Source: Desulfarculaceae bacterium
Lineage (GTDB): Bacteria > Desulfobacterota > Desulfarculia > Desulfarculales > Desulfarculaceae
Reading direction: 5' to 3'
DNA: 64,000 nt
Assembly: GCA_021737145.1 (NCBI GenBank)
Contig: JAIPEN010000008.1
Coordinates: forward strand, 123,585-187,584
Shown here: piece after piece, positions 1 to 64,000 of the stretch
Position numbering within the stretch: the stretch's first letter is position 1
How the letters are laid out: the number at the start of each line of letters is the position of its first letter
Position numbers and translations under genes: made by a program
The notes under the pieces: generated by a model
What the model was told of the DNA's origin: nothing
The model's input: the letters and a program-made list of their open reading frames with translations, nothing else
Database searches by the model: none

Positions 1-1
1 G

Positions 2-1252
2 GGCTATCGCCTGGGAATCCCCGGCGAGGCCGAGAACACCCCGGTGCACGACGCCATCACCTTCCTCCGGGAGGTTTCCCTGGGCACCCAGGGCGCTCCG
101 GCCGGCAAGGTGGTGGTGGTGGGCGGCGGCAACGCGGCCATGGACGCGGCCCGCACCTGCCGCCGCCTGGGCTGCGAGGTGACCATCAGCTACCGCCGCA
201 CCCGCGGCGAGATGCCGGCCCACGACGAGGAGATCGACGACGCCCTGGCCGAGGGCATCGACATCGCCTTCCTCACCATGCCCCTGGAGGTGATGGGCAC
301 CGGCGGCAAGGTGACCGGCCTCAAGTGCCTGCGGGCCGAGCTGGGACCGGCCGACATCACCGGCCGCCGCCGCCCCCAGCCGGTGGAGGGCAGCGAGTTC
401 GTCATGGAGGCCGGGGCCATAATCGCGGCCATCAGCCAGCGGCCCGACCTGGCCTGCCTGGGCCCCTGGGCCCAGGACGAAAACCTGTGCGCCAAGACGG
501 TCAACGCCGATCCCCTGAGCGGCCAGACCTCCCTGGGCTGGCTCTATGCCGGGGGCGACGACGTGACCGGCCCGGCCACGGTGGTGGAGGCGGTGGCCGC
601 GGGCAAGCGGGCCGCCCTGGCCATGGGCGCCCAGTTCGAGGGCAAGACCCTGGACCCGGCCCTGCTCTACCCCACCCCCCGGGCCACGGTGGAGCCCATG
701 CTGGTGGAGGCCGAGGAAAAGGCGGCCCTCAAGCGGCCGGCCATACCCATGCTGCCCCCCGCCGAGCGGGCCGACAGCTTTGTGCAGGCCGAGCTGGGGC
801 TCACCGACGAGATGGCCCTGAGCGAGGCCCGGCGCTGCCTGCGCTGCGACGTGTGCATCGGCTGCGGCCTGTGCCAGACCGCCTGCGCCGAGATGGGGGT
901 GGGCGCCCTGCAGATCCGCGAGACCCCGGCCAACCGGGGGGCGCTGATCGACTTTCACCGGGCGGCCGACCGCTGCATCGGCTGCGGGGCCTGCGCCGCC
1001 GCCTGTCCCACCGGGGCCATCAGGCTCATGGACCAGGCGGGCCTGCGCAAGACCACCCTGGCCGGCACGGTGCTCCGGGAGCTGCCCCTGCTTAACTGCG
1101 ACGCCTGCGGCAAGCCCTACGTGCCCCAGCTTTACCTGGACCGGGTGGCCAGCCGTTTGAGCCCACGGCAGAAACAGGGACGCTCCGAGGAAGTGATCTG
1201 TCCAGAATGCGCCCGCCGGCGCCAGGCCCGGAGCTTCGCCGGGCGCTTCTAA
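2..1252 (+). CDS. GltD/NfnB-like NAD(P)H-dependent FAD oxidoreductase fused to a 2x[4Fe-4S] ferredoxin domain (5' end outside window)
   Basis: Frame is open back to base 2. VVVGGGNAAMDAART dinucleotide-binding motif, YAGGD motif, two Cys clusters CIGCGLCQTAC and CIGCGACAAACP. Confidence 0.8.
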   Translation, partial: GYRLGIPGEAENTPVHDAITFLREVSLGTQGAPAGKVVVVGGGNAAMDAARTCRRLGCEVTISYRRTRGEMPAHDEEIDDALAEGIDIAFLTMPLEVMGTGGKVTGLKCLRAELGPADITGRRRPQPVEGSEFVMEAGAIIAAISQRPDLACLGPWAQDENLCAKTVNADPLSGQTSLGWLYAGGDDVTGPATVVEAVAAGKRAALAMGAQFEGKTLDPALLYPTPRATVEPMLVEAEEKAALKRPAIPMLPPAERADSFVQAELGLTDEMALSEARRCLRCDVCIGCGLCQTACAEMGVGALQIRETPANRGALIDFHRAADRCIGCGACAAACPTGAIRLMDQAGLRKTTLAGTVLRELPLLNCDACGKPYVPQLYLDRVASRLSPRQKQGRSEEVICPECARRRQARSFAGRF

Positions 1253-1313
1253 CCCGGCTTGCCAAATTCCGGCCCGGCTGGTTAGGCTGGCCTCAGAGCG
1301 AAGGGAGGCGCCC

Positions 1314-1781
1314 ATGGCCCACACGACCATCGGCCGATTCATGGAGTTCCGCCCGTCCTGGCAGTCCTTCGGGGTGTGGTACTTCGGCATCTTCCTGTTT
1401 TTGGTGGGGCCCCTGGTAAATCCGGACACCTTCATCTCCGAGGCGGCGGGGCAGCTCATCGCCTCCCTGCTGGCCGCCTACGTGATTGTCACCCGCTTCA
1501 CCCGCATCTACCGGGTGAGCCAGGACACGGTGGAGGTGGAGAGGAGCTTCCCCTCCCACCTCAAGCAGACCGCGCCCATCGTGAACATCACCCGGGTGGA
1601 CCTGAGAAGGGGCATCGCCCAGCGGGTGATGAACGTGGCCCACGTGCACCTGCACGTAAAGAGCCCGGAGGGCGAGCAGGTGCTGCGCCTGAGCGGGGTG
1701 CCTTCGCCGGACCGCTTCCGGCGGGTGCTGTTGGACCGGGGGGCCGGCGACGAGCGGGTCTATGGGGCCTTCCGCTCCTGA
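1314..1781 (+). CDS. membrane protein with bacterial PH-like (YdbS/YdbT-type) domain
   Basis: ATG preceded by AGGGAGG (1302-1308). Two N-terminal hydrophobic helices, then a ~90-aa soluble domain. Family call rests on recollection of this architecture only. Confidence 0.5.
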   Translation: MAHTTIGRFMEFRPSWQSFGVWYFGIFLFLVGPLVNPDTFISEAAGQLIASLLAAYVIVTRFTRIYRVSQDTVEVERSFPSHLKQTAPIVNITRVDLRRGIAQRVMNVAHVHLHVKSPEGEQVLRLSGVPSPDRFRRVLLDRGAGDERVYGAFRS

Positions 1782-2306
1782 GCCCGCATATTTCATGGGG
1801 GCTGGGCGGCACAAGCAATTAATCGGCGCGCAGGGAGCCTTGTGAGCAAAGCACCAGGGTTGCCGGGGGATGACTTGCCCCACCGTATGCCGTTGGCCGG
1901 CGCGGCCGGACGCCCGGCGCGGGTGGGATATGGGGGCTAGCGCTTGGCGGGCGGCGCGGGTGCGGTTTTTGGAAAGCGGCCGCTCTTGCCAGACCCCGCT
2001 GGCCCTGGACCTGGGCCGGGGATGGCTCGCGGTGAGCATCCTGGGCGAGGAGCTGGTGACCGGGGTGGAGCCGGCCGCGCCGGTCCGGCGGCGCTGGCGC
2101 CTGGTTGATGAAGCGGGCGGGCTGCACCTGCTGGCCCCGGACCCCGAGGGCGGCTGGCGGGTGAGACCCTGGGGCGCGGGGGCCGCAAAGGTTTGACAGC
2201 CGGGCGTGGCGCGTGCTACCTAGGAATAAGCGGTTGCCGCCTCCGGGCGGGAGCGGGCCGCTACCCAAGCATAAGAATTCAATATCCCCTAAGTGAGGAG
2301 ATAATC

Positions 2307-2624
2307 ATGGTGGCCTTGGTCGGTGGATTAATAGCTCTGCTGTTGGGAATCATCGGCATCTTCGCCTGGTGGGACGAGTTCCTGTGGCTGCTCAAGGGCG
2401 TGATCCCGCCCATCCTGATCCTGGGCGGCGTGCTGGCCGCCTATCTGGGCGCCGAGGAGATGAAGGACAAGCGCCGCGCCGAGAGCGAGCCGGTGATGGA
2501 GCCCTTCACCCCCGCGGACGGCGGCGGCGACGACGATGCCGAGCGCTATAAGCAAGAGGTGGCCGAGCTCAAGGCCAAGCTGGCCGCCATGGAGGAGTCG
2601 GGCGAGGAGAAGCCCCAGGAGTAG
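2307..2624 (+). CDS. small membrane protein with acidic coiled-coil tail
   Basis: ATG 2307 with GAGGAG 6 nt upstream, so the track start at 2193 is unlikely. Two hydrophobic helices. A hairpin terminator follows. Confidence 0.6.
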   Translation: MVALVGGLIALLLGIIGIFAWWDEFLWLLKGVIPPILILGGVLAAYLGAEEMKDKRRAESEPVMEPFTPADGGGDDDAERYKQEVAELKAKLAAMEESGEEKPQE

Positions 2625-2653
2625 GCTCCTCTCCCTTCCGGCAAACGATTAGA

Positions 2654-2685
2654 TAGGGACGCGCCTTTGGTGCGTCCCTATTTTT
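2654..2685 (+). terminator. rho-independent terminator (perfect 9-bp stem TAGGGACGC/GCGTCCCTA followed by TTTTT)
   Basis: Read directly from the sequence. It also overlaps the stop of the convergent hydrolase gene, so it may act in both directions. Confidence 0.6.
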
Positions 2686-3685
2686 GCGCCCGCGCCGCCC
2701 GCCACTCCCAGTCGGCCACCCCGTTCACCGCTTTTTTGAGGGCCGGGCCTTGCAACCAGGCCCGCGCCGCCGGCTCCCCGCGCACATAGGCGTCCGCAAA
2801 GGCCGAGACGGCCATGAGGATGAGCTGGTGATAGCGGGCCTCGTCGGCCGGGCGGTCCGGCCCCACGGAGCGCCCCAGGGGGGTGCGGTGGTCGCCCTGG
2901 CGCAGCCACAGCAAATATTGGTCGGCCCGGCGGATGTGGTCAAAGGGCACCCGCCGCCGCGCGGCCGGGGTGGTGCCCAGGCGGGCCTCGTCTTGCCCGC
3001 CGCTGATGTGCAGGCCGGGCAGGGCGATGGGGCCGTACATGACTTTGGGGTCGGCCTCGGCGGGCACCGGCGGGCTCAGGGCGACGAAGGCCCTGAACAG
3101 GGGCTCGCGCAGCATGCCACCCCCCCCGAAGTCCTGCCCCGCCGCGATGAGCGCGCTCAAGGCCCCCATGGAGTGCCCGGCCACCCCGGCGCGGGCCAGG
3201 TCCAGGCGGCCTTGCCAGGGGCCGGGGCCACGGTTGAGCACGGCCAAGCGGTTCAGGGCGAAGGAGAGGTCCCCGGCCCGCAGGCGGTAGTTCTCCGGGT
3301 CGCGGCCCGCCTGCCACAGGGCCCAGAAGGTGCTGAACAGGTTGTTTCCTCCCACATCGCCGTCGCTGCCCGCGTGTTGCAGGGTGATCGCCGCATAGCC
3401 GTGGCCGGCCAGATGGCGGGCGATGTAGGTCATGGCCTCGCGGTTGTCCCCCAGGCCGTGGGAAAAGAGCATCACCGGCCAGGGGCCGGGCGCGCCGTCC
3501 GGGCGGTAGAGCTTCACCGGCACGCCGCGCCGCCGGGCCTGGTCTTGCCATTTTTCGTGGCTTTGGATCACCGGCCAGGGACCGGGCTGGGGCGGGTCCA
3601 GGGGCGGGCTCCAGGCCCGGGCCGGAAGCGGGGCCAGGAGCAGGAGCAGCAGAAGCGAAGCAACGAGTCGGAGGCGGGGTTTCAT
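2678..3685 (-). CDS. secreted alpha/beta hydrolase (PAF-acetylhydrolase/dienelactone hydrolase-like)
   Basis: Signal peptide MKPRLRLVASLLLLLLLAPLPARA. GHSMG nucleophile elbow. 335 aa. Confidence 0.75.
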   Translation of the reverse strand: MKPRLRLVASLLLLLLLAPLPARAWSPPLDPPQPGPWPVIQSHEKWQDQARRRGVPVKLYRPDGAPGPWPVMLFSHGLGDNREAMTYIARHLAGHGYAAITLQHAGSDGDVGGNNLFSTFWALWQAGRDPENYRLRAGDLSFALNRLAVLNRGPGPWQGRLDLARAGVAGHSMGALSALIAAGQDFGGGGMLREPLFRAFVALSPPVPAEADPKVMYGPIALPGLHISGGQDEARLGTTPAARRRVPFDHIRRADQYLLWLRQGDHRTPLGRSVGPDRPADEARYHQLILMAVSAFADAYVRGEPAARAWLQGPALKKAVNGVADWEWRAARAQK

Positions 3686-3702
3686 GAGCCCAGTTTAGCA
3701 GC

Positions 3703-3732
3703 AAAAAGGGGCGGCCCAAAGCGGGCCGCCCC
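3703..3732 (-). terminator. rho-independent terminator downstream of TRAP permease
   Basis: GGGGCGGCCC-aaagc-GGGCCGCCCC stem. It is followed by a T-run on the minus strand (A-run 3703-3707 on plus). Confidence 0.6.
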
Positions 3733-3751
3733 TGGTTTTCGAGTCAGGCGC

Positions 3752-5926
3752 TCAGGCCGGGGCCGGAGCGGGCCCCGCCGGACGCCACACCTTTTGCATG
3801 ACCCCCACCAGCACCAACAGGCCGAAGCCCAGCGAGTCCACCACCCAGGCGGGAATGACCCCGCCGCCGGGCAGCACGATGTCCGGCCAGAACAGCAGGC
3901 CCGCCGCCAAGACCAGTATCGCCGTCTCCGGCACGGTGGCCTTGCGGAACAAATAGCGGTCCAGGGCGGCGGCAAAGGCCACCAGGCCGCACAGGGTGGT
4001 GATCCAGGTGAAGATCACCGGCCAGTGCATGAGCTCGTAGTCCTTGCCGTTGGCGATGCCCAGCATGGGGCGGTAGGCCATGATGATGGGGATGATGTAG
4101 AGCCCCTTGGCCAGCTTCCACGAGGTGAAGGCGGTCTGCATGGGGTTGGCCCCGGCCACCCCCGCCCCGGCAAAGGAGGCCAGGGACACCGGCGGGGTCA
4201 CGTTGGCGTCCTGGGAGTACCAGAACACGATCATGTGAGTGACCAGCAGCGGCACCCCCAGGTCCAGCAGGGCCGGGCCGGCCAAGGTGGCCAGCACGAT
4301 GTAGGAGGCGGTCACCGGCAGGCCCATGCCCAGCACCAGGGAGGCCGCCCCGATGAGCAGGATGGCCAGGGCCTCGATGCCGAAGGAAAGGTCCAGCACC
4401 AGGGAGGAGAACTTGAGCCCCATGCCGGTGAGGGTGACCATGCCCACGATGATGCCCGCCGCGGCGCAGGCCACCGAGACCATGACGGCGTTCTTGGCCC
4501 CGCGCTCCAGGCCGGTGACGATCATCATGCCCTCGGTCTTGGCCAGCTCCCCGGCGCTGATGCGCGTCTCGCTGATGTCCTTGACCACCCCCTTGTTCAC
4601 GGTCCAGCGCACGATGTTGGCCAGGATGCTGGCGGCCAGGGTGCTCAGCACGGCCACGAAGCCGGCCATCATGGGCGAGTAGTTGGCCATGAGCACGTAG
4701 ATGAGGATGCCCACCGGGATGATGAAGTGCAGGCCGCCCTTGATAACCTTCCAGGCCTTGGGCAGCTTGTCCTTGGGCTGGCCCATGATGCCCTGCTTCT
4801 GGGCCTCGAAGTGCACGAACAACAGCACCGTGAAGTAGTAGAGGATGGCCGGCACCAGGGCCACCTTGATGATGGTCAGGTAGCTGGTGTTGGTGAACTC
4901 GGCCATGAGGAAGGCCCCGGCCCCCATGATGGGGGGCATGAGCTGGCCGCCGGTGGAGGCGGCCGCCTCGATGGCCCCGGCCACATGGGGCCGGTAGCCC
5001 ACCCGTTTCATCATGGGGATGGTGAACGAGCCGGTGGCCACCACGTTGCCCACCGCCGAGCCGGACACCGAGCCCATGAAGCCCGATGCCAGCACCGAGG
5101 TCTTGGCCGGGCCGCCCGAGAAGCGGCCGGTGAGGGCGTAGGCCAGGTCGATGAAGAAGTTGCCCCCGCCGGTGACCTCCAAAAAGGCCCCGAAAAGCAC
5201 GAACACGAAGACAAAGGTGGCCGCCACCCCCAGGGGCAGGCCGAAGATGCCTTCGGTGGTCAGCCACAGGGTGGTGGCGATGCGCTCCACGCTGTAGGGC
5301 TTGTGCAGGAACATGTCGAGCAGGTAGGGCTCGTAGTAGATGCCGTATAGCCAATAGCCCACCGCGGCCAGGCCCACCAGCAGGGTGAGCCAGCTCTTGG
5401 GCGAGTTGCACAGGCGGGCGAAGAGCATGCAGCCCAATACCGCCAGGATCACGTCGCCCATGGTGTAGGCGTAGATGAGCGCGGCCAGGCATATGCCGGC
5501 CATGACCCCGCCGATGACCCGGCGGCAGGCCTCCAGGGTCAGGATGACTCCGGCCACGCTGATCCATACGTCGGCCTGGAGCCAGTCGCCCTGGCGGGCG
5601 AAAATCTCGTTGAGGTTGGAGCAGATGTACCAGACGCAGTAGACCGAAACCGCGACCAGCACCCAGTCCAGGATGTTCCAGAAATTCAGGCGGTCCTTGC
5701 GGGCCCAGGGTCCGATGGGACGCAGCAGGAAGGTAAGGCTGAGGATGGCTCCCAGGTGGAGCGAGCGCTGCACCAGGGCGGTGAGGGGACTGACCCCCGC
5801 GGTGTAGAGCTGGTAAAGGCTCAGGCACACCGCCAGAACCATGACCACTTTGGCCACCGCGTTGACCAGGGCCTTGTTGGGCCCCAATTCGCCCGCCGCG
5901 TCAGCGGCATTCACGGTTGTATTCAT
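3752..5926 (-). CDS. TRAP transporter fused permease (TAXI-type DctQ/DctM fusion)
   Basis: 724 aa and strongly hydrophobic, with many TM segments. Directly downstream of a DUF1850-like gene and a TAXI binding-protein gene in one operon. Confidence 0.85.
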   Translation of the reverse strand: MNTTVNAADAAGELGPNKALVNAVAKVVMVLAVCLSLYQLYTAGVSPLTALVQRSLHLGAILSLTFLLRPIGPWARKDRLNFWNILDWVLVAVSVYCVWYICSNLNEIFARQGDWLQADVWISVAGVILTLEACRRVIGGVMAGICLAALIYAYTMGDVILAVLGCMLFARLCNSPKSWLTLLVGLAAVGYWLYGIYYEPYLLDMFLHKPYSVERIATTLWLTTEGIFGLPLGVAATFVFVFVLFGAFLEVTGGGNFFIDLAYALTGRFSGGPAKTSVLASGFMGSVSGSAVGNVVATGSFTIPMMKRVGYRPHVAGAIEAAASTGGQLMPPIMGAGAFLMAEFTNTSYLTIIKVALVPAILYYFTVLLFVHFEAQKQGIMGQPKDKLPKAWKVIKGGLHFIIPVGILIYVLMANYSPMMAGFVAVLSTLAASILANIVRWTVNKGVVKDISETRISAGELAKTEGMMIVTGLERGAKNAVMVSVACAAAGIIVGMVTLTGMGLKFSSLVLDLSFGIEALAILLIGAASLVLGMGLPVTASYIVLATLAGPALLDLGVPLLVTHMIVFWYSQDANVTPPVSLASFAGAGVAGANPMQTAFTSWKLAKGLYIIPIIMAYRPMLGIANGKDYELMHWPVIFTWITTLCGLVAFAAALDRYLFRKATVPETAILVLAAGLLFWPDIVLPGGGVIPAWVVDSLGFGLLVLVGVMQKVWRPAGPAPAPA

Positions 5927-6478
5927 CTATGGCTCCCGCGTGTGGGGGGTGGCCTCCCTGGGAACCAGCCGGTGCCAGAGCCTGCTTAGCAGGCTCTCCG
6001 GCTGGGCCGAGAAGATCACCGCCTGGTGGGGGGCCACGGCGCTGAGGTTGCTTGCCGTGCCCCGCCACAAGATGGTGTGGTCCACTCCCGGGCTGCCCAC
6101 GCGAAGGACGAAGTCGCCCGTGGGCAGGTGCATGTCGGTAATGGCTTCGTAGGGGCCGCGCATGATCATGCGGCCCACCCCGGGCATCTTGCCCATGCCA
6201 GCCCCGTACTTGAGGTAGCGCTCTTCCTCGATGAAGATGCGTCCCCTGGAGTCCACGCTGTGCTCTTCCCAGATGGGGGCGTTTTCCACCGAGTGGTAGT
6301 AGTGGAGGGTGAAGCGCTCGCCGGGGTTCAAAGGCAGAACCAACAAGGGCGGACCACCCTTCACCGGAGTGATGCCGAGCACCACCCCGCCGGGCAACAG
6401 AAACAGGGCTGTTAAAATCAGGGCCAGCCCGGCCAGCCCGATGAGGGCTGGCCAGACCGGCCGGGGTTTTGGGTTCAT
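5927..6478 (-). CDS. DUF1850-like protein of TAXI-TRAP operons
   Basis: N-terminal TM/signal segment. Sits between the TAXI binding protein and the permease with abutting stop and start codons. Family call from recollection. Confidence 0.55.
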   Translation of the reverse strand: MNPKPRPVWPALIGLAGLALILTALFLLPGGVVLGITPVKGGPPLLVLPLNPGERFTLHYYHSVENAPIWEEHSVDSRGRIFIEEERYLKYGAGMGKMPGVGRMIMRGPYEAITDMHLPTGDFVLRVGSPGVDHTILWRGTASNLSAVAPHQAVIFSAQPESLLSRLWHRLVPREATPHTREP

Positions 6479-7444
6479 TTAGGGCTTCAGGATGTCGGGA
6501 ACCGTGATGCCACGCTCCTTCAGGGCCTTGATGGTGCCCGGGTGCAGCGGAATGGGGCTGTACTTGATCGCGTTCTCCGGGGTGGTGTAGGCCGCCGAGG
6601 GGTGGATCTTCATCAGGTAGTCCTTGTGATTCCACAGGGCGTTGACCAGCTTGTAGACCAGCTCGGTGTCCAGAGACTTCTGCACGATCATCACGTTCCA
6701 CACGCCGATGGTGGGAACCGGCTTGTCCACGCCGCGGTACACGCCGCCGCCCAGGTCCACGCCCATGTAGGTCTTCACCGCGCCGGTGATCTTCTTGATC
6801 TGCTCGGGGGTGAAGGCCAGGATGCGGATGTCGTGGGTGGTGGCCAGGTCCATGATGGAGCTGGTGCCCGGGCCCACCGACCAGACGCCCACCTGGATGG
6901 TGCCGTCGCGCAGGGCGTTGGCGGTCTCGGTGAAGCTCAGCCGCTTGTCGTCATAAGAGCCCTTGGCAATGCCCAGGGCCTTGAACACCGCCTCGGCCAT
7001 GAAGTTGGTGCCCGAGCCGGGGCTGCCGCTGGAGATGCTCTTGCCCTTCACCTGCTCGATGTTGGTGATCCCGCTTTTCTTGAGGGTGACCACCTGGAGC
7101 AGGTTGGGGTACATGATGGCCATGGACAGGATCCGGTGCTTCTTGCCCCGGAACTTGCTCAGGCCCTTGTAGCCGGCCAGGGCGACGCCGCCCATGACCT
7201 CGCCGATCACCGTCTCGCCCTTGTCGGCCAGCTTGACGTTTTCCACGCTGGCTCCGGTGACCTCGGCCACCGCCTTGACGCCCTTGACGTACTTGGACCA
7301 GACCTCGGCCACGCCGCCGCCGTAGGGATAGTAGATGCCGCCGGTGCCGCCGGTGCCGATGGAGATAAAGGTTATGCCCTGGGCCAGGCCCGCTCCCGTT
7401 AGGACCATTGCGGCGATAATGGCGATAATGCTAAAGCGTTTCAT
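6479..7444 (-). CDS. TAXI-family TRAP transporter solute-binding protein
   Basis: Signal peptide. The GTGGTGGIYYPYGG motif is typical of TAXI/immunogenic-protein binding proteins. GGGAGGA RBS. Confidence 0.85.
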   Translation of the reverse strand: MKRFSIIAIIAAMVLTGAGLAQGITFISIGTGGTGGIYYPYGGGVAEVWSKYVKGVKAVAEVTGASVENVKLADKGETVIGEVMGGVALAGYKGLSKFRGKKHRILSMAIMYPNLLQVVTLKKSGITNIEQVKGKSISSGSPGSGTNFMAEAVFKALGIAKGSYDDKRLSFTETANALRDGTIQVGVWSVGPGTSSIMDLATTHDIRILAFTPEQIKKITGAVKTYMGVDLGGGVYRGVDKPVPTIGVWNVMIVQKSLDTELVYKLVNALWNHKDYLMKIHPSAAYTTPENAIKYSPIPLHPGTIKALKERGITVPDILKP

Positions 7445-7468
7445 TGGGTTCCTCCCTGTAACCTTGGG

Positions 7469-7930
7469 CTACTTGCTCATGACCTTGACGATGAGGGTCA
7501 TACCCAGAGGGGTTTTTTCCTGACCCTTGAAGAAGTAGGTGAAGCTGGCGGTGGCGCCGGGCTTCACCAAGCCCTTCTTGGTCTTGCGCGGGATAAGCCC
7601 GCCCACGGCCTTGTCGTTGGCCAGGAAGATGTTCACCCGGTAGCGCTGGGGCTCTTTGGACACGTTCTTGAGCGAGACCTTCACCGCCAGGGACATAACA
7701 CCGTCGAAGTTCTTGTGCATGCAGGTGAGGCCCACCAGTTTGGCCTCGGGGGCGATGGCCCGCACCAGCTTGCCTTGGATGGCGCAGGGGCCCGGCTTGA
7801 CCGGAGCCGGCTTGGCCAACTCCTTTTTCAGCTTGGCGTCGGCCTTTTCCATGGTGGCGCAGCCGCCCAGGGCCAGGGCCAGGGCCGCCATGGCCATGAG
7901 CCCAAAGAGCATTACTTTGCTGATTCGCAT
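7469..7930 (-). CDS. lipoprotein of unknown function
   Basis: ATG at 7930 preceded by GGGAGGA. Lipobox LALGGC. The track start at 7960 is less likely. Confidence 0.6.
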   Translation of the reverse strand: MRISKVMLFGLMAMAALALALGGCATMEKADAKLKKELAKPAPVKPGPCAIQGKLVRAIAPEAKLVGLTCMHKNFDGVMSLAVKVSLKNVSKEPQRYRVNIFLANDKAVGGLIPRKTKKGLVKPGATASFTYFFKGQEKTPLGMTLIVKVMSK

Positions 7931-7979
7931 GCTTGTCCTCCCGTCCTTATTTAGAAACAACTGCCTGGTTCACAAAAAA

Positions 7980-8708
7980 CTAGCTGGCCTTGCGGCTGGC
8001 CTGGTCCTGGGCCACCTCCACCCCCATGCGGTGGTAGAGGTCGCGCAAGGTCTCCAAGTCGTCGATGGTCAGCTTGCGTGCCTGGTCGGCTTGGCCGGCC
8101 AGCAATGCCTGAAAGATTTGGTGGTGAAACCGGTGAACCGTTTGGCTCGTCCGGCGGTTCAGCTTGCCCCGCAGGCTGCTCACCAGGATGCTCAGCACGG
8201 TTTCGCACAACACGCTGAGCAAGGGGTTGCCGGCCAGGGCCACCAGGCGGCGGTGGAATTCCAAGTTGTTGTTTCTAAGCGCCCGGGAGTTGCGCAGGCT
8301 CTGTTCGGCCTGCTCCAGAATTTCGCGCAAGGGGCCCAGATCCTGGGGCCGGGAGCGTTCGGCGGCCAGGGCGGCGGCCGGAGGCTCCAGGATCAGACGC
8401 ATTTCAAACAGGTCGTTGAGGCTGATGTCGCCCCCGGCCAGGAGGTTTTCCAGGGAGGTGACCAGCGGCTTGTCCAGGTCGTGGCACACGAAGGTGCCGC
8501 CGCCGGCTCCTTTTTGCACCCTGAGGATGCCGGCCAGCTCCAGGGTGCGGATGGCCTCGCGGATGACCACCCGGCTGACCCCGAACTCCTCGGCCAGCTC
8601 CCGCTCGGGGGGGAGCTGCTGGTCCTGGACCAACTGGCCGGAGAACACCCGGGAACGAATGGCTTCGGCTACTTCCTCGTAGGCTTTTTTCCGCTTGCCG
8701 TTGTGCAA
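7980..8708 (-). CDS. GntR-family (FadR/FCD subfamily) transcriptional regulator
   Basis: TTG start at 8708 with AAGGAGG 6-7 nt upstream. Winged-helix segment LPPERELAEEFGVSRVVIREAIRTLE, plus a C-terminal helical FCD-like domain. Confidence 0.8.
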   Translation of the reverse strand: MHNGKRKKAYEEVAEAIRSRVFSGQLVQDQQLPPERELAEEFGVSRVVIREAIRTLELAGILRVQKGAGGGTFVCHDLDKPLVTSLENLLAGGDISLNDLFEMRLILEPPAAALAAERSRPQDLGPLREILEQAEQSLRNSRALRNNNLEFHRRLVALAGNPLLSVLCETVLSILVSSLRGKLNRRTSQTVHRFHHQIFQALLAGQADQARKLTIDDLETLRDLYHRMGVEVAQDQASRKAS

Positions 8709-8766
8709 AAAACCTCCTTGCCGGACCGCCGGGCCCGGCGCAGGGGCGAATTCTAGGTTTGGAACT

Positions 8767-8784
8767 TGGTCTAACCTTAGACCA
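8767..8784. promoter_or_regulatory. candidate GntR-family operator, perfect palindrome TGGTCTAA-cc-TTAGACCA
   Basis: 8-2-8 inverted repeat with the GT...AC core typical of GntR operators. Lies in the divergent intergenic region next to the gntR-type gene. Confidence 0.5.
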
Positions 8785-8863
8785 GGTTCATCTTGCCAAT
8801 CCCCTTCCGAACTTGTCAAGGGGGCTTCTTGACCCAAGGCCCGGCCGGGCCTATGCTTGCCCA

Positions 8864-9322
8864 ATGTCCACGCCCAACAGTCAAAGCGTCGCGCCGGGGC
8901 CGCCCTGGCGCCCGGCCCTGAGCCAGGGGATGAAGCGCGGCCGCAAGTTTTTGTGGTTTCTGCTGATCAACATTCTGCCCCTGTACGTGCTCAGCGAGAT
9001 GCTCACCGCCAGCGGGGCCCTGGCCTATGTCAGCGGCTTTCTGGCCCCGGTGATGAGCCTGTGGGGCCTGCCGCCCGAGGCGGCGGCGGTGCTGGTGGCG
9101 GGCATGCTGGTAAACCTCTACGCGGCGGCGGCGGTGGCCGCGCCCCTGGCCCTGAGTTGGCAGCAAGTCAGCGTGCTGGGCCTTATCCTGGGCATCGCCC
9201 ACAACCTGCTGGTGGAGGCGGTGGTGGTGCGCCAGCTAACTCCCCGCTACCACGCCCTGACCTGGCTGAGGGTGGTTCTGGGCCTGGCGGCGGGCTGGCT
9301 GTTGGCGTTGGTCATATGTTAA
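8864..9322 (+). CDS. nucleoside-recognition (Gate) domain membrane protein, part 1
   Basis: Hydrophobic protein resembling the FeoB-gate/SpmA-type domain. Start uncertain (ATG 8864 or 8930). TTGACC-17-TATGCT promoter-like motif at 8829-8857. Confidence 0.55.
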   Translation: MSTPNSQSVAPGPPWRPALSQGMKRGRKFLWFLLINILPLYVLSEMLTASGALAYVSGFLAPVMSLWGLPPEAAAVLVAGMLVNLYAAAAVAAPLALSWQQVSVLGLILGIAHNLLVEAVVVRQLTPRYHALTWLRVVLGLAAGWLLALVIC

Positions 9323-9771
9323 GCAAGCTATTGGGCATCATCCCCGGCGCGGCGGTTGACGGGCTGATTTTGTGCGCCGAGATCGCGGCGGTGGTGCTGC
9401 CACTTATAATAGGATACGAGATGGCCAAGGCCTACGGGGTGTTCGAGCGCCCCTGGCCCCGCCTGCGCCCCGCCCTGGCCCGCCTGGGCCTGGGCCCCGG
9501 CGCCCTGGTGCCCCTTTTGGCCGGGGTGTTTCTGGGCCTGTTGTACGGGGCGGGCATCCTGGTTTCGGCCAGCCGGGAGCAGGGCCTGGCCACGGGCGAG
9601 CGCCTGGCCCTGGCGGTGTTTCTGGTCACCTGCCACGCGGTGGTGGAGGACACGGCCATCTTCGTGCTGCTGGGAGGCAGCGCCTTTTGGATCCTGGGGC
9701 CGCGACTGGTGCTGGCCCTGGGCCTGACCGCCTGGCTGGCCCGGCGGGCCCGCCGCCATTCGGCAAACTGA
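9316..9771 (+). CDS. nucleoside-recognition (Gate) domain membrane protein, part 2
   Basis: ATG 9316 overlaps the upstream stop (ATGTTAA). Hydrophobic, SpmB-like. Confidence 0.55.
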   Translation: MLSKLLGIIPGAAVDGLILCAEIAAVVLPLIIGYEMAKAYGVFERPWPRLRPALARLGLGPGALVPLLAGVFLGLLYGAGILVSASREQGLATGERLALAVFLVTCHAVVEDTAIFVLLGGSAFWILGPRLVLALGLTAWLARRARRHSAN

Positions 9772-9783
9772 ACGGGAGTGAAC

Positions 9784-10062
9784 ATGCCGCAGCACAGTCA
9801 TGACTTCGTGGAAGAGTACACCGGCCTGGTGGGATACGGCCTGGACCGGCCCACCGACGAGGCCACGGTGCGGGTCTATCTGCAAAAATTCTCCGACGAC
9901 GCCTGCATGGCCGCCATCCTGCCCCGCCTGGAGCAGGAGGAGCTGGGCATGATCTTCGAGACCATCAGCGACCTGTTGCGCAAGCATATGAGCGAAGAAG
10001 AGTATCACGACAAGTTCCTGAAAGACCCCGAGCCCCACCACCATCACCCCATCGAGGAGTGA
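9784..10062 (+). CDS. small cytoplasmic protein with C-terminal His run (PEPHHHHPIEE)
   Basis: ATG 9784 preceded by GGGAG. Coding-like composition. No family recognised. Confidence 0.5.
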   Translation: MPQHSHDFVEEYTGLVGYGLDRPTDEATVRVYLQKFSDDACMAAILPRLEQEELGMIFETISDLLRKHMSEEEYHDKFLKDPEPHHHHPIEE

Positions 10063-10075
10063 GCGAGGAGTGAGC

Positions 10076-11215
10076 ATGGACCCCCGGGAGAAGCTATACG
10101 GCGAACTTTCCCTGGTGCGGGGCATTCTGGAGGGGGCCATCTTCAGCCCGCTCAGGGCCTTGGACTGGCCGGCCTTTTGTTTTGACCAGCCCGGCCTGCT
10201 GGGCCTGGAGGAGGAGGAGGTCTTCGACCTGACGGTGCGGGCCTCCCTGGCCGCCGAGACCATGCACCCCAGCGAGAGCCAGGGCCGCGACCCCCTGGCC
10301 TGGCTGTGGGCCCTGCCCGAGCCCGGCCCGGTGCTGGCCCACGCCATGGCCTCCATGCGGGCGGACCGGCCCTTTTTGTTCCACCGGGTGCTCTACTCCC
10401 TGGGCCCGGTGCGCGAGGGGGCCATCGACCCGGAGGACTTCGAACTGGTGGAGGACTATCTGGCCGCCGCCCTGGCCGGGGGGCCCCAGATGCGCTCCGC
10501 CGCCGGCCAGGAGCTGGGCACCCTGACCCGGCGGGCCCTGAGCGCGGCGGGGCAAGACCCGGACCAGCCGGACCCGTCCCTGGCCGAGCTGGCCGCCCAG
10601 GTTTTGGCCCGGCCCCAGGCGGCCGAGGCCCACTCCGACGCCGAGCTGCTCACCTGGCTGACCCTGGGCGACGCCCTGGAGGGAATCCCGGTGGAGCTGG
10701 CCCCGGCGGTGGCGGCTTTGGTGTGGTCGCGCTGGTGCGCCGCGCTGATCGGCGAGCCGGCGGACCTGGAGCTGCTGGCGCGTTTGCAGCCCGAGGTGAG
10801 CCTGAGCCCCAGCGAGCTGGCCCTGTACGTGCCCCAGGAGCCGGGCTCGGGGCAGATGATCCACGCGGTGTGCCCCTTTTGCTCGGAGGACAACCAGCTC
10901 AGGCTGGGCAAGGAGGTGAGCGAGATAAACCGCTGCCCCCACCTGATCTACGTGGGCACCAGCGACGAGGCCCATCTGCTCAAGGTGCTGGAGAATTACG
11001 AGCTGGGGCCGGACTTCATGACCCTGCTGGAGAGCTACTACCAGTCCCCGGCCGACTTCGAGCTCTTCGCCACCCTGGTGGACGACCTCTACGAGATGCT
11101 GTGCGCCCAGGACCGGCTGGGCGCGGCCCCGGTGACCAGCTCGGAGACCAAGGGCCTGTACTATTTGAAGGCCTTTTTCGCCGGCCCCCCGCCGCAGGAC
11201 GAGAGCCTGCACTAG
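10076..11215 (+). CDS. hypothetical protein with CxxC...CxH zinc-ribbon-like element
   Basis: ATG 10076 after GAGGAG. 379 aa. CPFCSEDNQLRLGKEVSEINRCPH. No family recognised. Confidence 0.6.
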   Translation: MDPREKLYGELSLVRGILEGAIFSPLRALDWPAFCFDQPGLLGLEEEEVFDLTVRASLAAETMHPSESQGRDPLAWLWALPEPGPVLAHAMASMRADRPFLFHRVLYSLGPVREGAIDPEDFELVEDYLAAALAGGPQMRSAAGQELGTLTRRALSAAGQDPDQPDPSLAELAAQVLARPQAAEAHSDAELLTWLTLGDALEGIPVELAPAVAALVWSRWCAALIGEPADLELLARLQPEVSLSPSELALYVPQEPGSGQMIHAVCPFCSEDNQLRLGKEVSEINRCPHLIYVGTSDEAHLLKVLENYELGPDFMTLLESYYQSPADFELFATLVDDLYEMLCAQDRLGAAPVTSSETKGLYYLKAFFAGPPPQDESLH

Positions 11216-11225
11216 GAGAGCGACC

Positions 11226-12278
11226 ATGAACCTCAGCGAGTTGTTGGACCGGCTTTGCCCGCCCCTGGGCCCGCCGGGGCGCGAGGAGGAGATACGCGAG
11301 GCGGTGCGCGAGCTGGTGGAGCCGCTGGCCCACCGGGTGGAGACCGACCGTCTGGGCAGCCTCAGGGCCTGGTGGCAGCCGGAGGTCCGCCCCCTGGTGA
11401 TGCTGGACGCCCACCTGGACGAGGTGGCGGTGATCGTGCAGCAGGTGGATCCGGCCGGGTTTATCCGGGTGGCCCCCATGGGCGGCCTGGACAAGCGCCT
11501 GTTGCCCGGCTCCCGGGTGGTGTTGCAGCCCCGGCCCGGCCAGAGGGTGCCGGCCCTGTGCGGCCTGCTGCCCCCGCACGTGGGCAAGGGCAGGGACCAG
11601 GGCAAGGCCCTGGACTGGGAGCAGATCTACCTGGACCCCGGCCTGGACGACGGCGAGGCGGTGGCCGAGGCGGGAGTGCAGGTGGGCACCATGGGGGTGC
11701 TGGAACTGGGCCACGGCCTGTTGGGCCGGGGCTGCTATTTTGCGCGCAACCTGGACAACCGGGCCGGCTGCGCGGTGCTGGTGCACCTGCTGGAGCGCCT
11801 GGCCGCCGAAAAGCGCGAGCTGCCCTTCGGCCTGGTGATGAACTTCTCGGTGGCCGAGGAGGTGGGCCTGCGCGGGGCCCAGGCCGCGGCCTTCGACCTG
11901 GCCCCGGACCTGGCCCTGGCCGTGGAGTCCACCATCGGCGAGACCCCGGGGGTGGAGGCGGGGCGCAACCCCTCGCGCCTGGGAAGCGGCCCGGCGGTGA
12001 CCGTGGCCGACGGGCGCATCGTGGTGCCCCAGCGCATCGTGGACTCCCTGGAGATGGCGGCCAAGCGGGCGGGCGTGGCCTGCCAGCGCAAGCTGCCGCC
12101 CTACGGGGGCACCGACGCCGGGGCCATCCACACCAGCCGGGGCGGGGTGCCCACCGGGGTGGTGAGCGTGCCCACCCGCTACATTCACTCCCAGGCCTCG
12201 CTGTTGAAACTATCGGATCTGGAGGCCATGAGCGAACTGGTTTGGGCCTGGCTGGACGGGGCGGAGGAGCTGTTGTGA
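11226..12278 (+). CDS. M42-family metallo-aminopeptidase (FrvX/YsdC-like)
   Basis: Motifs LDAHLDEV, SVAEEVGLRGA, GGTDAG, RYIHS. Confidence 0.85.
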   Translation: MNLSELLDRLCPPLGPPGREEEIREAVRELVEPLAHRVETDRLGSLRAWWQPEVRPLVMLDAHLDEVAVIVQQVDPAGFIRVAPMGGLDKRLLPGSRVVLQPRPGQRVPALCGLLPPHVGKGRDQGKALDWEQIYLDPGLDDGEAVAEAGVQVGTMGVLELGHGLLGRGCYFARNLDNRAGCAVLVHLLERLAAEKRELPFGLVMNFSVAEEVGLRGAQAAAFDLAPDLALAVESTIGETPGVEAGRNPSRLGSGPAVTVADGRIVVPQRIVDSLEMAAKRAGVACQRKLPPYGGTDAGAIHTSRGGVPTGVVSVPTRYIHSQASLLKLSDLEAMSELVWAWLDGAEELL

Positions 12279-13486
12279 GCTGGGAGTTCCCCCCTTGGTA
12301 TCACCTGACCCCGCCCGAGGTGATCGAGCCCCGCTTGGCGCGCATCGGCCGGATGTGCGCCGCGGCGGGCCTGGACGCCATCCTGCTCACCGACGCCTAT
12401 GACGTGTTTTATGCCACGGGCACCAGCCAGCAGGGCCTGGTGCTGGTGACCGCCAAGGGCGAGGCGCTGGTTTTGATGCGCCGCCACGCCGGGCGGGCCG
12501 CGGCCGAGAGCCCCCTGGAGGTGACGCCCATAAGCGGCCTGACCCAGGCGGCGAAGCTGATCGGCCAGGCCCTGCCCGCCGAGGCCAAGCTGGGCCTGTG
12601 CATGGACGTGCTGGCCACCTCGGACTACCTGGGCTGGCAAAAGCGCCTGCCCGGCGTGGAGCTGATTGACGCCACCCGGCCCTGGCTGGAGCTCAAGGCG
12701 GTCAAGGACGCCTGGGAGGTGGAGCGCATCGCCGCAGCCGGGGCCCTGGGCGCGCGCATCTACGCCGAGCTGCCCCGGCTGATCGAGCCGGGCATCACCG
12801 AGGCGGAGCTGGCCGGCGAGATGCAGCGCCTGGCCATGGCCGGGGGCTCCATCGACCATCTGCGCTCCCGCTCCGGGTATCACCAGACCTACTCCTGGCA
12901 CATCGCCTCGGGTCCGGCCGGGGCCCTGCCCAGCGCCATGGACGCGCCCTTTAACGGCTGGGGCCTGTCCCCGGCCTTTCCCCTGGGGGCCAGTCAGCAA
13001 GAGCTGGCGCCGGGCGTGCCCATCAACGTGGACTTCGGGGTGAGCCTGGAGGGCTATCAGAGCGACCAGACCCGCACCTACGTGATCGGCCCGGCCCCGG
13101 AGATGGTGCAGCGGGCCCACGGTTGCCTGGAAGAGATCGAGGCCGCGCTCATCGAGGGGCTGCGGCCCGGGGCCATCAGCGGCGAGCTGTTCGATCTGGC
13201 CGGGGAGATAGCGGCCCGCCACGGCCTGAGCGACGACTGGCTGGGCCGCGGGGGCAGCAAGATACGCTTCTGCGGCCACGGGGTGGGCCAGGAGCTGGGC
13301 TCGCCGCCCTATATCCTGCAGGGCTCGCCGGCCGTGGTTCGCCCGGGCGAGACCTACGCCCTGGAGCTGAAGATCGTCACCGACCTGGGGCCGGTGGGCC
13401 TGGAGAGCACCGTGGCGGTCGAGCAGAGCGGCCCGGCCCGCAACCTGACCCCCGCGCCCAGCGTTCTCACCGAACTGCCCGCCTAG
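12275..13486 (+). CDS. M24-family Xaa-Pro aminopeptidase
   Basis: GTG 12275 overlaps the upstream TGA (GTGA). Creatinase-like N-domain plus a pita-bread domain with CGHGVGQELG. Confidence 0.85.
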   Translation: MSWEFPPWYHLTPPEVIEPRLARIGRMCAAAGLDAILLTDAYDVFYATGTSQQGLVLVTAKGEALVLMRRHAGRAAAESPLEVTPISGLTQAAKLIGQALPAEAKLGLCMDVLATSDYLGWQKRLPGVELIDATRPWLELKAVKDAWEVERIAAAGALGARIYAELPRLIEPGITEAELAGEMQRLAMAGGSIDHLRSRSGYHQTYSWHIASGPAGALPSAMDAPFNGWGLSPAFPLGASQQELAPGVPINVDFGVSLEGYQSDQTRTYVIGPAPEMVQRAHGCLEEIEAALIEGLRPGAISGELFDLAGEIAARHGLSDDWLGRGGSKIRFCGHGVGQELGSPPYILQGSPAVVRPGETYALELKIVTDLGPVGLESTVAVEQSGPARNLTPAPSVLTELPA

Positions 13487-13492
13487 GAGAAG

Positions 13493-13969
13493 ATGGCCAG
13501 CATGAAAAAGATCAATCCCGCCTGGCTGGAGATGGTGCAGGCCGGAGTGAACTATTGCCCCTACTTTGACCTGCAATCCATGAGCATAGCGGATCTGAGC
13601 TGGGGCGAGGCCCGCCTGGAAATAGAGCTACAGAAAAAGCACCTACAGCCCTTCGGGGTGGTGCACGGCGGGGTGATTTCCAGCATCGCCGACGCGGCCG
13701 GCTTCTGGGGGGTGTATTCCCAGGCCGAGGACGGGGTGGGCATGACCACGGTGGAGCTGAAGGTGAACTACCTGGCTCCGGCCAAGGCCGAGGGCCAGCT
13801 CATCGGCTTGGGGCGCTGCATCAAGCTGGGGCGCAACCTGGGCCTGGGCGAGGCCAGCATCCACACCAGCGACGGCCGCCAGGTGGCCCACGCCACCACC
13901 ACCCTGATGATCATTCCCCAGCTCCAGCTGAACAACCAGGACCGCCTGCCCCCCAAGTTCCTGGAGTGA
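13493..13969 (+). CDS. PaaI-type hotdog-fold thioesterase
   Basis: AGGAGA RBS. Motif PFGVVHGGVISSIADAA. Confidence 0.8.
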   Translation: MASMKKINPAWLEMVQAGVNYCPYFDLQSMSIADLSWGEARLEIELQKKHLQPFGVVHGGVISSIADAAGFWGVYSQAEDGVGMTTVELKVNYLAPAKAEGQLIGLGRCIKLGRNLGLGEASIHTSDGRQVAHATTTLMIIPQLQLNNQDRLPPKFLE

Positions 13970-13973
13970 AAAC

Positions 13974-14023
13974 TTGACGGCCGGGGCGGGCCTTGTATAT
14001 CCTGATAATAAATAATAATTATC
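13974..14023 (+). promoter_or_regulatory. sigma70-like promoter (TTGACG-16-TATATC) overlapped by Fur/PerR-box-like palindrome GATAATAAATAATAATTATC (14004-14023)
   Basis: Read directly from the sequence, immediately upstream of the Fur-family gene. Confidence 0.55.
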
Positions 14024-14038
14024 CGGAGAGAAGTCTTT

Positions 14039-14503
14039 TTGGCCAAAGCCCCGCCAACCGCGCATTCCGAGCCTGCCCAGCGCATGGAACAGATGATCGC
14101 CGCCCTGCGCGCGGCCGGCCAGCGGGTGACCCCCCAGCGCCTGGCGGTGCTCAGGGTGTTGGCCGAGAGCCATGACCACCCCACAGTGGAGACGATCTAC
14201 GAGCGGGTGAGCCGGGACTTCCCCACCACCAGCCTGGCCACCATCTACAAGACCCTGACCATGCTCAAGGGCCTGGAACAGGTGTTGGAGTTGGGCTTCG
14301 CCCACATGTCCAGCCGCTACGACGGGCGCAAGCCAAGCCCCCACGCCCACGCCATCTGCGTCCGTTGCGGGGCCATCGCCGACCCGGACATCGGGCCGAT
14401 GGAGTCCCTGGCCAAGGATATGGCCAAGCGCTCCGGCTACAAGCTGACCCGCCACCAGATCGATTTCTTCGGGCTTTGCCCCCAGTGCCAGAAAAAGGCC
14501 TGA
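14039..14503 (+). CDS. Fur-family metalloregulator (Fur/PerR/Zur type)
   Basis: TTG 14039 after GGAGAG. RVTPQRLAVLRVL DNA-binding helix, HAHAICVRCG and CPQC metal sites. Confidence 0.85.
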   Translation: MAKAPPTAHSEPAQRMEQMIAALRAAGQRVTPQRLAVLRVLAESHDHPTVETIYERVSRDFPTTSLATIYKTLTMLKGLEQVLELGFAHMSSRYDGRKPSPHAHAICVRCGAIADPDIGPMESLAKDMAKRSGYKLTRHQIDFFGLCPQCQKKA

Positions 14504-14544
14504 TCTAAAGGGCCGGGCCAGCCAGGACCGGGCCCCGAGCCCCC

Positions 14545-14588
14545 AAAAAAATCACCGGGCTCCGGCACGCGCCGGGGCCCGGTTTGTT
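14545..14588. terminator. bidirectional hairpin terminator between convergent fur-type and plsB/gpsA-fusion genes
   Basis: ACCGGGCTCCGGC-acgc-GCCGGGGCCCGGT stem, flanked by an A7 run upstream and TTGTT downstream. Confidence 0.5.
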
Positions 14589-14605
14589 CGCGCCCCAAGG
14601 GGCGG

Positions 14606-17071
14606 CTATTTTTCTTGAGGCTTGCCGGTGACCAGGGTGGCGTGGGCCTCGGTGAGCACCGGCATCTCCACTCCGTAGAGATGGGCCAGTTGGAAGGCCA
14701 GGGACAAATCGCGCAGGGCGGTGAGGCTGTTGCCCTCCTCGGTGAGCTGCTGCTCCATCTTGTCCGCCGCGGCGGGCAGCTCCTTGCCCCGCCGGGCCAG
14801 GCCGCCCAGCTTGCGGCCGAAGTCGCGGGCCGAGCCCCCCAGGCCGCTGGCCGCGAAGGCGGCGGACCAGGCCGGGCTGGCCGCCGAGAAGCTTTCGTCC
14901 GAGCCCCCCAGGGCGCGGCACAGGACGATGGCCTCGGCCGAGGCGTCGGCCAGATAGCAGCCCGCCGCCGAGGCCCGGTTTAGGCGGCCCGTCTTGGTCA
15001 GATAGCCGCTCCACAGGCCGTAGACCCGGGCCAGCACTCCGGCCAGGTTGACCCCCACCGGGTCCGGGGCCTGGGCCACCTCCACCGGCGGCGCGCTGAA
15101 CAGCTCGGCCAGCTCGCTCCGGCCGGGGTCGGGGCCGGCCAGCACCAGGCGGCTGTTGCGGCCGGGCACCAGGTCATTCGGGCCCACCGCCCCGCCCAGG
15201 GCAAAGATGCTCACGTCGCCGCGCCCCGCCCGGGCGGCCATGCGCCGGGCCAAAAGCACCGGCAGCTCCGGCCCCGGAGCCAGCCCCCGGCTGGCCACCA
15301 CCAGCTTGAGGCCCTGCTCGGCGTGGGCCAGCACCGCGCCCAGGGACTCGGCCAGGTGGCTGGCCGGGGAGGCCACCACCACCTCGGAGGCCTTTTTGAA
15401 GGCGCTGGGGCGGTCGGTGGTGACAAAGGCGTTTTTGGGAAGGCGCTGTTCGCTGAAGCGGCCCTCGGGGCTGCGGTCATAGGCCAACTGGTCGATGAGC
15501 TCGCGCCGGGGGTCGTAAAGGGTCAGGGAGGCGTTGAGGTAGCGCTTGGCCTCCAGCATGCGCGAGCCCAGGTGCCAGGCCAGGGCGAAGCCCCAGTCCC
15601 CGGCCCCGGCCACCACCACGTTCTGGTCGGCGGTGGGGGAGTAGATGCGGCGGTCGCCGTGGGTGGCGTAGTAGGCCAGGCCCTTGGGCGAGCGCACCTG
15701 GGGCAGCTTGTGCTCGTCGCGCATCAGGGGCCAGATCACCGCGCGGCGCTTGAGGGTGCGCACCCCGTCGGCCACCACCTTTTCCACCGGGTTGTCCCGG
15801 ATGAAGTCTTCCAGGTCGGGCTCCTGGCCGAAGGTCTCGCGGTGGTAGGAAGACAGGCCCTCCAGCTCGGCCCGGGTGGCCTCCACCAGGTCGCCCCGGC
15901 GTTGGGTGCGGGCCCGCGCCAGGCCCCGGGCGGTGAGCTGGCTGGCCATCACCTTTTTGGAGCGGGCGATGTCGTTGATGGCGGTCAGGGCCACGTACTC
16001 GTCCAGATCGCGGCCCTGGAGGTCGGCGGCATGGGCCTCCCTCAGCTCGGAGAGCAGGCGGGGCCGGGGCAGGGTCAGGTAGGCCCGGCCATAAAGGTTT
16101 TGCACGCTGCGCCAGATCCAGGAGCGGGGATGGCCCACCACCCGGCCCAGGGTGCCCAGGGCGCCCATGCCCCGGATCCAGGCCAGGGCCCCCTTGCGGT
16201 CGGCCAGGGGAAGGTCTTCGGGCACGATGGAGAAGCTGCAGGCCACCGGCTGGACGACCACCTCGCGGTCCCCGGCCAGGGCTCCGCGCAGGGTGACCAG
16301 GCGGCGGGGGTAGCGCAGGGAGCCGTCGCGGCTGCGGGCCCCCCCGGCCCAGGCCTCCAGGAAGATGCCCTGCTGCTCGCCGCACTCGGCCACCGCCCGG
16401 CAGTAGTTGAACAGGGAGGCCATGTAGGCCCGGTCCGCCCCCCGGCGGCGCACCACATAGGAGCTGATCCACAGGACCTTGGCGATGGACTCGATGGCCA
16501 TCATGTTGTCGCCGGCGGCGAACAGGGGCAGGCCCAGGCCGTGCTGGGCCATTATGGTGGCCAGGAGGAACTCGTCCAGGTGCGAGGAGTGGTTTATGAG
16601 GTACACCACCCCCAGGCCCTGCTCCCGGTACTGTTGCAGCAGGTCCATGTGGGCCAGCTCGCGGTGGTCCGGCGAGACGAAGCAGTGGGTCGGGTCGTCC
16701 TGCCAAAAGAAGCCGCTCATCAGGGTGCACACCGCCGAGGCGCCGTAGATGTGAATCTGGCGGTCGTAGCGCACCCCGATGGACTCCAGGTTGCGCCGGA
16801 TGGCGTCCGGGTCCACGGGATGGCCCTCGGCGGCCAGCTGCCGGGCGGTGAGCTCGGCGGCGCGGTCGGTGATCTCCGGGGCCTTTTCCCAGGATGGGGG
16901 CATCTGGGAGAAGAGGTCCAGCCAGGGGCGGCCGGCCTCGCTCTCGGAGATGTGCTTGAGCAGGCGCACGAAGTCCACCCGCCCCGCGCTCTTGACCAGG
17001 CCCTTTTTCATGGTGCGCGACAGGTCGCGCACCAGGGACAGAGGAAAGGGTTTCTTCTTGGCTGCGGCCAC
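14606..17071 (-). CDS. fusion protein: PlsB/GPAT-like acyltransferase (N) + NAD(P)H-dependent glycerol-3-phosphate dehydrogenase GpsA-like (C)
   Basis: GTG 17071 after GAGGA. The ATG at 17209 would overlap the divergent gene. HSSHLD (HX4D) and FLEAWAGGARSRDG acyltransferase motifs. VVVAGAGDWGFALA Rossmann motif plus a GpsA-like C-terminal half. Confidence 0.8.
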   Translation of the reverse strand: MAAAKKKPFPLSLVRDLSRTMKKGLVKSAGRVDFVRLLKHISESEAGRPWLDLFSQMPPSWEKAPEITDRAAELTARQLAAEGHPVDPDAIRRNLESIGVRYDRQIHIYGASAVCTLMSGFFWQDDPTHCFVSPDHRELAHMDLLQQYREQGLGVVYLINHSSHLDEFLLATIMAQHGLGLPLFAAGDNMMAIESIAKVLWISSYVVRRRGADRAYMASLFNYCRAVAECGEQQGIFLEAWAGGARSRDGSLRYPRRLVTLRGALAGDREVVVQPVACSFSIVPEDLPLADRKGALAWIRGMGALGTLGRVVGHPRSWIWRSVQNLYGRAYLTLPRPRLLSELREAHAADLQGRDLDEYVALTAINDIARSKKVMASQLTARGLARARTQRRGDLVEATRAELEGLSSYHRETFGQEPDLEDFIRDNPVEKVVADGVRTLKRRAVIWPLMRDEHKLPQVRSPKGLAYYATHGDRRIYSPTADQNVVVAGAGDWGFALAWHLGSRMLEAKRYLNASLTLYDPRRELIDQLAYDRSPEGRFSEQRLPKNAFVTTDRPSAFKKASEVVVASPASHLAESLGAVLAHAEQGLKLVVASRGLAPGPELPVLLARRMAARAGRGDVSIFALGGAVGPNDLVPGRNSRLVLAGPDPGRSELAELFSAPPVEVAQAPDPVGVNLAGVLARVYGLWSGYLTKTGRLNRASAAGCYLADASAEAIVLCRALGGSDESFSAASPAWSAAFAASGLGGSARDFGRKLGGLARRGKELPAAADKMEQQLTEEGNSLTALRDLSLAFQLAHLYGVEMPVLTEAHATLVTGKPQEK

Positions 17072-17192
17072 GTTATTCCTCGCCGGCTTGGGGGGTGAAA
17101 CCAAGGTAACTGTAGCTAAGTGCAGGCCTTTGTCAAGCCAGTCGGCGCCGGGATTGTTGTGCCCCGGAGAACAACGGTGTAGAGTCGGATGC

Positions 17193-18182
17193 ATGAGCAA
17201 AGAGCACACCCCACCGAAGCTGAATGATATTCAGGCCATGGAGCGCCTCAAGGCCCTGCCGCGCCCTTGGGCCTCGGATTATCTGGCCATGTACTCCAAT
17301 TGGCTGGGGGGCATCGTCCGCGACCCCTGGCTGATGAGCGTGCCCATCGACGACCATCTGGTGCATCGGGGCGACGGGGTTTTCGAGGCCACCAAGTGCA
17401 TCGACGGGCGCATCTATTTGTTGGAGCGCCACCTGGAGCGCCTGGAGGCCTCGGCCTCGGCCATCCACTTGCAGCCCCCCCTGGGGTGCCGCGAGTTGGC
17501 CGAGCTGGCCGCGGCGGTGGTGCGGGCCGGAGGCCAGCGCGACTGCATGTTGAGGATTTTCCTTTCGCGGGGGCCGGGCGGCTTCACCACCAACCCCTTC
17601 GAATGCCCCGCGCCGGGGCTTTATCTCATGGCCAGCCGGATGCACCCCATGCCCGAGGGGGCCTATGAGCAGGGGGTGAACCTGGGGGTGAGCTCGGTGC
17701 CGGCCAAGAGCGGCTTTTTCGCGGGGGTGAAATCCTGCAACTACCTGCCCAACGTGCTGCTCAAGCGCGAGGCCATCACCCGGGGCTGGGACTTCGCGGT
17801 GTGCCTGGACCCGGAGGGCTACCTGGCCGAGGGCTCCACCGAGAACTTCGGCCTGGTGGACCAGCAGGGCATGCTGCGCCTGCCGCCGGCCATGCACATC
17901 CTGGAGGGCACCACGGTAAAGCGGGCGGCCGAGCTGGCCGGCGCTCTGGTGAAGGCCGGGGAGCTGGCCGGCATTGAGCGGGGCGACATCAAGGTGGAGG
18001 ACCTGGGCGCGGCCAAGGAGGTCATGCTCTTCGGCACCACCCTGGACGTGTTGCCCGTGACCCGCATCGACGGCGCGGCGGTGAGCGGCGGAGCGCCCGG
18101 CCCGGTGGCCAGGGAGCTTCGGCGGCTGATCAAGCAGGACATCGCCGAAAATCCCGCCATGTCCCTGGCGGTGTGGGAGTAA
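17193..18182 (+). CDS. class IV (fold-type IV) aminotransferase, branched-chain aminotransferase/ADC-lyase-like
   Basis: GVFEATKC, KSCNYLPN and EGSTENF motifs. Confidence 0.8.
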   Translation: MSKEHTPPKLNDIQAMERLKALPRPWASDYLAMYSNWLGGIVRDPWLMSVPIDDHLVHRGDGVFEATKCIDGRIYLLERHLERLEASASAIHLQPPLGCRELAELAAAVVRAGGQRDCMLRIFLSRGPGGFTTNPFECPAPGLYLMASRMHPMPEGAYEQGVNLGVSSVPAKSGFFAGVKSCNYLPNVLLKREAITRGWDFAVCLDPEGYLAEGSTENFGLVDQQGMLRLPPAMHILEGTTVKRAAELAGALVKAGELAGIERGDIKVEDLGAAKEVMLFGTTLDVLPVTRIDGAAVSGGAPGPVARELRRLIKQDIAENPAMSLAVWE

Positions 18183-18257
18183 TCAAAAGCTGGCTCAGAG
18201 GCCGCCTGCCCGCCCGGTCGGCCAGCAAGCCGGGATTCATGGGACAGGGGGATAGGT

Positions 18258-19280
18258 ATGACCAAGCTGGAGCCCATCGCGGAGAGCCCGCGCGGCCTGT
18301 ATGAGGCGGTGTTCGCGCCGGTGACCGCCGAGTTGATCCTGGCCGCCATCAAGGCGGACCTTTTCAGACATCTGGAAAAGCCGGCAAGCCCAGAGGCCCT
18401 GGCGGGCCAATTGGGCTGGGAGCCCCGGGCCGCCGGAGTCCTGCTCAACGGCCTGGCCTCCTGCGACCTTCTTGGCAAGCGGGACGGCCTTTTCAGCAAC
18501 AGCCCCGAGACCTCGCGTTTTCTGGTCCCCGGCAAACCCACCTTTCTGGGCAATCATCTGCTGGCCACCCACCACATGGTGACCGGAGGGCTGGCTGGCC
18601 TGGCCGAGCGCCTGCAAGGCGGCCCCGCCCCCGAAACGGCGGACGCCGGCCCGGCCGGCGAAACCGACTGGTCGGCCATGGCCGAGGGCATGGCCAACTC
18701 GGCCCGGGCGGGCCGGGCCCTTTTCGCGCAGGGGCTGGTGCGAAAGCTGCCCGAGTTCGCCTGGTTCAAAAAAATGCTGGACCTGGGAGGCGGGCCGGGG
18801 ATTCATTGCATCGCCATGGTGCAGGCCCATCCCAGCATGACCGGGGTGGTCTTCGACCGCCCGGCCATGGGAGACAAGGCCCGCCAGTACATCGATGAGT
18901 ACGGCCTGAGCGAACGCATCGCATTCATGGGCGGCGACTACATGAGCGATTCCATCGGCTCGGGCTATGACCTGATATGGGCCTGCGCCTCCCTGAACTT
19001 TTGCGGCGACGATTTGGGCGGGCTAATGGCCAAGCTGCGCCAGGCCCTGAACCCCGGCGGGGTGCTGGCCGTGTTGCAGGAGGGCCTGACCCACGAGGGG
19101 ACCAAGCCAGCGGAGATGGTGCTGCCCATGCTGGCCTGGCGCCTGGTTTCGGACGAGGGGGTCAACTTCGAGCAGGGCCAGATCGCCTCGGCCATGCTGG
19201 AGGCCGGTTTCCGCTCGGTGCGCTCGCAAACCCTGGACACGGTGCACGGGGTCATGGATCTGGATGTGGCTCGGAAGTAG
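18258..19280 (+). CDS. SAM-dependent O-methyltransferase (dimerisation domain + Methyltransf_2-like)
   Basis: LDLGGGPG SAM motif. N-terminal winged-helix-like dimerisation region. Confidence 0.8.
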   Translation: MTKLEPIAESPRGLYEAVFAPVTAELILAAIKADLFRHLEKPASPEALAGQLGWEPRAAGVLLNGLASCDLLGKRDGLFSNSPETSRFLVPGKPTFLGNHLLATHHMVTGGLAGLAERLQGGPAPETADAGPAGETDWSAMAEGMANSARAGRALFAQGLVRKLPEFAWFKKMLDLGGGPGIHCIAMVQAHPSMTGVVFDRPAMGDKARQYIDEYGLSERIAFMGGDYMSDSIGSGYDLIWACASLNFCGDDLGGLMAKLRQALNPGGVLAVLQEGLTHEGTKPAEMVLPMLAWRLVSDEGVNFEQGQIASAMLEAGFRSVRSQTLDTVHGVMDLDVARK

Positions 19281-19284
19281 GGGG

Positions 19285-19407
19285 CGGCTGCGCCAGACGC
19301 GGCTATGCCGCGTTGCGGGCGTCGCTCGCCTCCTCGGCGTATGAGCAATACGCCTGCGGGTCTCGCTCGCCCGGCGCCTTGCCTAGCCACGCCTGGCTGT
19401 GCCGCCA
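19285..19407. repeat. long-hairpin intergenic repeat, copy A
   Basis: Shares ...GCGTTGCGGGC..CGCTCG..CCTCGGCGTAT-loop-ATACGCC.GCGG..CTCGCT.GCC..GCCTTG..CTGGCTGTGCCG with copies at 22512, 31741 and 33511. Confidence 0.7.
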
Positions 19408-19673
19408 TTGCCGTGGGCAGGGTCCTAACGGTATCAATCCATATAAGTAAGTTTGTCATTGCGAGGAGTGGCCTTGCCGCGACGAAGCAATCTCTGCTTG
19501 TAAGAAGGCGTTGGTTGCGGCGCGGCCTGGTTGGCTGCGTTTTGCTGCCCGGCGCCGGGAACAGCGGAAGATTGGCACGCAGCGGCGGGAGGGCGGCCTG
19601 GTTTTTACCTGCCTCCGGGGCCGCCTCTGCTCGCGATGACCGTCTGTTTCTGAAAAAGATTGAATAGGTGCTT

Positions 19674-19784
19674 GTTGGGTTTCGGGGCCAGGAGTCCCCT
19701 CTACCCAACCTACGCTAATCTCTAGAGTCCCCTCTACCCGACCTACGCTAATCTCTAGAGTCCCCTCTACCCGACCTACGCTAA
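19674..19784. repeat. GTTGGGT...ACCCAAC palindromic unit followed by a 33-bp tandem repeat (2.8 copies, 19693-19784)
   Basis: Unit AGTCCCCTCTACCC(A/G)ACCTACGCTAATCTCTAG read directly from the sequence. Lies just downstream of the stop of the thiolase-like gene. Confidence 0.85.
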
Positions 19785-19791
19785 ACCAGGA

Positions 19792-21402
19792 CTACTCTTC
19801 GTCTTCGGGGGGCTCGACCTGGCGCTTTTTGCGGGCCGCCTTGAGGCGGGCGGCCTTGGAGGCGCGCACCGCGCTGGTGGAGGCGTCTTCCATGGCCGAC
19901 CACCAGCCCACCACCGAGCGGGCCATATTGCCGCCGAGCTGCATGAGGTAGCGGGCGGCGGTGTCGCGGTGCTGGAACACGAAATGCGCGCCCTCCACGT
20001 CCACGGTGACCGTGGCCCCCACCTTGGGCGTGTGCTCGCCCATGCGCCCGAAGGCCAAAATCACCGAGCCGTCGGCCATCTGCACGTAGCCCAGCTCCAG
20101 GGGCGGCTCGAAGCCCGAGGGCGGGGTGTGCAGGGTGGTCCAGGTGAGCAGATTGCCCCGGCCCGGCTTGAGGCTCTCCTGGTGCAGGGCCGGGCGGCTG
20201 GGGGCCAGCTCCGGCTGGTAGGCGATGTCCTCGGGCACCTGCCAGGCGCGCTTCGCGTCGGTGCGGGTCAGGATGGTGACCAGGTTGTTGTTGGCCAGGC
20301 CGCCGATGGACTGGGCCAGGCCCACGTCCACCCGCTCCAACTGGCGCTCCGGCTCCACCTGGTGGTTCATCTGCCAGGCCAGCTCCACCACCTGGGCCAG
20401 GCCCGAGGCCCCCACCGGATGGCCCCGCGCCTTGAGCCCGCCCGAGGCGTTGACCGGCAAACGGCCCGCGCGGGAGGTCTCGCCCTCCATGACCGCCTTC
20501 CAGCCCTCGCCGGGCTCAAAGAATCCCAGATCCTCGCAGCCGATGATCTCGAAGATGGTGAAGGCGTCGTGCACCTCGGCCAGGTCGATGTTTTCCGGGC
20601 CCAGGCCGGCCATGCGGTAGGCCTTCATGGCCGCCTGCTTGGTGGAGTTGAAGGAGGTGAGGCTGCCCCTGCGGCCCACGGCCAGGGTGTCGGTGGCGTG
20701 GCCCACCCCCACCAGGTTGAGCAGGGAGGGGCGGCTGCTGAGCACCATGGCCGCCGCGCCGTCGCTGATGGGCGCGCAGTCGTGCACCCGCAGGGGATCG
20801 GACACCGGGCGGCTGGCCAAGTACTTGTCCAGGTCTATGGCCTTTTGGAACTGGGCCAGGGGGTTCAGGGCGCCGGCCGCGTGGTTCTTGATGGCCACCG
20901 CGCCCAGGGCCTGGCTCAACTCGTCCTCGCCCAAGCCGTATTTATAGGCGTAGCGCCGGGCGATCATGGCCGCCAGGGCGGGCATGGTGGCCCCGTAGGA
21001 GCGCTCCACCCGGTCGATGACCCGGGCCAGGATCTGGGTGGTGGCCGCGGTGGCCAGATGGGTCATCTTTTCGCCGGCCACCACCAGGACCTGGCTGACC
21101 AGGCCGCTGGCCACGGCGTAGAAGGCGGTCTCCAACACCGCCGCGCCGGTGCTGGAGGCGGTTTCCACCCGGGAGGAGGGCACCCCGGGCAGGTCCAGCT
21201 GGTCGGTGAGGATGGCGGCCAGGTTGGAGTCGCCGGTGAACTCGGCCGGGTCCATGACCCCCAAATAAACCGCGTCCACCGTGTCCAGGCCGGCCTGGGC
21301 CAGGGCCGCCGAGGCGGCCTGGATCATCATCTGTTCCAGGGTGTCGGGCCGCTTGCCGAATTTGGTCAGGGCCGCGCCCGCTATGAAAACCGGATTGGCC
21401 AT
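19792..21402 (-). CDS. thiolase-fold (SCP-x type) protein lacking catalytic cysteines, fused to DUF35-like OB-fold domain
   Basis: VETASSTGAA sits where thiolases have xCASG. NASGGLKARGHPVGASG is retained. The C-terminal motif reads QSIGGLA instead of CxGGG. C-terminal ~130 aa look OB-fold-like (LTWTTLHTPPSGFEPPLELGYVQM). Confidence 0.75.
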   Translation of the reverse strand: MANPVFIAGAALTKFGKRPDTLEQMMIQAASAALAQAGLDTVDAVYLGVMDPAEFTGDSNLAAILTDQLDLPGVPSSRVETASSTGAAVLETAFYAVASGLVSQVLVVAGEKMTHLATAATTQILARVIDRVERSYGATMPALAAMIARRYAYKYGLGEDELSQALGAVAIKNHAAGALNPLAQFQKAIDLDKYLASRPVSDPLRVHDCAPISDGAAAMVLSSRPSLLNLVGVGHATDTLAVGRRGSLTSFNSTKQAAMKAYRMAGLGPENIDLAEVHDAFTIFEIIGCEDLGFFEPGEGWKAVMEGETSRAGRLPVNASGGLKARGHPVGASGLAQVVELAWQMNHQVEPERQLERVDVGLAQSIGGLANNNLVTILTRTDAKRAWQVPEDIAYQPELAPSRPALHQESLKPGRGNLLTWTTLHTPPSGFEPPLELGYVQMADGSVILAFGRMGEHTPKVGATVTVDVEGAHFVFQHRDTAARYLMQLGGNMARSVVGWWSAMEDASTSAVRASKAARLKAARKKRQVEPPEDEE

Positions 21403-21573
21403 GGTGTTTACTGCTTCTTTTTGCAGTACGGGGCATGCGTGTTCATCTTTGATTCCATTTTAGCATGGGGGCGGAAAAGGCCAATATTTATCCGAAGCGG
21501 CCGAGGACTTATCATATGCCTCCGGCTAGGGTAAGCTTGGGGCCAGGCGGAGATGATCAAATATATTGGTACT

Positions 21574-21604
21574 GTTGGGTTTCGCTTCGCTCTACCCAAC
21601 CTAC
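21574..21604. repeat. second copy of GTTGGGTTTCG...CTCTACCCAACCTAC palindromic unit
   Basis: Same arms as at 19674-19712 with a shorter loop. Lies upstream of era. Confidence 0.7.
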
Positions 21605-21626
21605 ACTGAGCCAGAATGGCGGGATC

Positions 21627-22511
21627 ATGCACGCAGGCTTTGTGGCCATAATCGGCGCGCCCAACGTGGGCAAGAGCACCTTCTTGAACCAGGCCCTGGG
21701 CTTCAAGCTGGCCATCACCAGCGACAAGCCCCAGACCACCCGGCACCGCCTGCTGGGGGTGCACCACACCCCCGAGGCCCAGATCGTGTTTTTGGACACC
21801 CCGGGCATCCACGCGGCCAAGACCGCCCTGAACCGGCGCATGGTGGCCGTGGCCTGGGAGGCGCTGGCCGAGGTGGACGCGGTGCTGTTCATGGCCGAGG
21901 TGAGCGCCAAGGGCATGGAGCGGGCCGCCGCCCTGGCCCCCCGTCTGGCCGCGCTAAAGGTTCCGGTGGTGCTGGCCCTGAACAAGATCGACCTGGTGCC
22001 CAGGAAGCAGGCCCTTCTGCCCCTGCTGGAGCGGGCCGCCGGGTGGGGCGACTGGAAGGCGGTGGTGCCCCTGAGCGGGCTCAAGGGCGACGGGGTGGAG
22101 CTGCTGGTCAAGGAGCTGTCGGCCTGCCTGCCCGAGGGGCCGCCCCTGTTCCCCGAGGATGTCATCACCGATCTGCCCATGCGCTTCATGGCCGCCGAGC
22201 TGATCCGGGAAAAGGTGTTCCGCCTCACCTCCCAGGAGGTGCCCTACGGGGTGGCGGTGACCGTGGACCAATACCTGGAGCCGCCGGACGAGGACCACCC
22301 CGTGGCCATCACCGCCACCATCCACGTGGAGCGCTCCGGGCACAAGGGCATTATCATCGGCAAGGGCGGGGCCATGATCAAGAAGATCGGTACCCAGGCC
22401 CGCCAGGACCTGGAGAAGCTCATCGGCCAGCATGTGTTCCTGGACCTGCTGGTGCGCGTCGAGCCCAAGTGGAGCCGCCGGGAGCAGGGGCTGAGCAAGC
22501 TGGGCTACTAG
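21627..22511 (+). CDS. era: GTPase Era
   Basis: ATG 21627. GAPNVGKST, DTPG and NKID GTPase motifs, plus a C-terminal KH domain. Confidence 0.9.
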   Translation: MHAGFVAIIGAPNVGKSTFLNQALGFKLAITSDKPQTTRHRLLGVHHTPEAQIVFLDTPGIHAAKTALNRRMVAVAWEALAEVDAVLFMAEVSAKGMERAAALAPRLAALKVPVVLALNKIDLVPRKQALLPLLERAAGWGDWKAVVPLSGLKGDGVELLVKELSACLPEGPPLFPEDVITDLPMRFMAAELIREKVFRLTSQEVPYGVAVTVDQYLEPPDEDHPVAITATIHVERSGHKGIIIGKGGAMIKKIGTQARQDLEKLIGQHVFLDLLVRVEPKWSRREQGLSKLGY

Positions 22512-22632
22512 GCGGCTTGGCTGGCCACCGGCATGCGGCCTGGCCGGCGCCGCTTCGATCTCGTTGTATCAAACCATACGTCTCCGATTGCCGCCGGCCA
22601 GGCGCCTTGTCCGACGGCGGCTGACCGTGCCG
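22512..22632. repeat. long-hairpin intergenic repeat, copy B
   Basis: CCACCGGCAT... start and ...GGCGGCTGACCGTGCCG end are shared with copy D. Central GTTGTAT-caaacc-ATACGTC hairpin. Confidence 0.6.
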
Positions 22633-22715
22633 TGGGCGAGGCGGTGATGAGGCAAGGAAAAGGCCGCGGGAACAATCCCGCGGCCTGATTGCTTTTGGGG
22701 CGCTTGCCCGCGCGC

Positions 22716-23606
22716 TTACCAGTTCAAGAGCTTCTTGACCGCGTTGAGGCCTTCCTTGACCGCGTCGCCCTGCTCCTCCTTGCCCTGCTGCTGGCCCTGC
22801 TGTTGGCCTTGCTGCTGGCTCTGCTGCTGGGCCTTGGCCTCGTCCGACTGGCGCTTGACGTCCTGCATGGCCTGGTTCTGCTTGTTGACCGCGTCGGGGT
22901 CCTTGAGCATGTTCATGATGTGCTTGGCCATCTCGCGCTGCTTCTGGTCCGCCTCCTGGTTGAACACCGGCTTGATTCCGGCCGGGGGCTTGAGCTTGTC
23001 GGCCGGCACCGGCACGCCCACCGCGATGTCCGTGGCCTTCATGTTCATCTGCATGCCCATGATGCTGCCCGACTGCTTGAGCACCACCTGCTTGCCCCGC
23101 CAGGTGTAGCTGGTGATGCCCATGGTGCTCATGATGTCCACCGGCTTGCCCTTGTAGGTGCCTTTGGTGATGGAGGGCTTGCCGCCCATCATGGACATGA
23201 AGTTATTGCCCATGTCCTCGGAGTTCTTTTTGACCTGCTTCTTTTCGGCCGGAGAGAGCTTTTCGTATTCCTGGGCCAAATAGGTGAGGTAGTTGCCGGT
23301 GTAGGTGGCCTTGCCGGTCTTCAGGTCGATGTGGGTGATGCGCTTGGGCTGGGTGATGACGATCTGCTTGTCCTGGTTGGAGATGCCCATCACCTTGGTG
23401 GTCACGTTCTTGTGCTCGGCCCGGGTGTCGCCCTTGAAGTAGGTGGTGGCCGTGCCGCTCTGGCTGCCGCTGTAGCTGAACTTGATGATGGCCGACTTGA
23501 AGGGCGGCGGCATGCGGAAGGGGTTTTCCCCGGCCGCGGCGGGCAGGGCCAGGACGCTTAGCAGGGCCAGGCACGTCAACAGGCGAATGACTTTGGAAAA
23601 ACTCAT
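22716..23606 (-). CDS. secreted protein of unknown function with C-terminal Q-rich (QQQG)n tract
   Basis: Signal peptide ending ALPAAAG. 296 aa. QQQSQQQGQQQGQQQG near the C-terminus. Confidence 0.65.
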   Translation of the reverse strand: MSFSKVIRLLTCLALLSVLALPAAAGENPFRMPPPFKSAIIKFSYSGSQSGTATTYFKGDTRAEHKNVTTKVMGISNQDKQIVITQPKRITHIDLKTGKATYTGNYLTYLAQEYEKLSPAEKKQVKKNSEDMGNNFMSMMGGKPSITKGTYKGKPVDIMSTMGITSYTWRGKQVVLKQSGSIMGMQMNMKATDIAVGVPVPADKLKPPAGIKPVFNQEADQKQREMAKHIMNMLKDPDAVNKQNQAMQDVKRQSDEAKAQQQSQQQGQQQGQQQGKEEQGDAVKEGLNAVKKLLNW

Positions 23607-23773
23607 ATGGCTAGACTCCGGTTGGATGGCGTATGGTCGCGCGGACCGGGGATTTGGAATGCCATCTTAGGGGTATTGGGGGCGCAAAACAAGAAAAATA
23701 CCCCCAAGGGGACGGGGGTGGCGCGCCGGGCCCGGGGCTTGTGTTAATCTGGCCCCGAGGGGAGGAACCCGCC

Positions 23774-24826
23774 ATGCACGAGGCCATGCTCTACGACAAG
23801 CTGAAAAAGAACAAGGAGGTGCGCTGCCGCCTCTGCGCCCACAAGTGCCTCATCGAGGACGGCAAGCGGGGCATCTGCCAGGTGCGGCAGAACCAGGGGG
23901 GTACCCTGTACAGCCTGGTCTACGGCAAGCCCATCGCGGGCAACGTGGACCCCATAGAGAAAAAGCCCCTGTTCCACTTTTTGCCCGGCACCTCCAGCTA
24001 CTCCATCGCCACCATCGGCTGCAACTTCCAGTGCGGCTTTTGCCAGAACTGGGACATAAGCCAGTACACCCGTGAGACCGGGGGCAAGATACCGGGCGGC
24101 GGGCCGGGCGGCGGGACCGAGGTGCCCCCGGAGCAGATCGTGGCCGCGGCCAAGCGGTCCGGCTGCGCCTCCATCGCCTACACCTACACCGAGCCCACCG
24201 TCTACTTCGAGTATGCCCGCGACTGCATGAAGCTGGCCCACGAGGCGGGCATCAAGAACGTGTTCGTGACCAACGGATTCGAGTCCGAGGGCTGCGTGGA
24301 GGCCTGCCAGGGCCTGCTGGACGCGGCCAACGTGGACCTGAAGGCCATGAACCACAGCTTTTATCTGCGCGAGTGCAAGGCCCACCTGACCCCGGTGCTG
24401 GAGACCCTGGAGCGCATGCACAAGGCGGGCATCTGGCTGGAGGTGACCACCCTGCTCATCCCCGGCAAGAACGACGCGCCCGAGGAGCTGAAGAAGCTGG
24501 CCCGTTTTATCGCCAAGAACCTCTCCACCGAGGTGCCCTGGCACATCAGCGCCTACACCCCGCGCTACAAGTATGCCGAGGAGAGCGGGGGGCCGGGGCG
24601 CACTCCGGTCAAGACCCTGGAGATGGCCATGGGCATCGGCCTGGAGGCGGGCCTGAGCTACGTGTATCCGGGCAACGTGTTCGGCCACGACGGGGAGAGC
24701 ACCAAGTGTCCCGGCTGCGGCGAGGTGATCGTGCCCCGCCGGGGCTATTCGGTGAGCGACCAGGTGATGAAAACCGGCCTGTGCCCCGGCTGCGAGCGGC
24801 CCATCGCCGGAGTCTGGACCCCGTGA
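23774..24826 (+). CDS. AmmeMemoRadiSam-system-type radical SAM enzyme (AmrS-like)
   Basis: ATG 23774 after GGAGG. N-terminal CRLCAHKC...C cluster, CNFQCGFCQNW radical SAM motif, C-terminal CPGCG...CPGC. Confidence 0.8.
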   Translation: MHEAMLYDKLKKNKEVRCRLCAHKCLIEDGKRGICQVRQNQGGTLYSLVYGKPIAGNVDPIEKKPLFHFLPGTSSYSIATIGCNFQCGFCQNWDISQYTRETGGKIPGGGPGGGTEVPPEQIVAAAKRSGCASIAYTYTEPTVYFEYARDCMKLAHEAGIKNVFVTNGFESEGCVEACQGLLDAANVDLKAMNHSFYLRECKAHLTPVLETLERMHKAGIWLEVTTLLIPGKNDAPEELKKLARFIAKNLSTEVPWHISAYTPRYKYAEESGGPGRTPVKTLEMAMGIGLEAGLSYVYPGNVFGHDGESTKCPGCGEVIVPRRGYSVSDQVMKTGLCPGCERPIAGVWTP

Positions 24827-25557
24827 GCCCGGCCAAGAATCCGGCCGAGGGCCACCGGGCCCGGCTGCGCGACAAGTTTTTGGCCCACGGCCTGACCAAG
24901 TTCACCGACGAGGAGGCCCTGGAGCTGCTGCTGACCCTGGCCACCCCCCGCCGCGACTGCAAGCAGCAGGCCAGGGCGCTCCTGGCCTCCCTGGGCAGCC
25001 TGCGGGCGGTGCTGGAGGCCGCGCCCGGACAGTTGGCGGCCATCAAGGGCATCGGCCCCAAGAACATCCTGGGACTCAAGCTGGTGCCGGCCGTGGCCCG
25101 GCGCTATCTGGAAGACAAGCTGATGACCGGCGGCTCCCTGGCCGACCCGGCCCAGGCGGCGGAGTATCTGCGCCTGAGCATGGGGCCGCTAAAGCAGGAG
25201 GTGTTCCGGGTGCTTCTGCTGGACTCGCGGCGGCGGGTGCTGGCCAACGAGGAGCTGTTCGCCGGCACCCTGAACCAGGCGGTGGTCTACCCCCGCGAGG
25301 TGGCCGCCCGGGCCCTGGCCGCGGGCGCGGCCGCGGTGGTGGCCGCCCACAACCATCCCGGCGGCGACCCCACCCCCAGCCGGGAGGACCGCTCCTTGAC
25401 CCGTCAGCTATACTTCGCTCTCAGGGGGGTGGGCCTAGAGCTGGTGGACCATCTGGTGGTGGGCGGCGACCAGGTCTACAGCTTTCACCAGCAGGGGGAG
25501 CTGGTCCCCCTGGCCCGGGAGTACGACGCACTGCACCTGGAGGAGATGGGCCCATGA
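24823..25557 (+). CDS. radC: RadC-family JAB-domain protein
   Basis: GTG 24823 overlaps the upstream TGA. HhH region GIGPK. JAMM motif AHNHPGGDPTPSREDRSLT. Confidence 0.85.
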   Translation: MSPAKNPAEGHRARLRDKFLAHGLTKFTDEEALELLLTLATPRRDCKQQARALLASLGSLRAVLEAAPGQLAAIKGIGPKNILGLKLVPAVARRYLEDKLMTGGSLADPAQAAEYLRLSMGPLKQEVFRVLLLDSRRRVLANEELFAGTLNQAVVYPREVAARALAAGAAAVVAAHNHPGGDPTPSREDRSLTRQLYFALRGVGLELVDHLVVGGDQVYSFHQQGELVPLAREYDALHLEEMGP

Positions 25558-26267
25558 ACCCCCGCGACCGCCTGATATTCGCCCTGGACGTGAACAACCC
25601 CGACGAGGCCGAGGACCTGGTGCGCCTGCTGGCCAGCGAAGTGGGGGTGTTCAAGGTGGGCCTGGAGCTGTTCGTCTCGGCCGGGCCCGAGGTGGTGGCC
25701 CGGGTGCGCCGGGCCGGGGCCAGGGCGGTGTTTCTGGATTTGAAGCTGCACGACATCCCGGCCACCATGCGGGCCGCGGCCCGCTCCGCCGCCGCCCTGG
25801 GGGTGGAGCTGATAACCTGCCACGCGGACCAGGAAAATATCTTCACGGACCTGGACCTGGGCGGGGCCCGGATGCTGGGGGTGAGCGTGCTCACCAGCCT
25901 GGGCCGGGGCGAGCTGATGTCCCTGGGCTACCCGGCCGAACTCACCGATCCGGCGGCCCTGGTTTTGCACCGGGCCCGCCTGGCCCTGAGGGCCGGGTGC
26001 GCCGGGGTGGTCTGCTCCGGGCTGGAGGCCGGCGCGGTGCGCGAGCTACTGGGGACCGAGGCGTTGGTGGTGTGCCCGGGCATCCGCCTGGCCAGCGGGG
26101 AGGCCAACGATCAAAAACGGGTAATGACACCGGAAAAGGCCATGGCCGCCGGCGCGAGCCACATCGTGGTGGGCCGGCCCATCCGGGCGGCGGCCGACCC
26201 GGTGGCCGCGGCAAGGCGCATGGTTGAGGGCATTAGCCAGGGGTTGGCCGCCCGGGGGCTTGCTTGA
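25554..26267 (+). CDS. pyrF: orotidine 5'-phosphate decarboxylase
   Basis: ATGA overlap with radC. LIFALDV, DLKLHDIP and VVGRPI motifs. Confidence 0.9.
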   Translation: MNPRDRLIFALDVNNPDEAEDLVRLLASEVGVFKVGLELFVSAGPEVVARVRRAGARAVFLDLKLHDIPATMRAAARSAAALGVELITCHADQENIFTDLDLGGARMLGVSVLTSLGRGELMSLGYPAELTDPAALVLHRARLALRAGCAGVVCSGLEAGAVRELLGTEALVVCPGIRLASGEANDQKRVMTPEKAMAAGASHIVVGRPIRAAADPVAAARRMVEGISQGLAARGLA

Positions 26268-27424
26268 CTGCCCATCGGGGCGCTGGTAGAGTTTAGTCGC
26301 ATTCGCAGAAGCTTAAGGGGTTTGGCGTGGCCGAGGTCATCGACCTGAAAAGGCGCAAGAGCAAAGAGCGCCGCATCGCCGAGGGGCGCGCCCGGCGGCG
26401 GGCCCAGGCGGTGGCCAGCTCGCTCAGCTGCGGGATGTGCCCCCGCCGCTGCGCTCATTGCGGCTTGGGCGTGGAGTACACCGCGCCTCCGCCCGTGGAT
26501 GCCCCCTATCCCTTCTGCGAGGTGTGCCAAGAGGAATACGAGGCCTTCCGCCGCTGGGAAAAGGACGGGCAGGGCGAGGCCTTTTGGCATACCGACGAGT
26601 GGGGCGAGGCCTGGCGCGCCTGGCTGGCCCATATGCGGGCGGGTGAGGCCTTCAGGCAATCGCCAGCCTTCCTGAAGCTCATGGAGGAACACCTGGAGTG
26701 AGCCCCGCAACGGGTTCGCCACGGGGGAGGGTAAGGTTATGATCGGCGGGATCGGCATTCCCGAACTTCTCATTATCTTGGTCATCGTGCTGTTGATCTT
26801 CGGCGCCGGCAAGCTGCCCATGATCGGCGGCAACCTTGGCAAGGCCATCAAGAACTTCAAGGGCAGCAGCAGCGCCAAAATTCCCCCCGCCAGGCTGGGC
26901 AGGGGAGGGGCCAGGCCCAGCTTCTTGAGCGCCACCAGCACCAGGGCCCCGGCCAGGGCGGCGGTGGCGTAGATCTCCTTGCGCAGGATCAGGGGCACCT
27001 GGCCGCAGATGACATCGCGCATGAAGCCGCCCCCCACCGCGGTGAGCACCCCCATGAGCACGGCCATGCCGGCGGGGAAACCCATCTCCAGGGTTTTGGC
27101 CGCCCCGCCCACCATGAACACCCCCAGGCCCACCGCGTCGGACCACAAAAACAGGCGCGAGGGCGGCTCCCACCAGCGGCCCAGAAAGAAAAAGGCCGCC
27201 CCGGTGGCCGCGGCCACCCCCAGGTACACCGGAGCGCTCACCCAGAACACCGGGTCGTAGCCCAGCACCAGGTCGCGGATGGTGCCTCCGCCCACCCCCA
27301 CCACGCAGGCCACCAGGATCACCCCGCTCAGGTCGAACTTCTGGCGCCCGGCGCTCATGGCCCCGCTGATGGCGAAGACCACGGTGCCGAACATCTCCAG
27401 GGCGAAAAATAAGTTGGGGTCCAT
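26111..27424 (-). CDS. TRIC/UPF0126-family cation channel. Only residues ~1-185 (27424 to ~26870) look genuine; the ORF then runs 255 further codons without a stop.
   Basis: Duplicated VGGGTIRDL / VGGGFMRDV glycine motifs. After ~26870 the frame reads antisense through tatA, the Cys-rich ORF and the pyrF 3' end. Confidence 0.6.
26327..26701 (+). CDS. Cys-rich hypothetical protein
   Basis: GTG start. [12 protein letters not shown] and FCEVCQEEY motifs. No family recognised. Confidence 0.45.
26739..26972 (+). CDS. tatA: twin-arginine translocase TatA/E-family protein (aberrant C-terminus)
   Basis: [41 protein letters not shown] is canonical TatA. The last ~35 aa are basic and read antisense through the TRIC gene. 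Confidence 0.7.
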
Positions 27425-27630
27425 GGCGGCTCCTGTTCGCGCCGGAAGCGCGGGCCGCGCCGGGGCGGGCCGGGAAAAACATGGGAATTGCGGTTCCAGC
27501 AGGACAAATGGCAGCGCAACGATTTTTTCAGCCTAGCACCCGCCCCGGTCCGGGGCAAGACAGGCGGAGGTTCCCCCGGATGACACGATTTGCTACAATG
27601 GGCCCCGCTGTATACCGGCAGGAGAAAACC

Positions 27631-28329
27631 ATGAACCAGGCAGGCACCTCGGGGGGCGTTTCGCAGGGAGAGCCCCTGCGGGTATTGGCGGCCGACGACT
27701 CGGCCACCGCCCGCCAGCATCTGCAAGGGGTTCTGGAGAGGCTGGGCCACCAGGCCCTGAGCGCCTCTGACGGGCCCCGGCTTCTGGAGCTCTTGGGCCA
27801 GGAGGAGGTGGACCTGATCCTGTGCGATTTGATGATGCCGGGCATGGACGGGCTGGAGGTGCTGGCCTCGGCCCGGAGCCTGAAACCCGGCATCCCCTTT
27901 ATCATCATAACCAGCCACGGCTCCCTGGACAGCGCGGTGGAGGCCCTGCGCCAGGGGGCGGACGACTACCTGGCCAAGCCGGTGGAGGCCGAGCTGCTGG
28001 CCCACCGCATGGCCGCCGCTCTGAGCAAGCGCCAACTGGAGGCCAGCCAGCGGGAGCGGGCCAAGCTGGAGGCCGCCCTGGCCACCGCCGGGGCCGCGGC
28101 CCACCAGATAAACCAGCCGCTGACCACCCTGCTGGCCACGGCCCAGCTCATGGAAAACTGCCAGGACCCGGCGCGCAACGCCCGCTACTGCCGGATAATC
28201 GCGACCCAGTCCCAACGCCTGGGCGACATCGTGCACCGCCTGGTGAACCTCACCCGCTTCAAGACCGTGGCCTATCCGGGCAACACCGAGATTTTGGATC
28301 TGGACCTGGACAGCGAAAAAGACTCCTAG
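27631..28329 (+). CDS. response-regulator receiver fused to a DHp (HisKA-like) domain, no ATPase domain
   Basis: ATG 27631 after GGAGAAAA. LAADDS...LILCDLMMPGMDG receiver motifs. AAAHQINQPLTTL H-box. Ends ~65 aa later with no N/G1/G2 boxes. Confidence 0.75.
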   Translation: MNQAGTSGGVSQGEPLRVLAADDSATARQHLQGVLERLGHQALSASDGPRLLELLGQEEVDLILCDLMMPGMDGLEVLASARSLKPGIPFIIITSHGSLDSAVEALRQGADDYLAKPVEAELLAHRMAAALSKRQLEASQRERAKLEAALATAGAAAHQINQPLTTLLATAQLMENCQDPARNARYCRIIATQSQRLGDIVHRLVNLTRFKTVAYPGNTEILDLDLDSEKDS

Positions 28330-28371
28330 AATCCCCCTTCCATATTTCAGGGCGAGACGGTTTTCCGTTGC

Positions 28372-28634
28372 GGTGGAAAACTGGCCCAACTGCGCCCGGA
28401 TACTGGGAAAGGCATCGGTGGAAAACTGGTGGAATATGGGTGGAGACATGGTTGATAGGTGGTTGATGCGCGGTTGAGACCAGGTGCAAGGCCGGTGAAA
28501 AAGCCGGGCGGACCCGGTGGAGACAAGGGGCAAAAGCAGGGCCGCTTTGTGGAATAATGGGGGAAAGGCCGGGGAGAAGCAGGTGGAGGGACGGTGGACA
28601 ACTCCGGCGGCGGCGGTGGAAAAACGGTGGAAAA
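28372..28634 (+). promoter_or_regulatory. array of 11 same-orientation GGTGGA(A/G)AA-type boxes (DnaA-box-like; complement TTTTCCACC)
   Basis: Box starts are 28372, 28417, 28428, 28439, 28458, 28516, 28548, 28582, 28593, 28615 and 28626. Five spacings are exact multiples of 11 bp. Confidence 0.5.
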
Positions 28635-28674
28635 AAGGTCCGGGCCAAATCCCCGGGGAAGCGGAAGAAGGATC

Positions 28675-29778
28675 ATGCGCATTGGAGTGCCCAAGGAGAT
28701 AAAGACCGAGGAGTACCGGGTGGCCCTGGTGCCGGCCGGGGCGCAGCGCCTGGGCGCGGCGGGTCACCAGGTGCTGGTGGAGGCCGGGGCCGGAGCCGGG
28801 GCGGGCATCCCGGACCAGGCCTACCAGGCGGCCGGGGCCCAGCTGACCGATGCGGCCGGGGCCTGGGGGGCGGACATGGTCATCAAGGTGAAGGAGCCCC
28901 TGCCCTCGGAGTACGATTACTTCCGCCCCGGCCTGCTGCTCTACACCTATCTGCACCTGGCCGCCCAGCCCGAGCTGACCCGCCGCCTGGCCTCGGACCA
29001 GGTGAGCGCCGTGGCCTATGAGACCATTCAGCTGGCCGACGGCAGCCTGCCCCTGCTGACCCCCATGAGCGAGGTGGCCGGGCGCATGGCCGTGCAGGCC
29101 GGGGCCCACTGGCTGGAAAAGCCCCAGGGCGGGCGCGGGGTGCTTCTGGGCGGGGTGCCCGGGGTGAGCCAGGGCCACGTGGTGATCCTGGGGGCCGGGG
29201 TGGTGGGCCACGCGGCCCTCAAGATGGCCCTGGGCCTGGGGGCCAAGGTGACGGTGATCAACCGCTCCTTCACCCGTCTGGCCTATCTGGACGACCTATA
29301 CGGCGGGCGCATAACCACCCTTATCTCCCTGCCCGACACCGTGGCCAACCTGACCCGCGCCGCCGATTTGGTGATCGGGGCGGTGCTGGTGCCCGGGGCC
29401 AAGGCCCCCATGCTGGTAAGCGAGCAGATGGTGGAGGACATGCCCGAGGGCTCGGTGATCGTGGACGTGGCCATCGACCAGGGAGGCTGCGTGGCCACCA
29501 TGCGCCCCACCAGCCACTCCGAGCCGGTGTACACCGTGCACGGGGTGATCCACTACGGGGTGGCCAACATCCCCGGCGCGGTGGCCCGCACCTCCACCTT
29601 CGCCCTGACCAACGCCACCCTGGGCTATGCCCTGGAGCTGGCCGGCAAGGGCCTGGCCGCCGCCCTGGAGGACCCGGCCCTGGCCCTGGGGGTCAACGTG
29701 GCCGGCGGCCGGATCGTGCATCCGGCGGTGGGCGCCTCCCTGGGCCTGGAGACCGCGCCCCTGGACCAGGTGGTCTGA
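28675..29778 (+). CDS. ald: alanine dehydrogenase
   Basis: ATG 28675. [21 protein letters not shown]-terminus. [13 protein letters not shown] motif. Confidence 0.9.
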
Positions 29779-30324
29779 TATATTTCGGGGCCTGCCGCCC
29801 GAATCAGGCGGCAGCGCCCGAGCCCCGGCGTTTTGCGCAGCCCATGGGCCGCCTTTTTGCGAGCCCGCTCCCTGGACCCTGGCGAAGCTGTGTGACAAAT
29901 TCGGGCGTGAAATTCCCTTGCTGCGCCTGGCGGAGCAAAAAAAGCTGAAAAAGGATGAAAAAGGCCAAAAAAGAAAGAAAACGAGAGTTCATTCGTGTGG
30001 CCTAAAAATGGCACAATTGTGACATTTGTGAGAAACCTAGGCAGCGGCGGGGTTTAGCCCTCTAGGCCAATGGGGGCGATAACTGCGCGCTCTGTGAGAG
30101 GAAGGCGATGTAATTGGAGTGAAAACAAATTGTTGTGCCATGTGGCCAAGTGGGGGCCCATTCCGGGTCAGCCGGGGGCATATGGCGATTGACCCCGAAG
30201 GGGTCGCCCGTCCATTATGGTCGAGACTAATACGTCGCACCGGGTCCAACTAAGACATTGTCAGGTTTTTTCTCATTAATTGCCGCTTAGGCGCGGCAAC
30301 ACAGGGGCAGTACTTCCTTCAACC

Positions 30325-31734
30325 ATGAATCACGGCCATCTAGATAAGAAAAGCATCATCCCGGCAGCGGGGACGCCGTCCCGCCGGGAAGCCCCCAGTA
30401 GTGATAAGGCATCAATTTTGTGGCAAGAAACCCTCGCCGCCCTGGGCGGTGAGCTGGATCCCCGCGAGGCCTCCCTCTGGCTGGAGCCCCTCAAGCCCCA
30501 GGCCCTGAGCAACGGCCGCCTGGTGGTGAGCGGGCCCAATCAGCTGCACTGCAACACGGTGCGCGAGCGTTTCGCCGTCCGTTTGGAACGGGCCCTGCAA
30601 GACAAACAGCCCGGCCTGCGCCTGAGCCTGGAGGCCGCCCCCTCGGCCAAGCCCACGGCCGGCCCGGCCCCGGGCCCCCGCCAGATGGAGCTGCCCCGTT
30701 TGGGCTGGGCCCAGCCCCGCCTGAACCAACGCTACGTGTTCGACAACTTCCTGTCCGGGGGAGGCAACGAGTTTGCCTGCGCCGCGGCCAAGGCCCTGGC
30801 CGGGGGCAGCGGGCTCTACTCCAACAGCCTGTTCCTCATGTCGTCCACCGGCCTGGGCAAGAGCCACCTCACCCAGGCGGTGGGGCACCAGGTGCTGGGC
30901 TTCCGGCCCGACTCCCGGGTGGCCTACCTGACCGCCGAGGACTTCACCAACCAGATGACCGCGGCCATCCGGGGCAAGAAGACCCAGCAGTTCAAGGAGC
31001 GCTTCCGCACCAGTTGCGACCTGTTCCTCTTGGAAGAGGTGCAGTTCTTGGCGGGCAAGGAGAAGACCCAGGAGGAGCTGGTCTACACCCTGGACGCCCT
31101 GGCCGACCAGGGCAAGCGGGTGGTCTTCACCGGCCGCATGCTTCCCTCCCAGGTCAAGGGGCTCTCCGCCGCCCTGGCCAGCCGCCTGGCCGACAGCGTG
31201 GCCGTGGGCATCGAGCCCCCGGACTTCGCCACCCGGGTGCGCATTTTGGAGCGCCAGGCCGCCCAGGAGGGCGTGCAGGTGCCCAAGCCGGTGCTGGAGT
31301 TCCTGGCCCAGGAGGTGCCCGGCGACATCCGGCGCATGCGCTCGGCCCTGGTGGGCATTTTGGCCCGGGGCAGCCTGGCGGGCCGCCCCCTGGACCTGAA
31401 GCTGGCCGCCGAGGTGATGGGCTCCATCAGCGCCAACCTGGCCCGCCACACCCCGGAGCATATCCGGGACCTGGTGGCCTCGGTCTACGGCATGACCCCC
31501 GCGGTGCTCACCGGCAAGAGCCGCAAGAAATCCGTGGTCACCCCGCGCAACATGGCCATGTGCCTGTCCCGACGCCACACCGACGCCTCTTACAAGAGCA
31601 TCGGCCAGGTGTTCAACCGGGATCACGCCACGGTGATGTACGGGGTGGATCAGATCGAGCGGCGCCTGGGCAGCGAGCCCAAACTGGCGGCCGAGCTCTC
31701 GTTCCTGGAACAGAGGTTGGGAGTCAGTTCGTAG
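30325..31734 (+). CDS. dnaA: chromosomal replication initiator protein DnaA
   Basis: Walker A SSTGLGKSHL, AAA+ box FLLEEVQF, C-terminal DNA-binding signature DHATVMYGVDQIE. Confidence 0.9.
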   Translation: MNHGHLDKKSIIPAAGTPSRREAPSSDKASILWQETLAALGGELDPREASLWLEPLKPQALSNGRLVVSGPNQLHCNTVRERFAVRLERALQDKQPGLRLSLEAAPSAKPTAGPAPGPRQMELPRLGWAQPRLNQRYVFDNFLSGGGNEFACAAAKALAGGSGLYSNSLFLMSSTGLGKSHLTQAVGHQVLGFRPDSRVAYLTAEDFTNQMTAAIRGKKTQQFKERFRTSCDLFLLEEVQFLAGKEKTQEELVYTLDALADQGKRVVFTGRMLPSQVKGLSAALASRLADSVAVGIEPPDFATRVRILERQAAQEGVQVPKPVLEFLAQEVPGDIRRMRSALVGILARGSLAGRPLDLKLAAEVMGSISANLARHTPEHIRDLVASVYGMTPAVLTGKSRKKSVVTPRNMAMCLSRRHTDASYKSIGQVFNRDHATVMYGVDQIERRLGSEPKLAAELSFLEQRLGVSS

Positions 31735-31740
31735 CAGGCT

Positions 31741-31835
31741 TCGCCACTCACCGACATACTGTGTTGCGGGCGGCGCTCGTTTCCTCGGCGTATTGACATA
31801 TACGCCCGCGTAACTCGCTTGCCCGCGGGGCGGCG
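31741..31835. repeat. long-hairpin intergenic repeat, copy C
   Basis: ACATACTGTGTTGCGGGCGGCGCTCG..CCTCGGCGTAT-tgacat-ATACGCCCGCG..CTCGCTTGCCCG. Confidence 0.65.
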
Positions 31836-31852
31836 AAAAATATAGAGTAATG

Positions 31853-31880
31853 GGCGTCCGGGAAACCGGGCGCCTTTTTT
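31853..31880 (+). terminator. rho-independent terminator after dnaA
   Basis: GGCGTCCGG-gaaa-CCGGGCGCC stem (one mismatch) followed by TTTTTTATTT. Confidence 0.6.
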
Positions 31881-31902
31881 ATTTGGGCAGCAAGGAGCGG
31901 GT

Positions 31903-32721
31903 ATGGCCTGGTTGGAGCTGGACGGGCGGCGGGTTTACTACGAGGAGCACGGCGAGGGGCCCCTGGTCATCCTATTGCACCACGGCTTCTCCTCCTGCGA
32001 AATGTGGCGGGGCCTGCTGCCCCACCTGGTAATGGCCGGGCACCGGGTGGTGATGTACGACCGCCGGGGCTACGGCCGGAGCGAGGCGGGCGACGGCTTC
32101 CGGGAGTTCTACTTCAGCGACGGGTTCCGGCCGGCGGCGGTGGAGGAGCTGGCCGGGTTCATGGCCGCCCTGGAGCTGGGGCCGGCCCACCTGGTGGGCC
32201 AGTGCGAGGGCGGGGTGGTGGCCCTGGACGCGGCCGCGGCCCGGCCCGAGCTGGTAAAGAGCCTGTGCGCGGCCAGCACCCAGTGCCACAGCCCCTATGC
32301 CATGCCCCAGTTCAACCGGGAGAAGTTCCCCACCCCCTACGCCGAGGTGGACCCGTCGGTTAAAAACAAGATGATCAAGTGGCAGGGGGAGGAGAATGCC
32401 GAGGAGCGCTTCGAGCTGTTCCGCTACATGGGCGGGGCCTATGGCTGCGGCGACTTTGACCTGCGGCCGCTCCTGCCCTCGGTGACCGCCCCGGCCCTGG
32501 TGCTCTACCCCGACCGCAGCGCCCTGTTCCCGGTGGAGCAGGGGGTGGCCATGTACCGGGGCCTGCCCCTGGGCGAGCTGGCCGTGATCCCCTCCTGCGG
32601 GCACAACTCCTATGACAACCGGCCCACCGAGTATCTGCGCATCCTGCTGGGTTTTTTGCGCCGCCACGAGCAGGGCGAGGGCCTGCCGGACAATTACAGC
32701 TTTTCCACCTGCGCGGGCTGA
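31903..32721 (+). CDS. alpha/beta-fold hydrolase with Cys in the nucleophile elbow (GQCEGG)
   Basis: AAGGAG RBS. HHGFSS oxyanion region. C-terminal CGHNS His motif. Confidence 0.8.
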   Translation: MAWLELDGRRVYYEEHGEGPLVILLHHGFSSCEMWRGLLPHLVMAGHRVVMYDRRGYGRSEAGDGFREFYFSDGFRPAAVEELAGFMAALELGPAHLVGQCEGGVVALDAAAARPELVKSLCAASTQCHSPYAMPQFNREKFPTPYAEVDPSVKNKMIKWQGEENAEERFELFRYMGGAYGCGDFDLRPLLPSVTAPALVLYPDRSALFPVEQGVAMYRGLPLGELAVIPSCGHNSYDNRPTEYLRILLGFLRRHEQGEGLPDNYSFSTCAG

Positions 32722-33011
32722 CGCCTGATCAGGCGCAGCCGCCGGGTCCGCCGCCGCACCAGATAGCCCAGGGCGTCGCGCGCGGTGCGCAACAGGGCCG
32801 CGTCCTCGCGGTCCAGGGCGGCCAGACCGCCACCGCGCCGCCAGACCCGCCGCGCGGCCAGGCCAGCTCCCACCAACAACAAGACCAATAGGCCCAGGCC
32901 CAGGTAGAGGCCCAGGCTGGTTCCGTCCCGGCCGGGGGGAGGCGGGGGCGGCGGCCAAGTCGGAGGCGGCGCGGCCCTGAGCACCAGGCATCCGCCTGAA
33001 ACCGCCAGCAT
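32694..33011 (-). CDS. possible small membrane protein (DUF4381-like pattern: Pro-rich, TM, Arg-rich)
   Basis: ATG 33011. PPPTWPPPPPPPG, then the LYLGLGLLVLLLVGAGL helix, then RRVWRR. Overlaps the hydrolase 3' end by 28 nt. Weak support. Confidence 0.3.
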   Translation of the reverse strand: MLAVSGGCLVLRAAPPPTWPPPPPPPGRDGTSLGLYLGLGLLVLLLVGAGLAARRVWRRGGGLAALDREDAALLRTARDALGYLVRRRTRRLRLIRRQPAQVEKL

Positions 33012-33062
33012 GGCCAGCGGGGCCCAAAACCGTCCTAGCCTTTTAAGGTAAATAGAAATGGC

Positions 33063-33091
33063 TTGACATATAACCGTTAAGGGTATATCTA
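33063..33091 (+). promoter_or_regulatory. candidate sigma70 promoter for the phage-like module (TTGACA ... TATATCT)
   Basis: Consensus -35 at 33063-33068. The -10 is imperfect and the spacing is 15-17 nt. Sits in a locally AT-rich gap upstream of the Mor-like gene. Confidence 0.3.
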
Positions 33092-33164
33092 AGCTGCTGC
33101 AAACGACTCTCAGTAGATACCACAAAGCCGCGGGGCAATTGAACCGCAATTCAAGGAGGCGAAC

Positions 33165-33482
33165 ATGGCCCAGGATCATTTCTCCCGCCAAGGGCTGGTG
33201 CCCGGCTGGATGAGCCAGGTGGAACCAGAGCAGCTGCCAGAGGTGTATCAGGAAATCGTGGGGGTTATCGGCCTGCAGCCCACCCTGCAACTGGCCCAGG
33301 TCTTTGCGGGCAACAGCGTGTACTTCCCCAAGCTGGACCGGGCGCTCATCGAGCTGCGCAACCGGCTGATCCGGGCCGAGTTCGACGGGGCCAACACCCG
33401 CCAACTGGCCCGGCGCTGGGGCCTGAGCTCCCGTCACGTGCGCCACATCCTGCGCCCCGCCCGCCGGGCCGAGGACAACTGA
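33165..33482 (+). CDS. Mor-family (phage Mu middle operon regulator-like) transcriptional activator
   Basis: AAGGAGG RBS. C-terminal HTH pattern RNRLIRAEFDGANTRQLARRWGLSSRHVRHIL. Confidence 0.65.
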   Translation: MAQDHFSRQGLVPGWMSQVEPEQLPEVYQEIVGVIGLQPTLQLAQVFAGNSVYFPKLDRALIELRNRLIRAEFDGANTRQLARRWGLSSRHVRHILRPARRAEDN

Positions 33483-33510
33483 TGCCCGCGAATTTCAAGT
33501 TGGTCGCGCG

Positions 33511-33636
33511 TCCGGCCGCGCCAGCCACCGGCATACTGCGTTGCTGGCCGCGCTCGGGCCTCAAGGCAGGACTAAAGGCTGCGCCCGCGGCCCTCGCTTG
33601 CCAGACGCCTTGTCTGCCGGCGGCTGGCTGTGCCGG
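33511..33636. repeat. long-hairpin intergenic repeat, copy D
   Basis: CCACCGGCATACTGCGTTGC at the start is complementary to ...TGCCGGCGG at the end. Ends in CTGGCTGTGCCGG like copy A. Confidence 0.65.
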
Positions 33637-33937
33637 GATCGCCTGCCAGCCTATCCGTGGCAAAGGATTACGTATTTTTTTCTTGGCTCCATAAAGGCCA
33701 GAATGTTGCGCACTGCCGCCCAAGCATCATGAAATCCGTGGGCTGGCCCTTTCCCCTCCTTCCCAACCCTCTTAAACATCCCCCCACCCGGAGACAACCC
33801 GAGGAAGCGCCGCCGCGCGCCGCCTCGGGAAGGAGTTTTTGTGCGCCCCCTTGCTGGGCCCCCCCGCGCGGGGGGCCTAGGCTGCAACCCATGCTCAAGG
33901 CCCGCAGCACACAGCCGGGCCGCAAGAAGGAGGGCAC

Positions 33938-34108
33938 ATGGGCCTTTTAAAGACCAAGACCTTTTGGACCGGGGTGGCCGCCCTGGCCACGGCGGCGGGA
34001 ACCTACTTCGGCGGGGAGGCCGGCCTGTGGGAGGCGGCCCAGACCGCGCTCACCGGCCTGGTGGCCATCTTCCTGCGCAGCGGCCTGCTGCGCCTGCCCC
34101 AGGGCTAG
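33938..34108 (+). CDS. 56-aa two-helix membrane protein (holin-like size and topology); below the ORF-track length cutoff
   Basis: ATG 33938 with AAGGAGGG 5 nt upstream. MGLLKTKTFWTGVAALATAAGTYFGG...LTGLVAIFLRSGLLRLPQG. Confidence 0.5.
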   Translation: MGLLKTKTFWTGVAALATAAGTYFGGEAGLWEAAQTALTGLVAIFLRSGLLRLPQG

Positions 34109-34135
34109 GCCCGCTTGGGCGAGGAGGAGATAAGG

Positions 34136-34372
34136 GTGGCCCTGGAGAACCTGCGGGGCCAGCTGCGGCGGCTGGACACGGTGATCAAGATGTCCCTGGC
34201 CGAGCAGCGGCGGGTGAACGGCGAGGCCGCCGCCGGCATGGAGCGCATCGGGCTCCGGGTGGACGCCCTGGATCAGCGCTTGGACCGCCTGGAGACCCGT
34301 TTGGCCGCCTACACCGGGGGCCTGTTCGTCCTGTGGCTGCTGTTTCAAGTGGTCAATTCCCTGTTGAGGTGA
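34136..34372 (+). CDS. small coiled-coil protein with C-terminal TM anchor
   Basis: GTG 34136 after GAGGAGGAG (alternative TTG 34115). C-terminal GGLFVLWLLFQVV helix. Confidence 0.45.
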   Translation: MALENLRGQLRRLDTVIKMSLAEQRRVNGEAAAGMERIGLRVDALDQRLDRLETRLAAYTGGLFVLWLLFQVVNSLLR

Positions 34373-34377
34373 GAGCC

Positions 34378-34617
34378 ATGGACAAGACATCCCGCCTGAT
34401 CGCCCGGGGCCTCAAGGCCGAAAAGCGCGAGCGCCTGCGCCAGCTGGAGATAAAGATCGACCGCCTGGGCAAGGACATCAGCTATTACCTGTACAACCTG
34501 GACGGGGTGGAGGCCATGCGGGTGGACCACGCCGAGCAGGCCATGGAGGAGCTGGTGGCCGCGGTGCGCGAGTACCGGGCGCTGAGCCGCGAGCTCAAGG
34601 AGATGGAGGCCTGCTGA
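34378..34617 (+). CDS. small helical phage-module protein
   Basis: ATG 34378 after GAGGTGAG. Its stop overlaps the next start (TGATG). Confidence 0.45.
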   Translation: MDKTSRLIARGLKAEKRERLRQLEIKIDRLGKDISYYLYNLDGVEAMRVDHAEQAMEELVAAVREYRALSRELKEMEAC

Positions 34618-35063
34618 TGGCCGGCCAGGACCCCAAGGCCCGGGCCCGGGCCCGCTATTTGGCCGGAGGCGATCTTCGCTCCCTGGCCGATGAGCTGGGC
34701 CTGGAGCAGGATCAGCTCATCCGCTGGGCGGCCGAGGGCGGCTGGGCGGCCATGCGCCGGGCCTGGCTGGCCGACCCCCGGGGGGCCTCCGCCGCCCTGC
34801 GCGAGCTCATGGCCAAGAAGGTGGAGGACCTGGTGGCCTCGGGCGAGCTGGGGGCCAGGCAGGCCGACGAGCTGGCCAAGATCGCCAGCGCCTGCGCCCG
34901 TTTGGAGCGGGAGGGCTATGACCTCAAGGCCGCCGCGGTGGAGGTGGGCGAGCGTTTGGCCGCCCTGGCCGCCGAGGGGGCCGGAGACCCCGAGCGCCTG
35001 GCCTGGCTGGGGCGGCTGTTGGCCAAGCTATTCAACCGCCTGGACAGCGAGGGCGCGGCATGA
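34617..35063 (+). CDS. putative terminase small subunit
   Basis: Sits immediately 5' of terL. N-terminal HTH-like RYLAGGDLRSLADELGLEQDQLIRWA. Confidence 0.5.
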   Translation: MAGQDPKARARARYLAGGDLRSLADELGLEQDQLIRWAAEGGWAAMRRAWLADPRGASAALRELMAKKVEDLVASGELGARQADELAKIASACARLEREGYDLKAAAVEVGERLAALAAEGAGDPERLAWLGRLLAKLFNRLDSEGAA

Positions 35064-35118
35064 GCGCCCTGGCCGCCCGCAAGATGACCAGCGCCCGCTT
35101 TCGCCAGCGGCCGACCCC

Positions 35119-36444
35119 TTGTATTTCTGCCGGGCCTATCTGCCCCACTACTTCAGCCACGAGTTCGCGCCTTTCCACCGCGAGCTGATCAAGCTATTGG
35201 AGATGCGGGGCAGGGCGGTGGTGCCGGTGGCCGTGGCCGCGCCGCGCGGATTCGCCAAGACCACCCTGGTGAGCTTCGGCTACGTATTGCACCAGGTGTC
35301 GTTCGGACGGCGGCGTTTCGTGGTGATCGGCTCGGACACCGCCGACCTGGCCGGCGACCTGACCAGCTACCTGCGCCTGGAGCTGGAGCTCAACCCCCGC
35401 CTGGCCGAGGACTTCGGCCCGGTTTGCCGCGCCGAGGGCCCGGCCGGCGACTTTGTGGTGGGCGGGCGCATCCGCATCCTGGCCCGGGGATCGGGCCAGC
35501 GCCTGCGCGGGGTCAAGCACGGCCGCTTCCGGCCCGACCTGGTGGTCCTGGACGATCTGGAAAACGACAAGAACGTGAAGAACCCCCGCCTGGTGCGCGA
35601 TTGCCTGGAGTGGGTGAGCGCGGCGGTGTACCCGGCCATCGACCCGGCGGGCAGCCTGTTTGTCATCGGCACCATCCTGGCCAGGCGCAGCGCCCTGGCG
35701 GTGATGGTCAACTCGCCCGAGGAGCCCTGGAAGCGCTACACCCGGCGCATCTACCGGGCCCTGGACGATAAGGGACACAGCCTGTGGGAGGCGCGCCACC
35801 CGGCCGCCGAGCTGCTGGAGCAAAAGCGGCTCATGGGCTCGCGGGCCTTCAACACCGAGAAGCAGAACAACCCCCTGGATGAAAACGGCATGTTCCAGGA
35901 GGAGTGGCTGCGCTCCTATCACCCGGCCGAACTGGCGGGCAAGGAGCTGGCCGTGGTGGGCTTTTTGGACCCCTCCCTGGCCACGGGCGAGCGGGGCGAC
36001 TTCAAGGCCGTGGTCAGCGTGGGCCTGGACCGGGCGGCCGGGGTGTTCTACGTGCTGGACGCCTTTATCCGGCGCTGCTCCCTGGACCAGCTCATGCGCG
36101 CGGTGCTGAGGCGCCAGGCCCGCCACCACTACCTGGTCTTCGGGGTGGAGGACAACCTGTTTCAGCGCCTGCTGCTGGACGAGTTTTCCCGGGCCGCGGC
36201 CGAGGCCGGGGTGACCCTGCCGCTCAGGGGCGTGACCCAGCGGCTGTCCAAGGAGCTCCGCCTGGCCGGGCTCTCCCCCCTGGTGGAGCGGGGCCTGGTG
36301 CGTTTCCGGCCCGGGCATTCGGACCAGGACGAGCTGATCGAGCAACTGCTTCATTTTCCCACCCCCAAAGTGCATGACGACGGGCCCGACGCCCTGGAGG
36401 GCGCGGTGAGCCTGGTCCGAGCCACGGGGCCCAACGTCTGGTGA
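35119..36444 (+). CDS. phage terminase large subunit (N-terminal boundary unresolved)
   Basis: Walker A PRGFAKTT, Walker B VVLDDLEND, C-terminal nuclease-like HDDGPDALE. Only a TTG is available in frame (see finding). Confidence 0.8.
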   Translation: MYFCRAYLPHYFSHEFAPFHRELIKLLEMRGRAVVPVAVAAPRGFAKTTLVSFGYVLHQVSFGRRRFVVIGSDTADLAGDLTSYLRLELELNPRLAEDFGPVCRAEGPAGDFVVGGRIRILARGSGQRLRGVKHGRFRPDLVVLDDLENDKNVKNPRLVRDCLEWVSAAVYPAIDPAGSLFVIGTILARRSALAVMVNSPEEPWKRYTRRIYRALDDKGHSLWEARHPAAELLEQKRLMGSRAFNTEKQNNPLDENGMFQEEWLRSYHPAELAGKELAVVGFLDPSLATGERGDFKAVVSVGLDRAAGVFYVLDAFIRRCSLDQLMRAVLRRQARHHYLVFGVEDNLFQRLLLDEFSRAAAEAGVTLPLRGVTQRLSKELRLAGLSPLVERGLVRFRPGHSDQDELIEQLLHFPTPKVHDDGPDALEGAVSLVRATGPNVW

Positions 36445-36445
36445 G

Positions 36446-37909
36446 GTGATCATGAAATCCTGGCTGAGCAACCGATTCTCCATGTTCCGCGCCAAGCGCC
36501 TGGACCTGCCTCCCGCGCCCTCGGGACCGCCGCCCTTTTTGGGGGGCAGCGCCACCCGGGGCCGCTCCCGCCAGCTGGCCGCCTATCAGGGCTGGGTCTT
36601 CGCGGCGGTGGGGGCCATCGCCCGGCGCATGGCCGGCATGCCCCTAAGGCTCTTTGCCGAGCAGGACGATGGCAACGGCCTGGAGGTGAACCAGCATCCG
36701 GTGCTGGAGCTGCTCAAGCGGCCCAACCCGCTGCTCACCGGCCGCCAGCTCCGCTACACCCTGTGCCTTCACCTGGAGCTCACGGGCATGGCCTTTGTGT
36801 TGGTGTTGGACAACGCCCTGGGCCGCCCGGCCGAGCTGTGGCCCCTGAACCCGGCCGACCTGATCGAGATAAGCGCGGGCGGCGACACCCGTCAGCCCAT
36901 CGAGCGCTTCGTGTTCGCCGACTCCCACGGTGAGCGGGTGAGCTACGCGCCGGGGCGCATCCTCTACTTCCGCCACCCCAGCCCCACCAGCCTGGTCTAC
37001 GGGGCCAGCCCGGTGGAGGCCGTGGCCCACGCCTATGACATCGATCTGGCGGTGCGCATTTATCAACGCAACTTCTTTAGGAACTCGGCCCGGCCCGAGG
37101 TGGTGCTGAGCACCGACCAACGCCTGACCGAGGACGAGGCCCGGCGGGTGCTCACCCGCTGGCGCCAGAAGCACCAGGGCCTGGCCCACGTGTTCGAGCC
37201 CACCGTATTGGACGGCGGGCTCAAGGCCACCCCGCTCACCTACTCGGCCAAGGACTTCGAGTTCATGGACCTGGCCGGCTGGACCCAGGACAACATCCTG
37301 GCCGCCTACGGGGTGCCCGCCGGCAAGCTGGGCCTGGTCAAGGACGTGAACCGGGCCAACGCCCAGGGCATCGAGGTGACCTTCAACGCCGAGTGCATCC
37401 GGCCCCGCCTGGAGCTGTGGGAGGACGTGCTCAACGCCTTCCTGCTGCCCCGCTACGGCGCGGGCCTGGCTCTCAGGCACGACAACCCGGTGCCCAGCGA
37501 CCGGGCCCAGGCCCACAGGGAGGCCATGGCCCAGCTGGACCGGGGGGTGATCACCATCAACGAGCTGCGCGCCGCCCAGGGCCGCGCCCCGGTGGCCTGG
37601 GGGCACGAGCCCCTGGGGCGGGCCGAGGCCGAGAGCCCGCTGGCCATGGGCCTGGCGCCGGAGCTGGCCGCGTCGCTCAAGCAAGGCTGGCCCCGCCTGG
37701 AGGCCCGCTTCGCCGGGTGGTCGTCCGGGCGGGTGGCCAAGGAGCTGGACAAGAACCCCGCCCTGCTGGAGGGGCTGCTGCCCGGCCATCTGCCCGCCGC
37801 CCAAAAGGGGCGGCTGCGGGCGCGGCTGAAAAGCTGCCTCACCAGGGGCCTGAACCTGGAGCAAACCAAGTGGGAGCTGGGCTCCCCCCGCCAAGGAGAC
37901 GAGTCATGA
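36446..37909 (+). CDS. phage portal protein, HK97 family
   Basis: 487 aa between terL and the protease. Pattern typical of HK97-type portals (start GTG 36446 or ATG 36452). Confidence 0.8.
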   Translation: MIMKSWLSNRFSMFRAKRLDLPPAPSGPPPFLGGSATRGRSRQLAAYQGWVFAAVGAIARRMAGMPLRLFAEQDDGNGLEVNQHPVLELLKRPNPLLTGRQLRYTLCLHLELTGMAFVLVLDNALGRPAELWPLNPADLIEISAGGDTRQPIERFVFADSHGERVSYAPGRILYFRHPSPTSLVYGASPVEAVAHAYDIDLAVRIYQRNFFRNSARPEVVLSTDQRLTEDEARRVLTRWRQKHQGLAHVFEPTVLDGGLKATPLTYSAKDFEFMDLAGWTQDNILAAYGVPAGKLGLVKDVNRANAQGIEVTFNAECIRPRLELWEDVLNAFLLPRYGAGLALRHDNPVPSDRAQAHREAMAQLDRGVITINELRAAQGRAPVAWGHEPLGRAEAESPLAMGLAPELAASLKQGWPRLEARFAGWSSGRVAKELDKNPALLEGLLPGHLPAAQKGRLRARLKSCLTRGLNLEQTKWELGSPRQGDES

Positions 37910-38532
37910 AGCTGGTGCACAAGGTGATGGATTTCGAGGTGAACCGGGCGGACGAGGACAACCGCACCTTTTGGGCGGTGGCCTCCAGCCCCACCGTGGA
38001 CCGCCAGGGCGACCTGGTGGAGCCCGACGGCTGGGACTTCGCCAACTTCCTGAGGAACCCGGTGATCCCCTGGGCCCATGACTACGCCTCCCCGCCGGTG
38101 GCCCGGGCTCTGGCGGTCAAGGTGGAGAACGGGCGGCTGTTGTTCAAGGCCCAGTTTCCCACCGCCGAGGAGTACGCCTTTGCCGACACCATCTACCGCC
38201 TGTACAAGGGCGGCTATCTGCGGGCCTTCTCGGTGGGCTTCGCCCCCTTGGAAAGCGAGGTGGCCACCCACCGGGTGAGCGGCCGCGCCCTGACCGGAAC
38301 CCGCTACCTGCGGCAGGAGCTCTACGAGATCTCCTGCGTGACCCTGCCGGCCAACCCCGAGGCCCTGGTGGCCCTGGGCCTTCCGGCCGCCAGCACCCCC
38401 TCCCCGGAACAGACTCCGGGCGCGCCGCCCGTGGCGGCGATGAACCCCGGAGCGGCCCGGGCCGTGGTGTCGGCCGCCCTGGGCCAGGCGGTGGTGGAGC
38501 GCCTGCGCTTCCACCTGGGCCTGGTGGACTGA
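37906..38532 (+). CDS. HK97-family prohead (maturation) protease
   Basis: ATGA overlap with the portal gene. DRQGDLV, IPWAHD and FSVGF motifs typical of the S78/U35 family. Confidence 0.8.
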   Translation: MKLVHKVMDFEVNRADEDNRTFWAVASSPTVDRQGDLVEPDGWDFANFLRNPVIPWAHDYASPPVARALAVKVENGRLLFKAQFPTAEEYAFADTIYRLYKGGYLRAFSVGFAPLESEVATHRVSGRALTGTRYLRQELYEISCVTLPANPEALVALGLPAASTPSPEQTPGAPPVAAMNPGAARAVVSAALGQAVVERLRFHLGLVD

Positions 38533-38562
38533 CAAACCAAGATCACAAGGAGCGATCAAGCC

Positions 38563-39789
38563 ATGAAGCAGACCAAGATCATCGAGCTGTTGGAGCAGGC
38601 CACCGGCCTGTCCTTGGACGAGAACAGCCTCAAGGGGCTCATCGACCAGCGTCTGGAAAAGGTGCTGGCCGCGGTGGAGCCGGGCCGGGTGAGCCTGGGC
38701 GGGCCCTCCGCCCTGCCGGGGGTGGGCCTGAGCAAGTACCTGGGCGACGTGCGCCGTTTGGGCATGGGCCAGGCGCCGAAGCACCTGGAGGCCGGCGAGC
38801 TGATCAGCGCCGGGGGCGCCGCCCTCAAGCAAGTGGAGGCGCCCCAGGCCAAGGACCTGCGCGAGGGGGCCACCACCGCGGGCGGCTATCTGGTGCCCGG
38901 CGAGGAGTCCGGCGAGGTGCTCAACCTGGTGAACAACTTCAGCGCCCTCAAGGGCCTGTGCCGCACCGTGCCCATGAACAGCCACCAGATCACCTTCCCC
39001 ACCATCAGCGGCGGGCTCACCGCCTACTGGGTGCCCGAGGCCGTGGACACCGAGACCTACGGCCTGGGCGACGGCGCGGCCCACGGCGAAAAGCCCCGCT
39101 CCGACGCCACCTTCGGCCAGCTGGCCCTGAACGCCCACGTGCTGGCGGTCAAGGTGGTGGTGAGCAACCAGCTGTTGGACGACTCGGACCCCGGGGTGGA
39201 CGCGGTGCTCAGAAACCTGTTCGCCGAGACCATCGGCTCGGCCTTTGACGTGGCCTGCCTGCGGGGCACCGGCGCGGCCACCGACCCGGTCACCGGCCTG
39301 GTGGGCAAGATAAGCACCAACGCCCTGAGCGTGAGCGGCACCTTCGGCTTCGACGACCTGGCCAGGCTGATCTTCGCGGTGTACGAGAACGCGCCCCATG
39401 CGGCCCAGGTGCCGGTGATCGGCCATCCCAAGGCCGAGAAGGTGCTCATGACCCTGAAGGACGACTACGGCGACTACATCTACCGCCAGCCGGGCCAGCC
39501 CCGGGCCGAGGGGCAGCAGCGGCCCCTGGTGTGGGGCGAGCCCTTTGTGCGCGACCCCAACATCCTCGCCAACCTGGGCGACGGCACCGACGAGACCCGC
39601 CTGTTCGCGGGCGACTTCGCCGGCAGCGCCCTGGTGGGCCTGCGGCAGGGGCTGGTGGTCAAGACCAACCCCTGGGCCGAGCCCTACTTCTCCTACAACC
39701 AGACCGCCTTTTTGGCCGAGGTGCGCATGGGCTTCAACCTGAGCGACGAGAAGCGCTTCGCCAGCCTGAGCGCGGTGCCCACCGCCTAA
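38563..39789 (+). CDS. HK97-family major capsid protein
   Basis: 408 aa. N-terminal coiled delta-domain-like region, then TTAGGYLVP... typical of HK97-fold capsids. Position after the protease. Confidence 0.8.
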   Translation: MKQTKIIELLEQATGLSLDENSLKGLIDQRLEKVLAAVEPGRVSLGGPSALPGVGLSKYLGDVRRLGMGQAPKHLEAGELISAGGAALKQVEAPQAKDLREGATTAGGYLVPGEESGEVLNLVNNFSALKGLCRTVPMNSHQITFPTISGGLTAYWVPEAVDTETYGLGDGAAHGEKPRSDATFGQLALNAHVLAVKVVVSNQLLDDSDPGVDAVLRNLFAETIGSAFDVACLRGTGAATDPVTGLVGKISTNALSVSGTFGFDDLARLIFAVYENAPHAAQVPVIGHPKAEKVLMTLKDDYGDYIYRQPGQPRAEGQQRPLVWGEPFVRDPNILANLGDGTDETRLFAGDFAGSALVGLRQGLVVKTNPWAEPYFSYNQTAFLAEVRMGFNLSDEKRFASLSAVPTA

Positions 39790-39950
39790 AAAACCACCAA
39801 ACCGCCCCGGGGGCCGAGCCGGCCTCCGGGGCCACGGGAGAGAGAACATGCCAGCCATCGCCGCCCGCCACATCGCCCGGCCGCCCCGGCACACCGCCCT
39901 GAGCGCTTCGCCGGTGCTCAAAGGCGGCCGCCGCCAGGGGAGCTGAAGCC

Positions 39951-40559
39951 ATGGCTCTATCGCAAGACGCCCTGACCACCGTGGCCGGGGTAAAGCAATA
40001 CCTGGCCATCGCCTCCACGGAGCACGACGGCCTGCTGGAACGGCTCATCGAGGCGGTGAGCGCCCAGTTCAACGCCTACACCGGCCGCAAGCTAACCGCC
40101 CGCGACTACAGCTATCTCAGCGGCGACGATGCCTATGACCCGGACAACGCGCTCTTGTCGGGCGCCGGCTATGCCGAACTGCTCTTGCCCCAGTACCCGG
40201 TGCTCGGCCTGAGCAGCCTGGTGCTGGACGGCCGGGAGATATCCCCGGCCAGCGGCGGGGTGGGCTGGGTGCTGGACGCCGGGGCCGGGGTGGTGACCCG
40301 GCTGGACGGGGTGTTCCCCCGGGGGGCCCACAACGTGGGCCTGGTCTACAGGGCCGGCTTCGAGACCGCGCCCCCGGACCTGGTCCAGGCGGCCATCGAG
40401 CAGGCGGCGGTGCGCTTTCAGGAGTCCGGGGCGGGCCACGGCCGTTTGGGAGTGAGCGCGCGCACCCTGGCCGACGGCTCGGTGAGCTATCACGCCGGGG
40501 CCTTGTTGCCCTCGGTCAAGGCGGTGCTGGACCGCTACCGCAACCGGAGCCTGCTGTGA
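39951..40559 (+). CDS. gp6-like head-tail connector (longer than usual, possibly connector + head-closure)
   Basis: N-terminus VAGVKQYLAIASTEHDGLLERLIEAVSAQFNAYTGRKL matches the connector pattern. Confidence 0.6.
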   Translation: MALSQDALTTVAGVKQYLAIASTEHDGLLERLIEAVSAQFNAYTGRKLTARDYSYLSGDDAYDPDNALLSGAGYAELLLPQYPVLGLSSLVLDGREISPASGGVGWVLDAGAGVVTRLDGVFPRGAHNVGLVYRAGFETAPPDLVQAAIEQAAVRFQESGAGHGRLGVSARTLADGSVSYHAGALLPSVKAVLDRYRNRSLL

Positions 40560-40999
40560 TCCGGGTCAGCCTGATCCCCCCGGCGGTGGACCCCTGGGAG
40601 CGGATCCTGCGGGCCTTCCCGGCGGTGATCCGCAAATCCTTAGAGCAAGCGCTCGAACTTGGCCTGGCCGCGTCCCGCGAGGCCATGGGGCCGGGCGGCA
40701 CCGGCCCGGCCGTCCGTTCCGGCCGCCTGCTGCGCAGCCTGGGCGCGCGGGTCTACCAATCCGGCGACACCTACATCGGCGAGCTAAAGGCCGACGCCCC
40801 CTATGCCGGGGTGCAGGAATACGGGGCGGTCATCCAGGCCAAGAAGGCGAAATACCTGAAGTTCCGGGTGCAGGGCCAATGGGTGCAGGTCAAGCGGGTG
40901 GTGATCCCGGCCCGGCCCTACCTGCGGCCCGGGCGCGACGCGGCCCTCACAGCCCTGCCCGAGCTGCTTGAGCGCAACCTGGCGGAGGCGATGCAATGA
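40556..40999 (+). CDS. HK97 gp10-family head-tail joining protein
   Basis: GTGA overlap. APYAGVQEYG ... ARPYLRPG motifs. Confidence 0.6.
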   Translation: MIRVSLIPPAVDPWERILRAFPAVIRKSLEQALELGLAASREAMGPGGTGPAVRSGRLLRSLGARVYQSGDTYIGELKADAPYAGVQEYGAVIQAKKAKYLKFRVQGQWVQVKRVVIPARPYLRPGRDAALTALPELLERNLAEAMQ

Positions 41000-41424
41000 C
41001 CCGCGCAACGATCATCGACGACCTGCTGGCCTGCTTGCGGGCCATGGGCCCGATCCATGGCATGCCCCTGGCCGCGGCCACGGTGCTCCGGGGCATTCAT
41101 CTGGCCGAGCAGGTGAACGATTTGCCCGCCCTGGCCCTGTTCAACGAGCGGGTGGAGAGCCTGGAGTCCACCGACCGCACCGTGGAGCGCAAGCTGGTCT
41201 TGCACCTGTGGGGGTATGCCAAGGCAGCGGGCAGTGATTTCAGTGGCTTGGACCGCCTGGCCGAGAGCGCGCTCATGGCCCTGGGCGATCCGGGCCTCAA
41301 CCCCCACTGGGAGCGCACCGCCTGCGGCAATTTGGAGATCTACGAGGGCGGCGCGGGCGACCCCCTGGGCATCTTCGACCTGGAGCTGACCGTGGAGTAC
41401 GAGTCGCCCCTGAATACGCTTTGA
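40996..41424 (+). CDS. putative tail terminator (gp11/DUF3168-like position)
   Basis: ATGA overlap. Called on size and position only. Confidence 0.4.
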   Translation: MTRATIIDDLLACLRAMGPIHGMPLAAATVLRGIHLAEQVNDLPALALFNERVESLESTDRTVERKLVLHLWGYAKAAGSDFSGLDRLAESALMALGDPGLNPHWERTACGNLEIYEGGAGDPLGIFDLELTVEYESPLNTL

Positions 41425-41452
41425 GCAATTACTTTAATATAGGGAGAGAGAC

Positions 41453-42487
41453 ATGAGCAGCGGTAAGGAAATTCGGGCGGCCTTTGCCCAGGCCGAGACC
41501 TGGGGCACGCCGGTGGCCTGCGCCCCGGGCGACGCCATGCTGATCACCAGCGAGTCCATAACCCAGTCCATCGAGCACCTGCCCGACGACAGCGCGGGCC
41601 AGAGCTTTCACGCGGCCAGCGACCAGGGGCTGGTCACCTGCGGCGGCGACCTGGGGGCGTACTTGCGCTACCAGGGCCTGGGGGTCCTGCTGGCCATGGC
41701 CATGGGCCAGGCCGGAGAGCCCACCCCCCAGGGCAGCGCGGGCCAGCTCCACCAGCTGCGCCTGGGCGGAGACACCGACGGCCTGTTCGGCACCCTGGCC
41801 CTGTACAAGGGCTTTTCGGTGCACGAGTTCGCCTCGGCCAAGGTGGACGGCTTCACCATCAGCGGGGCGGCCGGCCAGCCGGTGAGCGTCACCTTTCATC
41901 TGATCTGCGACGGCATGAGCATCAACACCGCCAGCGGGGCCAACACCAACGCCTCGCTCACCGGGCTGAGCGCGCCCGCTCCGGGCAACCGGGTGCTGTT
42001 CAAGCAGGCCGGCTTTTGGATCAACGACGCCTCGGACGGGGCCTTGGACGCCGGCGACGCGGTGCATCCGGGCCGCTTCAGTCTGAGCTTTAGGCGCAAG
42101 CTGGCCGGCGACCACCTGGCCGGGGGCGCGGACAAGATCGCCGAGCCGGTGTGCGCCGCCTTCCCGGAGCTTAGCCTGAGCCTGGAGTTCCCCACCTACA
42201 CCAGCGACACCTACCTGAGCGACCTGGGCTCCGGGGTCAGCAAGAAAATGCGCATCGACTTCAGCGGCCCGGAGATCGAGTCCGGGGTGGACCATGGACT
42301 CAGCCTGATCATGCCCCACCTGGTGATCACCAACGCCGAGAGCGCGGTGGATCGGGCCGGCAAGATCGCCCATCCGGTGAGCCTGAACCTGCTGGCCCCG
42401 CCGGCCGAGGCGGCGGGCATGAGCGGCATCAACGAGCCCCTGGCCCTGGACCTGACCAACACCCGGACCAGCGCCCTGCTGGTCTAA
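41453..42487 (+). CDS. putative major tail/tube protein
   Basis: AGGGAGAG RBS. 344 aa and beta-rich. Called mainly on position, as the last gene of the module. Confidence 0.4.
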   Translation: MSSGKEIRAAFAQAETWGTPVACAPGDAMLITSESITQSIEHLPDDSAGQSFHAASDQGLVTCGGDLGAYLRYQGLGVLLAMAMGQAGEPTPQGSAGQLHQLRLGGDTDGLFGTLALYKGFSVHEFASAKVDGFTISGAAGQPVSVTFHLICDGMSINTASGANTNASLTGLSAPAPGNRVLFKQAGFWINDASDGALDAGDAVHPGRFSLSFRRKLAGDHLAGGADKIAEPVCAAFPELSLSLEFPTYTSDTYLSDLGSGVSKKMRIDFSGPEIESGVDHGLSLIMPHLVITNAESAVDRAGKIAHPVSLNLLAPPAEAAGMSGINEPLALDLTNTRTSALLV

Positions 42488-42607
42488 AGCAAGGGGCGCG
42501 GCAAGAAAGGGCTTTTGTTTTCCGTGCCCTAGGGGTTATTTTAACCGGGTCGGGCCCACCAGGGTCCGGCCCGTCTTCACTCACCCCCCAAGCCGGAAGT
42601 TTGGCCC

Positions 42608-43174
42608 ATGGATGACAGCGAAAGCATCAAAATCAGCATGCCCGCCGCGGTTAAGCCCCACGTCCCCCAGGAGGAACGGCCCCTGGAGCAGTGCATGGCC
42701 GAGGCCAAGATGCTCATGGTGGAGTTGGAGGGCGGGCTCAGCGACGGGCTGACCACCCTGGGCCCGGACGGGGCCGAGAGCCTGAGCCTGTACCGGGCCG
42801 ACATCCTGGGCCTGGAGGCCTGGGTGGAAGCGGGCCGCAAGCTGGTGCTCCTGGCCAGGCCGGACTTGGCCCTGGCCGAGCCGCTGGCCCAGCGGTTGGG
42901 GGCGAGCTTGCGCACCACCGGCGGGGACAAGGACATATTGTTCAAGCAGGTGATCTGGGAAAACGAGATCATCGCCGCGCAGGCGGCCTACATGGGCCGG
43001 GACATGGACGACCTGCCCGCCCTGGGCCTGGCCGGGCTGGCGGTGTGCCCGCCCGAGTCGCCGGAGTGGGTCAAGGGAGTCTGCCACATCGTCACCGGGG
43101 CCCCGGCCGGACGGGGCGCGGTGCGCGAGCTCGTCGACCGCCTGCTGGCAGACTACGTGCCCGAGGACATCTAA
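42608..43174 (+). CDS. HAD-IIIA phosphatase, KdsC-like C-terminal half with divergent N-terminus
   Basis: GRDMDDLPALGLAGLAVCP...GRGAVRELVDRLL resembles the KdsC motifs GDDxNDLP and GGxGAVRE. Confidence 0.5.
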   Translation: MDDSESIKISMPAAVKPHVPQEERPLEQCMAEAKMLMVELEGGLSDGLTTLGPDGAESLSLYRADILGLEAWVEAGRKLVLLARPDLALAEPLAQRLGASLRTTGGDKDILFKQVIWENEIIAAQAAYMGRDMDDLPALGLAGLAVCPPESPEWVKGVCHIVTGAPAGRGAVRELVDRLLADYVPEDI

Positions 43175-43807
43175 ATGTTCGAGTCCGAAAATCCCAATGC
43201 CTATGAAAAGGTCTATATCGGCCTGGTGGAGCGCCTGGGGGCCATGGACCTGGCCCCGGCCGGGGCCAGCCTGGGCCTGGAACGGCGGGGCCTGGAGTAC
43301 GTGGCCCCCCTGCTGGGCCGGGAGTATTTGGTGGGCCCGCAAGGGGTGCGCGCGGCCGACGGGGGCGGGACCCCCTTCACCCACCGCATCGTGCTGGCCT
43401 GGTATCTGATCCACGGCGGCTCCGGCGAACCGGCCCAGAGCTTCGTGCCCTACCGCGAGCTGCCCGGCGGGGCGGACTTCGCCCGCACCCTGAGCCAGTT
43501 GGTGGACAACCGCCTGGCCACCGGCTTCGGCCACAAGCTGGCCCAGCTCAGCCAGGCGGCCCTGGCCCTGGGCGGCGAGGAGCTGCCCACGACCAGCGCC
43601 TCGGACGGGGCCTGGCGCTTCGGCGCCCTGCCCAAGCTGCCCCTGGAGCTCAGGTTCTACGACGCGGACGAGGAGTTCCCGGCCGAGGCCAAAATCCTCT
43701 ACGACATCACCGCGCCCAACATCCTGGACCTGGAGTGTTTGGCGGTGATGGGCCAGATATTGGTCATGGAGCTGGAAAGGGCCGCCGGGGTGGCCCCTCC
43801 GGCTTGA
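43175..43807 (+). CDS. DUF3786-like protein
   Basis: Abuts the upstream stop (TAAATG). Family call from recollection of the N-terminal pattern. Confidence 0.4.
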   Translation: MFESENPNAYEKVYIGLVERLGAMDLAPAGASLGLERRGLEYVAPLLGREYLVGPQGVRAADGGGTPFTHRIVLAWYLIHGGSGEPAQSFVPYRELPGGADFARTLSQLVDNRLATGFGHKLAQLSQAALALGGEELPTTSASDGAWRFGALPKLPLELRFYDADEEFPAEAKILYDITAPNILDLECLAVMGQILVMELERAAGVAPPA

Positions 43808-43839
43808 CCCGGATGGCCGCCGTGTGCACAGATTGATAT

Positions 43840-44406
43840 ATGCGCATACTTCTGCACATATGCTGCGGGCCCTGCGCCATCATGCCTGTTCACGATCTGC
43901 GCGGCGAGGGCCACGAGCTGCGGGGCCTGTTCTACAACCCCAACATCCAACCCTACACCGAGAGCCAGCGCCGTCTGGGCGCCCTGGAGGCCTGGGCCAA
44001 GGAGCAGGACCTGCCGCTGATCGTGCAGGACGAGTATGACCCCGAGTCATGGCTTCGTAACGTGGCCTGGCGCGAAAGCCAGCGCTGCGCCCCCTGCCTG
44101 AGCCAGCGCCTGGAGCGGGCCGCGGCCGTGGCCAAGCGGGGCGGGTTTGATGCCTTCAGCAGCACTCTGCTATACTCAAAGCGTCAGAAACACCGCCTCA
44201 TCAAGGAGTTGGGCGAGGCGGCCGGGCGGCGGCGCGGGGTGGAGTTCCTTTACCGCGACTGGCGCCAGTTTTGGAAAGAAGGTATAGAGCAGTCCAAGGC
44301 GGCGGGCATGTACCGCCAACAATATTGTGGATGCATCTTCTCGGAGCGCGATCGTTACCTGGGCGCTCCGTCAGCCCCACGGGGGGGATCAGATATTGAG
44401 CGATAG
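43840..44406 (+). CDS. queH: epoxyqueuosine reductase QueH (DUF208)
   Basis: LLHICCGPC N-terminal motif and QQYCGCIFSE C-terminal motif. Confidence 0.85.
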   Translation: MRILLHICCGPCAIMPVHDLRGEGHELRGLFYNPNIQPYTESQRRLGALEAWAKEQDLPLIVQDEYDPESWLRNVAWRESQRCAPCLSQRLERAAAVAKRGGFDAFSSTLLYSKRQKHRLIKELGEAAGRRRGVEFLYRDWRQFWKEGIEQSKAAGMYRQQYCGCIFSERDRYLGAPSAPRGGSDIER

Positions 44407-45775
44407 CACGGGCCCGGACATAGTCCTCGAGTTCGAGGGCGGGGTGATGACCATCCGCACCGAAAAAGCGGTGTATCAGGTCAGCGTCAGCACTCTGGAC
44501 ACCGGGGCCCGGGTCTTGCCGCCGGCCAGCGACCAGCGCTCCCTGCCGGGCATGGAAAAACCGGCCCAAAAAGAGCAGCGCGAGCTGCCCGACTCCCAGC
44601 GCCCGGTGCTGGGCCCCCCGGCGGCGGACTATTACGGCGAGCTGAGCCACGACCTTTTCCGCGAGTTGGGCAACCTGGCCCGCCGCCTGGCCGCCTCCCT
44701 GAAAAAGCTGTCTTCCGGCGGCAAGGGCCCGGACGCGGCCGAGCTGGGCCGGGACATGGAGGCCGCCCTGGCCCAGGCCAAGTCCCTGACCAAGGGCCTG
44801 CAACAGAGCGAGGAGGACCGCCGCGAGGCCGCGGCCGAGCGCCGCAAGCTGGCCAAGGTGCTGGGCAACGGCAAACCGGCCGCCAACCCCCTGGCCAAGC
44901 TGGCCGACGGGGCCGCCAGCCTGATGAGCGAGGTGTCCCGCGCCCGGGTGCAAAACGGCCAGGCCGCTGGCTACCGCTTCGGCCTGGAGGCGGTGTTCCA
45001 GGGCATCTACGACCACTGCATCAACCAGACGGTGCGCAAGCACATCCAGTCCATGTGGGACGAGCCCGGCGAGTTCGAGCAGCGCTCGGTGGAGCAGCTT
45101 CTCAACCAGTCCGCCCCGGCCGAGCCGCCCCCCGGCGGGCTGGTGCGCTTCGACCTGCCCCGGGTGCTGGCCGCCCTGGAGCAGAGCACCGGCAACTCGC
45201 GCTTCCAGCAGATCCTGGCCAAGATGCAGGCCAACTCGGGCCAGCTCTTCCCGGACGACAATCTCTACATCGAGGCCGAGGTGCTGGGACCGGGCGAGCA
45301 GGGGCCGGACCCCATGCTCCTGGAGCGGCTGGAGAGCTTCCTGGACCGCGTGGTCTCGGCCGCCCGCCGGCCGGGCCCCGGCCTGCCCGACGAGCTGGCC
45401 GACCTGGCCGACCTGTTCGGCGAGGGCGACTCGGCCCAGGAGCAGGAGGCCCAGAAGAACCTGGCCGACCTGCAAAAGGCCCTGGCCGCCCTGGGCAAGC
45501 TGGCCGCCGAGGTTCCCGCCGCGGCCGCGCGGGGCGGGGCCAGCCAGGCCCGCCTGATCGGCGAGGCCCTGTTCCAGATGCTGGCCCTTTTGGTGGGGCT
45601 GAAGGCCAAGCTGGTGGCCAGGGAGTCCGACCCGGAGATGAACGCCTTCCGGGCCGAGCAAAAGGCCCAGGCCGAGGTGGACCAGGCCCTGGCCGGCCTG
45701 GAGACCTCCGGCGACGAGGACCCGGGCCTGGACCTGAAGCAGGTGGAGCGGTTGCTGGAGAGCCTCGGCTTCTAG
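44396..45775 (+). CDS. hypothetical helical protein with CheZ-like C-terminal peptide (LLESLGF)
   Basis: Start TTG 44396 or ATG 44447. Long Ala/Glu/Leu-rich helices. The extreme C-terminus QVERLLESLGF resembles the CheZ CheY-binding tail. Confidence 0.5.
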   Translation: MSDSTGPDIVLEFEGGVMTIRTEKAVYQVSVSTLDTGARVLPPASDQRSLPGMEKPAQKEQRELPDSQRPVLGPPAADYYGELSHDLFRELGNLARRLAASLKKLSSGGKGPDAAELGRDMEAALAQAKSLTKGLQQSEEDRREAAAERRKLAKVLGNGKPAANPLAKLADGAASLMSEVSRARVQNGQAAGYRFGLEAVFQGIYDHCINQTVRKHIQSMWDEPGEFEQRSVEQLLNQSAPAEPPPGGLVRFDLPRVLAALEQSTGNSRFQQILAKMQANSGQLFPDDNLYIEAEVLGPGEQGPDPMLLERLESFLDRVVSAARRPGPGLPDELADLADLFGEGDSAQEQEAQKNLADLQKALAALGKLAAEVPAAAARGGASQARLIGEALFQMLALLVGLKAKLVARESDPEMNAFRAEQKAQAEVDQALAGLETSGDEDPGLDLKQVERLLESLGF

Positions 45776-45894
45776 CCGTCGGCTTCGCCGGGCGGCCTTG
45801 CGGCGCCGGCGTCCTTTTTCCCTTCCCAACCCGCCGCCTTGCCCCCCGCGCAAGCTTGACGTAGGATATTTTCCGGCACCAACGGGAGATATTC

Positions 45895-46842
45895 ATGCGC
45901 ATCATCAAGGCAAGTCACAACTTCCCCGGCATAGTACCCATCCTGGAAGAGCTGCTGCCCGGCCACGCCCTGACCCCGGTGGGCGAGGACCAGTTGGTAG
46001 CGGCCTGCCGCTCGGCCGAGGTGCTCATCCCCACCATGGCCCGCATCCCGGCCGAGGTGATCACCGGCTCCTCGCTCAAGCTGATCCAGCAGATGGGCGT
46101 GGGCCTGGAAGGGGTGGACATCCCCGCGGCCACCGCGGCGGGCATCCCGGTGTGCAACGTGCCCGCCGACCAGGCCGAGGCCAACGCGGAGAGCACCTCG
46201 GAGCACGCCCTGTTCTTGATGATGGCCGCGGCCCGCCGCCTGAACCAGCACCAGGAACACCTGGCCAAGGGTCCCTGGGGCGCGCCGGTGGGCCTGGCCC
46301 TGTACGGCCGCCGCGCCCTGGTGGTGGGCCTGGGCCGGGTGGGCAAGTCCCTGGCCCGGCGGCTGAAGGCCATGGGCATGCGGGTGAGCGCGGTAAAGGC
46401 CACGCCCGCGCCCGGCCTGGCCGGCGAGCTGGGCCTGGACGAGCTGGGCGGGCCGCAGGACTTCCCGCGCCTGCTGGCCTCGGCCGATTTTGTCACCGCC
46501 GCGCTCACCGCCAACCCCGGCACTTTGGGCCTGTTCAACCAGGCCGCCTTCGCGGCCATGAAGCCCGGGGCCATCCTGGTCAACGTGGGCCGGGGCGGGG
46601 TGGTCGACGAGGCCGCCCTGGTCGCGGCCCTGGACAGCGGCCACCTGGGCGGGGCGGGGCTGGACGTGTTCGCGGCCGAGCCGCCCGCCCGAGACAATCC
46701 CCTGCTGCGCCACCCGTTGGTGGTGGCCACCCCGCACGTGGCCGGGGTCACCGAGCAGAGCTTCGCCCAGATCGGCCGCCACGTGGCGGACAACATCTTG
46801 CGCCTGGAGCGCGGCGAGGAGCTCAAGTTTAGGGCGAACTAG
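45895..46842 (+). CDS. D-isomer-specific 2-hydroxyacid dehydrogenase
   Basis: GLGRVGKSLARRL NAD motif, NVGRGGVVDE, TPHVAG. Confidence 0.85.
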   Translation: MRIIKASHNFPGIVPILEELLPGHALTPVGEDQLVAACRSAEVLIPTMARIPAEVITGSSLKLIQQMGVGLEGVDIPAATAAGIPVCNVPADQAEANAESTSEHALFLMMAAARRLNQHQEHLAKGPWGAPVGLALYGRRALVVGLGRVGKSLARRLKAMGMRVSAVKATPAPGLAGELGLDELGGPQDFPRLLASADFVTAALTANPGTLGLFNQAAFAAMKPGAILVNVGRGGVVDEAALVAALDSGHLGGAGLDVFAAEPPARDNPLLRHPLVVATPHVAGVTEQSFAQIGRHVADNILRLERGEELKFRAN

Positions 46843-46859
46843 GGCGCTAAAGGATTTTG

Positions 46860-47252
46860 ATGATGCCCGACACCCCCTGCCGTTTTTGCTCCCCCCAGGT
46901 GGACGGGCTCATCGTGAACGAGCTCGGTTCGGTCATCGCCATCGCGGACAAAAACCCGGTGACCCCGGGCCATGTGCTTATCCTGCCCCGCCGCCACACC
47001 CCGGATTATTTTTCCCTGAACGCCGAGGAGCGCCGCGACGCGGACCAGCTCATCCGCCTGCTCAAGGCCCGGGCCCAGCAGGCCGACCCGGTGATCACCG
47101 GTTTCAATATCGGGATCAATTGCGGCGCTTCGGCGGGCCAGACCATCTTCCACGCCCACATCCATTTGATCCCCCGCCGCGACGGGGATGTGGCCCACCC
47201 ACGCGGCGGGGTGCGCGGGGTGATACCCGCCAAGATGTCGTATCGGGATTAA
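46860..47252 (+). CDS. HIT-family nucleotide hydrolase/transferase
   Basis: Histidine triad HAHIHLIPR. ATG 46860 after AAAGGA. Confidence 0.85.
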   Translation: MMPDTPCRFCSPQVDGLIVNELGSVIAIADKNPVTPGHVLILPRRHTPDYFSLNAEERRDADQLIRLLKARAQQADPVITGFNIGINCGASAGQTIFHAHIHLIPRRDGDVAHPRGGVRGVIPAKMSYRD

Positions 47253-47316
47253 TCCGAGCCCTGAAATGGCCTAGGCTGGGTAGGGAAGCCCAAAGGCTAA
47301 GCCGTACAGTTCAGCA

Positions 47317-47346
47317 TTGACTTTTATTGTGTTTAATTTTTATTAT
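47317..47346 (+). promoter_or_regulatory. near-consensus sigma70 promoter TTGACT-18-TATTAT for the AT-rich orphan gene
   Basis: Read directly from the sequence, 35 nt upstream of the GTG start. Confidence 0.45.
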
Positions 47347-47380
47347 TTATTACATTTAACTCTTTTTTTGGGGGTGGTCC

Positions 47381-48316
47381 GTGGTTAGCAACAAGCCGCC
47401 ACATGCAGGCGATGATAAAAAATATGAAATTTTAGATAAGGGTAAGGGTCAAGAAAATATAAAGAAAATATTCGACGACATTGATGTAATGGAGAATTTT
47501 GTAACCGATAGCGGTAGGGTAATGCCGGTATCTTTAATCGGTAAATTTGCTCGAATTAAGTGTTTTCGAAGAGACCTGCTGTTGGATGTTGCATCCGAAA
47601 TTTGTGAAGATAATTATTCTGAAATATTATCCGTCCATAGAGATCTTTCCTTGCTAGTGGCACCCGCCACCCCAGCAACAATCACGGCAAGCAAGCGTTT
47701 AAAGTTTGGTTTGTTTATAAATACTGCCGCAATTAATTTAATAATTATTTCAACAATCGTTTCAATGATCGGCGTAGTCGTATCGTGCGCCTATATGTCA
47801 ACTGCTAATAGCATCTGGGCCAAACATGCTCTTCTGCCGTTTGCCGCTGGCCTGGGTGCTGGCTTCTATGCCCTTTACTCTGCGCACACATATATTCAAC
47901 AGAGAACTTATGACCCTCAATACGATCAAACATATTACGTCAGATATATTCTTGGTATTATTGCCGGAGTTATACTGGGGTACACAGGTGCAGACATAAT
48001 AAAAAATATCGATGTAGCGCAAGGTGGAAAAGTAACTAAGTCCGTGGGGTCAATGCTTTTTGCTGTTGTTGGAGGATATTCGGCGGATGTAGTTTACTTG
48101 CTACTGCAGCGTTTTACGGAAACGCTTAAGGCGACGATTCAAGGCAATAATTCGAGTAAGACAGATAAACAAATGCAAGATGTTAAAAATAAGGCCGCGA
48201 ATGAAGTCAGCCGCACAAAAAATGATATTGCAAGTCAACTGCAAGCTGCTATTAATAGAAATGGCGGTATTAAAAAGGAGGATATTGAGAAAACTTTGAA
48301 CGATTTGCTTTCCTAG
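47381..48316 (+). CDS. AT-rich orphan: 311-aa protein with soluble N-domain, four TM helices and Lys/Asn/Gln-rich helical tail
   Basis: Only long ORF in the island. GTG after GGGGGTGG. Its codon composition is clearly different from its neighbours. Confidence 0.7.
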   Translation: MVSNKPPHAGDDKKYEILDKGKGQENIKKIFDDIDVMENFVTDSGRVMPVSLIGKFARIKCFRRDLLLDVASEICEDNYSEILSVHRDLSLLVAPATPATITASKRLKFGLFINTAAINLIIISTIVSMIGVVVSCAYMSTANSIWAKHALLPFAAGLGAGFYALYSAHTYIQQRTYDPQYDQTYYVRYILGIIAGVILGYTGADIIKNIDVAQGGKVTKSVGSMLFAVVGGYSADVVYLLLQRFTETLKATIQGNNSSKTDKQMQDVKNKAANEVSRTKNDIASQLQAAINRNGGIKKEDIEKTLNDLLS

Positions 48317-48405
48317 GCCAATTGAAAATCCGGCAGGGGAGGGTGGTGTATCTTCTGTCCAGGTGCAGCGCTTCGCGCAGTCCACTTGGGTGCACGTCCC
48401 CCACC

Positions 48406-48437
48406 AAAAAAGCCCCCGCCCGTTGCCGGGCGGGGGC
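48406..48437 (-). terminator. rho-independent terminator of etfBA
   Basis: GCCCCCGCCCG-ttgc-CGGGCGGGGGC perfect 11-bp stem, followed by T6 on the minus strand. Confidence 0.7.
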
Positions 48438-48467
48438 TGATGCTTCGCTAAAAGCGTGGGGCTCTAG

Positions 48468-49421
48468 CTAGATCTCTTTGGTCAGCTCGGGCACCACGTC
48501 GAACAGGTCGGAAATCACGCAGTAGTCGGCCTTGGTGTGGATGGGGGCGTCGGGGTCCTTGTTGATGGCCACGATGACCTTGGACGAACCCATGCCAGCC
48601 AGGTGCTGGATGGCCCCGGAGATGCCGCAGGCGATGTACAGGTTGGGGGTGACCACCTTGCCGGTCTGTCCCACCTGGTCGGTGTGCGAGCGCCAGCCGG
48701 CGTCCACCGCCGAGCGCGAAGCGCCCACCGCCGCGTTGAGCTTGCCGGCCAGCTCCTCGAGCAGGGCGAAGTTGTCGGCCTCTTTCATGCCGCGGCCGCC
48801 GCTGACGATGACCGTGGCCTCGGTGAGGTCGATCTTGCCTTCCTCGGAGGCCTGAACCTCGGCCACCGCGGCCTTGATCTCGCCCGCGTCCGCGCTCACC
48901 GCTTCCACCGCCGCCTCGCCGCCGCTTTCCACCACGTCAAAGACGTTGGGGCGCAAGGAGGCGATCTGGGGCGAACCGTTGATGATCACGTCGGCGTAGA
49001 CCTTGCCGGCGTAGATGGGCCGGGTGGCCACCATCTTGCCGCCCTCGACGGCCAGGGCGGTGCAGTCCACCGCGATGCCCGTGTCCAGGCGGGCCGCCAG
49101 GCGGCCGCCCAGGTCCTTGCCCTGGGTGGAGGCGCCGAAGAGCACCACGTCCGGGGCGCCGTCCTTGATCAGGGCGGCGGCGGCATTGGTGTAGCCGTCG
49201 GTAGTGTAGGTAGCCAGGGCGGCGTCGTCCGCGTAGAGCACCTTGGCCACGCCGTATTTGCCCAGCTCGGCGCAAGCGTCCTGCATGCCCGAGCCCAGCA
49301 CCACCGCGGTCACCTCGGCGCCCAGCTCGTCGGCCACCTTCTTGGCCGCGCTGGCCACTTCATAAGTTATTTTTCTGAACTCGCCGTCACGTTGTTCGGC
49401 GATGATCCAAACACCAGCCAT
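48468..49421 (-). CDS. etfA: electron transfer flavoprotein alpha subunit
   Basis: C-terminal FAD-binding signature [19 protein letters not shown]. Confidence 0.9.
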
Positions 49422-49472
49422 GATATATGCACTCCCTTCGTGCGAAAGGTAATGACCCTATTAGAAGGCCCC

Positions 49473-50243
49473 TCAGATAACCTTGGCCTCTTCCTTGAGC
49501 AGCTTGGCCAGGTTGGCGGCCAGCTCCTGGGCGGTCTCGCCCTCCACCGTCTTGCCCGGGGCCCGGTCGGGGGGCGGGTTCAGCGTGGCGATCTCGATGA
49601 AGTCGCTGCGCTCGGCGCCCAGGTCGGCCGGAGTCTTGGTCTCCAGGGGCTTCTTCTTGGCCTTCATGATGCCCGGCAGGCTGGCGTAGCGGGGCTCGTT
49701 GAGGCCCTTCTGCGCGCTGATCACCGCCGGGAGGGAGGCCTCCAACACCACGGTCTGGCCTTCGATGGGCCGGGTGCCCTTCACCTTGCCGTCGGCGATC
49801 TCCAGCTTGGTGATCACCGAAAGCTGGGGCATGCCCAGATACTCGGCCACGGCCGAGCTGACCACGCCCGAGTCGTCGTCCACGGCCCGCTGGCCGAAGA
49901 ACACCACGTCCGGGCTCAGGGGCTCGATGGCCTTGGCCAGCATTTTGGCCACGGCAATGGGGTCCGCGCCGTAGAGGTCGTCATCCTGGATATGGACAGC
50001 CTTGTCCGCGCCCATGGCCAAGGCGGTGCGCAGGGCTTCCACCACCCGGGCGGGGCCGGCCCCCACCACGGTCACTTCGCCGCCCTGGTCCTTGACGATG
50101 CGCAATGCCTCTTCCACGCCGAACTCGTCGTAGGGATTCATCACCCACTTGATGTCGCCGGTGTCAATGGATTTCCCGTCGCCGGCGATCTTGATTACCG
50201 ACTCGGTGTCCGGCACCTGCTTGATGCACACCACAATGTTCAC
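49473..50243 (-). CDS. etfB: electron transfer flavoprotein beta subunit
   Basis: MNIVVCIKQVPDTE N-terminus, typical of EtfB. Immediately upstream of etfA. Confidence 0.9.
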   Translation of the reverse strand: MNIVVCIKQVPDTESVIKIAGDGKSIDTGDIKWVMNPYDEFGVEEALRIVKDQGGEVTVVGAGPARVVEALRTALAMGADKAVHIQDDDLYGADPIAVAKMLAKAIEPLSPDVVFFGQRAVDDDSGVVSSAVAEYLGMPQLSVITKLEIADGKVKGTRPIEGQTVVLEASLPAVISAQKGLNEPRYASLPGIMKAKKKPLETKTPADLGAERSDFIEIATLNPPPDRAPGKTVEGETAQELAANLAKLLKEEAKVI

Positions 50244-50303
50244 TTAATCACCCCTCCTTTCTGAAAAACACTTGGGGTAGGTATGGACCTTGGTTAAACG
50301 TCT

Positions 50304-50930
50304 TTAAGCCGTCTGCGGATCGACCAGCATGCCCTTGATGAAAAAGGCGCTTATCTGCTGGGCCGCCACGGCGGTGGAATATTTTTTAACAGGCGACAGA
50401 ATCCAATAACGGCTCATCTCGTCCAGGGCGCCGAAAAAGGCCCGCTTGGCCACCCCGGGCAGGATGTCCTTGCGGAAAACCCCCATCTGCTGCCCCTCTT
50501 TGATGATGCCGGAGATTATGTTCAGGTATTGGTGGAAACGGTCGTTCTGGTACTCCTTCATGAACTTGGAAGACTGCCTCAGTTCCACCTGGATGATCTC
50601 GGCCAGCTCCTGGTTTTCCTCGAGCATGGTCAGGTGCTGGTCGGCGAAGCGCTCCAGCTTGGCCGCCGGATCGGTCACAGTTTGCAAGGCTTGGTGCATT
50701 TTGTCCAGGATATTGCCCATCTCCTCCTCGAACAGGGAGATGAGGATGTCGTCCTTGTTCTGGAAGTAGAGGTAGATGGTTCCGTCGGCCACGTTGGCGG
50801 CCCGGGCTATCTCGCTGACTTTGGAGTTGTAAAAACCTTTTTTGGCGAACACCTTGAGCGCGGCCTCGATAATACGCCGGTGTTTATCGCTGTTTTTTTT
50901 CTTGTCTGATTTCAAGATACTATGTCCCAT
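50304..50930 (-). CDS. TetR/AcrR-family transcriptional regulator
   Basis: N-terminal HTH KVSEIARAANVADGTIYLYFQNKDD. Confidence 0.85.
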   Translation of the reverse strand: MGHSILKSDKKKNSDKHRRIIEAALKVFAKKGFYNSKVSEIARAANVADGTIYLYFQNKDDILISLFEEEMGNILDKMHQALQTVTDPAAKLERFADQHLTMLEENQELAEIIQVELRQSSKFMKEYQNDRFHQYLNIISGIIKEGQQMGVFRKDILPGVAKRAFFGALDEMSRYWILSPVKKYSTAVAAQQISAFFIKGMLVDPQTA

Positions 50931-50968
50931 GCCCCGGCCAAGGGCCAGGAGCGAGCAGGTGCGGCGCT

Positions 50969-50986
50969 AATGAATGACGATTCATT
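50969..50986. promoter_or_regulatory. candidate TetR operator, perfect palindrome AATGAAT-gacg-ATTCATT
   Basis: Lies 39 nt upstream of the tetR-type start codon. Confidence 0.45.
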
Positions 50987-51173
50987 CAAACAAGTTGGTA
51001 ACACGCCGCTGTGGGGCTGTCAACGCTTTTTTGAAGGCTGTTCAGCCGGTATGGGCCGCGCGGCCTGGCAACTATACAAAAGGACTGAACCGGCTTCAAC
51101 AAAAAACTGAAGACCCATTCAGCCCAGTGAACGGCCCCTCCCGGTCCGGTTGAACCGGCGGCGGGCCTGTTTT

Positions 51174-51596
51174 ATGATGCCTTACATGTACAACAACCTC
51201 CCGTCGCGTCTTGGCCGCTCTTTTGGGGGCTGGCCCCGTTTGCTGGCCGTGGCCCTGCTGCTGGCGGCCTGCCTGGCGCCCCTGGCCGCCCCGCCGGCTT
51301 GGGCCGGGGTGCCCGAGCCCTTCAAGCCGCCGGCCGATCTGCCCGACGCCCAGCGCGAAAGCCTGGAGCGCCGCCGGGGCGAGCTGCTGTTGCAGTGGGA
51401 CGGGCTGGTCCAGGCGGTGCGCGCCCACAACCGCCAGTGCCAGGGGGTGGTGGCCAGCTCTCCCCAGGGGGTGCGCTGCCAGGTGGAGCTCAGGGGCATC
51501 AAGGAGCGCATCGGGGTCCATTTGGAAGCGGTGGAGCGCTACAACCTCTCCGTGGCCGCGGCCGAGCTGCGCCACCGCCAAAACACCAATCCCTGA
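51174..51596 (+). CDS. secreted hypothetical protein
   Basis: Signal peptide ...LLAACLAPLAAPPAWA. Start ATG 51174 is preferred over the track start. Confidence 0.45.
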   Translation: MMPYMYNNLPSRLGRSFGGWPRLLAVALLLAACLAPLAAPPAWAGVPEPFKPPADLPDAQRESLERRRGELLLQWDGLVQAVRAHNRQCQGVVASSPQGVRCQVELRGIKERIGVHLEAVERYNLSVAAAELRHRQNTNP

Positions 51597-51619
51597 TCCG
51601 GCTCAGCCCCTGGGGCAAT

Positions 51620-52018
51620 CTAAAACTTGTATAGGTTCCAGGCCCAATTCGCGGCCAGGGAAAGATAGAGCACGCCTTGCAGCGGCTTGGGCCAAGGCCG
51701 GCCCAGGAATTCGAAAAAGGAATTTCGTTTTTGGATGAGGTCCCAGGCCAGCCAGGGCAGGGCCGCCAGGGCGGCGGAAGCCAAAAGCAGGCAAAAGGGG
51801 TTCATGCCCACGGCGGCCCCCAACTGGCCCTGGCACAACAGGACCATGGCCCCGGTCATGCCGCAGCCCGGGCAGGGCAGGCCGGTGAGGGCCCGGAAGG
51901 GGCACACTGTCCTCAACCCGCCCCACATGCCGGGCCCCAGCCAGGCCAGCACTCCGCCCAGGCAGATCGCCGCCAGGACCAACAGGGCCTGGGCGCGGGG
52001 TGTCAGCCGCCAGGTCAC
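51620..52018 (-). CDS. DUF2752-family membrane protein
   Basis: CPFRALTGLPCPGCGMTGA motif. Confidence 0.7.
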   Translation of the reverse strand: MTWRLTPRAQALLVLAAICLGGVLAWLGPGMWGGLRTVCPFRALTGLPCPGCGMTGAMVLLCQGQLGAAVGMNPFCLLLASAALAALPWLAWDLIQKRNSFFEFLGRPWPKPLQGVLYLSLAANWAWNLYKF

Positions 52019-52362
52019 AGGGCCAGGATATTCATGATCTTCTGAAAGTTCAGCTCACGGGTGCGGCCGCTGATCAGGAACCAGTCGATCACGGTCCAGA
52101 CGCCGGCCCCTCCGCAGGTGAGCAACTTGACCAGCCCCAGCCCCACCTGCCCCAACATGAAGCGGTCCACCCCGAAACCACCGATGAGAATGGAGACGAT
52201 GAGCATGGTCGTCGGGTTTTTGGGGTCGGCCGACTGCACCAGCAGGGTCTTGGACTCGTCGGCCTGCTCCAATGCCGCCTTGAGCATGGGGATCTTTTCG
52301 CCGGGGAACAGATTGGCGTTGGCCATTATGTACATGTCGGCCTGGTTCTTATCCATCTTCAT
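52015..52362 (-). CDS. TM2-domain membrane protein
   Basis: GGFGVDRFMLG...KLLTCGGAGVWTVIDW motif. 4-nt overlap with the DUF2752 gene. Confidence 0.75.
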   Translation of the reverse strand: MKMDKNQADMYIMANANLFPGEKIPMLKAALEQADESKTLLVQSADPKNPTTMLIVSILIGGFGVDRFMLGQVGLGLVKLLTCGGAGVWTVIDWFLISGRTRELNFQKIMNILAL

Positions 52363-52540
52363 CCATTCTCCCGAGAGCCGCGCCGATAAGCGGCGGGGCC
52401 TCTGCGGCCCAAGGGTGGCGCCGCCTGTTCAAGTTTCCGGGGGGTTCAGGTTGGGGGATGCAGGTTGACCCGCCTACCAGCATCATAAATCGGCGGTTTG
52501 CCGGGGGTCAATCGCCATGGCCCCGCGCGGGGGGCCGGGC

Positions 52541-53560
52541 TCAGCGCCGCTTGCGCTGATAATGATTCACCGCCTTGAGATGCTGGGCATAGGTGACCGA
52601 GAACTGGTGCCGCCCGTCGCCCTTGGCCACGAAGTACAGATAAGACGCCTTGGCCGGCGCGAGCGCCGCCCGGAGGGCGGCCAGGCCCGGCGAGCAGATG
52701 GGGCCGGGAGGCAGGCCGGTGTGCGCGTAGGTGTTGTAGGGCGTGTCGCGGTCCAGGTCGGCCCGGGTCAGGTTGCCGTCAAAGGCGGGGCCCAGGCCGT
52801 AGATCACCGTGGGGTCGGCCTGTAGGCGCATGCCCCGCTTCAGGCGGTTGTGATACACCGCGCTGATCAGGGGCATCTCCTGGTCCACCCCCGCCTCTTT
52901 CTGGATGATGCTGGCCAGGATGACCGCCTGCTCCCGGCTCATGCCCGCCGCCTTGGCCGCGGGGGCCAGCTTGGCCCAGGCCCGGTCGAAGCGCGCGACC
53001 ATCTTGGACAATACCGTCCGGGTGCCCAGATGGCGCGGGAAGCGGTAGGTGTCCGGGAAGAGGTAGCCCTCCAGGGTGGGCTGGTTCACCTCCAGGTCGG
53101 CGGCGAACTCCGGGTTGCGGCCCAGGCGGATGGCGGTCCAGCTGTGGACAATGCCCGCCTCGCCCAAACGGGCCGCGATGTCGGCCAGGGTGAAGCCCTC
53201 GGGGATGAGCACGTAGTGCAGCTTCACCCGCCCCTGGCGCAGGAACTGCAGGATGCGCGCCGCGCTCATGGCCGGCGAGAGCTCGTACTCCCCGGCCAGG
53301 ATGGGGCCGTCATCGCTGGTGATGCGCCCGGCCAGGGCAAACCAGCGGGGGTTGTCCACCACCCCGGCCTTGGCCAGCGCCTCGCCGGCCGAGCTCAGGC
53401 TGGCCCCCTTGGGGATATCCACCACTATCGCCACCCCGCTGGGGCTGGCCCGGCGTCCCAGGAGCCAGGTGGTGCCCAGCACGTAGGCCCCCCACCCGGC
53501 CAGGGTCACCACGATGACCGCCACCACCAGGCCCAGGGCGCTCTTGTGTCCGGGCCTCAT
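52541..53560 (-). CDS. mltG: endolytic murein transglycosylase MltG (YceG family)
   Basis: N-terminal TM. LASIIQKEAG and YNTYAHTGLPPGPICSPG motifs. Confidence 0.85.
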   Translation of the reverse strand: MRPGHKSALGLVVAVIVVTLAGWGAYVLGTTWLLGRRASPSGVAIVVDIPKGASLSSAGEALAKAGVVDNPRWFALAGRITSDDGPILAGEYELSPAMSAARILQFLRQGRVKLHYVLIPEGFTLADIAARLGEAGIVHSWTAIRLGRNPEFAADLEVNQPTLEGYLFPDTYRFPRHLGTRTVLSKMVARFDRAWAKLAPAAKAAGMSREQAVILASIIQKEAGVDQEMPLISAVYHNRLKRGMRLQADPTVIYGLGPAFDGNLTRADLDRDTPYNTYAHTGLPPGPICSPGLAALRAALAPAKASYLYFVAKGDGRHQFSVTYAQHLKAVNHYQRKRR

Positions 53561-53985
53561 TCCCGGGCCTCCAGCCAGCGGCGCAGGATTATGGCCGCGG
53601 CCGCCCGGTCCACCACCTGGGCCCGCTTGGCCCGGCTCAGCCCCGCCTCGATCATGGCCTCGTGGGCCTCCACCGTGGACAGGGCCTCGTCCATCAGCTC
53701 CACCGGAAGGCCCAGGCGGCGCTCCAGGCGCTTGGCCAGGGAAAGGATGCGCTCGCCCTCGGGGCTCAGCTCGCCGCCGGCCCGGGCGGGCAGGCCCACC
53801 ACCATGAGCGTGGCCCCCTGCTCGGCGGCTATCTCGCCGATGGCGGCCACGTCCGCGTCGCGGTTTTTTCGCTCATAGACCAGCAGGGGAGAGGCGGTGC
53901 GCCGCTCCGGGTCGCTGACCGCCAGGCCGATGCGCTTGGACCCCACGTCCAGGGCCAGCACCACTCCGGGGGGTTGCTCAGACAT
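53557..53985 (-). CDS. ruvX: Holliday-junction resolvase-like nuclease RuvX/YqgF
   Basis: LALDVGSKRIGLAVSD motif. 4-nt overlap with mltG. Confidence 0.85.
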   Translation of the reverse strand: MSEQPPGVVLALDVGSKRIGLAVSDPERRTASPLLVYERKNRDADVAAIGEIAAEQGATLMVVGLPARAGGELSPEGERILSLAKRLERRLGLPVELMDEALSTVEAHEAMIEAGLSRAKRAQVVDRAAAAIILRRWLEARE

Positions 53986-54075
53986 GGAGCTAATTATGCC
54001 CGCGATGATCTACTTTCACAAGAAGGTGCGAAGAATCACAGAGGTTGCAGTAAATGAACAGGTGGCTGATTAGCA

Positions 54076-55203
54076 CTACTTTTTAGGCACTCTCTTTATG
54101 TTTAACTGCCGAACCCACCCGACCTGTTGATCTCCAAATTCGTAATCAAGGGTAACGATTTTAGTCCAATTTTTTTTCTGGTGGATAAGGCGCACTCTTT
54201 GCTTAGCGTGCATAAAACAAAGAGGAGAAGAAAGTGAAGATGGTTCTTCCCTTAGTGCAACTGGCCTTATAACCACATAATAGTGAAATTTTTCCGCTTT
54301 TTTCTCCATTTTCCCACTAATCGCTTCCAAAATATCTCTTTTTGCATTATTAATAGCCTCGTCACAATGAACTATGGCCTCCTTCTTCCCCTTATGTAAT
54401 TCTCTGGAAATCAAAGAATAGTTTGGTTGTGAAAAAAAGATGGAGAGGCCGATACCGAATAATTGAAGCAATAAACTTATTACATTGTGGCGTGTTGAAT
54501 AATCAAATGGAGTGTCAACTATATATTCTGAAAAAGAATCCCCTACCTCCTCTATAAAATAGGCCGGCTCTTTTTCTTGATCCAACTCATTCAATGCATC
54601 AGTTGCGTCTTCCAAGATGTCGCCGGCAAAAGTTCCGGGAAACCAGTTATTTAATCTGGGGTTCGTAAGATTTATGTTCGAAACACCCCGGCCCAAGTCC
54701 ATTTGCTGGAATACTCTGGATAATCCTCTTTGGACGCCGAACACGGCGTTTATCTGTGATGTAAGTTCTTGCTGTTTTGCAGTTGCTCTTAATCCCTCGT
54801 ATATTTTGTTGCTAGACGGCAAGGAATTAATGTAATTTTCAACAAATAAACTATTCCGTACTTCTTGCGCAAGAGAGCTCATTGCCGTTCCATTAGCAGT
54901 CGCTAATCTCATCGAAGGTGTATTGATAAAATTTTTTGCTATGGAGCTAGCAACACTAAATGATTGGTTTAAATTTGTTAGGTGACTGAAGCCAAGGGCG
55001 TCCATCTGCTCTCTTAGACGCGATGCCTCCGCTACAGCTGCACTAAGTGTTGCACCTCTATATTCCCAAAGGCGCGATGCCTCCAATGTGGTTGCGCGAA
55101 GCGTTTCTTCCATTTGGATTGAATTATGATGCAAAGGCTGTAAAAGTTGTTGCATTTGGTATGCTTCTTTTGCGAGCTTCGCCATGTTTCTAAACGTGTT
55201 CAT
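54076..55203 (-). CDS. AT-rich orphan: 375-aa protein with helical N-region, one TM helix and C-terminal SH3b-like domain
   Basis: Only long ORF in the island. TM helix VISLLLQLFGIGLSIFF. C-terminus VVIRPVALREEPS...WTKIVTLDYEFGDQQVGWVRQLNIK resembles bacterial SH3. Confidence 0.7.
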   Translation of the reverse strand: MNTFRNMAKLAKEAYQMQQLLQPLHHNSIQMEETLRATTLEASRLWEYRGATLSAAVAEASRLREQMDALGFSHLTNLNQSFSVASSIAKNFINTPSMRLATANGTAMSSLAQEVRNSLFVENYINSLPSSNKIYEGLRATAKQQELTSQINAVFGVQRGLSRVFQQMDLGRGVSNINLTNPRLNNWFPGTFAGDILEDATDALNELDQEKEPAYFIEEVGDSFSEYIVDTPFDYSTRHNVISLLLQLFGIGLSIFFSQPNYSLISRELHKGKKEAIVHCDEAINNAKRDILEAISGKMEKKAEKFHYYVVIRPVALREEPSSLSSPLCFMHAKQRVRLIHQKKNWTKIVTLDYEFGDQQVGWVRQLNIKRVPKK

Positions 55204-55736
55204 TACGCCCCGCTATCGATAGAGAATTATTCCAAGTTTAACACAATAAAAAGAACATATCATTTCGAAACAACCCCGGACTGGTGAAGTCCCAAAGGGC
55301 GGGTGGGCGGGGAGAGAATGCTTGCCGGCACGGCCCCCGCCTCCAGGCCCAACCCAGTCCACCACCCCGGGCCGCCCCGCCATCCCCCCAATTCGGCAGG
55401 CCCGCCACCCCGCGCCAACCCGGTTGTTCCTCCCTGCTGCCCCCAATAGCGCCGCTGTCGGGGCCGGAGAGCCCTTGGCCGCGACGCGGCAATCCCCGCC
55501 CGCCGGCCGTGGCCTCCATACCCCGCTCCAACCACTCGCCTGCATCCCCGCCTCCGCCCCAAATAAACCGGGCGCCCACCCTTAAAAGGGATATAATCTA
55601 TAAAAATAGTATTTTTTAGGAATTTGATATTTGGCCGCTGGAGAGGCGGGGCGCGGCGTCGCTCCCCATGCCTCCGAAACCACATCAAGGGTAAACACGG
55701 CGGCTGCCCAAGTTGCGTATTTGAAAGCGGTGCAAA

Positions 55737-57239
55737 ATGAACGCCCTCCTTATTTACCCGCAAAACCCGGAGACTTTCTGGAGCTTCAAGCACGCCCTGA
55801 AGTTCATCTCCAAAAAGGCCCTGCACCCGCCCCTGGGCCTGGCCACGGTGGCGGCCATGCTGCCCGCCTCCTGGGTAAAAAGGCTCGTCGACGAGAACGT
55901 GGAGACCCTCAGGGACAAGCAGCTGCAATGGGCGGACTGCGTGTTCATCAGCGCCATGGCCATCCAGCGCGAGTCGGTCCGGCGGGTGGTGGCCCGCTGC
56001 CGGGAGATTGGGGTCAAGGTGGTGGCTGGGGGGCCCCTGTTCACCGCCTGCCACCACGAGTTCGAAGGCATCGATCACTTCGTGCTGGGCGAGGCCGAGA
56101 TAACCCTCCCCCGCTTCCTGCGCGACCTGGAAGATGGCCGGCCCCAGCCCCTGTATGAAACCGGGCGATACCCCGCCATGGACGGCACCCCCGCGCCCAT
56201 GTGGGGCCTGCTCAAGCTCAGGCGCTACGCCTCCATGAGCCTGCAATACTCCCGGGGCTGCCCCTACAACTGCGAGTTCTGCGACATAACCTCGCTGTTC
56301 GGCCGCCGGGTGCGCACCAAGGACACCAAGCGGGTCTTGGCCGAACTGGACAGCCTCTACGCCGCGGGCTGGCGGGGCGCCTTGTTCATCGTGGACGACA
56401 ACTTCATCGGCAACCGGACCAAGCTCAAGAACGAGTTTTTGCCCGCCATCATCTGCTGGATGAAGCAGCACCGGCATCCCTTCGTGCTCTCCACCGAGGC
56501 CTCCATCGACCTGAGCGACGACGACGCCCTGATGAAGCTGATGGCCCAGGCCGGCTTCGACGGGGTGTTCGTGGGCATCGAGACCCCCAACGACGACAGC
56601 CTGGCCGAGTGCAGCAAGCTGCAAAACCGCAACCGCGACCTGGTGGCCAGCGTCAAGAAGATACAGAGCTTCGGCCTGGAGGTGCGCGGCGGCTTCATAG
56701 TGGGCTTTGACAGCGACACCCCCTCGGTCTTCGGGCAACAGGTCGATATGATCCAAAACAGCCGCATCGTCACGGCCATGGTGGGGCTGCTGAACGCCCC
56801 CCGGGGCAGCCGGCTATACCAACGCATAACCAGCGAGGGCCGCCTGCTCACCGAGGCCACGGGCGACAACACCGACTTTTCCACCAACATCATGCCCCGC
56901 ATGGGGCTGGAGAACCTGGCCCGGGGCTACAACGAGGTCATCAGCGGCATCTATTCGCCCAAGCCCTACTTCAAGCGGGTGCGGGAATATCTGCGGGAAT
57001 ATAGCGTGCCGGAAAAGACCGGGCTTCATTTCCATCCCCGCTACGTGCGGCTGCACAGCGGATACGCCTGGGCCTTTCCCAAGTCCCTGGTGGTGCTGGG
57101 GGTCAAGGACCGGGCCCGCTGGCAGTATTGGAAGCTCTTGCTGTGGTCGCTGTTCCGGCGGCCCGGCCGCTTTCCCATGGCCGTGACCTTCGCCATCTAC
57201 GGCTATCACTTCCGCAAGGTGTTCCAGGCCAGTCTGTAG
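55737..57239 (+). CDS. B12-binding-domain radical SAM protein with DUF4070-like C-terminus
   Basis: N-terminal cobalamin-binding-like domain (HPPLGLATVAAML). CPYNCEFCD radical SAM cluster. Confidence 0.85.
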   Translation: MNALLIYPQNPETFWSFKHALKFISKKALHPPLGLATVAAMLPASWVKRLVDENVETLRDKQLQWADCVFISAMAIQRESVRRVVARCREIGVKVVAGGPLFTACHHEFEGIDHFVLGEAEITLPRFLRDLEDGRPQPLYETGRYPAMDGTPAPMWGLLKLRRYASMSLQYSRGCPYNCEFCDITSLFGRRVRTKDTKRVLAELDSLYAAGWRGALFIVDDNFIGNRTKLKNEFLPAIICWMKQHRHPFVLSTEASIDLSDDDALMKLMAQAGFDGVFVGIETPNDDSLAECSKLQNRNRDLVASVKKIQSFGLEVRGGFIVGFDSDTPSVFGQQVDMIQNSRIVTAMVGLLNAPRGSRLYQRITSEGRLLTEATGDNTDFSTNIMPRMGLENLARGYNEVISGIYSPKPYFKRVREYLREYSVPEKTGLHFHPRYVRLHSGYAWAFPKSLVVLGVKDRARWQYWKLLLWSLFRRPGRFPMAVTFAIYGYHFRKVFQASL

Positions 57240-57248
57240 GGGGGGCTG

Positions 57249-57803
57249 CTAGCGGTTTTGCTCCCGCTTGCGGTAGGTCTGGTCATCGAACTCCTGGGCC
57301 CTTTTCTGGGTGAAGCCCTCCAGGGCCGCCAGGGCGTCCCTGGCCTTGCGCATCTGGACCGCGCACTGGGTCTGGACCACGGCTTTGGCCCGGGCGGCCT
57401 CTCCGGCCTTCATCAGCTCCACCACCTCATCCCGCGCTTTGGTCCATTTGCCCAACCGGGCCAGGACTCTCAGGTAAGACTTGTTGTCCTTGGGCACCTT
57501 TTGGGCCAGGTAGTCGAAATCCCCGCGCAGGGCGGTCACCACTTGGTCCATGGCCCGGGTGTTTTCGGCCAACTTGTCTTTGCCCTCGGAATAGACCAGG
57601 TCCTCGACGAGTATCTGGGCGCGGATCAGCTTGCTGTCTATCCTGAGCACCAGGTTGCCGATGGTGGCGGGAGTAGCCGGGGGAGGAGGCTCGGGGGTGA
57701 ACCAGGGGGCCCACTTGCCCGCCAGCAACACCACCAGCAGGCCGCCCAGCACGGCGATGGTGGCTGCGGTGTGAACCCGGGTCCATCTGCGGTCGATCGG
57801 CAT
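57249..57803 (-). CDS. membrane-anchored helical protein (four-helix-bundle sensor-like)
   Basis: ATG 57803. One TM (TIAVLGGLLVVLLAG), a Pro-rich linker, then a helical domain. Confidence 0.45.
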   Translation of the reverse strand: MPIDRRWTRVHTAATIAVLGGLLVVLLAGKWAPWFTPEPPPPATPATIGNLVLRIDSKLIRAQILVEDLVYSEGKDKLAENTRAMDQVVTALRGDFDYLAQKVPKDNKSYLRVLARLGKWTKARDEVVELMKAGEAARAKAVVQTQCAVQMRKARDALAALEGFTQKRAQEFDDQTYRKREQNR

Positions 57804-58020
57804 GGCAGGTTTGCCGCCCGGCTTGGGTTGCGGGATGTTTCGGCCACCGTGATGCCGAGGCAACCCAATGAGCCTCACTCGGTGACCTCCCGGCCGCCAA
57901 AACGCGGCGGGCGGTAACCATAAACGGTGGGATATCCGTATAGTCTACCTGATAAACCCTGGCCCCGCCCTGGCGGCGCTCGCGCGCGGACCCGGTGGTT
58001 TTTCCGTTGTTCGCCTTGGC

Positions 58021-58050
58021 TTGACGCTTCCGCGTTCCCACCCATATATT
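58021..58050 (+). promoter_or_regulatory. candidate sigma70 promoter of selB (TTGACG-18-TATATT)
   Basis: Read directly from the sequence, 45 nt upstream of ATG 58096. Confidence 0.4.
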
Positions 58051-58095
58051 TGAATGGACCCGCCCCCAATTTCGTCAGCACTTGAAAGGCCCGCC

Positions 58096-60000
58096 ATGAA
58101 ACAGATCGTCCTGGGCACCGCCGGACACATCGACCACGGCAAGACCACCCTGGTCAAGGCCCTCACCGGCATAGAGACCGACCGCCTCAAGGAGGAGAAG
58201 GCCCGCGGCATCACCATCGAGCTGGGCTTCGCCTACCTGGACCTGCCCGGCGGCCAGCGCCTGGGCATCGTGGATGTGCCCGGCCATGAGAAGTTCGTCA
58301 AGAACATGGTGGCCGGCGCGGCGGGCATCGACCTGGTGGCCCTGGTCATCGCGGCCGACGAGGGAGTCATGCCCCAGACCCGGGAGCACCTGGACATCTG
58401 CAAGCTCCTGGGCGTGTCCCAGGGCCTGGTGGTGCTCACCAAGATCGACATGGTGGACGAGGAATGGCTGGAGCTGGTCATGGAGGACGTGGCCGAGTAC
58501 GTGGAGGGCACCTTCTTGGAGGGCGCGCCCATCATCGGGGTGAGCGGGGTGACCGGCCAGGGCGTCGACCAGCTCAAAAGCGAGCTGACCACCCTGGTCG
58601 AGCGCCTGGAAGAGCGCCCGGCCGTCGGCCCCTTCCGCCTGCCCGTGGACCGCGTCTTCACCATGAAGGGCTTCGGCACGGTCATCACCGGCACGGCCGT
58701 CGGCGGCCAGATCCAGGTGGGCCAGGAGGTCACCATCTACCCCAAGAAGGTCACGGCCAAGGTGCGCGGCCTACAGGTGCACAACGACGAGGTGACCAGC
58801 GCCCGCCGGGGCCAGCGCACGGCCATCAACCTGCAAGGGGTGGAAAAATCCGGGGTGGAGCGCGGCGACGTGCTGGCCACGCCGGGATCCCTGAGCCCCT
58901 CCCTGTGGCTGGACCTGGAGATCAACGCCCTGGCCGACATGACCCGGCCCATCAAGCACCGCGCCCCCATCCGCCTGCACACCGGCTCGGCCGAACTGCT
59001 GGGGCGGGTGATGCTCTTGGACCGCGACGAACTCAAGCCCGGCGAGACCGCCCTGGCCCAGGTGCGCCTGGAGTCGCCGGTGGCGGTGATGGCCGGGGAC
59101 CGCTACGTGCTGCGCTCCTACTCGCCGGTGCACACCATCGCCGGCGGCATCGTGCTGCACCCCCATCCCGGTCGCCGCAAGCGCAACCGCCCCGAGGTCA
59201 TGGCCGACCTGAAGGCCCTCAAGGGCGGCGAGCCCCGCGAGCAGGTGGCGGTGCACGCCCGCCTGGCCGGGGAAAAGGGCATCACCAGCGAGGAGCTCAG
59301 CCGCCTGGTCAGCCTAAGCCCCAAGGAGCTGGACAACCTGGTGGGGGACATGCTCTCCAAGCAGGAGCTGGTGCGCTTCGACAAAGAAGGTGGCCGCATG
59401 ATCGCCGCCGCGGTGCAGGCCGAGCTGCTGGCCCAGGCCCAGGAGCTTTTGGCCGCCTATCACCAGGCCAACCCCCTCAAGGCGGGCATGTCCCGCGAGG
59501 AGCTCCGGGGCCGTCTGCTCAACTCCGGCGAGGCCAAGCTGTTCGCCCATCTCATGCGCAAGCTGGAGGGCGACCAGGCGGTGGTGGCCGAAAAGGACCT
59601 CTTGCGCCTGCCCTCGCACCAGGTGAAGCTGGCCGGGGCGGACAAGGCGCTGCGCGAAAAAATCGAGCGGGCCTATGTGGAGGGCGGCCTGGCCCCGCCC
59701 AACCTCAAGGACGTGGTGGCCGGGGACGATCCGGCCCAGGCCAAGGAGGTCCTGGCCGTGCTGGTGAGCGAAGGCGGCCTGGTCAAGGTCAAGCAGGAGC
59801 TCTATTACGCGGCCGGGGCCCTGGAGGAGCTCAAGAAGCGCCTCACCGAGTTCCTGGAGGCCCACGAGCGCATCAACGCGGCCCAGTTCAAGGAGATCAC
59901 CGGCCTGAGCCGCAAGTACATCATTCCCTTGCTGGAGTACTTCGACACCACCCACCTGACCATGCGGGTGGGCGACGAGCGGGTGCTCCGGGGCAGGTAG
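58096..60000 (+). CDS. selB: selenocysteine-specific translation elongation factor SelB
   Basis: [18 protein letters not shown] and TKID GTPase motifs, plus a long winged-helix C-terminal extension. Confidence 0.9.
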
Positions 60001-60003
60001 GCC

Positions 60004-60564
60004 ATGGGCGCGGCGCCGGATCCCCAGGCCCTTTATCTCGATGTGGCCGCCCGTTTGGCGGCCGCTCCTCCCGAGCCGCTCGGCGGCGCGCCCGTGGGCG
60101 AGCCTCTGCTGGAGCAACTGGCCGCCGTGTTGGCCCGGGCCCGGGCGGTGGTCGCCGCCCTGGACGCCCTGCTGCCCGGCGACGGCATCGACGACCTGAA
60201 CAAGTACGAGCACCTGGCCGGCATGCTGGAGCGCATCGCCCGGTTTCAAAGCTTTGCCCTGGCCGAATACACCTATCACCTGGCCGGGGGCGGGCAGCCC
60301 GGAGTGCGCCTGTGGCTGGAAGAGGCCGAGTGGCGCCGCCGGATAAAGGTGCTTTTCTTCCCCCAGGTGGGGCGCTGGCAGGCCGACGGCCAGGGCCGCA
60401 TGCTCTCCCGCGAGCTGCTGGGCCTCACCCTGGAACCGGGGGGCATCGCCCCGCTTTTGGCCCCGGAGCTGGGTTCCTGGTTCTCCCCGGCCTGGGGCTG
60501 GGAAGAGTGCCTGGCCATGGCCCTGTGCCTGGCCGCCGTTCCCGGCAGCCTGCCCTCCCGATAA
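60004..60564 (+). CDS. hypothetical protein
   Basis: Starts 4 nt after the selB stop. 186 aa. No family recognised. Confidence 0.45.
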   Translation: MGAAPDPQALYLDVAARLAAAPPEPLGGAPVGEPLLEQLAAVLARARAVVAALDALLPGDGIDDLNKYEHLAGMLERIARFQSFALAEYTYHLAGGGQPGVRLWLEEAEWRRRIKVLFFPQVGRWQADGQGRMLSRELLGLTLEPGGIAPLLAPELGSWFSPAWGWEECLAMALCLAAVPGSLPSR

Positions 60565-60836
60565 GCTCCCCCGCCCTGCAAAGCGCGCGCCCGCCCTGGG
60601 CGCGGATTGGGCTTGCAAAATACTCTAATAGAACTACAAATATTAGGTGATAAGGCGCCTCACACCATGAGAGTCGTTCAGCTTGATGCCTTTGGACCCA
60701 AAGCCATTCCCCGGCCCCTGGCCGTTTTCCCCGCATAACTTTGTCGTGGCGGGCGCGCCCGCTTCTCCGGTTCGGCCGGGGGAGCTTAGCGTCCCCCTTA
60801 TCGCCCTAGTGGCGCACATCATCGGAGAGTAGTCAT

Positions 60837-62186
60837 ATGGAAAAGCAAATCGTAGTGGTGGGTGGCGGCCCCGGCGGGGCCATCAGCGCCCTGACCGCCA
60901 AAAGCGTGTACCCGGACAAGTCGGTGTGCCTGATCCGCAAGATCGGCGACGGGGTGATCCCCTGCGCCATTCCCTACATGATCCACACCATGGCCAACCC
61001 CCAGGCCAACGCCATGTCCCTGGACGGCTTGGAGGCGGCCGGGGTGGAGACCATGGTGGCCGGGGTGGAGTCCCTGGACCCCAAGGCCAAGGTGCTCATG
61101 CTCGACAACGGCGAATCGGTGAGCTTCGACCGTCTGGTGCTGGCCACGGGCAGCAACCCGGCCAAACCGCCCATCCCCGGCATCGAGCTGGAGGGCGTGT
61201 TCACCATCACCAAGAGCCTGGCTCCCCTGGAGGACTTGGTGGCCCGGGCCCAGGCGGCCAAAAACGTGGTCATCGTGGGCGGCGGCTTCATCGGGGCCGA
61301 GTTTGCCGACGAACTGACCCTAAAGAGCGGGGTGAACGTGCACCTGGTGGAGCTGATGCCCAAGCTGCTGCAGGCCGCTTTTGACGACGAGCTCTGCGAC
61401 AAGGCGCAGGAGGTGATGCAAAAGCAGGGCGTGCAGCTGCACATGACCCAAAAGGTGGAGGCCATCAAGGGCGAGGGCAAGGTGTCTTCGGTGGCCCTGT
61501 CCGGCGGCGAGGAGCTTCCCGCCGAGCTGGTGATCATCGGCGTCGGCGGCCGGCCCGACAGCAGACTGGCCGCGGAGGCCGGCCTGCGCCTGTCCGAGGA
61601 CGGCTCCATCTGGGTGGACAACTACATGCGCACCTCGGCCCCGGGCATCTTCGCGGTGGGCGATTGCGCCCTGAAGCGCGATTTCTTCACCCGCAAGCCG
61701 GTGCCGGTGTGGCTGGCCTCCACCGCCACCGCCGAGGCGCGCAACGCCGGCACCAACATCTACGGCATCCGGGTGCTCAACCAGATCCAGGGCTCCATCG
61801 CCGCCTTTTCCACCAAGCTGGGCGACACCTGCTTTGCCAGCGCCGGGCTCACCGAGCGAGTCTGCCAACGCGAGGGCCTGCGCTACGTGTGCGGCACGGC
61901 CACCGCTCCGGACCGCCATCCCGGCAACCTGCCCGGAGCCACGCCCATGACCGTCAAGCTTGTCTTCGCCGACCGGGCCGGCGCCCTGTTGGGCGGTCAG
62001 GTCATGGGCGGGGAGTCGGCCGGCGAGCTGGTCAACGTAATCGCCCTGGGCATCCAAAAGGGGGTGAGCGTGCGCGAGATGGACATGATGCAAATCGCCA
62101 CCCATCCCAAGCTCTCGGCCGCCCCCACGGTGCACCCGCTGGTCAACGCGGCCCAGCAGGCCCTGGCCAAGCTGCGCGCCAGATAG
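60837..62186 (+). CDS. FAD-dependent pyridine nucleotide-disulfide oxidoreductase (NADH oxidase/CoA-disulfide reductase-like)
   Basis: VVVGGGPGG FAD motif, single Cys in VIPCAIPYM, VIVGGGFIGAEFA NAD motif, AVGDCA. Confidence 0.85.
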   Translation: MEKQIVVVGGGPGGAISALTAKSVYPDKSVCLIRKIGDGVIPCAIPYMIHTMANPQANAMSLDGLEAAGVETMVAGVESLDPKAKVLMLDNGESVSFDRLVLATGSNPAKPPIPGIELEGVFTITKSLAPLEDLVARAQAAKNVVIVGGGFIGAEFADELTLKSGVNVHLVELMPKLLQAAFDDELCDKAQEVMQKQGVQLHMTQKVEAIKGEGKVSSVALSGGEELPAELVIIGVGGRPDSRLAAEAGLRLSEDGSIWVDNYMRTSAPGIFAVGDCALKRDFFTRKPVPVWLASTATAEARNAGTNIYGIRVLNQIQGSIAAFSTKLGDTCFASAGLTERVCQREGLRYVCGTATAPDRHPGNLPGATPMTVKLVFADRAGALLGGQVMGGESAGELVNVIALGIQKGVSVREMDMMQIATHPKLSAAPTVHPLVNAAQQALAKLRAR

Positions 62187-62303
62187 GCTATAATGTGAAA
62201 CAAGCGGGCCGCGATCCGCGACTGCCGTGGATAGCGGCCCGCCAACACCCAGACCGGGTCCGGCGCCAGCCCGGGCCCGCGCGGCCATAGGGGGACAAGG
62301 CTC

Positions 62304-63014
62304 ATGCGTATTTGGCGGATTCTGTTGTTAGTGGCGGTGGCTCTTTCCCTGGCCGCCTGTCAGGCCCCCAAGTCGGTGCAGCAGGGGGTGGCTAAGCCCA
62401 CCAGCTTCCTGGGCCCGGAGGCGGCGGCCAAGCTCAAGCCCGGCAAGCCCGGAAAGCCCGCCTGGATGTATTCCAACCCCAAGGCCAAGTGGGCCTCCTA
62501 TGACAAGATGATGCTGGACCCGGTGACCTTCTGGCGCAAGCCGGGCGGCGAAAACCAGGACATCACCCCCAAGGATCGCCAGGCCCTGGCCAACTACTTC
62601 TACAGCGTGATCCACAAGGCCATGAGCCAATACCTGACCATGGTGCACATCCCCGGGCCGGGCACCTTGCGGGTGCAGGTGGCCATCACCCGGGCCGACC
62701 CCTCGGTGGTGGCCCTGGACGTGGTGTCCTCGGTGGTGCCCCAGGCGGTGGCCCTGTCCACCCTCACCGACGCCATGACCGGCAAGCCGGCCTTTGTGGG
62801 CGAGGCGGCCATCGCCTGCAAGGTGGCCGACGCCCGGACCGGCCAGCTCCTGGCCTCCTGGGTGGCCGAGCGGGTGGGCGGCAAGCGTTTGGACCAGGCC
62901 CAGATGTCCTCCTGGGGCGACGTGCAGCAGGCCATGCACTTCTGGGCCTATGACGCGGCCTACCGCTTGTGCAAGGCGCAGAAGCGCTCTGGCTGCCAGA
63001 AGCCCCAGCCCTAG
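62304..63014 (+). CDS. lipoprotein (DUF3313-like)
   Basis: Lipobox LSLAAC. Family call from recollection. Confidence 0.55.
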   Translation: MRIWRILLLVAVALSLAACQAPKSVQQGVAKPTSFLGPEAAAKLKPGKPGKPAWMYSNPKAKWASYDKMMLDPVTFWRKPGGENQDITPKDRQALANYFYSVIHKAMSQYLTMVHIPGPGTLRVQVAITRADPSVVALDVVSSVVPQAVALSTLTDAMTGKPAFVGEAAIACKVADARTGQLLASWVAERVGGKRLDQAQMSSWGDVQQAMHFWAYDAAYRLCKAQKRSGCQKPQP

Positions 63015-63040
63015 AACCAGGCCCTCAAAAAAAAACATCG

Positions 63041-63072
63041 CGGGGCGGGGATCATCCCCCGCCCCGTTTATT
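63041..63072. terminator. bidirectional terminator between convergent lipoprotein and GNAT genes
   Basis: CGGGGCGGGG-atcat-CCCCGCCCCG perfect stem, with an A9 run upstream and TTTATTT downstream. Confidence 0.65.
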
Positions 63073-63095
63073 TGCCAAGCGCGTCCGGCCCCCGC

Positions 63096-63686
63096 CTACT
63101 CCTCCAGATGGCGCAGGTAGAGCACCCCGTGGCATTGGCAGGGCGGCTCCGGGCACACCGGGCAGTGATGCCCCTCCGGGCTGTCCACCACCCGGTTCCA
63201 GTAGCCCTGGATGCTCAGCTCCTCCACGAAGCCGTTTTCCTCCAGGAGCTTGGCCGCGTTGGTGTGCCCGTCCACGGTCCGCCAGGCCATGGCGCATACC
63301 ACCCCCGCCCCCCGGGACAAGAGCTTCTGGTACAGGGCCCGGACCAGTAGCCTGCCCAGCCCCCCGCCCTGGGCCTCGGGGGCTATGGCCGCCGCATCCA
63401 GAATGCCGATCTTTTCCGCTGTTAAAAGCCGGTCCCGCGCCGGAGAGGCGGGCAGCTTTAGGAACTCGTGGGCCGGCTCCGGGCCGAGGGCCAGGGCCAC
63501 CGCAAAGCCGCGCACTTGGCCGCGCTCGTCCAGGGCCACCTGGCAGAAGCGGCGCTCGCTGCTCAGGCACCTGCGAAAGTCCTCCTCGCCGTGATAGTCC
63601 TCGCCCAGCTCCTGGCGGCAGATGGCCAGCACCCCGGGTAGGTGCTCCTCGGCCAGGTCGATGATGAGGTAGTGGCTGTTATTCAT
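63096..63686 (-). CDS. GNAT-family N-acetyltransferase
   Basis: Acetyl-CoA binding motif QGGGLGRLLVRALYQKL. Confidence 0.8.
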   Translation of the reverse strand: MNNSHYLIIDLAEEHLPGVLAICRQELGEDYHGEEDFRRCLSSERRFCQVALDERGQVRGFAVALALGPEPAHEFLKLPASPARDRLLTAEKIGILDAAAIAPEAQGGGLGRLLVRALYQKLLSRGAGVVCAMAWRTVDGHTNAAKLLEENGFVEELSIQGYWNRVVDSPEGHHCPVCPEPPCQCHGVLYLRHLEE

Positions 63687-63702
63687 AAAGTTTCTTTGTC
63701 AG

Positions 63703-64000
63703 CTAAGCCCTTTCAAAATGCAACCTTTTTTGTATAAGAGATTCTATTTTGTTAAAAGTAGATGAAATATTTTCATCCTTCATAGCGTCATAGGCTTCTT
63801 TCCATCGGTCATGTTGGTCGTATTTCTTTGCAAGTTGACGATTCAATATGGCTTCTTTCATAATTTTTTGAAATTTATCGAATCCTTCTTTCAATTCCGG
63901 GCTGAGAAAGATAAGATTTTTATTGTAACAATTGCTGAATTCCTCATAAACTTCCCAAGTAGTTTTTGATTTTTTCCAAAATATTATATCGTATAGCGTC
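63703..64000 (-). CDS. AT-rich orphan ORF, 3' part (N-terminus outside window)
   Basis: My hand translation shows the frame of the 63-aa track ORF stays open upstream to base 64000 (...TLYDIIFWKKSKTTWEVYEEFSNCYNKNLIFLSPELKEGF...). Confidence 0.55.
   Translation of the reverse strand, partial: TLYDIIFWKKSKTTWEVYEEFSNCYNKNLIFLSPELKEGFDKFQKIMKEAILNRQLAKKYDQHDRWKEAYDAMKDENISSTFNKIESLIQKRLHFERA

Follow-up and report, generated by a model that had tools for sequence, protein, structure and literature searches.

The module described here occupies positions 32694-42487 of the window, the 64-kb stretch of Desulfarculaceae DNA that was analysed, and consists of ~9.8 kb of phage genes encoding a capsid, a neck and a tail tube, without a tail tip. 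Gene models were taken from open reading frames (ORFs) and GC3-based gene calls. Between 33165 and 42487 the gene order is Mor, three small ORFs, TerS-like, TerL, HK97 portal, S78 protease, HK97 capsid, adaptor, Neck1, tail terminator and tail tube, all on the plus strand, as are the other features below unless stated; a divergent small membrane gene at the 5' end is also a member. Profile matches (Pfam, PHROG and NCBIfam) place every gene named in an earlier note on this DNA where that note had put it, and the four start/stop overlaps that it described between module genes are borne out by the ORF coordinates.

Every gene examined in the window outside the module is a host gene. On the 3' side the earlier note had correctly identified DUF3786 and QueH, but what it took for a 'HAD phosphatase' is no more than a degenerate KdsC-like protein, with an NCBIfam match (3e-17) far below the cutoff and no Pfam match. 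Pfam and NCBIfam searches covering ~50 of the ~57 other genes in the window gave no tape measure, tail tip, baseplate, endolysin, integrase or replication gene, and a tblastn search of the window, using tail proteins from related phages as queries, found none; the absence of tape measure, baseplate, lysin, integrase and replication genes, which the earlier note had reported for ~10 kb on either side, is upheld. Contrary to the claim that tail-completion genes are also absent, the module encodes both a tail-completion/Neck1 protein and a tail terminator, and what is missing from it are all functions distal to the tube.

The module had been described as GC-rich like its flanks, and GC is indeed 0.64-0.71 both within and outside it; the AT-rich patches noted elsewhere in the window are also seen (GC 0.47 at 47-48 kb, 0.40 at 54-55 kb and 0.57 at 63-64 kb). 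Module and host genes have near-equal GC3 (0.92 and 0.91, respectively), and the correlation of module with host RSCU (r = 0.993) is close to the control value of 0.998, obtained by comparing one half of the host genes with the other. Codon usage in the module matches that of the host and is fully ameliorated.

Terminase, head, neck and tube proteins

The TerS-like gene (34617-35063; 148 aa) lies directly 5' of TerL. Its product has an HTH-like segment at the N-terminus, followed by a conserved helical core of ~95 aa. The N-terminus resembles a TerS-like/DNA-binding protein from a related prophage, L051 (pairwise E 2e-4), which itself matches phrog_756 and phrog_2414. An AF2 model is all-helical (pLDDT 66), with no informative match in fold searches. 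The core is kept in all loci, whereas the HTH-like part is missing in about half; the lineages without it number 10-11, and in these the core and TerL are still conserved. The protein in the window retains the HTH-like part. TerL (35119-36444; phrog_38 1.3e-88, PF17289, TIGR01630) is a large terminase with ATPase and nuclease parts and carries the motif GFAKTT. It is 73-85% identical between species, and its nearest cultured relatives, at ~35% identity, are the Mu-like Casadabanvirus phages.

The HK97-family portal (36446-37909; PF04860 3e-67; TIGR01537 128 bits, cutoff 112) has no MuF domain, whereas the portals of phage relatives carry a fused MuF; in L051 the portal is 722 aa long with PF04233, and its portal part alone aligns to the module protein. 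A prohead serine protease of family S78 (37906-38532; PF04586 1.6e-6, phrog_80 4e-20) is followed by the HK97-fold major capsid protein (38563-39789; PF05065 1.8e-36, TIGR01554 140 bits), which has an N-terminal extension of ~100 aa and is 66-90% identical among members of the module clade. The head-tail adaptor (39951-40559; phrog_442 1.5e-28, PF05135 6e-6, PF24163) combines a gp6-like N-terminus with an HCP domain. Next comes the tail-completion/Neck1 protein, which is HK97 gp10-like (40556-40999; phrog_5 1.8e-11; PF04883 0.0066, below cutoff).

The product of 40996-41424 is a probable tail terminator. It matches phrog_4204 (9e-4), and the best PDB matches of its low-confidence AF2 model (pLDDT 55) are lambda gpU, Chi, T5 p142 and other terminators (probability ~1.0, TM 0.45-0.5, E ~2e-3); the position of the gene, between Neck1 and the tube, fits this role. 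The tail tube (major tail) protein (41453-42487; PF18906 6.4e-18, phrog_290 1.6e-16) is encoded by the final gene of the module in every species.

Small genes and regulatory DNA

The divergent gene, F12 (32694-33011, minus strand; 105 aa), is a gene call in the NCBI record. Its product has a lipobox-like LxGC, a Pro-rich stretch, one TM helix, with the hydrophobic segment at residues 29-57, and a conserved C-terminal motif, LDREDxALLRTARDAL. Profile searches gave no family match, and the gene adjoins Mor in 14 loci with differing flanks.

The Mor-family late transcriptional activator (33165-33482; PF08765 4.8e-16, phrog_836 2e-20) is present in all loci whose sequence reaches so far, with 59-73% identity and dN/dS of 0.05-0.53. 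It is preceded by a conserved sigma-70-type promoter (33063-33091) consisting of TTGACA, a 17-nt spacer and TATCTA, where other species have TATTAT or TATAAT as the -10 element; a consensus promoter scanner overlooked it, since its -10 does not end in T. A dyad, ATATAACC-N5-GGGTATAT, lies within the promoter at 33068-33088. In an alignment of 17 species TTGA is invariant and the dyad is kept in all 17; it is a putative operator.

The gap between Mor and the next gene, o56, is ~200 bp in other species, and is enlarged in the window by a copy of a ~155-bp interspersed intergenic repeat, REP/MITE-like, at 33485-33640. Blastn places another copy at 19285-19412 of the window and further copies in intergenic DNA of five related loci (L004, L005, L007, L009 and L056); the repeat is not part of the ancestral module. 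An ORF at 33482-33694 is unconserved and sits in this repeat.

Downstream of the repeat is a conserved non-coding block (33836-33883), delineated by invariant columns in an alignment of 13 species. It contains a dyad, TGCGCCC-N7-GGGCCCC (33842-33862), which is also picked by RNAalifold, and, ~16 nt downstream of this dyad, an invariant TAnnnT (TAGGCT, 33878-33883); it has no -35 element and matches no Rfam family. Phage Mu has Mor/C-dependent promoters, and by analogy the block is a candidate Mor-dependent late promoter for the operon from o56 to the tube. At the other end of the operon a GC-rich hairpin with 12-bp arms, including two G-U pairs, is followed by TCTTCA (42546-42573). Read directly from the sequence, it is tentatively a possible terminator, which the terminator scan missed because its T-run is weak.

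Three small genes separate the candidate late promoter from TerS. The first, o56 (33938-34108; 56 aa), has the motif KTKTFWTG and two hydrophobic/amphipathic segments and is conserved in at least 12 loci; it has no family match in profile searches and is holin-like by size and topology only. The coiled-coil protein o85 (34115-34372) is conserved in at least 17 loci, with a conserved C-terminal TM helix (YTGGLFxLWLLFQV), and has a counterpart of equal architecture and position in a phage relative (L033:4462-4821; pairwise E 0.002). The best-conserved small gene is o79 (34378-34617), encoding a 79-aa coiled-coil protein with 77-88% identity; its phage counterpart, of 78 aa and weakly similar (E 0.018), lies immediately 5' of the TerS-like gene of that phage.

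Distribution, inheritance and selection

In ~39 related loci from at least 20 Desulfarculaceae species, the cultured Desulfoferula mesophila and Desulfocarbo indianensis among them, the 13 module genes are intact and in unchanged order. Among the fully covered module genes of these loci, possible disruptions are seen in just two: the capsid gene of L028 is split and the portal match of L030 has an in-frame stop. No protein named for Desulfarculus baarsii was among the results of a capsid search, and some members of the family may thus lack the module.

Wherever sequence continues 3' of the tube gene it consists of host genes, in at least six contexts: KdsC-like/DUF3786/QueH, acyl-CoA dehydrogenase with carboxyltransferase, response regulator with cyclase, a NUDIX protein, DnaA, and a substrate-binding protein. 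The complete genome of D. mesophila belongs to the closest clade, throughout which the module lies in the same Ald-DnaA ... KdsC-like-DUF3786-QueH locus. Occupation of several contexts, together with capsid, terminase and connector genes that lack a full tail, recalls a mobile phage satellite of the cfPICI type (PMC10085698), or an active phage with its remaining genes elsewhere. We regard either as most improbable. The module shows no integration signature (no tRNA, flanking att-like repeat or integrase), and no integrase, AlpA-type regulator, primase-replicase, att repeat or tRNA target is found within 10-30 kb; it has tail genes, which the cfPICI model forbids (PMC10085698); and it co-diverges with its flanks. 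The contexts, moreover, share neighbours, with PGK on the 5' side in six loci and a DnaA paralogue near several of the arrangements, so that local rearrangement fits better than transposition.

The module clade is monophyletic, with a long stem separating it from phage-type relatives. Pairwise capsid identity correlates with that of DnaA (r 0.99), 2-hydroxyacid dehydrogenase (0.99), QueH (0.95) and PGK (0.89), and in the same pairs QueH, DUF3786 and 2-hydroxyacid dehydrogenase are all less conserved than the capsid. Synonymous divergence in the module equals that of the flanks, and dN/dS is equal to or below theirs. Between loci L004 and L005, dS is 0.11-0.46 in the module and 0.24-0.43 in the flanks, and the median of tabulated dN/dS is ~0.13 against ~0.24; between the window and L004 the medians are ~0.39 and ~0.42. 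Absolute dN/dS in the module is not very low, at 0.2-0.7 in distant pairs; dS is compressed at a GC3 of ~0.92 and the ratio is therefore informative only relative to the flanks. The earlier note had proposed conservation at one locus, with dN/dS well below 1, as a sign of domestication, and the data agree with its reading: the closest clade shares the locus, the 13-gene block is intact in at least 20 species, dN/dS is no higher than in the flanks, and pairwise identities follow those of host genes. These comparisons give good support to the view that the module has descended vertically with the Desulfarculaceae chromosome and that purifying selection has preserved it intact, and on both grounds we call it domesticated.

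The earlier note had offered plain prophage deletion as its alternative. An inert remnant, in which decay is still to come, would account for a block that clearly arose when a phage genome lost both its arms, and for the split capsid gene and the stop in the portal match. Yet 13 intact genes in constant order, across at least 20 species and synonymous divergences from 0.2 to >1, are not expected of it, nor are dN/dS values that do not exceed those of flanking housekeeping genes, conserved promoters and fully ameliorated codon usage. We consider it hardly tenable; the comparative data reject it for the present state of the module, while an origin by deletion stands.

Phage origin and proposed function

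The distant relatives of the module are real prophages, which continue past the tube gene with a chaperone, a 1483-aa tape measure and six tail-tip genes; in the phages L026 and L051, the tube orthologue is followed by chaperone and tape measure. Relatives with a contiguous tape measure, which the earlier note would have taken as a sign of plain prophage decay, occur only among these phage-type loci, with capsid identity of at most 55%, and none was found among members of the module clade. The module is collinear with gp20 to gp41 of Casadabanvirus MP42 and corresponds to the segment of Mu-like transposable siphoviruses from the late activator to the major tail protein, with both genome arms gone. 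Judged by these comparisons, it is what deletion has left of an ancient Mu-like transposable siphovirus, namely its late-gene block. One lost arm would have carried the repressor, transposase and early genes, and the other the chaperone, tape measure and tail tip.

On balance we lean, at slightly better than even, towards a domesticated Mu-like late block that is vertically kept and probably packages host DNA in a GTA-like manner. We infer GTA-like function, particle formation, the packaged DNA and the supplier of the missing parts as follows. A repressor, encoded by the host or otherwise unlinked, would occupy the conserved dyad of the mor promoter; on its release Mor would be made and would switch on the activator-type promoter 5' of o56. 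The operon would yield the TerS/TerL terminase, portal, protease and HK97 capsid for headful DNA packaging, with adaptor, Neck1, terminator and tube forming the head-proximal part of a siphovirus tail. The left end of the phage would have been lost, and the pac site with it, and TerS would not need its DNA-recognition part, which about half of the lineages have lost; the packaged DNA would therefore probably be host DNA, in GTA fashion. Without an initiator complex and a tape measure, a tube cannot normally grow to a set length. An unlinked host locus or a co-resident related phage would have to supply the tape measure, along with the tail tip and the lytic enzyme; word-indexed homology searches with the chaperone and tape measure of a related phage gave no series of Desulfarculaceae orthologues that would mark an unlinked tail locus.

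That null result also suits a different arrangement, in which a host-resident, helper-dependent module builds DNA-filled heads, neck and tube by itself while a related siphovirus supplies tape measure, tail-tip complex and lysis, and the Mor-type activator might cross-talk with the helper's late genes. The module would then be a non-mobile analogue of the capsid-forming PICIs, which are capsid-plus-connector islands that lack tail genes of their own and can borrow tails (PMC10085698). Potential helpers exist: the module and a separate phage-type relative whose neck and tube genes are homologous reside in one MAG as L014 and L026 and in another as L012 and L025, and one metagenome holds the module locus L059 and the full prophage L051. 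Identity between the tube and neck proteins of the module and their counterparts in the co-resident phages is, however, only 35-44%, which makes compatibility doubtful, and a sporadic helper is ill-suited to family-wide purifying selection. The module also has no integrase or replication genes, and, unlike cfPICIs, has its own tube, terminator and tail-completion protein (PMC10085698). We consider helper-dependence unlikely.

Less likely again is exaptation for a role other than transfer, such as anti-phage interference, in which mismatched portal, capsid, neck and tube proteins would poison the assembly or packaging of related Mu-like phages that infect the cell, and the Mor-type activator of an infecting phage could fire the conserved late promoter. 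Related phages circulate among these hosts, the putative activator-dependent promoter block is conserved 5' of the operon, and lack of a tape measure and tail tip would be unproblematic. A decoy, on the other hand, would need no complete, working packaging and maturation line, and all 13 genes, including the TerL ATPase-nuclease, protease and TerS, are constrained like host genes; the module has also kept a Mor of its own, together with that gene's conserved promoter and putative operator.

The GTA-like reading remains the one we prefer, and we see in the module a strong candidate for a new system of the gene-transfer-agent type rather than a dead prophage. Loss of the HTH-like N-terminus of TerS in many lineages parallels the GTA-type TerS (PMC6854486; PMC11841831), and known GTAs likewise look like phage remnants, typically encoded at several loci (PMC11841831).

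Gene content and surroundings of the module

The module spans window positions 32694–42487 and begins with a small divergent gene, F12 (32694–33011, minus strand), beyond which all its genes lie on the plus strand. The first of these encodes a Mor-family activator (33165–33482; PF08765, 4.8e-16) and is followed by three conserved small ORFs, o56 (33938–34108), o85 (34115–34372) and o79 (34378–34617). The packaging and head genes comprise a TerS-like gene (34617–35063), assigned from its position and from weak similarity to a phage TerS-like protein; TerL (35119–36444; phrog_38, 1e-88); an HK97 portal (36446–37909; PF04860, 3e-67, with TIGR01537 above cutoff), whose start codon is annotated at a different position in the database record; an S78 protease (37906–38532; PF04586); and an HK97 capsid protein (38563–39789; PF05065, 2e-36). 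The run is completed by an adaptor (39951–40559; phrog_442, 1.5e-28), a tail-completion (Neck1) protein (40556–40999; phrog_5, 1.8e-11), a probable tail terminator (40996–41424; phrog_4204, 9e-4) and the tail tube (41453–42487; PF18906, 6e-18). For the terminator, a low-confidence, single-sequence AF2 model (pLDDT 55) finds its best PDB matches in lambda gpU and T5 p142, which may lend the assignment weak support.

Other searches gave little. The single-sequence AF2 model of the TerS-like protein (pLDDT 66) had no usable fold match, and PDB profile searches with alignments of the tube, terminator, Neck1 and TerS-like proteins returned nothing meaningful. Pfam and PHROG scans of o56, o85, o79 and F12 gave no significant match, and an Rfam scan of the window gave none. 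F12 has a lipobox-like LxGC sequence, a single TM helix and a segment rich in proline, and its C-terminus carries the invariant motif D-E--AL-RT--D; it matches no known family, and travels with the module across genomic contexts.

The window as a whole has a GC content of ~68%, and in GC, GC3 and codon usage the module is indistinguishable from the host (RSCU r 0.993). About 57 other genes are called in the window, of which ~50 were scanned; those with a family match are all ordinary host genes, including Era, thiolase, Fur, a TRAP transporter, peptidases, PyrF, RadC, alanine dehydrogenase, a DnaA paralogue, an alpha/beta hydrolase, a degenerate KdsC-like protein, DUF3786, QueH, a 2-hydroxyacid dehydrogenase, HIT, ETF, MltG and SelB. 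No tRNA is present in the 64-kb window, tail proteins of related phages have no homologue there, and such direct repeats as flank the module are GC-rich matches of chance-like character, none of them att-like. Because the neighbours are host genes only, tRNA, att and tail homologues are lacking here and the composition is host-like, the description in the earlier note of a head, neck and tube module set among host genes is upheld, as are its gene assignments. The sole amendment is that tail-completion functions, which it took to be absent, are represented by the tail-completion protein and the terminator.

Two further candidates in the window were rejected. The ORF at 33482–33694 is not conserved and lies within an interspersed repeat, and the cluster at 8864–13969, considered as baseplate-like, consists of genes for peptidases, a thioesterase and proteins with nucleoside-recognition (Gate) domains. 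The repeat, an intergenic REP/MITE-like element of ~155 bp, is common to several Desulfarculaceae genomes. Copies are found in the window at 33485–33640 and 19285–19412, with partial copies at 1885–1916 and 22597–22632, and on contigs from other genomes or metagenomes at L005:17441–17592 and 4036–4275, L009:10682–10831 and L056:20754–21000 (L-numbers here and below denote such homologous loci). A copy between mor and the candidate late promoter is found in this window only, and widens that gap from ~200 to 456 bp.

The KdsC-like HAD-superfamily protein that follows the tube (42608–43174) matches the NCBIfam KdsC model at 3e-17, far below cutoff, and by our own reading has ELEGG where KdsC enzymes have their catalytic DxD motif, so that it is probably a non-catalytic derivative; its gene is conserved beside DUF3786 and QueH in the closest clade. 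Two AT-rich ORFs, at 47381–48316 (plus strand, 311 aa, local GC 0.47) and 54076–55203 (minus strand, 375 aa, local GC 0.40; overall GC 0.68), match no Pfam or PHROG family save for a weak SH3_3 match at the C-terminus of the second, and are probably foreign DNA of recent arrival with no connection to the module.

Mu-like ancestry and the missing tail and lysis parts

Among cultured phages, the best matches to the module TerL are Casadabanvirus MP42, JBD30 and H70 (Pseudomonas), at ~35% identity. The MP42 map runs from the repressor, transposase A/B and early genes to a late activator, small ORFs, endolysin and spanin; these are followed by a DNA-binding (TerS-like) protein, TerL, portal, MuF, protease, capsid, adaptors and major tail, and then by chaperones, tape measure and tail tip. 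From its late activator to its major tail gene, the module matches the central part of the MP42 map in gene order, and it has a Mor-family activator, as do the D3112/B3-type Mu-like siphoviruses. In contrast to these phages it lacks a repressor, transposase A/B, early genes, endolysin and MuF head protein, as well as chaperones, tape measure and tail tip, and does not behave as a mobile element. Neither a DDE transposase A, nor an ATPase B, nor a repressor/Ner gene flanks the module. Its identification as a Mu-like transposable phage is rejected, collinearity with MP42 being confined to this central block; descent from a transposing ancestor would explain why there is no integrase, att site or tRNA target.

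Against 50,697 deposited phage genomes, the capsid protein is at most 28% identical to any phage counterpart, and the tube finds no match. Distant relatives of phage type, in which tail genes follow the tube, are provided by the prophages L026, L033/L051 and L064–L066, with tube identities of 37–44% when the window tube is the query. In these loci the tube is followed by a tail assembly chaperone and, where the contig continues, by a 1483-aa tape measure (PF20155) and six tail genes.

L051/L033 (IMGVR_UViG_3300022177_000057) and L026 represent an uncultured prophage lineage in which eight genes are homologous to those of the module and in the same order. Identities to the module are 54–58% for TerL, ~43–47% for the portal, ~44–57% for the protease, ~50–52% for the capsid, ~51–56% for the adaptor, ~32–37% for Neck1, ~32% for the terminator and ~44–47% for the tube. 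Directly upstream of the TerS-like gene, L033 encodes a coiled-coil-plus-TM protein and a 78-aa protein, a pair that corresponds to o85 and o79 by location and architecture and shows weak sequence similarity to them. The order after the tube in this lineage is chaperone, a 78-aa gene, the tape measure and six tail-tip genes; its portal is fused to a MuF domain, whereas that of the module is not; its capsid and adaptor genes are separated by one or two others, which the module lacks; and no Mor gene was detected beside its late genes. One module-type contig, L062, retains a 205-aa gene between capsid and adaptor (3836–4444), which is 68% identical to its L051 counterpart compared with ~50% for the module and L051 capsids, suggesting either slow evolution or later exchange with phages.

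The tail parts encoded by the module are the head-proximal ones only, namely the tail-completion protein, terminator and tube; it contains no chaperone, tape measure, tip complex or recognisable lysin. Tape measure, distal tail and release genes are likewise absent from the 64-kb window and from within 10 kb of the module in other species. Searches by 5-residue word matching found just two phage copies with the phage chaperone profile, and unrelated phage tape measures only with the 1483-aa tape measure; no Desulfarculaceae orthologue series emerged from either. An intact temperate siphovirus prophage is ruled out, as chaperones, tape measure and tail-tip genes are absent after the tube in all module-type loci, and there are no integration or transposition, repressor, replication or endolysin genes.

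Supply of the tail tip by a helper phage is a live alternative, because in some MAGs a module occurs together with a relative of phage type at another locus (L014 with L026; L012 with L025). On L025, a second contig of the MAG with module L012, the region 9995–15410 encodes a capsid homologue (54% identity) and, directly after it, a tape-measure-like protein of 1370 aa; adaptor, neck and tube genes are not recognisable in between.

As to release, three of the small proteins have the character of membrane proteins: o56 has two hydrophobic segments, o85 a C-terminal TM segment, and F12 its lipobox-like signal and TM helix. Judged by topology, they could be the relic of a lysis cassette. In one MAG, L010, two paralogous tail-assembly-chaperone-like ORFs (3589–3927 and 3952–4272, plus strand) lie immediately upstream of Mor, where F12 is not called; one shares 39% identity with the L026 prophage chaperone. 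This pair is the only relic of post-tube genes beside any module, and it is on the 'wrong' side.

Distribution, inheritance and regulatory DNA

Searches of species-representative genomes, IMG/VR and JGI metagenomes identify ~39 module-type loci, in which the phage genes end at the tube, and these come almost entirely from Desulfarculaceae. The capsid homologues are graded, with ~35 clusters at 62–89% identity, then a gap, and a next group at 38–55%. Cultured carriers are Desulfocarbo indianensis SCBM (L022) and Desulfoferula mesophila (complete 4.48-Mb genome, AP028679.1). In every locus long enough to judge, the gene set and order from Mor to tube are identical and the tube is the last phage gene; in most such loci F12 lies upstream of Mor in divergent orientation. 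The genes on either side vary. Depending on lineage, the tube is followed by KdsC-like, DUF3786 and QueH genes, by acyl-CoA dehydrogenase and carboxyltransferase, by a response regulator and cyclase, or by NUDIX, DnaA or substrate-binding protein genes, and the module is preceded by DnaA, PGK or thioredoxin. In all contexts the flanking genes on both sides are host genes. Conservation at the same locus, to which the earlier note had looked as a sign of domestication, is found in the closest clade, which includes D. mesophila.

A DnaA-family gene is repeatedly linked to the module. It lies upstream in the clade of the window (30418–31734), directly after the tube in L060 (1356–2657) and 5 kb downstream in L011 (18698–19978), and occurs also at L072:1659–3047. 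In D. mesophila it is located at ~4.106 Mb of 4.479 Mb, and from its position it is taken to be a paralogue, not the origin gene.

Each of the 13 genes from Mor to tube gives a single stop-free tblastn match over at least 90% of its length in 12–33 module-type loci, the remaining matches being mostly cut by contig ends or divergent at their termini. Exceptions are a capsid gene in L028 (1132–2498) that is frameshifted and continues in a second frame, and one stop codon, in frame, within the portal match of L030 (7867–9321), the sole stop among the module-type tblastn matches. Both may reflect decay inside the module clade, or else errors of MAG assembly. In a neighbour-joining tree of portal and capsid the module-type loci form one clade on a long stem. 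Pairwise identities derived from multiple alignments correlate among the module proteins (r 0.70–0.91), and between the module and flanking host proteins (r 0.99 for DnaA, 0.99 for 2-hydroxyacid dehydrogenase, 0.95 for QueH, 0.92 for DUF3786 and 0.89 for PGK). For the same genome pairs, capsid conservation is 0.85–0.87 compared with 0.71–0.74 for QueH, DUF3786 and the dehydrogenase.

In each pair, module dS (Nei-Gojobori) is equal to flank dS. Median dN/dS of the tabulated values is ~0.13 in the module against 0.24 in the flanks for L004–L005, and ~0.39 against 0.42 for the window and L004; absolute ratios are inflated for all genes by a GC3 of ~0.92, which compresses dS, and the flanking genes are therefore the relevant control. 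With dN/dS equal to or below that of the flanking host genes, the relaxed selection that the earlier note named as evidence against domestication is not seen, and the low ratios it expected of a domesticated element are borne out relative to this control.

Intact genes, a single origin, co-divergence with the host and the selection results together indicate long-term vertical inheritance under selection, and argue against a mobile satellite. These same observations exclude an inert remnant; the pseudogenes, relaxed selection and sporadic distribution expected of a decaying prophage are not the pattern seen here. We conclude that the module is, very probably indeed, selectively maintained and vertically inherited.

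Two blocks of non-coding DNA are also conserved. Upstream of mor, in 17 species, a TTGACA hexamer is separated by a 17-nt spacer from a TATTAT-like hexamer (window 33063–33091), and a dyad of consensus ATATAnCC-N5-GGnTATAT overlaps the spacer and –10 element; this looks like a repressible sigma-70 promoter. It emerged only from the cross-species alignment, a consensus promoter scan of the window having found no promoters. Upstream of o56, in 13 species, a second block (window 33836–33883) contains the dyad TGCGCCC-N7-GGGCCGC and an invariant TAnnnT ~16 nt past it, with no –35 element. A layout of this kind is expected of the Mor/C-type activator-dependent promoters of phage Mu, and by this analogy the o56 block is a candidate promoter of that type.

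Comparison with gene transfer agents and capsid-forming satellites

The known gene transfer agents (GTAs) are a handful, each of independent origin, and are hard to distinguish from dead prophages. Particles of this class take up essentially random host DNA, in fragments too short to include their own structural genes, and deliver it to recipient cells. Compared with RcGTA of Rhodobacter capsulatus, and with BaGTA, VSH-1, Dd1 and VTA, the module shows the comparative-genomic marks of the class: it is a chromosomal, phage-derived cluster of packaging and structural genes only, without replication, integration or lysogeny genes, and is inherited vertically under purifying selection. Its genes likewise specify a head of HK97 type together with a neck and tube of siphovirus type. 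It differs in having arisen independently, from a Mu-like ancestor and in another phylum, and in its Mor-family activator. In RcGTA the cluster runs on into the tape measure and distal tail genes, whereas that of the module ends at the tube, and no tape measure, tail-tip or lysis locus was found for it in the window or within 10 kb in other species. Known GTAs, too, have the look of phage remnants, and their genes are often distributed among several loci (PMC11841831).

The TerS-like protein offers both a possible likeness and a difference. A core of ~95 aa is conserved in all lineages, and is preceded in about half of them by an HTH-like segment of ~40 aa that resembles the phage TerS-like protein (pairwise E 2e-4). 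This N-terminus is present in the window, clade A, L011, L029 and L030, and is absent in 10–11 other lineages, being replaced by a short basic, Pro-rich tail in L010, L012, L014–L018, L020–L022 and L059 (orthologues at, for example, L012:6010–6348, L014:5443–5760 and L022:5951–6349); the replacement has apparently occurred more than once on the tree. Of the cultured carriers, D. mesophila has the form with the HTH-like N-terminus and D. indianensis (L022) the form lacking it. The putative DNA-recognition part seems dispensable in many lineages, as it is in GTA-type TerS, although unlike GTA-type TerS the window protein keeps its HTH-like N-terminus. In phage Mu the pac site is at the left end of the genome, and the end corresponding to it is missing from the module. 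Loss of the TerS DNA-recognition domain has been proposed to make GTA packaging non-specific (PMC6854486; PMC11841831). Because of the loss of the HTH-like segment in many lineages and the missing pac-bearing end, non-specific headful packaging of host DNA would be a reasonable expectation for the module also.

Capsid-forming PICI satellites (cfPICIs) resemble the module in encoding TerS, TerL, a protease, an HK97 capsid and a head-tail adaptor or connector of their own, and in having no complete tail. They are defined, however, by an integrase, an AlpA-type regulator and a primase-replicase at the left end of the island, and tail genes are a forbidden component of the SatelliteFinder cfPICI model (PMC10085698). 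None of the three defining genes is found among the annotated genes of the window, 33 kb upstream and 21 kb downstream of the module, or within 10 kb of a matched gene in the other loci. Tail genes are present, namely tube, terminator and tail completion, and the module shows vertical co-divergence, not mobility. Membership of the cfPICI class is accordingly rejected.

We classify the module, as read from its genes, as a domesticated phage particle module of GTA-like character, unusual in its Mu-like ancestry and in its truncation directly after the tube gene. On balance we favour, if by a modest measure, the view that it makes DNA-filled, GTA-like particles whose missing parts are supplied in trans. 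The fuller proposal is put forward more tentatively, as a possibility that we rate below even: that Desulfarculaceae have an independently evolved and hitherto unrecognised GTA-type system of Mu-like origin, in which a single Mor-controlled operon on the chromosome would produce DNA-filled heads with neck and tube, and tape measure and tail tip would come in trans from an unlinked host locus or from co-resident phages.

As a family-wide, co-diverging and selectively maintained head-to-tube operon with conserved regulatory DNA, the module is a clean comparative case. Its hosts are anaerobic sulfate reducers, and in the full-text literature searched we found neither a GTA nor a conserved phage-like element described for Desulfarculaceae. 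The two cultured carriers make it directly testable. If particles are made, they would be a new means of horizontal gene transfer among the sulfate reducers of sediment and groundwater, and would show how a terminase can become a non-specific packager once a transposable phage has lost its pac-bearing end. It would then also have to be asked how a tail can be assembled when no tape measure is linked to the operon. If the GTA reading with supply in trans is true, this would be the first GTA-like system of split architecture in the class Desulfarculia, and a host-owned counterpart of the capsid-forming satellites.
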